Source of the DNA: a virus
Lineage: Duplodnaviria > Heunggongvirae > Uroviricota > Caudoviricetes
Length of the DNA: 16,408 nucleotides
Strand: one strand, 5' to 3'
IMG/VR virus record: IMGVR_UViG_2617271072_000010
Location: 1-16,408 of that record
Part shown: positions 1-16,408 of the stretch, piece after piece
Numbering within the stretch: the stretch's first letter is position 1
How the letters are laid out: each line of letters starts with the position of its first letter
Notes under the pieces: model-generated
What the model was told of the DNA's origin: nothing
Seen by the model: only the letters and a program-made list of their open reading frames with translations
The model's database searches: none
Made by a program: the position numbers and the translations under genes

Positions 1-13
1 TATGGACACAGGC

Positions 14-880
14 CTAAGCGAGGTTCTTGTTTTCAAATTGTTCCGGACTGAGGCCGCCACACCAACTGTGCCGCCGCCACCGATTGTAATCACATTCGAT
101 ATAATTAAACACCGTTGCCCGCATTATTTCCCGGCTGATAAAGTGTTCTCCATGGATACATTCCACTTTCAGCGAATGAAAGAAGCTTTCCACGCAGGCA
201 TTATCGTAGCAGCAACCTTTTGCGCTCATACTTCCACGCAGATTATGCCGCTTCAGTTGCGCCTGATAATCTGCTGAACAGTACTGGCCTCCACGGTCCG
301 TGTGAACGATAACGTTCCGGGGCCTCTTACGCCGCCACAGCGCCATCTGCAGGGCATCGCAGGCCAGTTGCGCCGTCATGCGTGGCGACATTGACCAGCC
401 AATAACGGCACGTGACCACAGGTCAATGACCACTGCCAGATACAGCCAGCCTTCATCTGTACGTAAGTACGTGATGTCTCCTGCCCACTTCTGGTTCGGG
501 CCACTGGCGTAAAAATCCTGCTCCAACAGATTTTCTGACACAGGCAGGCCGTGTGCGCGGTAGCTGACCGGGCTGAACTTCCGGGAGGCCTTTGCCCTCA
601 GTCCCTGACGGCGCAGGCTTGCCGCCACGGTTTTTACGTTAAAGGGGTAACCCTGAGCACGCAGTTCATCCGTCAGGCGTGGGGCACCGTAACGCTGTTT
701 TGACCGGGTAAAAGCCGCGAGGACAACGCTGTCGCAGTGTTGGCGGAACTGCTGACGCGTGCTTATCCTTGTCCGCCGCTGACACCACGTATACCAGCCG
801 CTGCGGGCCACCCGGAGCACGCGGCACATTGCTTTGATGCTGAACTCAGCCTGATGTTTTTCAATAAAGACATACTTCAT
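14..880 (-). CDS. insF: IS3 transposase OrfB (InsF), DDE integrase-type catalytic domain, 288 aa
   Basis: Translation [36 protein letters not shown]... is recognised as IS3 InsF; overlaps the upstream orfA by 4 nt as expected for the IS3 frameshift arrangement. Confidence 0.92.
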
Positions 881-1176
881 TTCAGGCGCTTCGCGAAGTA
901 TGTCGCGGCCTTTTGGAGGATAGCCAGCTCTTCATCCCGTTCTGCCAGCTGGCGTTTGAGACGTGCAATCTCGGTAGACATCTCCAGTTCACGTTCAGAA
1001 GACGTCTGCTGATTTTGCTGTTTACTGCGCCAGTTGTAGAGTTGTGATTCATACAGGCTGAGTTCACGGGCTGCGGCAGTAACACCGATGCGTTCAGCAA
1101 GCTTCAGGGCTTCACTGCGAAATTCAGGCGAATGCTGTTTACGGGGTTTTTTACTGGTTGATACTGTTTTTGTCAT
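877..1176 (-). CDS. insE: IS3 transposase OrfA (InsE), HTH/leucine-zipper part, 99 aa
   Basis: Translation [50 protein letters not shown]... from the ATG at 1176, preceded by GAGGTGA; the ORF track starts three codons earlier at 1185. Confidence 0.9.
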
Positions 1177-1245
1177 GTGAGTCACCTCTGACTGAGAGTT
1201 TACTCACTTAGCCGCGTGTCCACTATTGCTGGGTAAGATCAACCT

Positions 1246-1800
1246 TTATTCGGTGAGTGCTTTGGTTAATCCGAGAAGTGGGATCTGTCCTTGCTTTTCG
1301 AGTCTCTCAATCTTCGCAAGTAGGACGGGCTTCTTCACCCTACCCCAACGATTCAGAAGACGGCCTGACATACTGGCCACATCCTTCTCCTTCATGAACT
1401 CCAGCATTACTGCATTTCGTTCTTCTTCAAACTGACGCCAGCCAACTTGAAGCATCGCGTACATCCAATTGAAAGCATTGATGTAAGCAATTTTGATCCG
1501 CATGGCTTCTTTCTTGGTGTAAGACATGACAAGAAGCATCAATCCATCCTTGCGGAGTCGGTAGAATTTCTGCGGTTTTCCATTCTGTAACTCATTGTTT
1601 CTATAGCAAAGCTCAAAGTTGAGCTTTGTATCAAACTCTGGTGGGCAAGCGTCTATGGTCCGTTCAATATCGCGAACTACGTTTTTCGACAGCTTACCGA
1701 ATGCTTTCGCCACCATAAACGAATCGGTAACCGGATCGTTGTTTGCTACAAAAATCAGGTCTCGGAAATCGATGCCGTTAACAACTGTTGGGTAGTTCAT
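1246..1800 (-). CDS. Rha-family phage regulatory (antirepressor-like) protein, 184 aa
   Basis: N-terminal segment ...PVTDSFMVAKAFGKLSKNVVRDIERTI... resembles the Phage_pRha domain. The stop codon lies 5 bp outside the IS3 terminus, so the ORF is not truncated by the IS. Confidence 0.6.
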   Translation of the reverse strand: MNYPTVVNGIDFRDLIFVANNDPVTDSFMVAKAFGKLSKNVVRDIERTIDACPPEFDTKLNFELCYRNNELQNGKPQKFYRLRKDGLMLLVMSYTKKEAMRIKIAYINAFNWMYAMLQVGWRQFEEERNAVMLEFMKEKDVASMSGRLLNRWGRVKKPVLLAKIERLEKQGQIPLLGLTKALTE

Positions 1801-1951
1801 AGCGTATACCTTACTTTGAGATGAACCTTTGCCGCATAGGAGATCAGCCCGTCGAGGCTCGCCAGCACTAACTAACTCCTCAAAGGCTCATTCCAAAAGG
1901 TTGGGTTCGACGTGATTGAATGCGCTGCGGTGCGCGGTGAAATGCAGATAC

Positions 1952-1978
1952 AAAAAAGCCCCGGTATTAAACCGAGGC
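1952..1978 (-). terminator. Rho-independent terminator candidate downstream of the lysis cassette
   Basis: Minus-strand hairpin GCCTCGG-TTTAATA-CCGGGGC (7-bp stem with one G-U) followed by TTTTTT. Confidence 0.4.
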
Positions 1979-2085
1979 TTATAATTCTTTCTCTTTTTCA
2001 GAGAATGCGGATTAATGAACGTGCTTCATTGCTGGTTTCATCACAGCTTGGCACATATTTACTACTTTCATTTCTCATTTTCAAT

Positions 2086-2301
2086 TTATTTTTTTGCACA
2101 GTTAGCCTGCACTGATTTATTGTGCACCAATATGTCCCGCTTCGTCTGCTTATCCAGCACGGCAATATCGTGTTCAGTGAGGTAGATAATGTCCACCCAG
2201 TCACAGGCTGTGTCCGTTAATTCAGGTTTTGCGGGTAAAGTTTTCGCGCAACTCACGGTCAACATCGTCATCAGGAAGATGATTAACAGTCTGCTGTACA
2301 C
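2086..2301 (-). CDS. Putative o-spanin-like lipoprotein (Rz1-like), 71 aa
   Basis: Signal peptide with a Cys at position 18 (MYSRLLIIFLMTMLTVSC); overlaps the 3' end of the preceding membrane-protein gene by 80 bp in another frame, the overlapped spanin arrangement. Not proline-rich, so only tentative. Confidence 0.4.
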   Translation of the reverse strand: MYSRLLIIFLMTMLTVSCAKTLPAKPELTDTACDWVDIIYLTEHDIAVLDKQTKRDILVHNKSVQANCAKK

Positions 2302-2491
2302 CCCTGGCTCCTTTTGTTGTCTCTACCCGGCGTTCAGCCACTGCTTCAGTGGCAGCGGCCTTTTCTTCGGTGCGTTGCTGGTTGGCTTTCGCTTCGGCTT
2401 TGCTGGTGCCGCGCGAATGGCCTAATCCAAATGCGGCGGCTATAGCAGCTAAAACAGCTGCAAGGAGTCCGATAATCATCTCAAGCGTCAT
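2222..2491 (-). CDS. Putative i-spanin-like protein (Rz-like), 89 aa
   Basis: One N-terminal transmembrane helix (IIGLLAAVLAAIAAAFGL) then a charged, Ala/Glu-rich tail; start overlaps the endolysin stop (ATGA). Shorter than typical Rz. Confidence 0.4.
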   Translation of the reverse strand: MTLEMIIGLLAAVLAAIAAAFGLGHSRGTSKAEAKANQQRTEEKAAATEAVAERRVETTKGARGVQQTVNHLPDDDVDRELRENFTRKT

Positions 2492-3030
2492 ATAACCACC
2501 CGCTCCTTTACCCAGCCATAAACAAACGTCTCGTTCGCGCTGCGCTGTTCTGCCAGTTCAAGATAACGTTGACCCTGGCTGCAATTCAGAGCCCGGAGCA
2601 TTACCAGCTCTCCTTCTTTCCCGCGTCGAGATAGGTAACTTTTTAGCGCACTAACAGTTCGCGGACCTATAAAACCATCCGCAATCAGTTCGGGATAGAG
2701 CGTGCCCTGAATGTTGAACACGTTCAGCCAGCGCTGAAACCACTTGGTCTGAACCGATGGCCCCATGTTTACGCCCGTGTCGCAGAGTTCAGCGGCGATG
2801 GCTGGTGACACCTCAGAAATAAGGTCGAATCGCGGGCCTGTCCAGTAGTCAGCCGTCAGAATATCCAGCGCCTGCTGGCGGGTGAGATCGCGCATATCTC
2901 CTACATACCCATGTGCCCGCGCCGTTGCCTGAGTGATACCCCAATTCGTTGGGCCGCCTTTATCGTCGGGATGGTTAACATAGCCGCCCTCTTTGCCAAG
3001 GATGGCATTGAAGATATCGTCTTTAGTCAT
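2488..3030 (-). CDS. Phage endolysin, glycoside hydrolase family 108 N-domain with a C-terminal peptidoglycan-binding domain, 180 aa
   Basis: N-terminal ...ILGKEGGYVNHPDDKGGPTNWGITQATA... matches the GH108 signature; C-terminal half resembles PG_binding_3. Start shares one nucleotide with the upstream stop (TAATG). Confidence 0.85.
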   Translation of the reverse strand: MTKDDIFNAILGKEGGYVNHPDDKGGPTNWGITQATARAHGYVGDMRDLTRQQALDILTADYWTGPRFDLISEVSPAIAAELCDTGVNMGPSVQTKWFQRWLNVFNIQGTLYPELIADGFIGPRTVSALKSYLSRRGKEGELVMLRALNCSQGQRYLELAEQRSANETFVYGWVKERVVI

Positions 3031-3311
3031 TAGTGCCTCAGATGATCAACCAGCCGCGCTACGTTGCCTCTGACGGCGACAAGCACAGACAGGAAAATAA
3101 TGTTGGCCCCGATAGTGGCCCAAGATGAATAAGGGTAGATACCGCACAGATACGCCAGCGGTACGGCGCTATAAATGACCGTAAGCAGCCAAGCTAAGCG
3201 AGATATCCACGGTCGATGTCGCGAATCGCCGCGACGGTAAAACATCAGGGTCAGCACTACCCCAGCGCAGAGTAACGCATTGATAGTTGCCGATGGGTCA
3301 TTTAGTACCAC
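3030..3311 (-). CDS. Holin-like small membrane protein (second holin or antiholin candidate), 93 aa
   Basis: Strongly hydrophobic with predicted transmembrane helices; sits immediately upstream of and coupled to the endolysin. Confidence 0.5.
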   Translation of the reverse strand: MVLNDPSATINALLCAGVVLTLMFYRRGDSRHRPWISRLAWLLTVIYSAVPLAYLCGIYPYSSWATIGANIIFLSVLVAVRGNVARLVDHLRH

Positions 3312-3684
3312 CTGAACCTCCCCGGCGCGTTATCAGCGCCACCAGCGAGCCAACATCCTGATTATTCAGGAACGTCAGGATTTTGACGGCTAAAGCAGAA
3401 ACGATTACGGCACCAATGGCATCCAGTGGTTTATCACTGTAGCCAGTAACCTGAGCCAGCTTTGAACCCACCAGCCCGGAACAAAGGATCCCCGCAATAT
3501 ACGACACCAGAAAATATGCCAGACGGCGCGCTGCACTCAGGTCCGCTGTGGTGGCAATGTAAAATACAGCCCCGGCAAACGCGCCAAAGACCACGCCGTA
3601 ATCGGTTCCGGACAGAAATCCATAGACGCTGGCCCCCGTCAGGACACCACCAGCCAGCCCAGTACCGGAAATCGGATCGGACAT
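3298..3684 (-). CDS. Holin-like membrane protein, 128 aa
   Basis: Gly/Ala-rich hydrophobic segments predicting about three transmembrane helices; first gene of the lysis cassette; RBS AGAGGGGG upstream of the ATG. Confidence 0.5.
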   Translation of the reverse strand: MSDPISGTGLAGGVLTGASVYGFLSGTDYGVVFGAFAGAVFYIATTADLSAARRLAYFLVSYIAGILCSGLVGSKLAQVTGYSDKPLDAIGAVIVSALAVKILTFLNNQDVGSLVALITRRGGSGGTK

Positions 3685-3731
3685 TTAGCCCCCTCTTAAT
3701 TGCTGTGAATCCTCTCAGGAATGAGGGGAAT

Positions 3732-3753
3732 AAAAAAGGCCGCATAAGCGACC
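3732..3753 (-). terminator. Rho-independent terminator candidate just upstream of the holin (tR'-like position)
   Basis: Minus-strand hairpin GGTCGC-TTAT-GCGGCC followed by TTTTTT; a second imperfect hairpin (3711-3728) follows. Confidence 0.4.
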
Positions 3754-3776
3754 TCGACATTTGGATGTTAGTTTTT

Positions 3777-3998
3777 TTATATCCAGTGGCTCATCAATTC
3801 CGGCTGTACCTTTTGAAGCACTTCTTGCGGTGATGGGGCTTCAATAATTTCTGAGAATACACATCCCCTATCATTGAGTCTATGCTTAAACCTTGCCATT
3901 TTAGCGCTATCTCTATCAAGATACTCTTCTGAAACAACAAGATGCTTCTCAACTTCCAAACCTTCTTCTTTATGCTGGTAAACGTAATAAAACCCCAT
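3777..3998 (-). CDS. Hypothetical small acidic protein, about 73 aa from the internal ATG
   Basis: The ORF track starts at 4013, but the second ATG (3998) has a good RBS (AAGGAG, 5-nt spacer). No family recognised. GC intermediate. Confidence 0.35.
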   Translation of the reverse strand: MGFYYVYQHKEEGLEVEKHLVVSEEYLDRDSAKMARFKHRLNDRGCVFSEIIEAPSPQEVLQKVQPELMSHWI

Positions 3999-4045
3999 GG
4001 AGTCTCCTTTCATTTAGGTGCCTGTTATGAATACCACCATAAAGC

Positions 4046-4067
4046 AAAAAACCCCGCCAAAGCGAGG
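4046..4067 (-). terminator. Rho-independent terminator candidate downstream of the nuclease-like cargo gene
   Basis: Minus-strand hairpin CCTCGC-TTTG-GCGGGG (one G-U) followed by TTTTTT. Confidence 0.45.
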
Positions 4068-4222
4068 TTTAAAATCTTTTAAGTACGTGTCCAAGTGACC
4101 AATCTTAACACAGTACAACAAGATTTGCGGACCGCGCTAGGGATTTCTTATTCTTTTTTACCAGATTAGATGCAGCTCGACATCTATAAAGAATCATTAT
4201 TATATTCAATCTTTAAATAAGT

Positions 4223-5072
4223 TCATAGTTGAACCCTAGCACTTCCACCATTTTGAACTGGTGAAATATAATCGGAGAACTCAGGATATAAGGAAATTTT
4301 ACCAGAGGTTAACATAAACATAAATGTACCGAAAAACTTCATGTGGAAATATTCATCATCTTTTGGAGTCAAGAAGCAACTTTTAAAGTTTTGCTGGCGA
4401 AGCATCGGGAATGGAAGTTTCACTCCATCCGGGGCTGAATAGGCAAGAAGCCCATCTTCGATACTAAGGATTAGGTTATGCCTATGCCTAAATTGTATTT
4501 CATCAGAGTAAAGATTATCTAGTTCATTTTCTATATTGCTTATATCAAAATCAAGCTTCTTACAGATCAATATGCTAGAATAAACATGAAAAGGGTTGTT
4601 TTCCGGATCAAAGTTAAAACTGCTAGAGTTAAAACTTAATGAAGGGTTTTTTATTCTCTCGGCGATTGCTTTATTTTTCGCCAGTTTGTTAATGGCGTCT
4701 CGAAAAGCAGCGCGAGATAAATTTGACTTAACCTCACCAATGCAGTAAACAGATTCAATTGGGAAAAACCTATGTTTATCTCCACCTTGAAAAAGTGGTG
4801 TCATTTTAGAATCAAAAATAACAACATCACACTGCGTGCTAATGTCATCCATCGCGGACATTAAAAAACCATTAGATATAGCAAGTCGCTGAGGAACTAT
4901 AAAGTTCAAAAAATCCCTTACTACCGACTCACGATATATTCCATATTCACCAGCATGAATAAGACGATTGTTTTCAGGATCATAAAAAACTTCAGTTGAA
5001 GTTGCGGAAAAAGAATTTTTTAAAAATATCTATTTTCTCACGGTATAGTGCATCAAATATCCTATTTGACAT
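4223..5072 (-). pseudogene. Low-GC cargo gene with a PD-(D/E)xK-like nuclease motif, family unassigned; split by a +1 frame change in a T5-A6-T5 run (reconstructed product about 283 aa)
   Basis: ATG at 5072 has a strong RBS (AGGAGG) and opens a 27-codon frame ending at 4992. The main frame (4223-4909, TTG start in the ORF track) is open back to 5029; one base fewer in the TTTTT/AAAAAA run near 5005-5020 joins them. Motif: ...CDVVIFD...(22 aa)...PIESVYCIGEVKSN (D then E-x-K). Confidence 0.45.
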
Positions 5073-5093
5073 ATTACCCTCCTGTATATATGA

Positions 5094-5129
5094 ATACCCA
5101 TGATACAAATATAGTCTCATCATGGGTAT
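5094..5129. promoter_or_regulatory. Perfect 11-bp inverted repeat (ATACCCATGAT-N14-ATCATGGGTAT) between Q and the cargo gene
   Basis: Read directly from the sequence; no adjacent T-run on either strand, so not an intrinsic terminator. This is where pR'/qut would be expected. Confidence 0.3.
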
Positions 5130-5146
5130 ACACTTCAGAGCATAAA

Positions 5147-5521
5147 TTAACTTATCTCAACATCCATATCTAGTGTTATGTCTAGCATAGAAAGGCAACC
5201 ATCGATGAACCCTTCAGCCATCTGCATTTCAATACGTATCAATTTCTCATCTTTTTTGCGAGCTCTTGCAAGCTTTCTTTTCGAGATGCCATACAGGTAA
5301 TGGGCCACAATCAAAGAATGCTCGTACGGTTTTCGCTTTTTAAGAAGAGCAAGACAACCTTCAATAATTAATGCATCACTATCTGAACAAGCCTGACGTG
5401 TTTTGCTTGTATAGGGAAGAAGCCCTTTAAACCCAGCAGCTATAGGAGAATAGTCTACTCCTGAACTATCACTCGCCGCCCATGCTCCCCAACGATCCAG
5501 AACCATTTGAATATCACGCAT
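5147..5521 (-). CDS. Late-gene antiterminator Q (DLP12 QuuD / Qin QuuQ type), about 124 aa
   Basis: MRDIQMVLDRWGAWAA...AAGFKGLL... resembles the Q antiterminators of E. coli lambdoid prophages as I recall them. ATG at 5521 has GGAG 7 nt upstream; the ORF track starts at a TTG at 5536. Confidence 0.8.
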   Translation of the reverse strand: MRDIQMVLDRWGAWAASDSSGVDYSPIAAGFKGLLPYTSKTRQACSDSDALIIEGCLALLKKRKPYEHSLIVAHYLYGISKRKLARARKKDEKLIRIEMQMAEGFIDGCLSMLDITLDMDVEIS

Positions 5522-5538
5522 CAACTTTCTCCACAAAA

Positions 5539-6534
5539 TCAGGCCAGCACGCCAATTGCCAGCGCACGATCGATAAAACGAAATATCAGCTCCAGCTGGG
5601 AGCCATACCTCTCTTCAAATGCCACGGTATCCGCATGCAGCTCGTCGTGATGCTTTCTGCACAAAGGCAACACAAAAAGGTCATGCGCTTTTGTACCCAT
5701 TCCACACTGACCGTGGCCTATCAGGTGGTGGGGATCATCAGCGGGCTTTCCACAACATGCACACGGCTGTGTCTTAACCCAGCGCGTGTACTTTTCATTA
5801 ACCCAGCGGCGACGTTTTGGGCGTAACATAAAAGACTCCGGCGACTCCGGATCCACTTTCAGCGCCAGCACCTTTTTCGCTTTATCCTGGATGATGCTGG
5901 TGGCAGGAATCGAAGGCACAAGGTCACTTTCCCGGGTGACAGACGGCACAACAGGCTTCGGTAATCTCAGTGCCTTACGGGCTGCACTTTCCGGTAAGGC
6001 ATCCGCCAGTTCATTACGAATCAGCCACCAGCACAGTTCCGGCATTGTCACAACGTGACTATCATCAAAACCGAGATCACGGCGCACAACAGATAACACC
6101 CAGCGGGCACAGTTATCCGTTGCCATTGATTCCAGCCGTTCCGTGAACTGATCGCGCAGCTGGTTATCGCAGTGCCAGCACAGACGGATTGCGCCCGGAG
6201 CGTGTCGCATTGTGGTCATGTTCTCGCTGTGCCAGTTGGAATGAGGCCACTGACAGCCCTTTTCACGAAGTAACCAGCTTTCAAGACATTCCACGCCACC
6301 AGCACGACGGATCACTGCCTCATTGCGGAACACGGCCCGAACGGCAGGATCATCCGCCAGCGGTTGTGATGCTGCCGGAACGGCACCACTGGCGAAAGAT
6401 GAATAACGTTCCGGCTCAGGCTCCAGCAGGACACGCCCCTGCATAAACAGGGGCATCAACTCTGAACCTGGTCTGAACAATACGATCCCCATACGCGGGG
6501 CAATTTCAGGGGTCAGTAGTGCTCTCACGGTCAC
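5539..6534 (-). CDS. DUF968-family prophage protein (YdfU-like), 331 aa
   Basis: Cys/His-rich C-terminal region (CACCGKPADDPHHLIGHG...LCRKHHDELH), the usual neighbour of Q in Qin-type prophages. Confidence 0.65.
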   Translation of the reverse strand: MTVRALLTPEIAPRMGIVLFRPGSELMPLFMQGRVLLEPEPERYSSFASGAVPAASQPLADDPAVRAVFRNEAVIRRAGGVECLESWLLREKGCQWPHSNWHSENMTTMRHAPGAIRLCWHCDNQLRDQFTERLESMATDNCARWVLSVVRRDLGFDDSHVVTMPELCWWLIRNELADALPESAARKALRLPKPVVPSVTRESDLVPSIPATSIIQDKAKKVLALKVDPESPESFMLRPKRRRWVNEKYTRWVKTQPCACCGKPADDPHHLIGHGQCGMGTKAHDLFVLPLCRKHHDELHADTVAFEERYGSQLELIFRFIDRALAIGVLA

Positions 6535-6558
6535 CTCAATGAACGGTATCGAGCAGCT

Positions 6559-7332
6559 TTAACAGCTCAGGGATCGGGATTCGAAGAAATGCGGCTGCGT
6601 CTCGCGCGGATTTGCGGGACTGGTGATGTTCTTGCCGAACATGCAACCTTTCGCTGTCAGCGACCAGAATTTTTTGATGTTGTTAATCGCGGTACGGCTG
6701 TATCGTTCGCGCTGCTCGACGATCCCCAGCTTCACCATCTGGTGATATGCCTGATTAGCCGTCAGGCGGATACCATACTGTTTCAGCAGTGCACTCAGTG
6801 ACAGTGTCGGGCGACTTGAGCCATCGTGTGCATCAGCAGGAGCATCAATGGCATAGCGCGGTGCCAGATTCGGTAAGCCAACAGCCTCCTGAAGTTTCTG
6901 ACAGGCTCCAAGCACTGAAGAGTTAGACAGATTTAACTCCCGGCGCATAAAGTCCAGCAGAATCACGCCAGCCTGCATCTTGTCAGCAGCCTGTCCGGAT
7001 AATTTTTCAGGTGCACTGGTTACCATGTCGAAAGTACGGATCACCTTCAGATGGAATGACGGGCTGATCCACATTGCATAGGCATACACCAGTTCTTTGC
7101 AGACATACGTCCCCTGGTTATTTCCGCCACGAATAACGTTAACTGGCTCTATATTGACCGAGTTGCAAATCTGCAACTCGCTTATTAAACGTTCAGTTTG
7201 CTCATTGCGGAGCCAGAATGCAGGCTTATGCTTATCCAGAGAACCGGCAGCCCTGTGCAGATCGTTCAGGCTGTAACGCCCATAAGCATCACGACGAACT
7301 TCAATACCATCAATGACCATCAGATTATTCAT
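6559..7332 (-). CDS. KilA-N plus KilAC (ANT) domain protein, antirepressor-like, about 257 aa
   Basis: MNNLMVIDGIEVRRDAYGRYSLNDLHRAAG...KPAFWLRNEQTERLISEL resembles the KilA-N domain; C-terminal half resembles KilAC. Start set at the ATG at 7332 (RBS AGGAG); the ORF track starts at 7365. Confidence 0.6.
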   Translation of the reverse strand: MNNLMVIDGIEVRRDAYGRYSLNDLHRAAGSLDKHKPAFWLRNEQTERLISELQICNSVNIEPVNVIRGGNNQGTYVCKELVYAYAMWISPSFHLKVIRTFDMVTSAPEKLSGQAADKMQAGVILLDFMRRELNLSNSSVLGACQKLQEAVGLPNLAPRYAIDAPADAHDGSSRPTLSLSALLKQYGIRLTANQAYHQMVKLGIVEQRERYSRTAINNIKKFWSLTAKGCMFGKNITSPANPRETQPHFFESRSLSC

Positions 7333-7351
7333 ACTTCGTTTCTCCTCTTGA

Positions 7352-7741
7352 TCAGGCGGCTGCACCCGCCGTTTTCTCGTACTTACTGATAGTGATCTCG
7401 ACCTTCCCTTCCGGGATAACCGGTCCCCACTCCACCAGCATTCTTTTCACCTGACTGTCGTCTTCCCACACACCCGCGTGGGTCAGGGCGTCAAACAGCG
7501 CCTTGTTATAGTTGTCCAGATCGCGGATCCGGTTATCCGGAGGAAACAACACGATCTCCACTGAAGCTGGTGCCGACGTTGGTTTCGGCAGACGGCGTAA
7601 CTGCTCAATGATGGCGGCACACGCCGCGCCCTGGAATTTACGCCCCGCCGCGCTTATCAGGCTCTTACCTGCAAAAGCCCCTTTGTTGGGGTGTCGCCAG
7701 TACGTGTTCACGCTGGGGGGAAACGGCAGGATCAGCTTCAT
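7352..7741 (-). CDS. rusA: RusA-family Holliday junction resolvase, 129 aa
   Basis: LPFPPSVNTYWRH... and ...RDLDNYNKALFDALTHAGVWEDDSQV match the RusA signature. Confidence 0.8.
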   Translation of the reverse strand: MKLILPFPPSVNTYWRHPNKGAFAGKSLISAAGRKFQGAACAAIIEQLRRLPKPTSAPASVEIVLFPPDNRIRDLDNYNKALFDALTHAGVWEDDSQVKRMLVEWGPVIPEGKVEITISKYEKTAGAAA

Positions 7742-8064
7742 ACTTTCAGCCCCCTCTCATGTAACCAGTGGGCTGCACGCAGCCTGGCGTTTTCCTCACC
7801 GGCAAGCAGTGCGCGGATAATCCCGACCACCTCGCTGTCGTCGTCCTTCACCGCGGTATGAAGAGTTATCCCCCGGGCCACGCCACGCTTTATCGTGATG
7901 ACGCCTTTTTTCTCCAGTGCGCGAAGATGCTCCACCGCTGCATTCACCGAACGGTATCCCAGCATGGTTGCCACCTCCTGATTGGTTGGCGGAAAGCCAC
8001 GTTCTTGCTGGTAAGAAATCAGCATATCCAGCACCTGCTGCTGTCATTGAGTTAACGTCGTCAT
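7738..8064 (-). pseudogene. LexA N-terminal DNA-binding-domain protein (no peptidase domain) with an in-frame TGA at codon 7
   Basis: Frame from the ATG at 8064 (coupled to the upstream stop as TAATG) reads MTTLTQ-stop-QQQVLDMLISYQQERGFPPTNQEVATMLGYRSVNAAVEHLRALEKKGVITIKRGVARGITL, parallel to E. coli LexA [68 protein letters not shown]. The TGA (8044-8046) sits where LexA has Arg. Reinitiation at GTG 8034 or ATG 8025 could still give a 95-98 aa product. Confidence 0.55.
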
Positions 8065-8558
8065 TAAGCCCCCACGTAATTCCCTGAAAGATACCATTCA
8101 TCACCCGATACAGCGCGCTTGCTGCTTTTCCGTAAGCACAGCTCACGACGCGCCAGAAAGTTGTTTCGTTCTGGCTGGGAGTGACTTTCACGGAATGCCA
8201 CCATCCACACCGTTGCAGCACGACGGTATAACCCCCTCGACTCCAGTTCTTCAGCCTGGCGGGTCAGGCATAAAATCACCCGGGGATCGTTAGTGCCGAC
8301 ATAGAAATTGCGCACAGGTCTGGTTTCTCGAACTGGTTGTGGTTCCGGTTCCTGCGCTCTCTCAGTCAGGCGCGGGAAATGTCTGCGTGTATCTCCTTCA
8401 CAACGGTGAGCCACACGCCCACTCTGACGTAACTTGCTTGCTGACTGCAGAACGCGCTGCCGTGAGTAACCAGCAAAAGCATCCGCAATGTCTCCGGAAG
8501 TACACCCCGGATGGGCTTCAATGAATTTCTGAACGTCATTTAACAGACTCATGATCAC
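8064..8558 (-). CDS. Hypothetical regulator with a PerC-like C-terminal region, 164 aa
   Basis: C-terminal ...AEELESRGLYRRAATVWMVAF... resembles the PerC/Pch family motif from memory; N-terminal half looks like a small winged-helix domain. Tentative. Confidence 0.4.
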   Translation of the reverse strand: MIMSLLNDVQKFIEAHPGCTSGDIADAFAGYSRQRVLQSASKLRQSGRVAHRCEGDTRRHFPRLTERAQEPEPQPVRETRPVRNFYVGTNDPRVILCLTRQAEELESRGLYRRAATVWMVAFRESHSQPERNNFLARRELCLRKSSKRAVSGDEWYLSGNYVGA

Positions 8559-9496
8559 CCCCTGAATCCTGCCGGGATCTGGCTGTAGTCCACGTTGTCG
8601 TAACTGGCTTTGAAGTACGGGTCTTCACGTTTTTCTGTGTGCGTGCTGACGGACGGCGATAAGCGCAGGGAAAGCTCATCCCATTTTTCCCGCAACTTCG
8701 ACGGGCTGAGCACGTTACGGCACCAGAACGGATCGCGGCTGACGCGGCTGTACATCTCGCAGATTTGTTTGTGAGTACGACCATCCTGCACACACATCAG
8801 GCGAATTTCGTTTGCCCAGGCTGTCCAGTTAGGTTCTTTGGGACGAACCACCTCGCCGTCACATTCGGCGGCCTGCTCGTACAGGGCGATGATTTTTTCC
8901 AGAGCCACTGTGCGCAGGTCAAATCATCCTGCGTTCCCCACTGGCGCTTTTTAGGGCTGAATACAACCGCATCAGGATGGCGAGTTAAAAACTCCTGTTC
9001 AGCCGTCTGCGTGTCCGGTTGCGAAGCGTCCGGACGAGAAGTTTTTTTTATCTGACGGATCATGTTTTGATTTTACTGACGGATCCCCGCCAGATTCTGA
9101 CGGGTGAAAACCCGCTTTTTTGCCAGATTTCGACGCATCAAATTTTGACGGGGCAGATTTTGATGCGTCAGATTTTGACGGGTCAGAATCTGACAGTTGA
9201 GAAAATGCCGCTGCCTGAAGCTTCGCAACGTTAAGCTGATAAACATTCGACGCATTACGGTTACCCTGGCGACGCGCCTTACGCGTTAACCAGCCTTCTG
9301 CTTCCAGCCGTGCGATAGCCGTTCTGACGGTACTCATCCCCGCGCCAATCTGACGGGCAATGGTTTCAATTGATGGCCAGCACACACCTTCGTCATTACT
9401 GAAATCAGCCAGGCGGGCCATAATTGCCACGCTGGATAACTTCATGCCTGATGCAGCGCAACCATCCCATACATAGCCGGTTAATTTAGTGCTCAT
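8555..9496 (-). pseudogene. Phage replication initiator (N-terminal winged-helix domain, iteron-encoded linker, DnaT-like C-terminal domain) split over three frames
   Basis: Fragments 8999-9496, 8797-9063 and 8555-8908. The N-terminus (...LADFSNDEGVCWPSIETIARQIGAGMSTVRTAIARLEAEGWL...) is replication-initiator-like; the C-terminus ends ...YSQIPAGFRG, as E. coli DnaT does (...SQIPPGFRG). One base fewer in the A8 run (9042-9049) and one more in the A6 run (8893-8898) give a single ORF of about 313 aa. Confidence 0.6.
9049..9199. repeat. Iteron-like tandem repeats (consensus CAGATTTTGACGG), probable phage origin inside the initiator gene
   Basis: Five contiguous copies with 14-16 bp period at 9124-9199 plus three more degenerate copies upstream (9051, 9073, 9091), flanked by a T8/A8 run at 9042-9049. 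They encode the SKSD/SKSA-rich linker. Confidence 0.6.
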
Positions 9497-9844
9497 GACC
9501 GACCTCTATTTCCCTGAATTTACGACGAAACTGTTCGAGCGGACTGAAGCATTCATGCTCATAACCTTCGCGGAGGTAGATAACCCGTTGTGTTTCCGGC
9601 TCCCAACGAATGACTCTGACGGGCACTCCGTAGTGATCTTTGAACCAGCGGTTAACTTGTCGCAAAGGACTGTCTCCTTCTGCCGGTTGAAATCACCCAC
9701 AGCCCACTCTGCAAAGCTGTGGGTTACAATTTCCCTGTCACCTGGTACATTCACTGCATAGCAATATTCCACCTTCGCTTTTCCACCCGGTACAGGAAGC
9801 GCAATCAGTTGCGAGCGACGGTAGTGTGTTGTTAAACTGTTCAT
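9487..9844 (-). CDS. Hypothetical early protein; coding signal changes frame near 9690 (one broken gene or two overlapping small genes)
   Basis: The frame from the ATG at 9844 is protein-like for about 63 codons, then becomes Ser-rich and low-complexity; another frame reads ...[56 protein letters not shown] and ends overlapping the initiator start. Confidence 0.3.
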
Positions 9845-9913
9845 GCGTTAGTTTCTCCACAACCAGAAGCAATCGACGCCACGACGCCCGGAGCTGCACA
9901 CTCGCGGGCGTCA

Positions 9914-10411
9914 TTACTTTCTGAAATGCAAAAAATTTTTGTAGACAAGTGCTGCATGCTCCTGCAGCTTCGAAATTGAGAGATACAGCTCGTCGTTAAT
10001 TGCTGTCTTCTCATGCGGTTCCACTACACCGTCTTCGATTGCTGAACGAATCTGTTTTGAATAACTGCCGATCTGTTCAATGACTTCCAGCAGACGCTGG
10101 TTAATATCGGCGTTGTCCACATCCTCGACGTCAGGAAGAGACACAAAGACGCCATTTGCAGACTGCGCCACAGCATCAGCAATGAAGTGAGTGCCACCAG
10201 CACGCTGTAAAACCATTGCCCATCCCAGCGGGAAAATCTGATCGCCATCTGCACGAAGGCGGTTGAATAAAGCGTTTTCTGTTACATCGAGCCAGTCAGC
10301 CGCTTCAGCGTAACCACCCGGCAACGCCGCGATAGTTTTTCTGACAGCTTTCACGTACCACTCAGGCTGTTTTTCTATTTTCCAGTGATGCTTACCCACG
10401 ATTAGCCTCAT
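9914..10411 (-). CDS. CII-like phage regulatory protein (CP76/YdaT-like), 165 aa
   Basis: Sits in the cII position after cro; segment ...GYAEAADWLDVTENALFNRLRADGDQIFPLGWAMVLQRAGG... parallels the lambda CII HTH region. Family name recalled, not searched. Confidence 0.5.
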   Translation of the reverse strand: MRLIVGKHHWKIEKQPEWYVKAVRKTIAALPGGYAEAADWLDVTENALFNRLRADGDQIFPLGWAMVLQRAGGTHFIADAVAQSANGVFVSLPDVEDVDNADINQRLLEVIEQIGSYSKQIRSAIEDGVVEPHEKTAINDELYLSISKLQEHAALVYKNFLHFRK

Positions 10412-10502
10412 CGTTCTGTGGTTAAAAATTGAAAGTGTTCTGCTAATCTTTCGGATAGATATCCGGTCTTAAGTCAGATTTCGTAATTGCACCTGACGTG
10501 CA

Positions 10503-10643
10503 TTACTCAAGTTTTTTAGCCAGCACAAAACTGGCTTTTTTATAGCCATTGAAAACCAGCCGTAAGTAGCCAGGTGTTGAGCCAACTTTTCCGGCCAACT
10601 CGCCCTGCTGTTCTTTGGTTAAAGAGTCCCAATACGCTTTCAT
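10503..10643 (-). CDS. Cro-like small HTH protein, 46 aa
   Basis: MKAYWDSLTKEQQGELAGKVGSTPGYLRLVFNGYKKASFVLAKKLE; ATG at 10643 preceded by GGAGG; divergent from the repressor across the operator region. The ORF track extends it to 10982, antisense to cI, which is unlikely to be real. Confidence 0.5.
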   Translation of the reverse strand: MKAYWDSLTKEQQGELAGKVGSTPGYLRLVFNGYKKASFVLAKKLE

Positions 10644-10733
10644 ACAATATGTACCTCCGGTGTACATATTACATGATTGAAATGAACCTTCAAGATACTT
10701 GTACCTTAACGGTACAAGGGTTTTAATTTCGTT
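10644..10733. promoter_or_regulatory. Immunity-region operator/promoter segment with two palindromic operators and divergent promoters
   Basis: O1 ATATGTAC-N7-GTACATAT (10647-10669) and O2 CTTGTACC-N5-GGTACAAG (10698-10718), both perfect. Minus-strand promoter TTGAAG-N16-TAATAT (10688-10693, 10666-10671) overlaps O1. No Shine-Dalgarno before the repressor ATG. Confidence 0.5.
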
Positions 10734-11406
10734 ATGAAAACAATCCATGACATCCGGCGGTCTAACGCCAGAAAACTGAGAGATGGTGTTGGCGGGAATT
10801 CTTCCTTTGCCACTATGATTGATCGCGAGCCAACCCAGACCAGCAGGTTTATGGGAGATGGTGCTACTAAAAATATCGGTGACAGCATGGCACGACACAT
10901 CGAAAAATGTTTCGACCTGCCTGTCGGATGGCTCGATCAAGAACACCAGACAACGAACATCACAAAAAACCTGATGTTTCAATCACTAATAAACAAATCA
11001 CATTAGTCCCTGTCATATCATGGTACAGGCCGGAGCATGGAAAGAAGTTGGATATTCTGAGGTTGATTTGAGCACAGCAGAAACGTATCCCTGCCCTGTA
11101 CCCTGTGGGGAAATGACTTATATCTTGCGGGTGATAGGTGATTCAATGATTGATGAGTACCGCCCGGGAGACATGATTTTTGTCGATCCTGAAGTACCTG
11201 CCTGCCACGGTGACGACGTTATTGCATTGATGCACGATACAGGTGAAACCACCTTCAAAAGGTTGATAGAAGATGGGACACAGCGTTATCTCAAAGCGTT
11301 AAACCCAAACTGGCCTGAGCCTTACATTAAGATCAACGGTAATTGCTCTATAATTGGTACAGTGATTTTCTCAGGAAAACCAAGAAGATACAAAATCAAA
11401 GCCTAA
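10734..11406 (+). pseudogene. CI-like repressor (HTH domain plus S24 LexA-like peptidase domain) split over three frames
   Basis: 10734-11006 encodes the HTH domain (...IGDSMARHIEKCFDLPVGWLDQE...); 11020-11406 encodes the S24 domain (MVQAGAWKEV...RVIGDSM...TTFKRL). A third frame between them reads ...KQITLVPVISW. One extra A in the A6 run (10964-10969) and one extra base near 11021 would give an intact repressor of about 222 aa. Confidence 0.7.
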
Positions 11407-11418
11407 TCAATGTTTATG

Positions 11419-11441
11419 AACCTGCTTCGGCAGGTTTTTTT
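11419..11441 (+). terminator. Rho-independent terminator after the repressor gene
   Basis: ACCTGC-TTCG-GCAGGT perfect 6-bp stem followed by T6-T7, 13 bp after the stop codon. Confidence 0.6.
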
Positions 11442-11445
11442 ATAC

Positions 11446-11478
11446 TTGACAATGTACCTTTGAGATACATAATGTACC
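11446..11478 (+). promoter_or_regulatory. pL-like promoter candidate with operator-like motifs
   Basis: TTGACA (11446-11451), 16-bp spacer, CATAAT (11468-11473). ATGTACC occurs twice and TACAT-a-ATGTA forms a palindrome (11466-11476), the same TGTAC core as the operators at 10647-10718. Confidence 0.35.
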
Positions 11479-11558
11479 CAAGCGAAACAACGAACAGGCA
11501 GGACGCCCACGAAGTAGCCGCCTGGGGCATATGAAGTCCAGGATGATTCGTTAGCAAC

Positions 11559-11580
11559 AAAAAAGCGCCCTATAGGACGC
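11559..11580 (-). terminator. Terminator-like hairpin downstream of the minus-strand membrane-protein gene
   Basis: Minus strand GCGTCC-TATA-GGGCGC (one G-U) followed by TTTTTT; 234 bp from the gene end, so the assignment is weak. Confidence 0.3.
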
Positions 11581-11813
11581 TTCGCTCTTTAACAATCTGG
11601 AGATCCCCAACACTTAACGGGATTTTGGCTTCGGTTCTGGCGGTGAAGGACGAGGTTTTAAGGGTATATGATCCTCTTTCCATGTATATATAAATGCATT
11701 CATTTGGTCATCTCAATATAGAATCCATTATTAATTCATACTCATAAAGCCTGTGTGACTTTGGTGATGGTGGTCTGGGCTTTGGAGGTACATGGTTAGG
11801 GATTATGGGAATT

Positions 11814-12293
11814 CTATTTGTCATTATTACACCTTTTTGACCGAGGCAAATCTCCAGCAAACCATGCGATAACGCTATGCATGAATGATATTTCTGACTC
11901 ATCAACACGTCCCAGCGCAATACAGGTCCGTTTGAACGCAGCATCTTGTAAAGATCTCCATGGATTACTATCAGCGTCTTGAACCTTTAAAAACCGAGTG
12001 CGTAGTTCGTCATCAGAAAGGGAGGAAAACTCAACAATCAACCTTTTATACTGTCGCATCTGTTCCTTTGATAAGCCAGCTTCCTGCCCAAATTGGTATA
12101 CCAATTGAAGCACCGACAAAATAGCTACAGATGCGCCAAAAATAAACATATTGCTATATGGCGCAAAAACAGAAAAGCCCAAGACAATGAGAACAAGAGT
12201 TATGCTCTTGTCTATCCGATTTAAAAGGGTGTAATTCATTTTCTCAAGAAAGAAAGAATAATGAATATCGAATGCTAGATCGTCTCGAGTCAT
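11814..12293 (-). CDS. Low-GC membrane protein (two predicted TM helices, soluble C-terminal domain), 159 aa; superinfection-exclusion-type moron candidate
   Basis: ATG at 12293 with RBS AAGGGA; hydrophobic segments ITLVLIVLGFSVFAPY and FIFGASVAILSVLQLVYQF; opposite strand to the surrounding operon, adjacent to the immunity region. No family recognised. Confidence 0.5.
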   Translation of the reverse strand: MTRDDLAFDIHYSFFLEKMNYTLLNRIDKSITLVLIVLGFSVFAPYSNMFIFGASVAILSVLQLVYQFGQEAGLSKEQMRQYKRLIVEFSSLSDDELRTRFLKVQDADSNPWRSLQDAAFKRTCIALGRVDESEISFMHSVIAWFAGDLPRSKRCNNDK

Positions 12294-12399
12294 CTCTATT
12301 CCCTTACATTTCAGGTTTCGGCTCAGGGATCGGTGCTGGTCTCTGATTTACCGGAACATGAAATTTTTCATTGCTATCTACGTACATATTTCCTTCCTA

Positions 12400-12449
12400 C
12401 CTGTTGTTGGGATATCCAGATTATACCGAATCCTTGTTGTTGGGGAATA
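12400..12449. repeat. Two direct repeats CC(T)TGTTGTTGGG(G)A about 32 bp apart in a non-coding stretch
   Basis: Copies at 12400-12414 and 12432-12449, read directly from the sequence; function unknown. Confidence 0.3.
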
Positions 12450-12673
12450 ACCAGGTCCACCTCGCCTGATGTGGCTAAAAGCAGGCACATAACAGCTAAG
12501 TATTTTCAACCAGAGAGAATCCTTAGCGTTGTGGTGAATGCGGCTCAGCGCACGCGGGTTAAGGTTGAGGCTGACAGTCGACCTTCTGTGGATACCCACC
12601 CGTCTGGTGTACAACCTTCGCCAGGCACCGGGAGGCACCCGGCACCACAACTTTATGCTGTGTGTTGTCTTGG

Positions 12674-12718
12674 CGGTACCAGCTTGTACCCTTGCTTCCG
12701 GCTGGTACCGTCCTTTTT
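12674..12718 (+). other. 10-bp perfect stem (CGGTACCAGC / GCTGGTACCG) with a 17-nt loop, followed by T5; possible 3' end of a plus-strand RNA
   Basis: Read directly from the sequence; lies inside the GC-rich 12300-12900 stretch where every overlapping ORF translates to low-complexity sequence. Confidence 0.3.
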
Positions 12719-12930
12719 ACAAAACAGAGAAGAGCATCATCGGACGACGGGCTCATAACCCAATCCATCCGGGCGGCTGCCACCACAGGTGTTCTTCTCT
12801 GTTTTGTGGAGAAACTAACCGCCCTACGGGGGCATTTATGGAAATGTAATTGACTCAATAATCGCCGGACGGTGAGGGCTTCCTTTTACCCGAATTCAGC
12901 GCGGTGCAGCGCATATACGTGGAGAACAAA

Positions 12931-13437
12931 ATGTCATTTATTAAAACTTTTTCCGGGAAGCATTTTTATTATGACAGGATAAATAAAGACGACATCGTTA
13001 TTAACGATATCGCGGTTTCCCTTTCAAATATCTGTCGCTTTGCAGGACATCTTTCACACTTCTACAGCGTCGCCCAACATGCGGTGCTTTGCAGCCAGCT
13101 GGTACCGCAGGAATTTGCTTTTGAAGCGTTAATGCATGATGCAACAGAAGCGTATTGCCAGGACATCCCGGCTCCACTGAAACGCCTTCTTCCTGACTAT
13201 AAACGGATGGAAGAAAAAATAGACGCCGTAATCCGTGAAAAATACGGGTTACCCCCGGTTATGAGCACGCCTGTGAAATATGCCGATCTCATCATGCTGG
13301 CAACCGAACGCCGCGATCTCGGGCTTGATGATGGCTCTTTCTGGCCTGTACTGGAAGGCATCCCGGCAACAGAGATGTTCAACGTGATTCCACTGGCACC
13401 GGGCCAGGCCTACGGGATGTTTATGGAACGTTTTTAA
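12931..13437 (+). CDS. HD-domain phosphohydrolase (YfdR-like), about 168 aa
   Basis: H...HD motif (RFAGHLSHFYSVAQHAVL...ALMHDATEAYCQDIP); start set at the ATG at 12931 (GGAG 7 nt upstream) rather than the ORF-track start at 12904. YfdR resemblance is from memory. Confidence 0.7.
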   Translation: MSFIKTFSGKHFYYDRINKDDIVINDIAVSLSNICRFAGHLSHFYSVAQHAVLCSQLVPQEFAFEALMHDATEAYCQDIPAPLKRLLPDYKRMEEKIDAVIREKYGLPPVMSTPVKYADLIMLATERRDLGLDDGSFWPVLEGIPATEMFNVIPLAPGQAYGMFMERF

Positions 13438-13458
13438 CGAGTTATCGGAGTTACGCAA

Positions 13459-13821
13459 ATGCGCATGAATGTTTTCGAAATGGAAGGGTTTCTTCGCGGG
13501 AAATGTGTACCGCGAGATCTGAAAGTGAACGAAACAAATGCTGAGTACCTAGTACGTAAATTCAACGCGCTTGAAGCTAAATGTGCGGCACTGGAAAACA
13601 AAATAATACCAGTGTCAGCTGAACTGCCACCAGCAAATGAAAGTGTTCTGTTATTTGATGCTAGTGGAGAAGGCTGGCTGATTGGCTGGCGTTCTCTCTG
13701 GTACACATGGGGGCAAAAAGAAACCGGAGAATGGCAGTGGACATTTCAGGTCGGGGACCTTGAAAACGTCAATATCACTCACTGGGCAGTAATGCCGAAA
13801 GCACCGGAGACTAAGAAATGA
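13459..13821 (+). CDS. DUF551-domain prophage protein (YfdS-like), 120 aa
   Basis: C-terminal ...GEWQWTFQVGDLENVNITHWAVMPKAPE matches the DUF551 signature common in enterobacterial prophage early regions. Confidence 0.6.
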   Translation: MRMNVFEMEGFLRGKCVPRDLKVNETNAEYLVRKFNALEAKCAALENKIIPVSAELPPANESVLLFDASGEGWLIGWRSLWYTWGQKETGEWQWTFQVGDLENVNITHWAVMPKAPETKK

Positions 13822-14033
13822 GCGTGATAAAAACTCATACAGGAATTGTTATCACCCGAGACGGTGAAAAGCGGATGAAATTACATTCCACTGAAACGTC
13901 CTGGGTTGCCGGACGTTGTGAATCCTACGACAAAAAGACTGGTTACCGTTGGGGGGCGCCAAACATGCGTCGCCGTCTGATCCTGGACAGCATCAGGCCA
14001 ATAAAACAGGTAGCAACCAGAGAACAAAATTAA
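13818..14033 (+). CDS. Hypothetical small protein, 71 aa
   Basis: ORF coupled to the upstream gene (start overlaps the upstream stop by 4 nt); no family recognised. Confidence 0.35.
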   Translation: MSVIKTHTGIVITRDGEKRMKLHSTETSWVAGRCESYDKKTGYRWGAPNMRRRLILDSIRPIKQVATREQN

Positions 14034-14094
14034 TTATCAGGACTGGAATTTGATATTACTGCCCGAGTGCAGCGGGCTAAGTGGAGAAACAGCC

Positions 14095-14304
14095 ATGGCA
14101 AAACTAATGAAAGCGAGCCAATGGGGACGCCGTGAATTCTCTAATGGCTCAATTCCTGACAACCGAACGATAAAACGTTGGGTCGAGAACGGTCTACTCA
14201 TGGGACGCATCGTGGACGGTTCTGTTTTTGTCTGCGAAACAGAAAAATGGGGAGTCGACTCAATGGTTAGTCAAGCTGTTCGCAAGTTAATAAACGAGGG
14301 GTGA
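14095..14304 (+). CDS. xis: Excisionase (lambda Xis-like), about 69 aa
   Basis: ...QWGRREFSNGSIPDNRTIKRWVENGLLMGRIVDGSVFVCETE... parallels lambda Xis (...WNARQRRPRSLETVRRWVRECRIF...); start set at the ATG at 14095 (GGAG upstream); immediately precedes the integrase. Confidence 0.6.
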   Translation: MAKLMKASQWGRREFSNGSIPDNRTIKRWVENGLLMGRIVDGSVFVCETEKWGVDSMVSQAVRKLINEG

Positions 14305-15489
14305 CCATGGCGGCAAGGCCACGTAAAAAAGAATACAGACATCTTCCTGATTATCTGATTTTTGATAAAGATCGAGGTGTTTATAAATTCACACTTATTA
14401 CTGGAAAGAAGAAAAATATAGGTAAGGATAGGGCAATAGCCATTGCAATCGCCAGAGAGTACAACCTGAGGATGAGAGCAGAATTATCTCCATCAGTAGA
14501 AAATCTTATTAGAGAATCTGGCGGTGTTATCGGAGAAGCAAAACCATTTGCTGAACATGTTGATCACATAATGACCCGGATTATCGAAGACGAACGTCCT
14601 TCCCAGAGCACCTTAGATGACTGGAAAAATGACGCTCTACGCGTAAAAGCGTTTTTTCGTAAATGTTCCGGCATGCGATATCGAACTTGAACACGTTAAT
14701 ACCTACATCAACAAATATCATGCCAGCGCATCCGCAAATGTGCAGAACAGAAAGGTCAGCTTTCTTAAAAAAGTTGTTCTCTTATGCGGTCGATGAATCA
14801 CTAATGCTGGATAACCCGGCCATCAGAAAAAAAATGCGTAGGACTGATGAGAAGAAAAAGACGGCGCCTGTCACTCGAGCATTTTATAGCTATCAGGCAG
14901 GCCGCTGCACCATGGTTAAGAACAGCAATGGACCTAGCATTGCAAACTACACATGCACGACTCGAAGTATCGCGAATCCGTTACTCAATTCGCGAACCTA
15001 AAGACGGTATATGTGGATGTGTCTGGTTCGAACAACCACAAAATGGCATATATGGGACGCTTTACATCCACAGGCAAAAAGTGCAAAAAAAAAGAGGCGT
15101 CACACGTTGCAATACCAATTGGTGAAGAGTTGAAACGGATAATTGACGATAGCCGAGATAATGTGGCTAGTCCGTTTGTCGTTCACAGAATCCCAGAACG
15201 CCAAGTTAAACGAAGCAAAGAGGTTTCACATCCGACACAAGTTGCACCAGACTATTTGAGTCGATCGTTTTCAGCAACGCGAGACAAGCTAGGTTTATGC
15301 GACAATCTACCGATGGATGAAAGACCAACCTTTCATGAAATCAGAGCTCTGGCAGCGCATCTTTTCGATCAGCAGGGTATCGATCCCCAAGGACGAATGG
15401 CACATAGCGACGCTCAGTCGACTAAGATTTACACTCAAAACCACATTAATTGGATTGTCGTTCCACACGGGGAAATCAAAACTGGTTAA
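14301..15489 (+). pseudogene. int: Lambda-family tyrosine integrase split over four frame segments
   Basis: The N-terminal arm-binding region and the C-terminal catalytic region (...PTFHEIRALAAHLF...AHSDAQSTKIY...) are recognisable and follow lambda Int in order, but the frame changes at T6 (14652-14657), A6 (14767-14772), A8 (14827-14834) and A9 (15085-15093). Confidence 0.8.
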
Positions 15490-15688
15490 AATTGCATTAA
15501 TTCAGATTTTATCCTTGCATTGCTATGGTACAGACCTAAACAAGCATGTGCCAAAAACAGGCTATTGTAGGGATACTCACATCTTTCAGGTATTATATTT
15601 TGCATAACCGAAAGTGAGGCAACAAACAGAAATGCCATGCTTTTAAACGCGATACTTCACAATAAGAGTTAAGGTAAAAGGAGCGATA

Positions 15689-16408
15689 ATGGAAGATTTA
15701 GTATGTAGTTGGTCACCGAAACTAATCGTTGAACTGATAAAAAGCATTGCATGGCCAGTTGTTGTTCTTATCATCGGATTCAGATTCCGAACTCGAATTT
15801 TTGAAGTTGTCAGTTCTTTTTTTTCTAAAAATACGCTATCAGAAATATCCGCGACTTTATCGGGTATATCGGCAAAATTCATAGCAGAGAAACAAACAGC
15901 AGAAGTATTAGAATCTTCAAATTCTAATTTGGCGAGCTTACAAAAGAATACGAGCATTGAAGCTATAAGAATACACCATGAACAATTTAAAACTGAATTC
16001 AGTGAAGAATTATATCAAATCATATTGAAACAAGCATCTGATCTAGATACTGACAATGAAATTAAAATTGATTTATTGGCACGAGAAATATCTCTTTTGC
16101 AAAGTGCTGTAAGATACTTTGAAATAAACAAGGTATTATTCCGCTCACAATATGACTTATTTTATACAATTGCTAGCAATGGTGGTTATATCCGCAAAGA
16201 AGATGCTATTCAGTTCTTTGAAAAAACAAAAAATCATAATAAAGAAGCTTTCGCGGATTGGGATTGGATCAAATATATTTCGTATCCAGTAAGCAATAAA
16301 CTCATTTATGAAAGTGATGCTGGTTACAAACTCACTACGATAGGAAGCTCATATGTAGCTTTTATGTCAAAGAACCCACAATTGATTGACGAGCTTGCTA
16401 AATTATAA
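15689..16408 (+). CDS. AT-rich hypothetical protein with an N-terminal TM anchor, 239 aa; cargo gene distal to the integrase
   Basis: Ideal RBS (AAGGAG, 5-nt spacer) before the ATG at 15689; hydrophobic segment LIVELIKSIAWPVVVLIIGF; stop codon is the last three bases of the window. No family recognised. Confidence 0.5.
   Translation: MEDLVCSWSPKLIVELIKSIAWPVVVLIIGFRFRTRIFEVVSSFFSKNTLSEISATLSGISAKFIAEKQTAEVLESSNSNLASLQKNTSIEAIRIHHEQFKTEFSEELYQIILKQASDLDTDNEIKIDLLAREISLLQSAVRYFEINKVLFRSQYDLFYTIASNGGYIRKEDAIQFFEKTKNHNKEAFADWDWIKYISYPVSNKLIYESDAGYKLTTIGSSYVAFMSKNPQLIDELAKL

Follow-up and report, generated by a model that had tools for sequence, protein, structure and literature searches.

A solitary DUF6602 gene behind the antiterminator gene of an E. 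coli prophage, predicted to encode a NucC-like nuclease with a possible single-gene anti-phage role

The DNA analysed in this study, the first 16,408 nucleotides of IMG/VR record IMGVR_UViG_2617271072_000010 (hereafter the window), represents a lambdoid SfV/SfII/SfIV-like E. coli prophage. Within it, a nuclease gene lies on the same strand as the antiterminator gene Q, 74 bp downstream of Q, in a segment whose G+C content is 32-40%, compared with about 54% in the surrounding DNA. The features of the locus are as follows.

3730 to 5527, unstranded: replaceable low-GC module holding Q, the nuclease gene, a promoter block with terminator and a 78-aa ORF; unlike most related E. coli prophages
5147 to 5524, minus strand: antiterminator Q gene (PF06530), immediately upstream of the nuclease gene and travelling with it in a Citrobacter prophage
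5094 to 5129, minus strand: palindrome ATACCCATGAT-N14-ATCATGGGTAT between the Q stop codon and the ribosome-binding site, read from the sequence
5077 to 5083, minus strand: Shine-Dalgarno sequence AGGAGGG, 4 nt 5' of the ATG, read directly from the sequence
4223 to 5072, minus strand: DUF6602/NucC-like nuclease gene, 850 nt in the window and 849 nt (282 aa, WP_053286213.1) in eight near-identical copies
5016 to 5021, minus strand: frame-breaking homopolymer, A6 on the coding strand in the window and A5 in 8/8 comparators
4826 to 4828, minus strand: codon of the catalytic residue D82 (NucC D73), from the HMMER alignment to NucC; invariant in 59 homologues
4727 to 4735, minus strand: codons of E113-V114-K115 (NucC E104-A-K106), from the same alignment; E113 and K115 invariant in 59 homologues
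4080 to 4143, minus strand: conserved non-coding block downstream of the nuclease gene; putative Q-dependent late promoter/qut, judged by position
4040 to 4070, minus strand: intrinsic terminator with a 9-bp G+C-rich stem followed by a T-run; putative tR'-type terminator of a short late-promoter transcript

The nuclease gene starts with the ATG at 5072-5070 and stops with the TGA at 4225-4223, and the Shine-Dalgarno sequence ahead of it bears out the strong ribosome-binding site claimed in an earlier note on this DNA. In the window, the ATG frame (frame 1) ends after 26 codons and the long frame runs on in frame 2, the break lying inside ATTTTT-AAAAAA-TTCTTTTT. The earlier note recognized a +1 shift in a T5-A6-T5 run 20 codons in; the frame is broken at the A6, at about codon 18. 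Removing one A from the window gives exactly WP_053286213.1, which is annotated in RefSeq as a 'DUF6602 domain-containing protein'; the repaired product is thus 282 aa long and not about 283 aa as first estimated.

The same 4-kb stretch was found by megablast in seven complete E. coli chromosomes at 99.2-100% identity, and all seven carry A5 and an intact coding sequence, with a P160S variant of the protein in one of the seven strains. One IMG/VR prophage contig, 99.93% identical to the window locus, likewise has A5. Just five or six positions distinguish the window from its two closest relatives along about 9-10 kb, and four of these are one-base changes in the length of T/A homopolymers (5016-5021, 8892, 9042 and 9936). 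The window is the outlier at all four, and each change disrupts a gene whose counterpart in the relatives is intact: a helix-turn-helix gene of the replication region (8555-9496, 942 nt in the relatives) is divided into three ORFs, and ymfL is likewise split. The observation of four homopolymer indels against a single substitution over about 9 kb points to homopolymer miscalling rather than decay. The frameshift is therefore probably an assembly or sequencing error and not a biological feature, and judging from these comparisons the true gene is likely intact. Alternatively, the A6 insertion may be real and the gene a decaying pseudogene, dead in its source genome. The broken frame of the window as given, the IS3 elements in the prophage and a KilA-N frameshift common to two other genomes agree with such decay; the A5 in 8/8 near-identical copies, and indels that each break an otherwise intact gene, make it improbable. 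For annotation purposes, the frameshifts of this window should not be taken as biology.

Several lines of evidence indicate that the gene is real and not a chance ORF. The homologue search returned 237 full-length homologues of the protein, and the catalytic motif residues described below are invariant among those aligned. In addition, comparison with the Citrobacter orthologue revealed 47 synonymous and 36 non-synonymous codon changes, which supports purifying selection on the gene. As judged at the sequence level, these data establish it as a genuine coding gene.

Concerning the surroundings of the gene, a Citrobacter prophage shares the stretch from 5853 to 4047 at 82% identity, including the end of a DUF968 gene, Q, the nuclease gene, the non-coding block and the terminator, so that the nuclease gene occupies the same slot with the same Q-gene arrangement. 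Beyond the shared stretch, an N6/N4 methyltransferase gene follows in Citrobacter and the 78-aa ORF, which belongs to no family, in the window. The non-coding block (4143-4080) is about 95% conserved between the window and Citrobacter, above the level of the coding sequence, with the intrinsic terminator (4070-4049) behind it, and is also present in approximately 100 other E. coli genomes. In strain ECO_2_R, which lacks the cargo, the block begins 34 bp past Q, and in AR435 and 94EC it comes after two or three cargo genes of the opposite strand that are inserted behind Q. Furthermore, 30 nt homologous to the terminator region stand after Q in locus L098. As the block directly follows Q in a cargo-less prophage, we infer from its position and conservation that the block and terminator form a Q-dependent late promoter/qut region with a tR'-type terminator. 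By the same reasoning, the interval between Q and the block would be a variable cargo slot, filled here by the nuclease gene. Another occupant of the slot matches the PADLOC defence candidate PDC-S42 (4e-27). Phage SfIV was considered as an empty-site comparator and rejected: it shares Q, but unrelated, IS-disrupted DNA follows its Q gene.

Between Q and the nuclease gene, the arms of the palindrome (5129-5119 and 5104-5094) match perfectly over 11 bp around a 14-nt loop. The arms are conserved in Citrobacter while the loop has diverged, and as RNA the palindrome folds with -24.1 kcal/mol (z -2.15). It is a candidate RNA hairpin or processing site, operator or translational element; Rfam models searched over 3500-5700 gave chance-level matches only. 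A sigma-70 scan detected no sigma-70-like promoter upstream of the nuclease gene on its strand, and manual searching of the 74-bp spacer for -35/-10 pairs was unconvincing. Because the gene lies on the strand of Q, 74 bp after it and ahead of the late-promoter block, it is probably part of the early-right transcript that includes Q; alternatively, the conserved palindrome could be the site of a promoter or operator belonging to the nuclease gene. This same-strand position behind Q suggests expression during lytic growth and not in the lysogen, which fits a benefit to the phage and a defence role alike.

The protein itself was previously regarded as not placeable in any known family. In the current study, it was assigned to Pfam PF20247 (DUF6602) with 77.8 bits (gathering cut-off 27; E 6.8e-22) over residues 35-133, in agreement with its RefSeq name. 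PADLOC profiles gave matches to a Cas-associated PD_DExK family (2e-30), to NucC (6.3e-19, covering residues 36-198) and to the NucC effector (4.5e-18). The sequence search of the PDB returned NucC chains only (Serratia, Vibrio metoecus, E. coli MS115-1 and P. aeruginosa), with best E-values of 1e-10 for the single sequence and 5e-17 for the family profile. Moreover, hhalign of the family against an alignment of five true NucC sequences gave a probability of 98% (E 2e-13) over 171 columns, residues 34-214. The NCBIfam scan assigned the protein to no family, and the PHROGs scan gave just a weak match, to an unannotated family. An exhaustive HMMER search against 1.84 billion cluster representatives returned 294 clusters at E<=1e-30, which roughly correspond to the full-length family, 2118 at E<=1e-10 and 6624 at E<=1e-3. 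The protein is therefore one member of a family of about 300 clusters (50% identity) that extends across many bacterial phyla.

For structural comparison, an AlphaFold2 model was made from the Citrobacter orthologue, which is 88% identical to the window protein (pLDDT 85.4, pTM 0.87). All 14 significant Foldseek matches of this model in the PDB were NucC, and the model reproduces the whole-chain NucC fold, including embellishments outside the restriction-enzyme core. Since every significant PDB match of a confident model is NucC, the protein is predicted to be NucC-like along its whole chain and not merely over a core of 130 residues. The C-terminal half, formerly described as an Asn/Ser-rich domain of about 150 aa, corresponds in the model to the second half of the NucC-like fold. 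Asn and Ser are enriched in the loop of residues 140-160 only, where they make up 48%, compared with 19% over residues 136-282 and 16% in the N-terminal half. Of all segments of the protein, this loop shows the lowest conservation and the lowest model confidence, and its position matches that of the gate loop in NucC.

Across the core, HMMER aligns the protein to NucC without gaps, residue n of NucC corresponding to residue n+9 of the nuclease protein. The active-site motif of NucC is ID-x30-EAK, with D73, E104 and K106 as its residues (10.1101/694703). Its counterpart in the present protein is CD-x30-EVK, and D82, E113 and K115 are all invariant in an alignment of 59 sequences that are 41-87% identical to the query. 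The protein thus carries the D...(D/E)xK triad on a restriction-endonuclease-like core that characterizes the PD-(D/E)xK superfamily. The earlier note proposed a nuclease of this superfamily, with an arrangement of D, 22 aa and E-V-K; the EVK motif is real, but the spacing is D82-x30-E113-V-K115 (25 residues if counted from D87). Its proposal of a PD-(D/E)xK nuclease is nevertheless well supported, as both checks that it named, conservation of the motif residues among homologues and a nuclease core fold in the predicted structure, came out in its favor, the predicted fold resembling NucC and type II restriction enzymes.

Type II restriction enzymes are in fact the nearest structural neighbours other than NucC, and an N6/N4 methyltransferase gene stands after the Citrobacter copy. 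These two observations would agree with a sequence-specific restriction endonuclease or a toxin, against which an unlinked methyltransferase or antitoxin provides protection. We consider this explanation very improbable. Enzymes of the NgoMIV/SgrAI/Bse634I/Kpn2I/BbvCI group align with the nuclease protein over 130-170 residues only and are without the extra elements common to the window nuclease and NucC. No methyltransferase is conserved beside the gene in 79 loci, and that of the Citrobacter prophage is also present in prophages without the nuclease gene. Similarly, no small antitoxin gene is conserved with it, as no neighbour is conserved in the 79 loci, and the downstream 78-aa ORF has the methyltransferase in its place in Citrobacter.

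NucC is the endonuclease effector of type III CBASS and of some type III CRISPR-Cas systems, and is activated by cA3 (PDB 6P7O, 6P7P, 6Q1H, 6UXF and 7ZGV). It is a homotrimer that assembles into a hexamer upon binding cA3 and then cleaves dsDNA, acting as a suicide nuclease of bacterial CBASS immunity. On plasmids, true NucC genes stand directly after a CBASS cyclase gene with Cap7 and Cap6, or after E1/JAB genes. The RefSeq label 'DUF6602' spans both true CBASS NucC and the lone paralogues.

In contrast to NucC, the lone nuclease is about 40 residues longer, and its sequence likeness to NucC extends only over residues 33-137 in HMMER alignments, or over 34-214 when profiles are compared with each other. 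It is a solitary gene with no adjoining CD-NTase/HORMA/TRIP13 or Cas10. Further differences concern the residues that recognize the second messenger. NucC contacts cA3 through R53, Y81, T226 and the main chain of V227, and H136 and Y141 form the latch of its gate loop (10.1101/694703). Mutation of any of these contact or latch residues abolished activation (10.1101/694703). The five true NucC sequences collected all have R53, Y81 and T226, but R53 and Y81 are not kept in the lone family. Position 62, equivalent to R53, is S in 18, R in 14 and G in 12 of the 59 homologues, followed by A, N or T, and position 90, equivalent to Y81, is M in 34, followed by L, S, I, N or V, and is aromatic in none. 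The gate-loop region (loop 140-164) is variable and modelled with a pLDDT of 56-75. Given the variation at the R53 and Y81 equivalents and the lack of a linked cyclase gene, a cA3 trigger bound in the manner of NucC is unlikely.

These residues also bear on the possibility that the protein is an orphan second-messenger effector, that is, a cyclic-oligonucleotide-gated NucC responding in trans to signals that are made by a CBASS or type III CRISPR system at another place in the host, or that arise during infection. The predicted whole-chain fold is that of NucC, Arg or Lys occupies position 61 or 62 in 40 of the 59 homologues, and the T91-P92 pair beside the Y81 equivalent is invariant. In addition, the profile-profile alignment ends at NucC residue 206, and the part of the pocket around T226 falls outside it. 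The Arg/Lys at 61/62 may, as far as the sequences go, still provide a phosphate contact or a nucleotide-binding pocket in the lone family. The loss of two residues that are invariant in true NucC, with the Y81 equivalent non-aromatic in 59/59, weighs against such an effector. So do the absence of a cyclase within 8-10 kb in about 90 loci and the occurrence of the family as single integron cassettes and cargo in many phyla; taken together, an orphan effector seems quite unlikely.

Genomic context sets the family apart from NucC more sharply than these residues do, and was examined in 80 loci taken from one-genome-per-species contigs of Proteobacteria, Bacteroidota, Firmicutes, Cyanobacteria, Poribacteria and others. 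All ORFs within 4 kb were clustered by BLAST for 79 loci, and ten contexts were annotated with Pfam. The clustering revealed no conserved neighbour of the nuclease gene in the 79 loci; the largest neighbour cluster consisted of integrases (6/79 loci), followed by IS3 transposases and AlbA_2-type regulators. Neither a CD-NTase (with HORMA/TRIP13 or E1/JAB) nor a type III CRISPR system, as would be expected beside NucC, was found next to the gene in the window. Using tblastn, at BLAST-level sensitivity, neither the window nor any of about 90 context loci gave a match to CdnC, Cap7 or Cap6, and the Pfam-annotated contexts contained no cyclase or Cas10.

The individual contexts vary widely. Family members are found in a Burkholderia island with a KAP NTPase and SymE, as an isolated gene in Pseudomonas, and in a HipA island and Tn7-like cargo in Acinetobacter. 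In Aliivibrio fischeri (48% identity), the gene belongs to a chromosomal integron array beside IntI, among TacAT cassettes. The family is always a solitary gene in mobile or variable contexts, namely integron cassettes, Tn7-like cargo, islands and prophages. These data agree with the earlier view of a single-gene module with no helicase, ATPase or methyltransferase adjacent, the actual neighbours in the window being the antiterminator gene Q upstream and the 78-aa ORF, then holins, downstream. With respect to the suggested defence or toxin function, the contexts and a DUF6602 precedent make defence plausible, but the lack of a co-conserved antitoxin does not favor a toxin module.

The distribution of the family among viruses is relevant to a further alternative, namely that the nuclease serves the lytic cycle of the phage: made together with Q after induction, it would degrade host or competitor DNA to the benefit of prophage replication. 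This agrees with the position of the gene on the strand of Q, upstream of the putative late promoter and with no recognisable promoter of its own, and with the joint travel of Q and the nuclease gene in E. coli and Citrobacter. However, tblastn found no match to the gene in 50,697 sequenced phage genomes, Foldseek found no significant structural match in BFVD, and only 13 loci were obtained from 2.9 million IMG/VR contigs; the gene is essentially missing from catalogued viruses. Most members are not carried by phages but reside in integron cassettes, Tn7-like cargo and chromosomal islands, and the slot behind Q is replaceable and empty in related prophages. A lytic-cycle function for the benefit of the phage is therefore unlikely.

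A precedent for a lone DUF6602 gene in defence has been reported in Vibrio cholerae N16961. Damona is a single-gene anti-phage cassette of the chromosomal integron of this strain, and its expression altered phage susceptibility and conferred resistance (Darracq et al., 10.1101/2024.07.02.601686). It contains a DUF6602 domain, with profile matches to Cas PD-DExK and to a CBASS small endonuclease of NucC type according to the authors, and its homologues occur in integron cassettes and prophages, mainly Acinetobacter prophages (10.1101/2024.07.02.601686). Damona, known here by its description alone, and the window nuclease share the one-gene organization, the DUF6602 domain and the same pair of profiles, and the window family is likewise present in a Vibrionaceae integron array, that of A. 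fischeri. In contrast to the Damona homologues, the Acinetobacter members of the window family occur in small islands and Tn7-like cargo. Our homologue searches, including those seeded with Vibrio hannami and Acinetobacter proteins, returned no named V. cholerae protein. Compared by description alone, Damona may belong to a DUF6602 subfamily other than that of the window nuclease. The genomic contexts, together with this published cassette, make a defence role plausible.

Taken together, our preferred explanation, to which we assign a probability of roughly 0.55, is that the gene encodes a stand-alone NucC-like PD-(D/E)xK endonuclease of the DUF6602 family, carried as prophage cargo, with a single-gene anti-phage role and a trigger other than cA3 bound in the NucC style. 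By analogy with NucC, the nuclease would be inactive as a lower oligomer and would assemble in response to this trigger. The assembled enzyme would then perform Mg-dependent, largely non-specific cleavage of dsDNA, so that the gene would constitute a one-gene anti-phage or abortive-infection device. The best candidate for a regulatory surface may be the C-terminal set of invariant residues R195-H-[KR]-H198-N199, S203, D206-G207, Y211, H243, Y262-P263 and Y268, which, with H196 and P236, are specific to the family.

A more speculative proposal, which we advance tentatively and regard as rather doubtful, is that the family is a widespread NucC paralogue that has kept the nuclease core and architecture, dropped the cyclase and the cA3 pocket, and combined sensing and killing in one protein of 282 residues. 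Gating would then occur through its own C-terminal motif (RH[KR]HN, S, DG, Y, H, YP and Y), and the cue could be phage-derived or a different small molecule.

Part of this system is already known: RefSeq lists the protein under a DUF name, it shares its domain with an effector that has been well studied, and there is a published example of a solitary DUF6602 gene in defence. Two aspects are undescribed in the searchable literature. One is the full-length family as a NucC paralogue in its own right, lacking a cyclase and differing from NucC in residues that contact the ligand; the other is its placement in the cargo slot between Q and the late promoter. The window nuclease is less mysterious than the earlier note supposed, yet as a candidate it is solid and amenable to study.

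The textbook example of a restriction-type nuclease that has come to be controlled by a second messenger is NucC. A sister family with the NucC fold but without the signal generator or the ligand-contact residues raises the questions of what activates the nuclease and how self-DNA is spared. As a small, multi-phylum family carried on prophages, integron cassettes and transposons, it is probably among the minimal single-gene defences that are now being catalogued. If autonomous sensing and killing by this protein is true, it would illustrate how a second-messenger effector can become an immune sensor that acts autonomously, or how evolution can proceed in the opposite direction.

In related E. 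coli prophages, variable cargo occupies the slot that is bounded by the antiterminator gene Q on one side and, on the other, by the conserved late-promoter-like block and its terminator (window 4040-5146; context loci L101, L102, and L103). This slot is empty in strain ECO_2_R, is occupied in AR435 by two uncharacterised opposite-strand genes (313 and 149 aa), and carries three genes in 94EC, one of which encodes a 293-aa product matching the defence candidate PDC-S42 of the PADLOC profile set.

Features around the slot and at one end of the window (window coordinates)
5094-5129: palindrome with perfectly matching 11-bp arms and a loop of 14 nt, lying after the Q stop codon and ahead of the nuclease RBS
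3777-4013, minus strand: 78-aa ORF that has an RBS of its own and lies after the terminator, upstream of the holin genes
3755-3736: second terminator, after the 78-aa ORF
14-1185: transposase of the IS3 family, made from two overlapping ORFs through a programmed frameshift

Comparison of the palindrome with the Citrobacter prophage, which has the same arrangement of Q and the nuclease gene, revealed that the loop had diverged and the arms were kept; in the predicted RNA fold at this site, an upstream CUCU is also paired with the Shine-Dalgarno GGAG.

Downstream of the late-promoter-like block, the 78-aa ORF had no family match in Pfam or PADLOC, and its place is taken in Citrobacter by a methyltransferase. 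On the minus strand at window 4040-4194, in the short segment that runs from the promoter block as far as the terminator, an Rfam match to the enterobacterial sRNA STnc180 scored 21.5 bits (E 0.23), below the gathering score of 50, and is probably due to chance. Its position is that of the short transcript expected from the late promoter.

The prophage is interrupted by the IS3-family transposase just past the Rha gene, and phage genes were found at the corresponding position in strain VTB97448v. Three homopolymers of the window, at 8892, 9042, and 9936, differ by one base from those of two near-identical prophages; these changes split a helix-turn-helix gene of the replication region (8555-9496) into three ORFs and also break ymfL (region 9841-10411; difference at 9936). 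The source assembly looks error-prone at homopolymers. KilA-N is frameshifted by a one-base deletion at 6572, which the window has in common with strains MINF_2E and 2196.

Concerning the homologues of the nuclease, a 48%-identical protein is encoded within a chromosomal integron cassette array of Aliivibrio fischeri (L011-L013, gene at 8001-8876), where its neighbours are TacAT, GNAT, and other small cassettes and, in two strains, the integrase of the integron. In the plasmid records L106-L109, NucC homologues showed 46-70% identity to E. coli MS115-1 NucC across the 105-residue query; that of L106 comes immediately after a CBASS cyclase, and that of L108 follows E1/JAB genes. Since RefSeq names these true CBASS NucC homologues 'DUF6602 domain-containing protein', the DUF6602 name hides both real NucC effectors and lone paralogues.

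Follow-up and report, generated by a model that had tools for sequence, protein, structure and literature searches.

LexA of E. coli combines an N-terminal winged helix-turn-helix with an Ala84-Gly85 hinge cleavage site and a C-terminal S24 domain for autocleavage and dimerisation, which carries Ser119 and Lys156. The residues of LexA helix 3 that contact DNA are S39, N41, A42, E44, and E45 (PMC3091678). The closest characterised analogue of the protein considered here is gp6 of the Bacillus phage GIL01, a tectivirus of a Gram-positive host. This truncated LexA homologue of 66 aa binds over the -35 element of the late promoter P3, activates P3, and functions in concert with host LexA and gp7 (Fornelos et al. 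2018; PMC6182141), and it shows that a protein consisting of a LexA domain only can be a functional regulator. In enterobacterial prophages, a "LexA family transcriptional regulator" of 108 aa is annotated (WP_044527515.1, WP_000210186.1, and WP_000210187.1). Full-text literature searches for experimental work on this prophage family of LexA-domain-only proteins found none, and only the GIL01 gp6 analogue surfaced. Genes of enterobacterial prophages are known to become pseudogenes through nonsense mutations, IS insertions, and IS-adjacent deletions alike, with related strains representing successive stages.

We analysed a copy of this gene in a stretch of 16,408 nt, hereafter the window. It was the same gene as the annotated 108-aa proteins, differing by one base from the WP_044527515.1 alleles and sharing their synteny (after a PerC-like gene or a Dam methyltransferase gene, and overlapping rusA). 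Codon 7 was TGC in those alleles and TGA in the window, so that the full-length protein was not encoded in the window. A gene with an in-frame TGA at codon 7 had been described in an earlier note made from the sequence alone; it lies on the minus strand, and both sequence and translation agreed with that description. The frame reads MTTLTQ*QQQVLDMLISYQQERGFPPTNQEVATMLGYRSVNAAVEHLRALEKKGVITIKRGVARGITLHTAVKDDDSEVVGIIRALLAGEENARLRAAHWLHERGLKV* (asterisks denote stops) and starts as MTTLTQ*QQQVLDMLISY; on the plus strand, base 8044 was T in the window and G in the relatives. The coupling to the upstream gene by way of TAATG was likewise seen, with the native ATG lying on the stop of the PerC-like gene, and in relatives with an intact lexA-like gene the RefSeq CDS begins at this ATG. 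The ATGA overlap with rusA had the same layout in all annotated relatives. The lexA-like gene sits in a translationally coupled chain running from yfdN or dam through lexA-like to rusA. The prophage setting proposed in the earlier note was confirmed from annotated matching genomes. The allele is already catalogued, with the gene annotated by RefSeq, Pfam, and PHROGs, and is not a new system. The coordinates of all features are collected in Table 1.

Table 1. Features of the lexA-like locus and of the surrounding prophage, in window coordinates
Feature	Position	Strand	Remarks
lexA-like gene (LexA DNA-binding domain only)	7738..8064	-	from translation; 108 codons in the intact parent WP_044527515.1; stopped at codon 7
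Premature TGA, codon 7 of the lexA-like gene	8044..8046	-	from TGC (Cys), C-to-A on the coding strand
TAATG overlap	8062..8066	-	yfdN stop TAA (8066-8064) and native lexA-like ATG (8064-8062) with one common base
In-frame GTG, codon 11, candidate restart	8032..8034	-	9 nt past the TGA; 98-aa product if used
In-frame ATG, codon 14, candidate restart	8023..8025	-	18 nt past the TGA; 95-aa product if used
AGGTG, Shine-Dalgarno-like pentamer	8032..8036	-	6 nt upstream of ATG 8025; overlaps the GTG; putative function
ATGA overlap	7738..7741	-	lexA-like stop TGA (7740-7738) overlapping the rusA ATG; downstream translational coupling
yfdN-like gene, PerC family, upstream	8064..8552	-	162 aa from ATG 8552; Pfam PerC E = 1.7e-9; RefSeq WP_072132566.1
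rusA, Holliday-junction resolvase, downstream	7352..7741	-	129 aa; Pfam RusA E = 9.4e-15; RefSeq WP_033866646.1
ymfT, cro-like YdaS-family HTH gene	10443..10643	-	nonsense CAA to TAA at codon 47 (10505-10503), against intact ymfT in VTB97448v
IS3 part, in the late region of the prophage beside the Rha gene	1..1241	.	100% identical to the B1S11 IS3 copy

Membership of the LexA family was scored on the reconstructed intact protein, the ORF in the window being broken at codon 7. The Pfam model LexA_DNA_bind (PF01726) matched the intact parent over all of its residues (1-65 of 65, E = 2.5e-19), and with Arg placed at codon 7 the E value was 1.3e-20. A phmmer comparison with the N-terminal domain of E. 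coli LexA (1lea) gave E = 5.4e-16, with no gaps over residues 2-70 and about 50% identity, in line with the close parallel to the first 70 residues of LexA that had been proposed. The AlphaFold model of the intact protein had a mean pLDDT of 77.6 and was superposed by Foldseek on the LexA-DNA complex 3jso with an rmsd of 1.3 A over 68 residues (50% identity). The winged helix-turn-helix common to both proteins was formed in the model by helices at residues 6-22, 28-35, and 40-52 and by a two-strand wing at 56-58 and 66-68. The likeness of the lexA-like gene to LexA was thus well past chance. It ended with the DNA-binding domain: no Peptidase_S24 Pfam match was found in the lexA-like protein, which stops at residue 108 and lacks the hinge cleavage site, the S24 domain, and the Ser119/Lys156 pair of E. 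coli LexA. The LexA equivalog TIGR00498 scored 69.5 bits against a cut-off of 110.95, covering only positions 1-91 of the 203 in the model. In place of the S24 domain, a family-specific C-terminal hairpin (residues 74-103) was predicted from the model to consist of two helices (74-87 and 91-103), and this hairpin may serve in dimerisation. The lexA-like protein is a LexA DNA-binding domain only and not a LexA repressor, which bears out the description of a DNA-binding domain without an autocleavage domain.

Four of the five helix-3 contact residues of LexA (S39, N41, A42, and E45) were kept in the prophage protein, whereas E44 was replaced by Val. Since these four are retained, recognition of a CTGT-like half-site is plausible. 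The earlier note had raised the idea of an uncleavable SOS-box binder and had proposed a search for LexA boxes, which turned up nothing canonical: there was no exact CTGT-N8-ACAG within the 16,408 nt of the window. Nine sites with one mismatch to this pattern were counted against 5.07 expected (16 of 200 shuffles reached nine), the best CTG-N10-CAG site agreed with the consensus at 12 of 20 positions (equalled by 37% of shuffles), and none of these sites was convincing. From its residues, an uncleavable SOS-box binder is a plausible description of the family protein; the idea concerns the family, and the copy in the window is probably a dead gene.

The prophage protein and gp6 are both phage-encoded LexA DNA-binding domains without the autocleavage domain. 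BLASTP gave no alignment of the lexA-like protein with gp6, and the family profile was aligned with gp6 by hhalign at a probability of 95.9% (E = 5e-9, 35% identity over 55 columns). gp6 retains the whole of helix 1, beginning just two residues ahead of the LT motif, and lacks the C-terminal helical hairpin that the prophage protein has. Whereas gp6 has host LexA and gp7 as partners, the present analysis found no such partners or target sites for the prophage protein. From the analogy with gp6 and the conserved contact residues of the recognition helix, members of the intact family would probably regulate phage or SOS-type operators as DNA-binding dimers insensitive to RecA.

Of the 5426 complete E. 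coli genomes searched, 2233 (about 41%) contained copies of the family at 90% DNA identity or above. In E. coli they always adjoined rusA, with a PerC-like gene or a phage Dam methyltransferase gene as the 5' neighbour. The family was also found in 61 phage records, among them SfII, SfIV, SfV, cdtI, mEp460, Ayreon, and many Stx2a and Stx2c phages, and remoter members occurred in Citrobacter, Salmonella, Hafnia, and Klebsiella. The gene order in the early-right (nin-like) region, with the lexA-like gene directly upstream of rusA, was the same in E. coli genomes and phages, and the lexA-like protein was 83-97% identical to the family members. The parent family is mildly interesting in its own right, as a LexA DNA-binding domain beyond RecA inactivation that is carried by Shiga-toxin, cdt, and Shigella serotype-converting phages.

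An uninterrupted ORF from the overlap ATG was absent in the window, owing to the TGA, and the homologues read TGC or TGT at this codon. We found that the family starts at this upstream ATG. The first six codons, beginning with the ATG, were invariant at the DNA level across the family, even where the upstream gene differed, and residues 1-13 were conserved both within the family and against LexA; L4, T5, Q8, and Q9 were invariant in the alignment of the family with LexA, and L12 within the family. PHROG 362 ("transcriptional repressor") matched the intact parent over residues 1-108 (E = 1.5e-58; profile positions 1-106), and the 95-aa remnant matched profile positions 14-106 (E = 4.6e-50). Because of the invariant start of the gene and the invariant residues, the downstream ATG was ruled out as the natural start of the family, and the PHROG profile, which runs from residue 1, excludes it as well. 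The earlier note had allowed for homologues that begin downstream with no conservation upstream of the TGA; the opposite was observed, and the TGA at codon 7 is a lesion rather than native architecture.

The ancestral codon was determined from close relatives. In four complete E. coli genomes (1008S13, isolate 362, VTB97448v, and MINF_2E) the gene was identical to the window copy except for one base, reading TGC for TGA. Exact 31-nt sequences centred on codon 7, with identical flanks, were then counted in complete E. coli genomes: TGC had 2502 occurrences spread over 1999 genomes, TGT had 58 in 56 genomes, and TGA had 3, each in a different genome. All three TGA copies, from strains EC_J_9 (swine), B1S11 (duck), and 2196 (human), lay in the same prophage adjoining yejO. 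In a large protein collection, the 95-aa and 98-aa ORF products were found on 18 and 16 contigs, respectively, and the exact intact parent on 317. Position 7 is Arg in E. coli LexA, Cys in the prophage protein, and a stop in the window. The statement that the TGA replaces the Arg of LexA was therefore right as to alignment, position 7 falling on LexA Arg7, and wrong as to descent, since the replaced codon was the Cys codon TGC; Cys was found throughout the E. coli clade, and Arg only in remoter homologues. An ancestral Arg codon (CGA to TGA) was ruled out, the parent codon being TGC in the relatives that differ by one base. Both these identical-but-one-base genes and the 31-mer counts indicate, by sequence comparison, that the direct ancestor was the Cys codon TGC and that the lesion is a single C-to-A transversion. 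The TGA is a rare, lineage-specific allele of one of the commonest prophage genes of E. coli.

The history of the prophage could be read from the same relatives. The prophage of MINF_2E, at the same chromosomal site, showed one substitution against the window over 15.7 kb, and this was the TGC/TGA base itself. MINF_2E has an intact lexA-like gene, yet it shares with the window the ymfT nonsense mutation (Q47*) and the IS3 insertion; the ymfT nonsense and IS3 thus predate the TGA. VTB97448v carries the same prophage with ymfT intact and without IS3 beside Rha. The IS3 transposase was annotated in relatives, and the annotations of EC_J_9, B1S11, 2196, and MINF_2E list ymfT as an incomplete pseudogene. 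In EC_J_9 and B1S11, the TGA was accompanied by an IS3-adjacent deletion, in which the stretch from the 3' end of kilA-N through Rha was gone and the Q antiterminator and lysis genes were lost. Together, these comparisons gave the order of events: an intact prophage, the ymfT nonsense and IS3, the lexA-like nonsense, and the large deletion. The TGA accordingly arose inside a resident yejO-adjacent prophage that was already defective, and the stop is one decay step among several.

We therefore favour, with a probability of roughly 0.85, the reading that the feature is a lineage-specific nonsense allele (TGC Cys7 to TGA) of a common early (nin-region) gene of lambdoid prophages, a null or strong hypomorph produced by ordinary prophage decay. 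The finding is less unusual than the earlier note implied, being a rare decay allele in a prophage with other lesions. Compared with ordinary pseudogenisation of prophages, nothing stands out except that the lesion is hidden in annotation, where pipelines settle on a shorter ORF. RefSeq carries no pseudogene flag on the TGA-bearing gene, so that pangenome or presence/absence analyses would score it as intact. MINF_2E (TGC) on the one hand, and the window, EC_J_9, B1S11, and 2196 (TGA) on the other, constitute a natural near-isogenic pair.

Loss of function is compatible with a further explanation, which we consider unlikely: that the nonsense mutation was selected, with the silencing of lexA-like and of the cro-like ymfT shielding lysogens from killing by the prophage or from harm by an uncleavable binder. 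Over about 15 kb, the window differed from VTB97448v by three substitutions, two of them nonsense mutations in small DNA-binding regulators and the third synonymous (CCG/CCT at 8831), and independent IS3 insertions and a deletion were seen in the same prophage among related strains, all of which would fit domestication. However, the numbers are tiny; the window was chosen for one stop, and a single nonsense mutation among the other two substitutions is without significance. The allele is moreover confined to one prophage lineage, and the gene has no known phenotype. A more specific form of the idea, drawn by analogy, is that the stop is an adaptive domestication of a family protein that would be needed for lytic development, like gp6, or would harm the host as a RecA-insensitive SOS-box binder, in which case lysogens would gain by silencing the lexA-like gene. 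We regard this form as unlikely too.

The products of the TGA allele may be considered under the decay reading. Most ribosomes would terminate after MTTLTQ, and we infer that the allele is most likely null or a strong hypomorph. At most, one of two products would be left: a protein restarted at ATG 8025, which has AGGTG 6 nt before it, or at GTG 8034; or a few percent of full-length protein with Trp at position 7 through UGA readthrough. AGGTG is complementary to the 3' end of 16S rRNA, and no Shine-Dalgarno-like sequence was found upstream of GTG 8034. With a reasonable Shine-Dalgarno-like sequence at ATG 8025, a shortened protein could be made and could keep some activity.

Whether such restart, by ribosomes that have stopped at the TGA or have been loaded at the AGGTG, yields a working regulator of 95-98 aa is another matter, and we judge it quite unlikely. 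The two codons named as plausible restarts in the earlier note are exactly the starts that RefSeq uses in the three matching genomes: WP_273924950.1 (98 aa) was called from GTG 8034 in B1S11, and WP_249528771.1 (95 aa) from ATG 8025 in EC_J_9 and 2196, PGAP naming both "LexA family" proteins. Both codons lie close behind the stop, coupling to rusA would be kept, and the shortened products retain helices 2 and 3, the wing, and the C-terminal hairpin. They also remained above the Pfam LexA_DNA_bind threshold, at 50-53 bits against a cut-off of 23.7 (E = 2.3e-13 and 3.4e-14). However, two differing starts were called on identical DNA, and the RefSeq starts are therefore software choices rather than evidence of expression. 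The product from ATG 8025 is without residues 1-13 and that from GTG 8034 without residues 1-10; judged by the model and the alignment, helix 1, which has 17 residues, would be short of 5 to 8 of them at its N-terminal end, and of 8 in the shorter product. Lost with them are L4, T5, Q8, and Q9, and in the shorter product L12, all invariant in the family and four of the five invariant with LexA too. Even gp6, a minimal functional LexA-domain protein, retains the N-terminal segment, and the TGA was found in just 3 of about 2560 copies.

That the TGA is decoded rather than terminated, by selenocysteine recoding or by efficient readthrough to the full-length protein, is very improbable. A UGA opposite Cys in about 2560 homologous copies is a classic selenoprotein signature. 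The base after the TGA is C, which reportedly gives the weakest UGA termination context in E. coli. The gene was further checked for the second mark of a selenoprotein: the in-frame UGA was aligned with Cys, and no SECIS stem-loop was found after it in the fold of 8070-7985. This region folded no better than shuffles (z = -0.74), with only a 5-bp hairpin directly 3' of the UGA, and no Rfam family matched anywhere in the window. Beyond the UGA, the RNA does not differ from that of the alleles with Cys, so no SECIS could have co-evolved, and the shared RNA, the fold score, and the lack of an Rfam match largely rule out selenocysteine or a structured recoding signal. Basal readthrough by Trp-tRNA, at about 2-4% of UGA in E. 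coli K-12 (PMC10570021), would favour some full-length product, but a level of a few percent does not amount to programmed recoding.

A base-call or assembly error, the other objection that the earlier note had foreseen, has a probability close to nil: the window assembly does carry 12 one-base homopolymer indels, at which five other assemblies agree against it, but all of these are errors of homopolymer length and none lies in the lexA-like gene, whereas the TGA is a substitution outside any homopolymer and, because the same base occurs in three independent complete genomes from swine, duck, and human hosts, is a real allele. Broken alleles of other kinds were also seen elsewhere in the family, including frameshifts near residues 61-64, in-frame deletions, and other losses at the N-terminus.

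Over about 15 kb, the window differed from the related prophage VTB97448v, in which both the lexA-like gene and ymfT are intact, by only three substitutions. One of them was synonymous, and the other two created new stops in small DNA-binding regulators, the lexA-like gene and ymfT; in the latter, codon 47 of 66 changed from CAA to TAA relative to the intact copy. This proportion hints at selection for silencing, but the events are too few and the choice of window introduces a bias. The ymfT nonsense mutation was older than that in the lexA-like gene, since the near-identical prophage MINF_2E carried the former together with an intact lexA-like gene. RefSeq labelled ymfT in related genomes as an "incomplete" pseudogene.

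Independently disrupted lexA-like alleles were also located on other E. coli and Citrobacter contigs (proteins P0089, P0094, P0106, P0077, P0104, P0066, P0113, and P0129). The lesions comprised frameshifts near residues 61-64, in-frame HTH deletions, and N-terminal losses, and the N-terminally shortened alleles likewise started at MLISY. Part of these alleles may be assembly errors. Taken together, the disrupted alleles suggest frequent loss of the lexA-like gene in resident prophages. RefSeq/PGAP called two different starts for the remnant on identical DNA, ATG (95 aa) and GTG (98 aa), and flagged the upstream in-frame stop under neither, so that protein-level catalogues show no trace of the lesion.

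The window was compared with up to five mutually agreeing independent assemblies, fewer at 5021, a site that EC_J_9 and B1S11 lack. Twelve one-base homopolymer-length differences were found, against only 0 to 1 substitutions. All twelve can almost certainly be put down to misassembly of the source of the window, and they almost certainly break up several of its genes artificially.

Features and sites in the window and in related loci
Feature	Position	Strand	Remark
Partial IS3 element	1-1241		abuts Rha-family regulator gene (1246-1800)
DUF6602 gene	~4223-5070	-	split, almost certainly artificially
KilA-N gene	6559-7365	-	single 268-codon ORF, GTG start
Replication/HTH gene	~8555-9456	-	split, almost certainly artificially
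ymfT, cro-like, YdaS family	10643..10443	-	nonsense codon at 10503-10505
CI-like ymfK repressor	10734-11406	+	split, almost certainly artificially
Substitutions versus VTB97448v (L011)	8044, 8831, 10505
Homopolymer differences	5021, 8898, 9049, 9940, 10969, 11023, 12824, 13435, 14657, 14772, 14859, 15093
lexA-like remnant, EC_J_9 (L001)	9076-9363		RefSeq/PGAP call
lexA-like remnant, B1S11 (L004)	9027-9323		RefSeq/PGAP call
lexA-like remnant, 2196 (L005)	9036-9323		RefSeq/PGAP call

The KilA-N gene was labelled "frameshifted" in the MINF_2E and 2196 annotations, and its stretch showed zero differences between the window and either genome. The label may reflect a pipeline reference protein that differs, or it may mark a true disruption.

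IS elements have struck the prophage repeatedly. The IS3 element at the edge of the window also flanked a deletion in EC_J_9 and B1S11, which took out the kilA-N 3' end, DUF968, Q, the lysis genes, and Rha. A different IS3-family element was located between rusA and kilA-N in VTB97448v, and another adjoined the integrase in MINF_2E.

Follow-up and report, generated by a model that had tools for sequence, protein, structure and literature searches.

In this study, we identified a probable vegetative replication origin at positions 9027–9196 of the window, the 16,408-nucleotide stretch of viral DNA analyzed here, in the linker-coding part of the prophage's own initiator gene. From comparative sequence analysis, we assign this reading a probability of about 0.8. 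The origin element is located between the codons of an HTH_36 N-terminal domain and those of a lambda-O-homologous C-terminal domain, and it is best regarded as a credible and very widespread variant of the lambda-type in-gene origin. The original prediction of an in-gene origin with the lambda O/ori arrangement receives strong comparative support, both from selection at the DNA level and from a position equivalent to that of ori-lambda. If correct, this location tells where prophage replication starts after induction, and it explains the unusually conserved, repeat-rich middle of the gene and the many partial copies in databases.

The window belongs to an SfII/SfIV/CPS-53-type lambdoid prophage. 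Its sequence differs from that of E. coli EC_J_9 by one substitution and 11 homopolymer indels, and from strain 2196 by 12 homopolymer indels, 11 of which also appear in the comparison with EC_J_9. Matches to the gene region are present in 2725 of 5426 complete E. coli genomes, with most of the region in 1576 of them, and the region is also found in the Shigella serotype-converting phages SfII and SfIV. In the literature on this origin, on SfIV/SfII replication, and on yfdO of CPS-53, we found no description of the origin; the SfIV genome paper lists only a "replication module" and does not mention an origin.

The initiator gene and its protein

The initiator gene and its parts are as follows.

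8555–9496, minus strand: replication initiator gene, 942 nt (313 amino acids in SfIV gp41 and E. coli relatives)
9203–9496, minus strand: N-terminal winged-helix DNA-binding domain, amino acids 1–98 (Pfam HTH_36 at amino acids 23–70)
8666–9003, minus strand: segment encoding the lambda-O-like C-terminal domain (about amino acids 165–277 of SfIV gp41)
8558–8584, minus strand: C-terminal tail SQIPAGFRG, which differs at one of nine positions from SQIPPGFRG, the C-terminal end of E. coli DnaT
9042–9049, unstranded: T8 homopolymer, read as A8 in the gene sense; all close relatives have T7; first frameshift
8893–8898, unstranded: T6 homopolymer, T7 in relatives; second, compensating frameshift

Among the open reading frames of the window, the gene is split in three by two compensating homopolymer indels, as indicated by a position-by-position comparison with SfIV. 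Its DNA is 98.5% identical to SfIV gp41, and near-identical loci in RefSeq encode a single 313-residue "helix-turn-helix domain-containing protein". Both frameshifts are most likely sequencing-type errors in homopolymer length, so the biological gene is probably intact. The wording "repaired initiator" in the original prediction implies a pseudogene; the breaks are homopolymer-length differences typical of sequencing errors. The 8-nt A/T run noted next to the repeats does exist as the T8 tract, but its extra base is one of these indels. For the A-run, we rejected both programmed frameshifting and transcriptional slippage, because the run length varies from A4 to A7 among homologues and the two indels belong to the 12 that separate the window from strain 2196.

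The intact SfIV orthologue matches PHROG 391 ("replication initiation O-like") over residues 1–313 (E 1.6e-135). In Pfam, the N-terminal domain is assigned to HTH_36 (E 1.5e-11), with weaker matches to GntR, MarR, DnaD_N, and RepC-N, and it gave no match to Phage_rep_O (PF04492), which the lambda O control detected at 5.7e-36. This winged-helix domain is the presumed iteron-binding domain. Its AlphaFold2 model, built from a shallow alignment of 24 sequences, is poor (pLDDT 65). In tblastn, the C-terminal part of lambda O matches the C-terminal domain coding region of the window, and the domain shares 34.9% identity with lambda O (E 4e-18). BLASTP to lambda O gave 30% identity over 216 residues (E 1e-25), with both the linkers and the C-terminal domains aligned. 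The "DnaT-like C-terminal domain" of the original prediction does not hold: residues about 165–277 are homologous to lambda O, and the last nine residues alone match DnaT. DnaT homology of the C-terminal domain was rejected by Pfam (no match at E up to 10, against 3.7e-21 for the DnaT control), by a sequence search of the PDB (no match to DnaT, whose DNA-binding domain is represented by 2RU8/4OU7), and by profile-profile comparison with hhalign (probability 0.07%).

The DnaT C-terminal tail is near-invariant among 105 DnaT orthologues, and other members of the initiator family have longer, 20-residue matches to it (RD-N--S-PD--IP-GFRG). Within the family, the N-terminal domain and iteron module is joined to at least four different C-terminal modules, a modular pattern known for lambda O. 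The arrangement of a binding domain and its own sites within one gene would hold for a second, unrelated-looking domain that is freely combined with different helicase-recruitment modules.

Iterons, A/T-rich block, and palindrome

The elements of the candidate origin, all unstranded, are listed in descending order of position.

9122–9196: five-iteron tandem array with an exact 15-bp pitch, each iteron a 13-bp palindrome of the type GTCAGATTTTGAC
9104–9121: 18-bp spacer separating the proximal iteron from the array (plus strand GTGAAAACCCGCTTTTTT), with A/T tracts and a 5-bp hairpin
9087–9103: proximal iteron, nearly palindromic over 17 bp, CCGCCAGATTCTGACGG (minus strand CCGTCAGAATCTGGCGG)
9040–9085: A/T-rich block, candidate unwinding region, with two 24-bp-spaced repeats, each consisting of a half-iteron and a GATC
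9027–9036: G+C-rich perfect palindrome CGTCCGGACG, just past the A/T-rich block

The 13-bp palindrome GTCAGA-W-TCTGAC is present in six full copies, five in the tandem array and one proximal. The plus-strand 13-mers start at 9091, 9124, 9139, 9154, 9169, and 9184, and a repeat search returned the same number of copies with spacings of 33, 15, 15, 15, and 15. Tandem Repeats Finder reported a period of 15 with 4.3 copies at 9124–9187 (score 79) and also a period of 30 (score 93). The 13-mer of the original prediction, CAGATTTTGACGG, allowing up to 3 mismatches, has 15 matches in the window compared with 5.4 ± 2.2 in dinucleotide-preserving shuffles (n = 200), none of which reached 15. Eight of the 15 matches are located in 9087–9196, six on the plus strand and two as reverse-strand echoes that arise because the motif is palindromic. 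The repeats are therefore real, lie where they had been placed, and exceed chance expectation. Of the eight 13-bp copies originally counted, six are full, and the other two, at 9050–9061 and 9074–9085, carry only the half-motif CTGACGGATC. The array described as five copies at 14–16 bp does contain five copies, but its spacing is exactly 15 bp.

As predicted, the repeats lie inside the initiator gene and encode its linker, which consists of (D/A)(P/A)SKS pentapeptides at codons about 100–137; the array itself, on the minus strand, encodes DPSKS-DASKS-APSKF-DASKS. The proximal iteron is the best-conserved copy in the family (ungapped consensus CAGAATCTGGnGGgGATCC across 73 species-level loci); even the most divergent homologues have kept it, as CCTCCAGAATCTGGAGG. 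With the 15-bp pitch, adjacent sites face nearly opposite sides of the helix, unlike the spacing of lambda and plasmid iterons. A plus-strand match at 9101–9114 was considered as an antisense terminator and rejected, as Klebsiella phage 1 LV-2017 does not preserve its 5-bp stem. A promoter scan of 8400–11500 gave no signal beyond chance.

The A/T-rich context is real but modest, with a GC content of 27.5% across 9040–9079. The 40-bp duplex stability of the block is at the 5th percentile in the window (z about 1.7), compared with z 3.1 for the A/T-rich region of lambda. The 40-nt segment with the lowest GC content in the gene coincides with the block after the last iteron in 60 of 73 homologues (mean 30% vs 52%). 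GATC sites, located here at 9058–9061 and 9082–9085, occur in the block at a density of 1.85 per 70 nt compared with 0.275 elsewhere, a 6.7-fold enrichment. An inverted repeat of at least 6 nt is present at the place of the G+C-rich palindrome in 39 of 73 homologues.

Conservation of the repeat DNA

Comparison of homologues indicates that selection acts on the repeat DNA and not on the encoded peptide. In comparisons with four phage homologues picked solely for protein similarity, 81–95% of the identical residues in the linker are encoded by the same codon, compared with 39–47% in the N-terminal domain. Across 48 species-level homologous loci, which were selected by iteron register, codon identity is 84% in the array and 43% in the N-terminal domain, and the array is higher in 48 of 48. 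Amino acid identity is nevertheless lower in the array than in the N-terminal domain (75% vs 86%), despite the better-kept synonymous sites. Among 64 haplotypes of near-identical genes, third positions are polymorphic at 3 of 45 sites in gene nucleotides 316–450, compared with 21% in the N-terminal domain and 30% in the C-terminal domain. Furthermore, phiP27 and a Citrobacter prophage have an extra motif copy in another reading frame (encoding TLQNL, not PSESG) in which the DNA sequence is kept. The flanks of 325 iterons, analyzed with the core positions fixed by the search pattern, are dyad-symmetric (-5 T / +5 A, -6 G / +6 C, and -7 C / +7 G), which is the pattern expected of a palindrome that binds protein.

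Of 80 species-level homologues, which represent many Enterobacterales genera, about 70 have the array in the corresponding place in the gene, and the motif is unchanged across genera in which the synonymous sites of the N-terminal domain are saturated. The possibility that the repeats are absent from homologous initiator genes, which had been named as grounds for refutation, is answered in the negative, because they are present in nearly all of them. Homologous arrays have 3–8 copies, and copy-number variants step by 15 bp. The core block is present in 79 viral contigs, and in 76 of these the N-terminal domain is encoded 390–435 nt upstream, in 15-nt steps. Satellites with the origin and no initiator were sought among these contigs and rejected: two of the remaining contigs are too short upstream, and the sole exception (L246) reflects an insertion of the IS66 family into the array. 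The neighboring genes differ among relatives and none is replication-related; therefore, the N-terminal domain of the initiator is the only constant partner of the repeats.

Where the N-terminal domain is most divergent and its recognition helix is altered, the flanks of the iterons are altered as well. This covariation between recognition helix and iteron flanks was seen in about three lineages; the proximal iteron of every member shows the "divergent" flanks. All records returned by a tblastn search of plasmids for natural mini-replicons were either of prophage size or carried a prophage. The 16-kb "plasmid" pZ1322PEC0161-2 is a fragment of a lambdoid prophage with its own DnaC-like gene, and it is therefore not decisive as a mini-replicon.

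Proposed mechanism and alternative explanations

We propose the following initiation scheme. Transcription of the early-right operon and translation would supply the initiator, and dimers of its N-terminal domain would occupy the palindromic iterons to form a nucleoprotein complex resembling the lambda "O-some". The complex would destabilize the adjoining A/T-rich block, where the half-iterons may hold the opened strands. The C-terminal domain and the DnaT-like tail would then recruit the host DnaB-DnaC complex directly, a step suggested by the lack of a P, DnaC, or DnaB gene in the phage. Dam methylation and SeqA may modulate firing at the GATC pair.

An alternative is that the repeats are initiator-binding sites with a mainly regulatory role (autorepression, copy control by titration or handcuffing, or a transcription roadblock), with strand opening and replication start at another place in the phage genome. 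DNA-level selection and the palindromic form of the sites are consistent with this explanation too, the adjoining A/T-rich block is not very unstable, and plasmid iterons act in both initiation and control. We nevertheless consider it unlikely, because the place of the repeats relative to the homologous C-terminal domain is equivalent to that of ori-lambda, the GATC-enriched, lowest-GC block after the last iteron is conserved in most of the genes, and no second motif cluster was found elsewhere in the window or in homologous loci.

The conserved DNA could also work through another factor, such as the PerC/YfdN-like protein encoded downstream or a host protein (DnaA, IHF, or SeqA), or through an mRNA structure that controls translation of the initiator. 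The sense-strand RNA does fold better than shuffles (z -3.75), the GATC cluster suggests involvement of SeqA/Dam, and some divergent homologues carry TGATCCACA, an 8/9 match to the DnaA box. However, YfdN-like genes are located downstream of only about one in four initiators, in contrast to the nearly universal array, the DnaA-box-like word is missing from the sequence of the window, the primary sequence of the palindrome is conserved beyond mere pairing potential, and an Rfam search of the window matched zero families, which together make this explanation very improbable. Finally, the repeats could be a low-complexity Ser/Asp/Lys pentapeptide linker that arose by slippage and has no DNA function, but although they encode a plausible flexible linker and vary in copy number in frame, as from slippage, we give this almost no credence in view of the far better kept synonymous sites beside a lower amino acid identity than in the flanking domain, the motif kept in the other frame in two relatives, the palindromic unit and flanks, and the same motif across genera with saturated N-domain sites. 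Replication origin function remains the preferred reading of the array and its adjoining elements.

Helicase loading and the DnaT-type tail

The original prediction that no P-like or DnaC-like loader follows the initiator was borne out: lambda P, DnaC, and DnaB queries gave no match with E < 1 in the window, and the annotations of near-identical loci list no gene for P, DnaC, or DnaB. In a census of the family, 64 of 72 initiators lack a P/DnaC/DnaB-type gene within at least 1.5 kb downstream. Initiators with the DnaT-like tail have no loader gene in 45 of 47 loci; in the other two, a DnaC-like gene is located directly downstream, mirroring the dnaT-dnaC operon of the host. A lambda-O-like tail is accompanied by a lambda-P homologue (2/2 loci) and an acidic tail by DnaC (3/3 loci).

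One possible explanation, which we offer tentatively and consider rather doubtful, is that no phage helicase loader is needed because these initiators carry the DnaT C-terminal peptide (...IPxGFRG) as a shared handle for capturing host DnaB-DnaC, and that the tail type predicts the loader type. If true, the origin would be a natural, sequence-specific entry to the DnaT branch of helicase loading that is independent of DnaA and PriA. The delivery of DnaB-DnaC by DnaT is still described as undefined (PMC5778457), and the loader-less state combined with a DnaT-type tail provides a testable handle on this open point in E. coli replication restart.

Comparison with known systems

The candidate origin closely resembles the lambda and Stx phage origins, in which dyad-symmetric iterons are located within the initiator gene between the codons of its two domains, followed along the direction of transcription by an A/T-rich region and then a palindrome; the published layout of ori-lambda agrees with this order (PMC7466680). 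The lambda palindrome, to the right of the A/T-rich region (L007, 1563–1590), has its positional counterpart here at 9027–9036. In ori-lambda, four palindromic iterons are located at O codons 117–145, compared with six at codons about 100–137 here. In both systems, the iterons encode the linker, the C-terminal domains are homologous, and, as with the 6-iteron Stx origins, the number of iterons varies among relatives and adds residues to the protein (PMC7466680). The systems differ in the N-terminal domain (HTH_36 here, Phage_rep_O in lambda O), in the C-terminal tail (DnaT type here, lambda-O type in lambda), and in the P gene, which is absent here. The iterons here are 13–17 bp with a 15-bp pitch in 5 + 1 copies, compared with about 19 bp, 20–24 bp, and 4 copies in lambda, and the A/T-rich region is weaker than that of lambda and carries two GATC sites.

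DopC and DopE are O/P-like genes of lambdoid origin that have become domesticated (Brezellec et al. 2017, PMC5509034). DopC combines an HTH_36 N-terminal domain with a DnaT-related C-terminal region (PMC5509034), indicating that HTH_36 "O-like" proteins and DnaT-derived modules do combine in nature. DopC has a folded DnaT C-terminal domain, whereas the initiator described here has a lambda-O-like C-terminal domain and only a 9-residue DnaT tail. Moreover, DopC is chromosomal and paired with the P-like DopE, whereas the present initiator has no P partner, and the DopC locus is without iteron-like sequences according to its authors (PMC5509034), in contrast to the clear iteron array here. E. coli DnaT (primosomal protein I) has the extreme C-terminus IPxGFRG in common with the initiator. 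The initiator, however, lacks the DnaT DNA-binding domain (PF17948) and shows no profile similarity to it, and DnaT itself has no sequence-specific DNA-binding domain and no origin.

Theta plasmid origins of the RepA/RepE/pi type resemble the candidate origin in having arrays of direct repeats for a winged-helix initiator beside an A/T-rich unwinding element (a putative one here), and control by site number is possible in both systems. Plasmid iterons measure about 17–22 bp, recur at intervals of about two helical turns, and are found outside the rep gene; the repeats here are palindromic, have a 15-bp pitch, and lie inside the coding sequence.

Within the PHROG 391 family, SfIV (gp41), SfII, Klebsiella phage 1 LV-2017, phiNP, YeP2, and phiP27 (L17) all carry the same array. 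SfIV and SfII show no difference from the initiator type of the window. Other members have the same N-terminal domain and iteron module with other C-terminal modules (Phg_2220_C and phiP27 type), and DnaC/DnaB genes are present in a few members other than SfIV and SfII.

Iteron array within the initiator gene

The linker-coding part of the 313-aa initiator gene (8555-9496, minus strand) contains an array of palindromic repeats (iterons). Tandem Repeats Finder located a period-15 array of 4.3 copies at 9124-9187, and a repeat search found six copies with spacings of 33, 15, 15, 15, and 15. With up to 3 mismatches, the 13-mer of the original prediction matched the window 15 times, compared with 5.4 ± 2.2 in shuffled sequences (15 reached in 0 of 200), and eight of the 15 matches lie at 9087-9196. 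A more fitting description of the repeat unit is a 13-bp palindrome (GTCAGA-W-TCTGAC) with 2 bp of spacer. The repeats are thus present as predicted, with corrections: the eight proposed copies are six full and two half copies, the tandem spacing is exactly 15 bp rather than 14-16 bp, and the proposed 8-nt A/T run is truly 7 nt long (T7 in E. coli EC_J_9 and strain 2196).

Elements of the putative origin, within the minus-strand initiator gene
9122-9196: tandem array of five iteron copies
18 bp between the array and the proximal iteron: spacer with A/T tracts
9087-9103: sixth (proximal) iteron, a 17-bp near-palindrome
Beyond the proximal iteron: two repeats 24 bp apart, each only a half-motif plus GATC, within the 40 bp of lowest GC content in the gene (27.5%)
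9027-9036: perfect palindrome CGTCCGGACG, beyond the half-motif repeats

Between the array and the proximal iteron, on the strand antisense to the initiator gene, is a small terminator-like hairpin with a T-run (9101-9114, plus strand) that shows no conservation in Klebsiella phage 1 LV-2017.

Prophage setting and integrity of the gene

The window represents the early region of a lambdoid prophage; its early-right operon is carried on the minus strand.

Gene order of the minus-strand operon
CII-like (9914-10411), DUF4222, initiator (8555-9496), PerC/YfdN-like, LexA-DBD-like, RusA, KilA-N, DUF968/HNH, Q antiterminator

The initiator region shares 98.5% identity with gp41 of Shigella phage SfIV and 99.8% with several E. 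coli chromosomes. In E. coli and Shigella, the element is extremely common; 2725 of 5426 complete E. coli genomes have a match to the initiator region. Positions 7056-16408 equal E. coli EC_J_9 except for 1 substitution and 11 single-base indels, and the full-length window and strain 2196 are separated by 12 substitutions and 12 indels. All of the indels fall in homopolymer runs, and the two strains agree with each other against the window at 11 of 11 shared sites.

Single-base indels relative to E. coli strain 2196 (all but 5016 also relative to EC_J_9)
5016, 8892, 9042, 9936, 10963, 11021, 12821, 13431, 14652, 14767, 14855, 15085

The ORFs broken by these indels include the initiator, the CII/YmfL-like gene, and ORFs of the integrase region. 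In the initiator gene, T8 (9042-9049) and T6 (8893-8898), both T7 elsewhere, shift the frame out and back. Of 80 near-identical copies on viral contigs, 75 encode exactly 313 aa, and another three, one or two repeats longer, are also intact. Because of this homopolymer pattern and the intact viral-contig copies, we treated the initiator as biologically intact and its breaks as sequencing-type errors; the indels look like homopolymer sequencing error in the source assembly rather than decay. At the window's left end, the prophage is cut off by an IS3-family element with a programmed-frameshift transposase (14-1185), which lies beside a Rha-family gene. The same IS lies inside the KilA-N gene in EC_J_9 and has therefore moved between close relatives.

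Conservation and modularity among homologues

Absence of the repeats from homologous initiator genes, which the original prediction named as evidence against it, was not observed: roughly 70 of 80 species-level homologues carry the array at gene nt ~300-430, with 3-8 copies at a 15-bp pitch, in Citrobacter, Enterobacter, Kosakonia, Kluyvera, Buttiauxella, Yersinia, Pantoea, Rahnella, Providencia, Proteus, and others. In 76 of 79 viral contigs with the proximal-iteron/GATC block, the winged-helix N-domain is encoded 390-435 nt upstream in 15-nt steps (390, 405, 420, and 435 nt); two of the other three have too short an upstream sequence, and one has an IS insertion in the array. These steps reflect copy-number polymorphism, which parallels the difference between the four iterons of lambda and the six of Stx phages. 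Otherwise near-identical genes (L034, L041, and L042) have one or two additional repeats and encode 318- or 323-aa proteins. In one viral-contig copy (L246, 1100-1200), the spacer that joins the tandem array to the proximal iteron is interrupted by an IS66-family element, which separates the N-domain and array from the remainder of the gene.

The proximal iteron and the next 40 nt align without gaps over 73 loci (consensus CAGAATCTGGnGGgGATCCGTcAGTAAatTCAA). In 60 of 73 homologues, the block beyond it has the lowest GC content of any 40-nt window in the gene (30% vs 52%), and GATC density in the proximal-iteron/A/T-rich block is 1.85 per 70 nt vs 0.275 elsewhere (73 loci). The GATC pair at 9058-9061 and 9082-9085 is conserved. 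In Klebsiella phage 1 LV-2017, phiNP, and YeP2 (L003 3951-4760, L004 3870-4751, L005 4477-5190), the initiator is followed directly or after a short distance by a DNA adenine methylase gene, and the SfII/SfV replication module includes a methylase (SfIV paper); phage-encoded Dam is possibly linked to origin control. Divergent homologues (L166 3995-4020, L168, and L159) have TGATCCACA, an 8/9 match to the DnaA box TTATCCACA, in the A/T-rich block; it is absent from that of the window (TGATCCGTC).

The most divergent N-domains (52-67% identity) have the recognition helix STVYGAL or STIRGAI instead of STVRTAI, and the iteron flanks are altered in these homologues (CCTCCAGAATCTGGAGG). Covariation of helix and flanks is suggestive, with about three lineages as its basis. 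The N-domain-plus-iteron module is joined to lambda-O-like, Phg_2220_C, or phiP27-type C-terminal modules. Many database proteins (P0047-P0109; L144, L167) consist of initiator residues 1-79 followed by other phage genes (at least 10 different), including RusA, DUF968/HNH, terminase, tail, methylase, PerC, capsid, and IS transposase. Their common left breakpoint directly follows CGCCAGGGT (window ~9263, gene nt ~234, after ...RKARRQG), their right ends vary, and the origin is missing from all of their genes; the shared breakpoint suggests a hot spot for deletions or some site-specific event. A 15,977-bp sequence deposited as a circular E. coli plasmid (L170, NZ_CP148542.1) has lambdoid early and lysis genes only, among them a 53%-identical initiator homologue and, after it, a gene for a DnaC-like 'ATP-binding protein'; the sequence is either a defective prophage excised as a circle or an artefact of assembly.

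Selection on DNA and alternative roles of the repeats

Four independent tests indicate that selection acts on the DNA rather than on the peptide. In an alignment with four phage homologues whose only selection criterion was protein similarity (Klebsiella phage 1 LV-2017, Citrobacter phiNP, Yersinia YeP2, and E. coli phiP27), identical residues use the same codon at 81-95% in the linker vs 39-47% in the N-domain. Among 48 homologues from a one-genome-per-species collection, chosen for the same iteron register, the values are 84% in the array vs 43% in the N-domain (array higher in 48 of 48), while amino acid identity is lower in the array (75%) than in the N-domain (86%). Across 64 haplotypes of near-identical genes, third positions are polymorphic at 3 of 45 sites in gene nt 316-450 vs 21% in the N-domain and 30% in the C-terminal domain. 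phiP27 and a Citrobacter prophage have an additional motif copy that is read in a different frame because it lies 32 nt from its neighbour; it encodes TLQNL, not PSESG, yet retains ACCC-TCAGAATCTG. Dyad symmetry extends outside the search pattern in 325 iterons (-5 T/+5 A, -6 G/+6 C, -7 C/+7 G).

Iterons that bind the initiator in a purely regulatory role are an unlikely alternative to an origin. It is less likely still that the conserved DNA serves another binding factor or an RNA structure: the sense RNA does fold well (z -3.75), but such folding is expected of a string of palindromes, and an Rfam search of the window gave no match. A peptide-only feature is highly improbable.

C-terminus and helicase loading

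The predicted DnaT-like C-terminal domain fails at the domain level: PF17948 did not match the initiator (DnaT control, 3.7e-21), a PDB sequence search gave no DnaT match, and hhalign of the C-terminal domain against DnaT gave a probability of 0.07%. The likeness lies in the tail. The initiator ends in SQIPAGFRG (8558-8584, minus strand) and DnaT in SQIPPGFRG, and the match reaches 20 residues in other family members, e.g. ERDINAISQPNDTIPAGFRG (E down to 4.6e-6, 80-sequence set). Across 105 DnaT orthologues the motif hardly varies, and the last 9-20 residues of most family initiators (L090-L169) form the conserved DnaT tail RD-N--S-PD--IP-GFRG. The role of DnaT residues 154-179 (PMC4132743) and the manner in which DnaT recruits DnaB-DnaC (PMC5778457) are undefined in the literature. 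The domesticated DopC joins an HTH_36 N-domain to the C-terminal domain of DnaT, a related combination, and no iterons were found at its locus (PMC5509034).

The predicted absence of a P- or DnaC-like loader was borne out. Lambda P, DnaC, and DnaB queries found nothing in the window, SfIV and the near-identical E. coli loci have no annotated loader, and the genes neighbouring the initiator are transcription-type or of unknown function. In the 72 full-length family members whose downstream sequence spans at least 1.5 kb, loader type goes with tail type.

Helicase loader by initiator tail type
DnaT-like tail, 47 loci: none in 45; directly adjacent DnaC-like in 2
W..AA tail, 19 loci: none
Lambda-O-like tail, 2 loci: lambda-P homologue in 2/2
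Acidic tail, 3 loci: DnaC in 3/3
phiP27-type tail, 1 locus: DnaC and DnaB

We infer that the C-terminal domain and tail recruit host DnaB-DnaC.

Proposed mechanism and comparison with ori-lambda

We propose the following mechanism alongside the observed anatomy, DNA-level conservation, position, domain homologies, and lack of a loader. Initiator dimers would bind the palindromes via the winged-helix domain and form an O-some-like complex, which would open the A/T-rich block; the half-sites may stabilise the opened block. The C-terminal part of the initiator would deliver the host helicase. Operon transcription would pass through the origin, as in lambda, and Dam/SeqA may act on the GATC pair. 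We found no published description of this origin in the literature searched, and the SfIV genome paper does not mention it. The loader-less, DnaT-tailed design offers a testable way into the unsolved helicase-loading step.

In lambda, four ~19-bp palindromic iterons at a 20-24-bp pitch occupy O codons 117-145, followed by a 40-bp A/T-rich region and a palindrome, a layout also described in PMC7466680. In the present initiator gene, iterons span codons ~100-137 and the A/T-rich block spans codons ~140-152, with the palindrome just past the block. BLASTP aligned the initiator with lambda O over the linker and the entire C-terminal domain, starting where the DNA-binding domain ends (E 1e-25). The predicted lambda O/ori architecture holds for the in-gene position of the iterons and for the C-terminal domain, and a candidate A/T-rich unwinding block and a palindrome stand at corresponding places. 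The DNA-binding domain differs (Pfam HTH_36 here, Phage_rep_O in lambda O), as do the iterons, which are shorter and more closely packed. Furthermore, the A/T-rich block is only moderately unstable (z ~1.7 vs 3.1 in lambda), and the P gene is missing. In-gene iteron origins are textbook knowledge for lambdoid phages, and the putative HTH_36-type origin therefore extends the known lambda-type scheme rather than forming a separate class.

Follow-up and report, generated by a model that had tools for sequence, protein, structure and literature searches.

The open reading frame at 11814–12293 of the window (the whole 16,408-nucleotide stretch of viral DNA that was analysed, IMG/VR record IMGVR_UViG_2617271072_000010) is one cistron of a small operon and not a lone gene. 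The cassette consists of four cistrons, in the order upstream micro-ORF (uORF), gene for a SLATT-like membrane protein, and two downstream micro-ORFs (d1 and d2), followed by a terminator. Our preferred reading, to which we give about an even chance, is that the main ORF is the effector gene of a prophage accessory operon in the sieB slot, expressed in the lysogen, acting in abortive infection or exclusion at the inner membrane and silenced from pL. Exclusion or abortive infection, already proposed in the first-pass annotation of this DNA, is thus retained as the candidate function of the main gene; that annotation overlooked the three conserved proline-rich micro-ORFs of the same unit, and the four-cistron cassette and its placement in the sieB slot are new here. 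The features of the locus are as follows.

10734–11406, plus strand: cI-type repressor gene, flanking gene.
11446–11473, plus strand: pL-type early-left promoter, TTGACA-16-CATAAT, firing into the 3′ end of the cassette.
11453–11469 and 11473–11489, plus strand: repressor-operator-like sites overlapping the pL-type promoter.
11562–11583, minus strand: intrinsic terminator of the cassette, a hairpin followed by UUUUUUGUUG.
11583–11595, plus strand: boxA-like CGCTCTTTAACAA, a perfect match (1 match against 0.04 expected).
11614–11703, minus strand: d2, 29 aa, MNAFIYTWKEDHIPLKPRPSPPEPKPKSR, starting 4 nt past the d1 stop.
11708–11824, minus strand: d1, 38 aa, MTNRIPIIPNHVPPKPRPPSPKSHRLYEYELIMDSILR, sharing the last 11 nt of the main gene.
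11814–12293, minus strand: main gene, ATG start, 159 aa, SLATT-like protein with two predicted transmembrane (TM) helices.
12304–12387, minus strand: uORF, 27 aa, MYVDSNEKFHVPVNQRPAPIPEPKPEM, preceded by AGGAAGGA.
12418–12449, minus strand: predicted Psie-type promoter, with a −35-like TATTCC at 12444–12449 and a −10 TATAAT at 12420–12425.
12457–12487, minus strand: conserved upstream motif TGCCTG..TTTT..CCACATCAGGC...GTGG, 5′ of the −35.
12904–13437, plus strand: yfdR, flanking gene on the other side.

The product of the main gene is identical to WP_000196297.1, annotated as 'hypothetical protein', and its setting is an E. coli lambdoid prophage, where it lies antisense between cI and pL and the early-left genes. 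The reading frame is not a chance one, because it recurs at 100% identity in IMG/VR contigs and further E. coli genomes, there are 78 close homologues, and the compact, unannotated family of stand-alone proteins extends to 257 clusters at 50% identity (E ≤ 0.001). Several properties noted from the sequence at first pass are borne out: the GC content is low at 39.8% (GC3 37.5%) against 47.3% for the window, the ORF runs opposite to both of its plus-strand flanking genes, and it has a ribosome-binding site of its own, the Shine-Dalgarno-like AAGGGA 7–8 nt upstream of the ATG. The gene had also been described as lying beside cI; the region is indeed the same, but 408 nt separate the cI stop from the main gene, with the cI terminator and the pL promoter in between. 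Prophage decay was considered as the origin of the disruptions in cI, int and the replication genes and was rejected, as all of the indels (12/12) relative to a 98.1%-identical reference fall within homopolymer runs and are therefore probably sequencing errors.

Kyte-Doolittle windows place two adjacent hydrophobic helices at residues ~30–47 and ~49–68 with a very short turn between them, and the lysine and arginine residues that flank the pair on either side suggest a hairpin of N-in/C-in topology. The AlphaFold2 model of the protein is all-helical (pLDDT 79.9, pTM 0.70; helices at 3–41, 49–66, 68–87, 94–105, 115–127 and 137–145) and agrees with the hydropathy on the two TM helices and the C-terminal region described in the first-pass annotation, the latter being a helical stretch of about 90 residues after TM2. 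Taken together, hydropathy and model give the layout of a SLATT-type protein, an adjacent TM hairpin with N- and C-terminal helices.

The family was not recognized at first pass, and this still holds in so far as the window protein has no significant match in Pfam, NCBIfam or PADLOC, with no SLATT model matched, neither of the Pfam SLATT_1-6/DUF4231 clan nor of NCBIfam NF033631–NF033635, while PHROGs assigns it to phrog_6315, 'unknown function'. Profile matches across the family nevertheless point to a sub-threshold SLATT relative. Among 120 family members, the NCBIfam model SLATT_4 is matched by 52 (best E 2.2e-5, all sub-cut-off), SLATT_1 by 17, SLATT_fungal by 3 and TIGR04402 by 8, with each remaining NCBIfam family matched by at most 3. 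The SLATT matches are collinear, running from protein residues ~21–131 to profile positions 22–129 of 154, and no member reaches the SLATT cut-off, the best individually seen scoring 23.1 bits against 55. In PADLOC, the CBASS '2TM effector' model is matched by 11 members and the DRT 'RTasSLATT' models by 6; a Pfam scan of the 120 members gave no SLATT match at E ≤ 0.01. Hydrophobic hairpins can draw spurious profile matches. The best structural matches of the main protein in Foldseek are viral SLATT proteins, with marginal E-values (3e-3 to 0.2), and the structure search returned no significant PDB match. The profile and structure searches proposed at first pass gave remote SLATT matches but neither a curated cut-off nor a PDB match. 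Some homologues carry a SLATT name in UniRef, and three rounds of sequence searching, including profiles from diverse family alignments, found no bridge to a Pfam-annotated SLATT protein. These data suggest that the family is a divergent, sub-threshold and remote relative of the SLATT membrane effectors, a likeness that would fit a role in abortive infection.

SLATT proteins are described in the literature as predicted pore-forming effectors, and SLATT_4 (PF18186) as an effector of type I CBASS. The cassette protein resembles the known SLATT effectors (SLATT_4 of type I CBASS, and those of DRT10/UG17, DRT3 and RADAR) in its TM hairpin with a long helix before it and predicted cytoplasmic helices after it, in the recurrent collinear sub-threshold profile similarity of its family, strongest to SLATT_4, and in its location at a mobile-element cargo site. 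It differs from them in that its family lies below every curated threshold and is absent from Pfam and PADLOC, and in the company that the gene keeps, namely proline-rich micro-ORFs and a sieB-type promoter in a prophage immunity region. Moreover, known SLATT effectors are paired with a partner that generates a signal (CD-NTase, SLOG or reverse transcriptase), whereas none was seen with the examined family members. No CD-NTase, SLOG, reverse-transcriptase or RADAR partner was found among the part of the window ORFs that was scanned (Pfam, PHROGs) or in the RefSeq annotation of the matching genome, a signal-generating partner was likewise absent beside the examined homologues in Klebsiella, Erwinia, Salmonella and metagenomic contigs, and PADLOC detected no CBASS cyclase among the target and three neighbouring proteins.

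The sequence upstream of the cassette connects it with sieB. The upstream motif has a single match in the window where 0 are expected, and 54 of the 91 loci fetched carry it on the cargo strand. It is common to the sieB regions of lambda, P22 and a Hafnia phage and to other cargo genes in the slot, the lambda copy lying 55 nt before the sieB ATG (1397–1428 of locus L005). The P22 record (NC_002371) annotates a sieB promoter and its RNA start, and the adjoining promoter region can be aligned with both column by column; the predicted RNA start near 12411–12413 falls within the second of two CCCAACAACA repeats (12435–12444 and 12402–12411; 2 matches against 0.03 expected). A generic sigma-70 scan did not call this promoter, and we infer its activity from the homology. 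Paired changes between loci, judged by eye, occur in two hairpin stems of the upstream motif. A structured RNA leader was considered and rejected, the fold of 12280–12500 (minus strand) being no better than shuffled (z = +0.55), and the conserved upstream region is better explained as a Psie promoter region than as an RNA leader.

The Hafnia-phage gene behind the homologous upstream region is a true SieB (PF14163, 75.7 bits, with lambda SieB scoring 103.5 bits on the same model). Elsewhere the slot holds sieB, at least four unrelated genes of ~145–170 aa, this cassette and even tandem modules; the homology of the Psie-type promoter and the variation of cargo between prophages strengthen the earlier suggestion that the gene occupies an accessory-gene hotspot and identify the position as the sieB slot. 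The upstream region is present in 1525 of 5426 complete E. coli genomes (~28%), and the full upstream region of the cassette in only 54 of the 5426. In common with sieB of lambda and P22, the cassette has the same slot, a homologous promoter and upstream region and an antisense position inside the pL operon, and both proteins are of ~160–190 aa. SieB is prophage-expressed and acts after DNA entry, and its self-immunity works through an internal Esc start and the antisense RNA sas. The likeness does not extend to the protein itself: hhalign of the family profile against lambda SieB returned a probability of 0.3%, on which homology was rejected, Pfam gave the window protein no SieB match, SieB was not one of the 25 families listed out of 34 matched by 32 homologues at E ≤ 10, and sieB is without the micro-ORFs that the cassette has.

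Two further repressor-linked systems invite comparison. RexAB of lambda also sits beside the repressor and is lysogen-expressed, and its membrane component RexB collapses the membrane potential, by which infection is aborted. Rex, however, consists of two proteins, of which RexB has four helices, and is transcribed together with cI; in the lambda record rexA and rexB lie between cI and pL on the same strand as cI. The cassette gene is on the opposite strand, has a different promoter and a product with two TM helices, and lacks both a RexA-like neighbour and a PADLOC match. BstA, which adjoins the repressor of BTP1-like phages, marks a variable-cargo hotspot to which the slot may be likened. 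Conserved flanks that hold interchangeable cargo are also the logic of the P2 and P4 hotspots (Rousset et al. 2022, PMC9122126). In the literature searched, we found no description of the sieB slot as a hotspot with a shared Psie-type promoter, no description of the family or the cassette, and no expression or phenotype data for either.

At its other end, the cassette meets the early-left promoter head on. Five copies of the operator pattern occur in the window, for an expectation of 0.38: one pair at pL, another between cro and cI, and a fifth copy, with 2 mismatches, inside cI at 11097. The boxA-like sequence, by its likeness to lambdoid nut sites a putative nut-type boxA, lies on the pL transcript just before the antisense run through the cassette, and an antisense RNA from pL over the cassette is predicted and geometrically unavoidable. 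The terminator of the cassette is predicted to be strand-specific, working on one strand only: the minus-strand hairpin (−11.7 to −14 kcal/mol) has a U-run after it, while the plus-strand version (−7.2 kcal/mol) has none and leads straight into boxA. Lambdoid prophages of Klebsiella, a Providencia phage and P2-like prophages of Erwinia, Salmonella and Yersinia likewise have the gene antisense within an early operon that is under repression. The next downstream ORF of at least 70 aa is convergent in 69 of 80 loci; for the upstream flank, such a count of orientation is not to be relied on, as the non-coding stretch of promoter and sRNA there is crossed by spurious long ORFs.

The three micro-ORFs (27–38 aa) all encode the motif H-x-P-P-x-P-R-P-P, within a core of H-(V/M/I)-P-P-x-P-R-P-P-x-P-K, and PPxP, PPP or APP runs occur near their stop codons. 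Of 41 representative loci, 40 have a uORF directly 5′ of the gene, nearly always with the motif, and the loci with a uORF include P2-like prophages (Fels-2, Erwinia, Salmonella, Yersinia and a JGI contig) and a Providencia phage. The codon-position entropy of the uORF is 1.51 at position 3 against 1.03 and 0.86 at positions 1 and 2, and the motif beside the gene is, to judge by the aligned loci, conserved at the amino-acid level, P2-like prophages included. In the flanks of 32 loci the cargo strand has 61 occurrences of the motif, compared with 5 in 277 kb elsewhere and 0 on the opposite strand nearby. A role for the micro-ORFs as framework of the slot was rejected because the motif was not found in four alternative-cargo loci. 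By their distribution the micro-ORFs evidently belong to the same unit as the effector gene. The uORF stop codon ends 10 nt 5′ of the main ATG (13 nt from the first base of the stop) and d1 begins within the main gene; the gene overlaps suggest translational coupling of the cassette cistrons. In this suggested coupling to the next cistron and in the polyproline runs near their stops, the micro-ORFs resemble polyproline or arrest leader peptides. The presence of three copies, both 5′ and 3′ of the effector, is unusual for a simple leader peptide.

Building on the cassette anatomy, conservation, slot and promoter homology and remote SLATT similarity set out above, we infer a scheme of lysogen expression, pore activity, trigger, micro-ORF roles and silencing from pL. 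Transcription of the operon would start at the Psie-type promoter and run within the pL early-left unit, in the antisense direction. As pL is repressed in the lysogen, the cassette should be made there, and once the resident phage is induced and pL becomes active, convergent or antisense transcription would be expected to turn the cassette off; such silencing would parallel the control of P22 sieB by the antisense RNA sas (PMC12197685, PMC7067206). The 159-aa product would form a helical hairpin in the inner membrane, its two ends cytoplasmic, and, by analogy with the SLATT effectors of CBASS, RADAR and DRT, would be held inactive until an infecting phage supplies a trigger. It may then oligomerise and permeabilise or depolarise the membrane, so that the infection is aborted. 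The likely sensor or gate is the helical C-terminal region (~69–150), which has conserved D-S-x-P-W ... A-G-x-x-P features. The most likely role of the micro-ORFs would be control of the amount or activity of the effector, through polyproline-dependent, translationally coupled expression or, alternatively, as short-lived peptide partners that restrain the pore. A bolder form of this scheme, which we think fairly unlikely, is a stand-alone defence in which an orphan SLATT-like pore is gated by the micro-ORFs and not by a nucleotide signal, with disturbance of translation by the phage as the trigger; the micro-ORFs would then be either EF-P-dependent arrest peptides that set the coupled translation of the pore or labile PrAMP-like partners.

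The micro-ORFs could also be read as the antitoxins of an addiction or abortive module resembling a toxin-antitoxin system, in which the membrane protein is the toxin and the unstable proline-rich peptides decay when translation is shut off by a phage or the prophage is lost, freeing the pore. This overlaps with the explanation that we prefer but makes the peptides the sensor. In nearly all loci the membrane gene is tightly coupled to one to four peptide genes, which are cargo-specific, and a protein-level partnership is argued for by in-frame fusions of the motif to the effector C-terminus, as in Pectobacterium (P0022), where a d1-equivalent peptide is joined to the main protein; in the AlphaFold model of the fusion the last 10 residues have a pLDDT of 75, for a peptide with no alignment depth. 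These fusions are rare, however, at 2 of 244 proteins, and could be frameshift artefacts, the P2-like versions have the upstream peptide alone, and toxicity, peptide instability and docking are all putative, the AlphaFold summary being one that holds no contact information. We judge this reading unlikely. Still further from our preferred one, and very improbable, is that the micro-ORFs are themselves the active principle, as proline-rich peptides that target the ribosome or a chaperone, with the membrane protein as exporter or immunity factor. Their genes are multiple and conserved at the amino-acid level, and their core recalls those of oncocin (Y-L-P-R-P-R-P-P) and apidaecin (Y-I-P-Q-P-R-P-P-H-P-R), but the likeness to these insect proline-rich antimicrobial peptides (PrAMPs) is that of a short motif of low complexity, no Pfam family is matched by the micro-ORF peptides, which also have no signal peptide or leader-cleavage features, and the membrane protein shows no transporter-like features.

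Being small, resident in the inner membrane and encoded in a slot that prophages use for exclusion genes, with no activating-signal partner among the ORFs scanned or in the RefSeq annotation, the protein might instead exclude superinfecting phages without abortive infection, blocking the entry of phage DNA at the inner membrane in the manner of P22 SieA, T4 Imm or HK97 gp15 and sparing the cell. We regard this as improbable, given that no more than a few residues form the periplasmic turn between the helices, that nearly all of the conserved non-membrane sequence is predicted to be cytoplasmic, that the family similarity favours SLATT effectors over entry blockers, and that SieB, which usually fills the slot, is described as an inhibitor of the lytic development of superinfecting phages (PMC12197685). 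A part in the phage's own lytic programme or in counter-defence, as an early membrane takeover or as an orphan look-alike directed against host SLATT immunity, seems distinctly unlikely to us. The arrangement of the cassette, with its own Psie-type promoter and terminator, is that of a lysogen-expressed accessory gene, and, as at the other lambdoid and P2-like loci examined, the gene in the window runs antisense to the early operon. On the other side, SLATT-like proteins are encoded by giant viruses too, and a subclade of ~30% identity (P0234, P0237) is co-directional within a Sak/YqaJ/RdgC early recombination operon, without a uORF, so that its members would be made in lytic growth. This placement does not fit a purely lysogen-expressed role.

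If lysogens are protected as our preferred reading has it, the cassette would provide a SLATT-type membrane effector that works without a cyclase or reverse-transcriptase partner; the activation of SLATT proteins is named as a central open question in the DRT10 preprint, and the conserved polyproline micro-ORFs offer a mutable handle. The sieB promoter region, carried by the ~28% of complete E. coli genomes given above, could serve as a marker of the cargo slot for the harvest of candidate anti-phage genes, and if the micro-ORF-gated pore proves true, the lambdoid sieB slot would be a general, promoter-equipped hotspot for mining further systems. The finding also corrects the records of Fels-2 and the Yersinia phage, in which the gene is unannotated or placed on the wrong strand.

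The ORF that the first-pass annotation singled out as low in GC and opposite to its neighbours lies exactly where it was placed, on the minus strand among plus-strand genes, with a GC content of 39.8% (GC3 37.5%) versus 47.3% in the whole window. The ribosome-binding site claimed for it is also present as a Shine-Dalgarno-like AAGGGA, 7-8 nt 5' of the ATG. The ORF is real; it is the main gene of a cassette of four cistrons, the other three being proline-rich micro-ORFs (uORF, d1 and d2).

Features of the cassette and its surroundings (window positions)
10734-11406, plus strand: cI repressor, LexA/S24-type (Peptidase_S24, 8.6e-25), flanking the main gene on one side
11418-11437: cI terminator, preceding pL
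11446-11473, plus strand: pL, strong early-left promoter, TTGACA-16-CATAAT, from the promoter scan
11562-11583, minus strand: intrinsic, predicted strand-specific terminator, ending the cassette
11583-11595, plus strand: perfect boxA-like site, CGCTCTTTAACAA, 3' of pL, which we take to be a nut-type boxA
11614-11703, minus strand: d2, 29 aa, ...DHIPLKPRPSPPEPKPK..., beginning 4 nt past the d1 stop
11708-11824, minus strand: d1, 38 aa, ...IPNHVPPKPRPPSPK..., overlapping the main-gene stop
11814-12293, minus strand: main gene, ATG start, 159 aa
12304-12387, minus strand: uORF, 27 aa, MYVDSNEKFHVPVNQRPAPIPEPKPEM, its stop ending 10 nt 5' of the main ATG
Near 12411-12413, minus strand: predicted RNA start, aligned with that of P22, ~25 nt 5' of the uORF ATG
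12420-12425, minus strand: TATAAT, predicted -10 of a Psie-type (sieB) promoter, aligned with the P22 -10
12444-12449, minus strand: TATTCC, predicted -35 of the same promoter, aligned with the P22 -35
Plus strand: yfdR, 5'-deoxynucleotidase, flanking the main gene on the other side

When the sequences upstream of the main gene were aligned for 17 diverse loci, a small conserved frame emerged directly 5' of the gene, and a systematic scan found micro-ORFs of 21-35 aa on its strand both upstream and downstream, all with the motif H-(V/M/I/L)-P-P-x-P-R-P-P-x-P-K, which we take to recall PrAMPs or arrest peptides. In the immediate flanks of 32 loci the strict motif was counted 61 times on the cargo strand and not once on the opposite strand; the other 277 kb contain it only 5 times. 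Codon entropy in the micro-ORFs is 1.51 at position 3 versus 1.03 and 0.86 at the others, third-position variability that is, at the sequence level, the signature of coding sequence. Of 41 representative loci, 40 have a uORF directly 5' of the main gene, nearly all with the motif; the uORF was predicted independently by gene callers in two contigs and extends to P2-like prophages whose main protein is 25-35% identical (in Fels-2, MSDSDNFHVLPRPAPAPKPEPGQDKK). Polyproline runs (PPP, APP, PPxP) lie near the micro-ORF stop codons, the peptides gave no Pfam match, and an in-frame fusion joins the motif to the C terminus of the main protein in Pectobacterium (family member P0022) and in member P0244. 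Loci with other cargo at the same genomic position lack the micro-ORFs, which therefore belong to the main gene and not to the slot. In the records of Fels-2 (30367-30798, plus strand) and Yersinia phage vB_YenM_42.18 (2965-3411, minus strand) the homologue of the main gene is unannotated, and opposite-strand ORFs (STM2733.1/STM2735 and vBYenM4218_008, respectively) are annotated instead, probably as mis-annotations.

The window derives from an E. coli lambdoid prophage, and NZ_CP116987, in which the main ORF is WP_000196297.1, labelled 'hypothetical protein', is 98% identical across 10 kb; the cassette is identical to that of the reference genome. The ORF is under selection, as shown by 78 close homologues of its protein in Enterobacterales and by a family of 257 clusters (50% identity) in a library of 1.8 billion proteins. 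Nearly all members are stand-alone proteins of 150-180 aa. The two transmembrane helices and soluble C-terminal domain proposed earlier were borne out: hydropathy places adjacent hydrophobic helices at residues ~30-47 and ~49-68, with only a few residues between them and basic residues on either side of the pair, which suggests a hairpin with both termini in the cytoplasm. An AlphaFold2 model built with 29 homologues (pLDDT 79.9, pTM 0.70) is all-helical, with a long N-terminal helix, TM1, TM2 and four predicted cytoplasmic helices; conserved residues in the C-terminal helices are D108, P111, W112, L115, A119, G147 and P150.

The first-pass annotation did not recognise the family, and no curated family does cover the protein, but the family-wide signal is consistently SLATT-like. 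The main protein matches nothing in Pfam or PADLOC, only TIGR04402 weakly in NCBIfam, and phrog_6315 ('unknown function') in PHROGs. When 120 diverse members were compared with NCBIfam, 52 matched SLATT_4 (best E 2.2e-5), 17 SLATT_1 and 3 SLATT_fungal; TIGR04402 was matched by 8 and every remaining family by at most 3. In 10 members taken singly the SLATT matches are collinear, residues ~21-131 against profile positions 22-129 of 154. Among family members, 11 match a PADLOC CBASS '2TM effector' model and 6 DRT 'RTasSLATT' models, and a few homologues carry the SLATT name in UniRef. Every one of these similarities lies below curated thresholds, and hydrophobic composition may have inflated them. 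A Pfam-annotated SLATT protein was not reached in three rounds of sequence searches, and no solved structure matched the main protein. For these reasons we call the protein SLATT-like, not a demonstrated member, while considering it probable that it represents a divergent branch of the superfamily. In the literature, SLATT proteins, which have 2-3 TM helices, are described as predicted pore-forming effectors and are found in CBASS, RADAR, DRT3 and DRT10; SLATT_4 (PF18186) is the type that serves as type I CBASS effector, and the mode of activation of SLATT proteins is recognised as an open problem.

As regards position and regulation, the earlier comparison with sieB holds literally. The P22 GenBank record marks the sieB promoter, RNA start and internal esc start, and the regions upstream of sieB in P22, lambda and Hafnia align with those of the window, a Klebsiella cassette locus and an E. 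coli locus with alternative cargo. An upstream pattern of 26 specified bases, matched once in the window versus 0 expected, recurs in phage lambda 55 nt before the sieB ATG. The generic promoter scan did not call the Psie-type promoter; from the alignment to P22 we infer that it is active in the window. The main protein is not a relative of SieB (hhalign probability 0.3%), and that identity was rejected. Of 5426 complete E. coli genomes, 1525 contain the ~100 nt 5' of the uORF and only 54 the full query reaching into the uORF; a query of 1551 nt across the entire cassette gives a similar figure, with at least 80% of it covered in 52 genomes. Elsewhere this upstream region precedes unrelated genes of ~145-170 aa. 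Alternative cargo, seen in the fetched loci L081-L084, L090, L091, L071 (at 3018-3282) and L077, includes a coiled-coil/zinc-ribbon protein of 171 aa (one carrier is O157:H7), a secreted LprI-like protein of 170 aa, a 167-aa protein of unknown type, SfIV gp36 (type unknown) and, in Hafnia phage Pocitis76, a genuine SieB (PF14163, 75.7 bits). Tandem promoter-plus-cargo modules occur at two loci. Varied cargo behind a shared upstream region, together with these tandem modules, therefore makes the slot a variable cargo hotspot with its own promoter. No description of the main-protein family, its micro-ORFs or the sieB slot as a promoter-equipped hotspot was found in the literature searched.

The cassette is nested antisense in the pL unit. 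Two copies of a palindromic operator also present between cro and cI overlap pL (5 matches in the window versus 0.38 expected; the fifth, weaker, lies within cI). Transcription from pL must cross d2, d1, the main gene, the uORF and the promoter region in antisense before it reaches an STnc100/PasD-like sRNA, yfdR, xis and int. The cassette terminator is predicted to work only on the minus strand, where the hairpin (-11.7 to -14 kcal/mol) is followed by a U-run; the plus-strand version has about -7 kcal/mol and no U-run. Antisense nesting in a repressor-controlled early operon recurs in Klebsiella lambdoid prophages, a Providencia phage, and P2-like prophages of Salmonella, Erwinia, Yersinia and a metagenome. 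In P22, translation of sieB is under the control of the antisense RNA sas, on which the SieB system critically depends (PMC12197685, PMC7067206). Despite the perfect boxA, no gene for an N-like antiterminator can be seen in the stretch from pL to the early-left genes.

What we infer about function is that the cassette is a lysogen-expressed abortive-infection or exclusion module, a reading to which we give about even chances. By the sieB precedent and the geometry of the locus, the Psie-type promoter would drive its transcription as long as pL is repressed, and on induction convergent or antisense pL transcription would silence it. By analogy with SLATT proteins, the hairpin protein would be kept inactive in the inner membrane until a phage cue caused it to oligomerise and permeabilise the membrane, the conserved cytoplasmic C-terminal helices serving as sensor or gate. 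Least certain is the part of the micro-ORFs, whose tight coupling suggests that effector translation might depend on, and be throttled by, ribosomes completing the peptides; from the rare natural fusions, the peptides may also bind the effector. That the cassette is instead a peptide-antitoxin addiction module is unlikely, and we attach the same small weight to a non-abortive entry blocker. Rather less probable still is a role in the lytic cycle or counter-defence, in favour of which stands a subclade (members P0234 and P0237, ~30% identity, 175-181 aa; metagenomic contigs L085, L086, L088 and L089) that lies co-directionally within an early operon (Sak, YqaJ, RdgC, YAcAr) without a uORF, followed in L085 and L086 by a 134-aa multi-TM protein. 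It seems highly improbable that the micro-ORF peptides, as PrAMP-like molecules, are themselves the active agent.

An abortive or exclusion module of this kind would work most like SieB or RexB, membrane proteins that prophages encode next to the immunity region and that abort superinfection. The main protein looks most like a SLATT effector. By tests of membership the cassette belongs with none of SieB, Rex and CBASS, and the main protein agrees with SLATT in architecture only. The novelty lies in a partner-less SLATT-like effector with proline-rich micro-ORFs and is not yet a new principle. The cassette offers a clean, testable system bearing on how SLATT proteins are triggered, and the sieB slot is a hotspot open to mining.

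Several other elements were seen in the window. The STnc100/PasD-like sRNA (12498-12721, plus strand, the pL strand) lies between the cassette promoter and yfdR; its Rfam RF02076 match (39.6 bits; E 1e-5, whole window) falls short of the gathering score of 47 and terminates in a hairpin and U-run, with a weak DicF-like match at 12659-12713. A 2026 preprint links STnc100 with PasD sRNAs from pathogenic E. coli. The repeat AATCTGGA(G/T)ATCCC(C)AACA stands inverted at both cassette ends, one copy (12409-12422, minus strand) at the promoter -10/RNA start and the other (11594-11607, plus strand) on the pL strand just past boxA; the repeat could mark a cassette boundary or serve as a shared RNA or protein binding site. 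The repressor gene cI, the integrase gene and a replication gene appear split (at 10963, 11021 and ten positions within 6572-15085), and decay was considered and rejected: all 12 indels relative to the 98.1%-identical reference genome fall in homopolymer runs, so that long-read sequencing errors probably account for the apparent pseudogenes. Between the lysis genes and Q, in a low-GC island (3750-5150), a 228-aa ORF with a TTG start (4223-4909, minus strand) encodes a DUF6602/NucC-like PD-(D/E)xK nuclease (PADLOC PDLC01495, 1.9e-22; NucC effector models, 4e-15 and 3e-14); no cyclase was seen with it, and by sequence it is a second 'orphan effector'-like candidate cargo in the same prophage. 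An ORF of very low GC (30-37%) just past the integrase and running off the window (15689-16408, plus strand) matches no family except, weakly, DUF7659; it is possibly a further cargo gene, at the attachment-site end. At the late-gene end, an insertion sequence assigned to the IS3 family by eye from its translations (14-1185, minus strand; orfA 877-1185, orfB 14-880) adjoins a Rha/antirepressor-like gene.

Follow-up and report, generated by a model that had tools for sequence, protein, structure and literature searches.

What is encoded in the roughly 600 bp that separate a small minus-strand gene from yfdR in a lambdoid prophage of E. coli, and what might it do there? The window, the whole stretch of 16,408 nucleotides that was analysed, is such a prophage, with the gene order cro-like (minus strand), cI-like S24 repressor (plus strand), small minus-strand moron, structured region, yfdR, three small ORFs and integrase. 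The region at 12294-12931 (638 bases) is covered over at least 80% of its length in 190 complete E. coli genomes, with identities of 99.4-99.8% among the matches listed for it. An earlier note, made from the sequence, had described a GC-rich and highly structured stretch, which it took for either a structured non-coding RNA or a heavily decayed gene. The composition is as described, GC being 0.54-0.55 at 12451-12900 and 0.38-0.45 in the flanks, and sequence inspection found all of the listed features, including the pairing of TTGTGGTG (12529-12536) with CACCACAA (12643-12650), which is of 8 bp, encloses 106 nt and extends to 9 bp (12528-12536/12643-12651), the CCGGG-AGGCA-CCCGG hairpin, and a perfect 10-bp stem (12674-12683/12701-12710) followed by TCC and then by T5. 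What did not hold is the treatment of the 600 bp as one object, because it comprises at least four modules, namely the promoter and repeats of the moron, an STnc100-like core, a terminator and a second conserved RNA element (Table 1).

Table 1. Features of the early-left region of the prophage, in positions of the window
Feature	Position	Strand	Basis or remark
pL-type early-left promoter	TTGACA 11446-11451, 16-nt spacer, CATAAT 11468-11473	+	promoter scan, 11/12 matches
Two operator copies overlapping pL	11451-11469, 11471-11489	+	repeat comparison
Hairpin, then boxA-like sequence	hairpin 11562-11583; GCTCTTTAACAA 11584-11595	+	identical to rrn-type boxA core
Moron ORF, 159 aa, no Pfam family	11814-12293	-	inserted into pL leader
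5' UTR and promoter side of moron	12294-12456	-	direct repeats located here
Direct repeats	CCTGTTGTTGGG 12400-12411; CCTTGTTGTTGGGG 12432-12445		sequence and repeat comparison
Conserved block CCACCTCGCCTGATGTGGCTAAAAGCAGGCACATAACA (37 nt)	12457-12493	+	start of sequence common to SfII
Structured core, STnc100/PasD family, class II	12527-12654	+	Rfam, R1 and covariation
P1	12528-12536 / 12643-12651	+	covariation
P2	12540-12542 / 12553-12555	+	covariation
Helix X	12556-12559 / 12598-12601	+	class II sequence solutions
Pseudoknot	AAGGTTG 12561-12567 / CAACCTT 12612-12618, in P4 loop	+	covariation
P4	12602-12609 / 12619-12626	+	covariation
P5, CCGGG-AGGCA-CCCGG	12628-12642	+	nearly invariant
Single-stranded linker TTTATGCTGTGTGTTGTCTT (20 nt)	12652-12671	+	relatives compared
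Intrinsic terminator T1: 12-bp stem (10 perfect), 17-nt loop, U5 12714-12718	12672-12718	+	sequence, folding
Module C, three-way-junction RNA	12719-12807	+	directly past T1
Rest of 5' UTR; ribosome-binding site GGAGAA 12921-12926	12808-12930	+	before yfdR ATG 12931

Non-coding status and fold of the core

The possibility of a degraded protein-coding gene could draw on the five overlapping ORFs of 63-141 aa that cover the region and on the RefSeq (PGAP) annotation, which has a frameshifted 'hypothetical protein' pseudogene at 12531-12850. However, the translations of these ORFs are of low complexity, and in a Pfam search none of the five had a match at E ≤ 0.1. Comparison of the window with ST64B reveals 1-nt indels inside the core and unrelated terminator segments, and close relatives show wholesale segment replacements that would break any reading frame. 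Variation tracks base pairing and not codon position, with compensatory substitutions in the helices. The chance that a decayed gene lies here is vanishingly small, and the RefSeq pseudogene is most plausibly the RNA itself, annotated by mistake as a gene. The identity of the region as a structured non-coding RNA is secure.

Compared with shuffled sequences, the folding energy gave z = -2.47 for 12520-12725 on the plus strand, -2.25 for 12715-12935 and -2.59 for the minus strand. Since the minus strand folds equally well, folding energy does not choose the strand, and since the z values are only modest (about -2.5), the case for a real structure rests on relatives. The RNA is on the plus strand, as follows from the G-U pairs in the helices, from the U-tract on the plus strand and from the promoters of relatives, which lie on the same strand.

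No tRNA or tmRNA was detected by ARAGORN in the window or in four relatives, which agrees with the earlier note as far as these RNAs are concerned; the core is, however, distantly related to the STnc100 family of Rfam. The Rfam covariance search, a check that the note had suggested, came back empty for the window at gathering thresholds, but in E-value mode STnc100 (RF02076) emerged as the only meaningful match, scoring 39.6 bits (E = 6.3e-7) where the gathering threshold is 47, with model positions 1-206 of 206 aligned at 12498-12721. The match is full-length with respect to the STnc100 consensus architecture, which consists of a closing helix, the P2 hairpin, the CCGGGAGGCACCCGG hairpin and a 3' terminator. 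Four relatives likewise give a sub-threshold STnc100 match in the syntenic place, with scores of 35-42 bits.

Viral contigs were then scanned for an invariant 19-mer, giving 141 copies, and a covariance model (R1) was built from 30 diverse copies, in which P1, P2, P4 and P5 were modelled and the pseudoknot was deliberately omitted. Searching with R1 returned 131 copies in 98 sources. The copy in the window matches model positions 1-118 of 118 with 62.5 bits (E = 2e-13), and it is the single R1 match in the 16.4 kb, on the pL side. The core therefore belongs to the STnc100/PasD family, and it is a divergent relative, without a promoter of its own, of the stand-alone prophage sRNAs STnc100 and PasD. 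In EDL933, 11 copies of STnc100 are transcribed, one of them verified by Northern blot (PMC5331693), and a 2026 preprint connects STnc100 with the Hfq-dependent sRNAs PasD1 and PasD2 of EPEC (10.64898/2026.05.13.724894; PMC8550237). Canonical STnc100 and PasD copies are expressed, Hfq-dependent and about 160-240 nt long (PMC5331693, PMC8550237, bioRxiv 10.64898/2026.05.13.724894). Stx2a_WGPS2 and phiNP carry module C and a P1 start, GTTGTGG, with no recognisable core (9.3 bits or no match to R1); the slot of the core is there taken by a different RNA.

The fold is backed by covariation, a comparison that the note had also proposed and that was counted over 98 distinct aligned sequences. Cells that are predicted to pair do so in 87.6% of cases, as against 76.0% in shuffles (reached by 0 of 500) and 38-51% after a shift of the partners by 1-3 columns, and 23 of the 29 pairs show double-sided changes. 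The pseudoknot, in which the strand that follows P2 pairs with the P4 loop, has compensatory changes, although it is absent from R1, in all six of its pairs and is paired in 82.7%. In an independent scan of one sequence after another, 46 different 5' strands came up, with the complement of each present in the P4 loop; in phiES15, for instance, AAGGCTG stands with CAGCCTT. For the class II copies (defined below), a per-sequence scan replaced a MAFFT alignment, which was set aside because the register of the pseudoknot shifts in it between subgroups. Five helices have covariation support when P4 is counted once and the pseudoknot is included, and P5 is nearly invariant; the loop and junction nucleotides (AAU, the P2 loop and the AGGCA loop) are invariant. 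A local hairpin (12561-12568/12578-12585) was considered as an alternative to the pseudoknot and rejected, as it occurs in the window and Pantoea types and not in the Buttiauxella or L013 types. We found no description of a covariation-supported pseudoknot in the STnc100/PasD literature searched.

Two classes of copies and the pL leader

Copies of the family are of two classes. Those of class I have a P2 of the form CCCC...GGGG, their own terminator and a sigma-70 promoter (TTGACA or TTGAAA, a 17/18-nt spacer, TAAATT or TACATT) whose fixed offset places the start at P1; strong promoter matches upstream of family copies stand at an identical offset in 16 of 21 cases. Class I copies are located either in the stretch from Q to the lysis genes or 75 nt past stx2B, and some form tandem arrays that repeat about every 255 nt; a tandem-array query against annotated phages gave no match. 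Class II, the type found in the window, has GCG...CGC at P2 and the extra helix X, and its members, which come from Escherichia, Shigella, Salmonella, Klebsiella, Cronobacter, Lelliottia, Buttiauxella and Pantoea, are always internal to a longer leader. In the promoter scan neither the window copy nor any other member of class II had an adjacent promoter upstream. Within the class the pseudoknot and P4 are kept through eight sequence solutions and helix X through about five, and in a Klebsiella copy P5 is changed with compensation, to GGUGG-AGGCA-CCACC. In the literature searched we found no description of a split of the family into stand-alone genes and promoter-less leader domains, nor of a link between the leader domain and lambdoid phages that have no N.

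In lambda, the early-left direction is that of pL, nutL and N. In the window, it is the plus strand that runs early-left, because of the gene order around the repressor and the integrase. The pL-type promoter of Table 1 lies just past the repressor's terminator, and its operator repeats match the palindromes of the cI-cro gap (10649-10716), in which the operator is present three times; this promoter (11446-11473) is likely the source of the transcript that contains the structured region. The start of the leader, AACAGGCAGGACGCCCAC, is common to the window, ST64B and phiNP, with homology over the first 60-70 nt of the pL transcript, and therefore the structured region sits in the pL leader, into which the minus-strand gene has been inserted. 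The slot bounded by the repressor and by the first gene towards the integrase holds the same RNA in ST64B, SfII, phiES15, PhiR29_2, Kp4866-6 and the environmental phage L013, and no N-like ORF is present in that slot in any of the six. SfII, SfV and SfIV are reported to be without N, cII and cIII (PMC3851460). We read the region as a non-coding leader that belongs to the early-left operon of a lambdoid prophage, one of SfV/SfII/e14-like type and without an N gene.

The insertion of the moron is bracketed by a 14-nt inverted repeat (11594-11607/12409-12422). A perfect TATAAT on the minus strand, at 12427 to 12422, is flanked by the two direct repeats of Table 1, and a Klebsiella relative (L006) has two other direct repeats arranged alike. 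The direct repeats that had been noticed at 12400-12449 are thus probably part of the promoter or regulatory region of the moron and lie outside the structured RNA. They had also been considered as pL operators, a candidate that was dropped because the real operators, at 11451-11489, match the cI-cro gap and go with a strong promoter; within 12294-12530 the scan found no consensus promoter. The block at 12457-12493 is near-identical in E. coli, Klebsiella and Cronobacter relatives and is missing from ST64B.

Close to the start of the leader, about 105 nt past pL, stands GCUCUUUAACAA (11584-11595), which is identical to the rrn boxA core. For comparison, the rrn leader 41-mer bearing TGCTCTTTAACAA occurs in about seven copies per E. 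coli genome. At 24 loci the boxA and the hairpin before it are conserved, in the same orientation as the core or module C and 800-1460 nt ahead of it; an exact boxA match is absent from ST64B, although ST64B has the core. Read on the minus strand, the hairpin at 11562-11583 is the terminator of the moron. Judged by its sequence, the boxA could shield the long untranslated leader from Rho.

It could also be that the core itself, with the boxA, is a cis-acting processivity or antitermination element that replaces N as the put RNA does in HK022, and that, either by modifying RNA polymerase or by recruiting host Nus factors, it lets pL transcription pass T1, module C and Rho-dependent sites in the long untranslated leader. 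The phage group is without N (PMC3851460), the core stands in the pL leader directly upstream of a strong terminator and a terminator-like stem, and the conserved boxA core matches the rrn type perfectly; class II copies, in addition, are always leader-internal, never have a promoter of their own and in some cases have no terminator, and RNA-only antitermination does exist in HK022 (PMC9378689). Nevertheless, no likeness in sequence or structure to putL or putR was found, HK022 has no STnc100 or R1 match, and there is one copy in the window where HK022 has one per early operon. The class I relatives, which have the same core, stop at their own terminators and yield discrete sRNAs, so that the core alone would not make polymerase terminator-resistant, and the exact boxA is lacking in ST64B, where the core is present. 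Put-like antitermination by the core is therefore unlikely, and less likely than the reading, set out below, of a leader with an attenuator.

Terminator, module C and the proposed working of the leader

Of 107 distinct contexts of the family, 88 have a terminator at most 150 nt past the core, and in 73 of them it starts within 40 nt. In the linker that leads to it, the motif TGCTGTGTGTAGTCTTGG is kept in five of six early-left relatives and UGCUGUGUGUAGUCUUGG in most of them, which makes the linker motif a candidate seed or cis signal. A complementarity of the linker to the cI mRNA (10948-10966) was rejected, since at 79% it is at chance level.

The proximity of the terminator would also be expected if the core were a riboswitch aptamer that controls T1 in response to a small molecule. 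A compact pseudoknotted fold with invariant loop and junction nucleotides, followed in most copies by an intrinsic terminator after 10-40 nt, is what such an element might look like. However, no conserved alternative pairing between core and terminator was seen by inspection: strand swaps of P2/P4 with the terminator can be drawn in the window and ST64B but not in phiES15 or most class I copies. Moreover, class I copies stand alone, often in tandem, with no regulated gene downstream, and some class II copies have no terminator at all, so that we give a riboswitch only a very small chance.

Module C, directly past T1, has an 18-bp outer stem (12719-12736/12790-12807), a variable hairpin and an inner arm with the invariant sequence CGACGGGCUCAUAACCCAAUCC, whose hairpin is GGG-CUCAUAA-CCC (12749-12761). 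Copies are present in more than 120 viral contigs, and their consensus structure is a three-way junction with six pairs that show compensatory changes. No Rfam family matches module C at E ≤ 10 except for a chance-level match to ar7, and we found no description of this unannotated element in the literature searched. The order of the modules varies, a module C-like element directly preceding the core in L027, L132 and L137. G/U-rich UGUGUG motifs were observed after the core and again after module C.

The 14-mer CGGGCTCATAACCC (12748-12761) in the inner arm equals the anticodon stem-loop of the initiator tRNA-fMet, the sequence of the tRNA having been verified. Module C variants with an 8-nt loop (GGGACUCAUAACCC) exist, and the mimicry is for this reason not strict. 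The resemblance to a tRNA may nevertheless be a theme of the whole leader, with the core as a tRNA-shaped mimic for a tRNA-handling factor (for example RNase P, which would cut 5' of P1 and so free the RNA from the long leader) or as a decoy for a tRNA-targeting enzyme, and with the copy of the anticodon arm in module C belonging to the same theme. In the model of the core, P1 (7-9 bp) and P5 (5 bp) are contiguous without a spacer, like acceptor and T stems, P2 is D-arm-like (3 nt between P1 and P2, a stem of 3-4 bp and a loop of 9-10 nt), and related leaders carry two T-arm-like hairpins. Since class I RNAs start at P1, an equivalent class II RNA would need a cut there. On the other hand, the likeness is geometric, the P5 loop has 5 nt (AGGCA) and not the seven of a T-loop, there is no CCA end, the 14-nt identity in module C does not extend to the 8-nt variants, and ARAGORN, as said, found nothing in the window or relatives. 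We regard a tRNA mimic as quite improbable.

The reading that we prefer, with a probability of roughly 0.6, is that, from the core in the pL leader, an STnc100-type sRNA would be released at T1, and that expression of yfdR and the integrase would be attenuated. After derepression, pL would transcribe about 1 kb, including the moron in antisense, and the core would then fold. Most of the pL transcripts would stop at T1 and give an STnc100-type RNA of about 190-230 nt if the 5' end is cut near P1; we infer this processing step, and an unprocessed pL transcript ending at T1 would have about 1.2 kb. A structured 5' domain, a linker and a terminator hairpin with a U-tail is the layout of Hfq-dependent sRNAs. 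T1 and module C would together form an attenuator, past which a fraction of transcription reaches yfdR and then the integrase, and the conserved core would act by binding a cellular partner rather than by base-pairing. Several observations weigh against the leader with an attenuator: transcription may reach the core inefficiently, since a convergent gene and about 1 kb in all separate it from pL, the STnc100 score of the window copy stays below the curated threshold of Rfam, and the class II copies of Lelliottia and Buttiauxella have a ribosome-binding site and an ATG directly after the core, without a terminator. Owing to these terminator-less copies, sRNA release cannot be the conserved role of class II, and their arrangement indicates that the domain acts in cis, as part of the mRNA leader.

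A broader proposal would join several of these elements. The STnc100/PasD core might be, instead of a scaffold for base-pairing, a tRNA-shaped, pseudoknotted ligand of a host machine (for example RNase P, some enzyme that targets tRNA, or RNA polymerase together with Nus factors), acting in trans as class I, whereas class II with boxA and module C would be an RNA-only replacement of N and nut in the early-left operon of the widespread N-less lambdoid phages of Enterobacterales. We hold this proposal, together with its list of candidate machines, to be distinctly unlikely.

Comparison with known systems

Among the prophage sRNAs of pathogenic E. coli and Salmonella, STnc100 and PasD rank with the most abundant, EDL933 having 11 copies; they depend on Hfq and belong to lambdoid prophages of Salmonella, EHEC and EPEC. 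The window copy shares with them the P1 closed by GGUGAAU...CACC, the P2 hairpin, P4, the CCGGG-AGGCA-CCCGG hairpin abutting P1, the pseudoknot, the succession of core, linker and terminator, and the location in a prophage. It differs in falling below the Rfam gathering threshold, in having GCG...CGC instead of CCCC...GGGG at P2, in the extra helix X, in the lack of the sigma-70 promoter that class I copies have at P1, and in its place in an early-left leader, whereas canonical copies are found past stx2B or in the interval from Q to the lysis genes. The core is more constrained than a typical sRNA, and the existence of a pseudoknotted core with invariant loops, together with a promoter-less version in the pL leader, suggests that the conserved part binds a cellular partner. 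The locus also offers a lead on how early-left functions, including excision, are controlled without an antiterminator protein in N-less phages. At the same time it exposes a gap in annotation, module C being without an Rfam match in spite of its presence in more than 120 viral contigs and a RefSeq pseudogene having been drawn across the RNA.

The putL and putR sites of HK022 are likewise structured RNAs past an early promoter of an N-less lambdoid phage and face terminators. The pL and pR regions of HK022 showed no similarity by reading, no Rfam STnc100 match and no R1 match with filters off, which rules out homology with put. A put RNA has about 70 nt and two stem-loops, and adjoins pL or lies about 270 nt past pR (PMC9378689), whereas the window has a single RNA of about 125 nt, which contains a pseudoknot and stands about 1 kb away from pL, and whose relatives end at their own terminators. 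With respect to the rrn leader and the nut sites of lambda, the pL leader has its boxA just after a hairpin, as in the boxB-boxA-boxC signal of rrn. The boxA of the window, however, lies outside the structured region, about 930 nt upstream of the core, there is neither an N gene nor a boxB match, and the hairpin before it doubles as the terminator of the moron.

The operator of thrS mimics the anticodon arm of tRNA-Thr. Module C resembles leaders of the thrS type in that it lies directly upstream of the first gene in most relatives and in that its hairpin, with three G-C pairs and a CUCAUAA loop, is the anticodon stem-loop of the initiator tRNA; it departs from them in those variants in which the loop has 8 nt.

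Variable content of the core slot

The interior of the STnc100/PasD-family core has been swapped for unrelated sequence in Stx2a_WGPS2 and phiNP, which lack the CCGGGAGGCACCCGG hairpin; the start of the closing helix P1 (GTTGTGG) is retained in both, as are linker, terminator and module C, the three-way-junction RNA that comes after the terminator. Since the replaced interior is unrelated and devoid of this hairpin, the same slot is occupied by a different RNA in these phages. Some relatives carry in addition a conserved extra block of ~350 nt upstream of the core, which the window does not have; it contains two T-arm-like hairpins, GTCTGGTTCGATTCCAGAC and GTCCGTTCGATTCGGAC, and an ARAGORN search of the block in relatives made no tRNA call. 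In the RefSeq/PGAP annotation, core, terminator and module C are all covered by one pseudogene, a 'hypothetical protein' marked as frameshifted, which is probably a spurious call over structured RNA.

Features in the window and in related sequences (L numbers)
Feature	Location	Remarks
cI-like repressor, split	window 10734-11406	ORFs 10734-11006 and 11020-11406, different frames
boxA-type CGCTCTTTAACAA	window 11583-11595 (+)	with hairpin 11562-11583
14-nt inverted repeat	window 11594-11607 and 12409-12422	93% complementary
'Hypothetical protein' pseudogene	window 12531-12850 (L001 13238-13557)	RefSeq/PGAP
tRNA-fMet anticodon stem-loop copy	window 12748-12761	in module C
Extra upstream block	L005 3700-3850; L006 3300-3445; L008 2690-2820	also L043, L248, L250
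Replaced core interior	L005 3855-3993; L008 about 2825-2960	
C4 antisense RNA and isrK	L003 (ST64B) 1409-1597; L005 (Stx2a_WGPS2) 1269-1457	antirepressor region
Class I STnc100-like tandem arrays	L029 371-992; L038 1724-2345 and 3212-3286; L076 4378-5463 and 8378-8519; L019 2322-3352	
Class II copy outside usual setting	L021 4452-4575	adjoins connector gene

Copies elsewhere and other phage RNAs

In some viral contigs, class I units (stand-alone, with their own promoter) form arrays of 3-5 tandem copies with a period of ~255 nt. One promoter-less class II copy, the type found in the window, lies beside a T7-type head-to-tail connector gene, outside any repressor-integrase interval, so that class II is not confined to pL leaders. 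Both C4 antisense RNA and isrK exceed the Rfam gathering score in ST64B and Stx2a_WGPS2, and neither is present in the window.

The pL leader and its repressor gene

About 105 nt downstream of pL lies CGCTCTTTAACAA, identical to the rrn-type boxA core and kept in the same orientation in 24 loci, which diverge past AATCTGG, where they carry different morons. It is a putative Nus-factor site that may shield the long untranslated leader. The minus-strand moron of the window, an insertion within the pL leader, is flanked on both sides by an inverted repeat, which could be a cassette boundary or a device looping the insert out of the RNA. The cI-like repressor gene is split either by a true frameshift or through an error in sequencing; in the near-identical prophage of strain MLI107, ymfK is intact as a single ORF of 224 aa.

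Module C and initiator tRNA

Over 14 nt, module C matches the E. coli initiator tRNA-fMet anticodon stem-loop exactly. This anticodon-arm motif is invariant in >120 viral contigs, some module C variants having a loop of 8 nt, and the copy has, as in the tRNA, the loop CUCAUAA on a stem of three G-C pairs.

Follow-up and report, generated by a model that had tools for sequence, protein, structure and literature searches.

An AT-rich gene downstream of the integrase

The DNA analysed here (the window, 16,408 nt) is the early, or left, arm of an e14/CPS-53-like prophage, in which ymfK/L, yfdR, Q, a lysis cassette and an IS3 element are present. At its end, a tyrosine integrase gene of the Arm-DNA-binding type (14307..15489, + strand) is followed by an AT-rich leader (15490..15688, + strand) and then by an ORF of 239 codons with an ATG start (15689..16408, + strand; RefSeq WP_023568684.1), the TAA stop of which forms the final three bases of the window. 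Whereas the integrase gene has a GC content of 0.434 and the whole window one of 0.473, the value falls to 0.36 in the 199-bp leader and to 0.326 in the ORF. The initial annotation had described an AT-rich ORF for a 239-aa protein directly after the integrase, preceded by an ideal ribosome binding site, and both points were borne out. The Shine-Dalgarno sequence AAGGAG, read from the sequence, is located at 15678..15683 (+ strand), 5 nt before the ATG, and the position of AGGAG upstream of the start codon is kept in the orthologues. The ORF is a real gene under purifying selection. First, at its base composition stop codons are expected at a frequency of 0.075 per codon, which gives a probability of about 7e-9 for 239 codons without a stop. 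Second, comparison of the E. coli gene with the Klebsiella, Dickeya, Citrobacter, Pectobacterium and Serratia orthologues gave dN/dS values of 0.13-0.23 at a dS of about 1. The coding sequence is identical in the 7 complete E. coli genomes that carry it, and the close homologues of the protein form 75 clusters, nearly all of which are exactly 239 aa long.

The leader is part of the cargo cassette. Homology to sibling prophages stops at about 15490-15541, and some 160 bp of leader accompany the orthologues of Klebsiella, Citrobacter and Pectobacterium as well as the E. coli gene, and partly that of Dickeya. A conserved block, TTTCAGGTATTAT(A)AT, is found at 15584-15599 and may hold a candidate -10 element. 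When the surroundings of the ORF were scanned with consensus patterns, neither a sigma-70 consensus on the + strand nor an intrinsic terminator was found. An RNA structure in the 5' leader was also considered as a common feature of the family and was dropped, since RNAalifold returned no consensus pairs and the single-sequence z-scores were unimpressive (z -0.14 for E. coli). As a separate observation, perfect inverted repeats of 9-13 bp are located 35-60 nt 5' of the ATG in the Dickeya, Serratia and Klebsiella copies (L004 ~7940-7975, L029 ~7945-7970 and L017 ~6940-6975). These repeats occupy the same position in each leader, each with a different sequence, and could serve as operators or hairpins; the E. 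coli copy has none.

The integrase gene is broken in the window by four +1 insertions in homopolymers (14652, 14767, 14855 and 15085), and it is intact, with 392 aa, in EC_J_9 and strain 2196. Real pseudogenisation seems a less likely cause of these insertions than errors of long-read sequencing in homopolymers. Over the whole comparison with strain 2196, the window shows 12 substitutions and 12 indels of one base, of which nearly all fall in homopolymers; the further indels are at 5016, 8892, 9042, 9936, 10963, 11021, 12821 and 13431.

Attachment site and location of the gene within the prophage

The position of the gene relative to the prophage boundary was determined by comparison with an empty site. 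In EC_J_9, the entire element lies between the tRNA-Pro gene proL and a yejO pseudogene, and in prophage-free K-12 the two are separated by 102 bp which contain no such ORF. Homology to the K-12 empty site picks up at position 11642 of the EC_J_9 locus (L001), corresponding to proL nucleotide 29. The att core (L001 11642-11698) is made up of the 3'-terminal 49 nt of proL and 8 additional nt, and it recurs at the opposite end of the prophage, where proL is intact; the resulting 57-nt direct repeat, CGTCATGGGG...GACCAAAAATCCC, is thus present at both ends of the prophage in EC_J_9. As the ORF ends at L001 11405, equivalent to window position 16408, a distance of 237 bp separates its stop codon from the att core, which is thus past the end of the window and not between the integrase and the ORF. 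This places the gene within the prophage, with int on one side and attR on the other. The observation that the initial annotation had named as a refutation, an att site between integrase and ORF combined with conservation of the ORF in prophage-free genomes, was accordingly not made.

The initial annotation had offered two readings of this position, namely att-proximal cargo of an integrative element or DNA of the host or of a neighbouring island, and the mapping supports the former and excludes the latter. The sharp drop in GC content and the break in homology directly after the int stop codon would fit a host chromosomal segment or a separate island. However, the att core and a conserved phage arm are found only further downstream, past the ORF, the K-12 site is empty of it, and in other prophages the two anchors enclose different cargos in its place, so that we regard this reading as extremely improbable.

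Two observations concern the tRNA fragment at attR itself. ARAGORN found no regenerated tRNA at attR in six loci, in spite of a PGAP annotation in APEC O78. In the latter genome, RefSeq gives a 78-nt 'tRNA-Pro' at the attR fragment (L020 7460-7537), where only proL nucleotides 32-77 are present; since ARAGORN calls no tRNA there, this feature is probably an annotation artefact.

A variable cargo slot between int and attR

The integrase gene is the left anchor of a slot in which the cargo varies among related prophages. Its 3' end is 82-86% identical among sibling prophages. Three loci (L001-L003) share this int end and, at the other side, a segment of 288-290 bp that takes in the att core together with a 129-bp arm and the beginning of the host DNA and is 93-95% identical in pairwise blastn. 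The 129-bp arm is conserved at 88-95% in the two siblings L002 and L003; when it was compared alone, it was matched over its full length at 88% in L003 and over 82 bp at 91% in L002. It is matched in part in three further siblings, L020 and L022 among them. The DNA between the int end and the arm is unrelated across L001-L003.

Among eight sampled prophages with the same integrase, six unrelated cargos were found in a slot of 1.0-3.9 kb. They are the 239-aa gene; a gene for a 583-aa protein; a gene for a 289-aa protein on the opposite strand; a DUF2971 gene, which is the PADLOC candidate PDC-S31 (E 4.9e-22), together with a TPR pair; a pair encoding 283 and 66 aa; and a DUF4760 gene with an AbiLi-like ATPase (E 1.6e-64) and its small partner. 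The 3' fragment of proL is located downstream of the cargo in each locus where the fragment was found, and one locus (L023) gave no match. Because the siblings share the integrase and the att-side arm but carry unrelated genes between them, the int-attR slot is a variable cargo hotspot. As shown here, the gene studied is a genuine and horizontally mobile single-gene cassette in the int-attR slot of the proL prophage.

The integrase is common to 109 of 5,426 complete E. coli genomes (at least 80% identity), whereas the 239-aa gene is present in only 7 of them. Six of these seven records are 4.91-4.95 Mb in size, and the gene is located at about 1.63-1.67 Mb in five. Because both genome sizes and gene coordinates are similar, the seven carriers may reflect one acquisition.

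Diversity hotspots with anti-phage systems between two conserved phage genes have been described in P2/P4 prophages and satellites (Rousset et al. 2022, PMC9122126). The proL slot resembles them in being a small, high-turnover locus between conserved anchors, with some alleles that are known defence systems and many that are unknowns. It differs in lineage, as it belongs to an e14/CPS-53-like myovirus at proL, and in its anchors, which are the int stop and the attR arm instead of the cos-adjacent genes of P2/P4.

Other accessory genes of the same prophage

Several further genes of the element have the appearance of accessory cargo. At the proL-proximal end of the EC_J_9 prophage, outside the window, a gene for a DUF262 protein (L009 21503-23392) matches a type IV methyl-directed restriction enzyme in PADLOC over its full length (E 0), and its neighbours include an invertase fragment and a DinI-like pseudogene. 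Accessory cargo is thus carried at either att-proximal end of the prophage. Within the window, a second AT-rich moron (4223-5071, - strand; GC 0.33-0.36) is located between the Q antiterminator gene and the holin/endolysin genes. It encodes a DUF6602 protein with matches to PADLOC PD_DExK (E 2e-30) and to the NucC nuclease (E 6e-19), and it is interrupted in the window by a T insertion at 5016. A gene for a 159-aa hypothetical protein (WP_000196297; 11814-12293, - strand; GC 0.39-0.41), just past the gene for the CI-like repressor ymfK, may be another small moron; no match to it was found in PADLOC.

The window and its relatives also differ around an IS3 copy, which is located beside a Rha gene in the window (14-1176, - strand; compare L001 829-1991) and abuts a truncated KilA-N gene instead in EC_J_9 and B1S11. 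About 35% of the window lies outside the match to EC_J_9 and B1S11, apparently the stretch from Rha to DUF968 including the lysis genes and Q, which suggests an IS3-mediated deletion in these two genomes.

Predicted architecture of the 239-aa protein

The protein is predicted to consist of an N-terminal membrane module and a C-terminal winged-helix domain. An acidic N-tail of 9-11 residues with invariant W8 and P10 is followed by a predicted TM helix at residues 12-32 (15722..15784, + strand) with the invariant motif W22-P23 ('AWP'). The best 19-residue Kyte-Doolittle window has a value of 2.18 at residues 12-30, with values of 1.8-2.8 in the family, and this single hydrophobic helix is the same family-wide, in agreement with the one N-terminal TM helix that had been proposed. 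The helix is followed by RFRTR and then by an amphipathic stretch. By the positive-inside rule alone, the acidic N-tail and the RFRTR after the helix suggest an N-out/C-in topology, in which the protein would be tethered to the inner membrane with its winged helix in the cytoplasm.

The most conserved part of the family is the segment SE.SA..SG.SAKF at residues 48-66 (15830..15886, + strand), which has a mean majority fraction of 0.77 and was modelled by AF2 as a beta-hairpin at low confidence (pLDDT < 50). A variable linker separates it from the C-terminal domain at residues 145-239 (16121..16405, + strand), which carries three motifs: FRSQ closes a long helix, WDWIKY belongs to the recognition helix and YKLT..G.SY to the wing. 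The helical part and the winged-helix domain were modelled confidently (pLDDT 82-96), and the helix-strand-helix-helix-hairpin topology is present; the invariant residues of the domain are F151-R-S-Q154, W191-D192, Y196 and G219. The majority fraction is 0.68 for the TM helix and 0.67 for the winged helix. As the TM helix and residues 48-66 are conserved as much as or more than the winged helix, the sequence comparison argues that the membrane part does more than hold the protein in place.

The soluble domain had been described as Lys/Glu-rich, and this was a mild overstatement: Lys (19) and Glu (20) are frequent among the 239 residues, but Ser (27) and Ile (26) are commoner. It contains 18 Lys and Arg against 23 Asp and Glu, with a pI of 5.2 (6.9 for the winged-helix part), and has few conserved basic residues. 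Such an acidic-to-neutral domain is atypical for a DNA binder, and because it is not basic, it could equally well bind a protein as DNA. These properties bear on the proposal that the protein is a membrane-tethered regulator or accessory factor, either a winged-helix transcription factor for prophage or host genes or a modulator of neighbouring defence systems. The acidic pI and the scarcity of conserved basic residues do not favour it, it would not explain why the TM helix and residues 48-66 are so strongly conserved, and the neighbouring genes differ in every context, with the E. coli gene alone in its slot. We therefore consider a regulatory role unlikely.

Family searches and distribution

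The initial annotation had recognised no family, and this is correct for the curated libraries: searches of Pfam, PADLOC, PHROGs, NCBIfam and the PDB sequences with the 239-aa protein returned nothing, and in PADLOC-DB 2.0 there were 0 families at E <= 10. The only flicker in Pfam, DUF7659 (E 0.037 over 30 residues), was dismissed as noise. Profile and structure searches, which had been suggested as a next step, were productive in part, as the soluble domain can now be called a winged helix, but they yielded no curated family, and Foldseek against PDB and BFVD gave no match at E <= 1e-3 and no full-length analogue. The closest fold is that of HTH_45 (Pfam) and Sso10a (NCBIfam). Of 39 remote homologues, 25 match PF14947 (best E 9.5e-7) and 23 match NF053610, whereas the 239-aa protein itself has no match, so that its homology to HTH_45/Sso10a would be transitive only. 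The remote relatives also give weak, generic winged-helix matches in PADLOC (WH_III-A, E of at least 1e-3). The archaeal Sso10a chromatin proteins are soluble, without a membrane anchor or a long helical stalk, in contrast to the 239-aa protein, which has both.

A profile search of 1.84 billion representatives retrieved 933 proteins at E <= 1e-3, most of which are 205-250 aa long and have the same layout. The hosts of the 75 close clusters are Enterobacterales, Aeromonas, Alteromonas, Pseudoalteromonas, Oceanimonas, Thalassolituus, Halospina, Marinobacter, Vibrio and one Desulfobacterota MAG. No homologue was found by tblastn in 50,697 deposited phage genomes. The gene is rare and patchy, with 7 carriers in 5,426 E. 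coli genomes and 11 in 185,579 species representatives. Its GC content is 0.33-0.37 in 9 of 11 copies, 0.41 in Oceanimonas and 0.44-0.45 in Halospina and Marinobacter, while the flanks range from 0.36 to 0.60. In the literature, WP_023568684 is unmentioned, both WP_023568684 and WP_136342864 are absent from the DefensePredictor supplements, and for membrane-anchored winged-helix defence proteins only analogues were found.

Genomic neighbourhoods of the relatives

No conserved partner gene was found across 16 contexts, and the contexts themselves are diverse. The Dickeya gene is located in the cargo region of an ICE, the Thalassolituus gene adjoins IS elements, and the Klebsiella genes are carried near ParB and helicase genes on non-mobilizable IncFIB plasmids of about 110 kb, which we tentatively read as phage-plasmid-like. 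In Pectobacterium, the gene is part of an island with a P4-type integrase, AlpA, H-NS, AIPR and CcdAB. The orthologue of Alteromonas sp. S005 (L037 10001-13318) is directly beside a gene for a 547-aa tyrosine integrase that abuts the tmRNA gene, and the integrase-adjacent cargo position thus recurs in an unrelated island.

This distribution bears on the possibility that the gene encodes an addiction or toxic membrane protein, or that it is a selfish passenger which hitch-hikes on mobile elements without benefit to the host. In its favour, the gene is AT-rich, has a rare and patchy occurrence and is invariably associated with mobile DNA, either within it or next to it. However, purifying selection acts over dS > 1, the length of 239 aa is strictly kept across orders of Gammaproteobacteria, and no antitoxin-like gene is adjacent, which makes this possibility quite improbable.

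Known and candidate defence loci are found near several relatives. Lamassu is near the Oceanimonas gene (LmuA 2.6e-114, LmuB 1.6e-170), Olokun near the Serratia gene (OloB 2e-181, OloA 3.8e-77) and TIR-TM near the Enterobacter gene (6.5e-78). A gene for the PADLOC candidate PDC-S71 (about 590-607 aa) is located beside family members in two unrelated genera, 0.26 kb downstream in Vibrio (L027 8988-10811; 1.4e-198) and 3.3 kb downstream in Marinobacter (L038 13990-15756; 1.1e-243), and this neighbourhood could be a coincidence or a recurrent pairing. In addition, a Schlafen/AlbA_2 protein is encoded adjacent to the Citrobacter gene, a reverse transcriptase adjacent to that of a Desulfolunaceae MAG, and a SIR2_2 protein near a distant relative in a metagenome. 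The association of the family with defence loci is strong but circumstantial.

Possible function of the cassette

The most likely role of the gene is, in our estimate, exclusion of phages or other mobile elements, to which we give a probability of about 0.45. The protein would act as a single-gene, inner-membrane-tethered exclusion or abortive-infection factor expressed from the lysogen. We infer this role from two kinds of neighbourhood: the sibling slots hold an AbiL-like pair and PDC-S31, and the relatives adjoin Lamassu, Olokun, TIR-TM and PDC-S71. In the proposed mechanism, the cytoplasmic winged helix would recognise nucleic acid or protein of the invader at the membrane, and the membrane module, consisting of the AWP helix, the amphipathic stretch and the 48-66 segment, would then oligomerise or engage a membrane partner. 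The outcome would be abortive infection, in which the cell is depolarised, or a block of genome entry.

A narrower possibility is non-lethal superinfection exclusion of the kind exerted by Sie2009, Ltp, SieA and HK97 gp15, in which binding to an ejection or tape-measure protein of related phages, or to the end of their incoming DNA, would block genome entry. The gene is prophage-encoded, integrase-adjacent and membrane-anchored, its non-basic winged helix is compatible with protein binding, and a distant relative is located on a contig with an Imm_superinfect gene. Sie2009 (lactococcal) and Ltp (S. thermophilus TP-J34) are likewise integrase-adjacent prophage genes with a membrane-tethered soluble domain, and theirs are expressed in lysogens. 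The soluble domains of both face outward in Gram-positive hosts, and that of Ltp consists of HTH-like repeats which bind a phage protein. In contrast, the domain described here is predicted to be cytoplasmic, no sequence similarity to Sie2009 or Ltp was detected, there is no Pfam match to the known Sie or Imm families, and the family also has members outside prophages, namely on an ICE, in islets flanked by IS elements and in defence islets of the chromosome that lack a phage backbone. This form of exclusion therefore has a low but appreciable probability.

Turning back to exclusion or abortive infection in the broader sense, the nearest counterparts in logic are PdpSau from S. aureus prophages (278 aa) and AbiP from Lactococcus, which are membrane-anchored single-protein abortive-infection factors (PMC10127798). 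They are similar to the 239-aa protein in being encoded by an accessory gene of a prophage, in combining an N-terminal membrane helix with a cytoplasmic domain of a ligand- or nucleic-acid-binding type, and in size (239 against 278 aa). However, the PdpSau domain is OB-like and positively charged, whereas that of the 239-aa protein is a winged helix and acidic to neutral, and the PdpSau gene is located by the lysis module instead of by int. Homology to PdpSau was rejected, as hhalign against 80alpha PdpSau gave a probability of 0.2% over 8 aligned columns.

No homology to any validated defence protein was found in PADLOC, PHROGs, Pfam, NCBIfam or the PDB sequences, and the 239-aa protein is outside every described defence family. 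It is a membrane-anchored, single-gene candidate carried as cargo of a prophage hotspot. A more far-reaching reading, to which we give somewhat less than even odds, is that it founds a new family of single-gene anti-phage or anti-MGE proteins, which would combine an inner-membrane module with a cytoplasmic, non-basic winged-helix sensor. The approximately 930 representatives with the same layout (205-250 aa, AWP helix, FGSQ and winged helix) would then form a widespread and overlooked class.

In conclusion, the gene is a plausible candidate for a defence function and would be inexpensive to test. New immune genes are often found in prophage hotspots, and the int-attR slot at proL, found in about 109 complete E. 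coli genomes, adds one such hotspot, several alleles of which are uncharacterised. The 239-aa family is compact and can be tested easily, as it requires one gene and no partner, and its combination of a membrane anchor with a winged helix matches no validated defence protein. If the protein is inactive against phages, the gene would be an ordinary hypothetical moron. If it is active, it would provide a new sensor-effector layout and a handle on the membrane-tethered detection of incoming phage.
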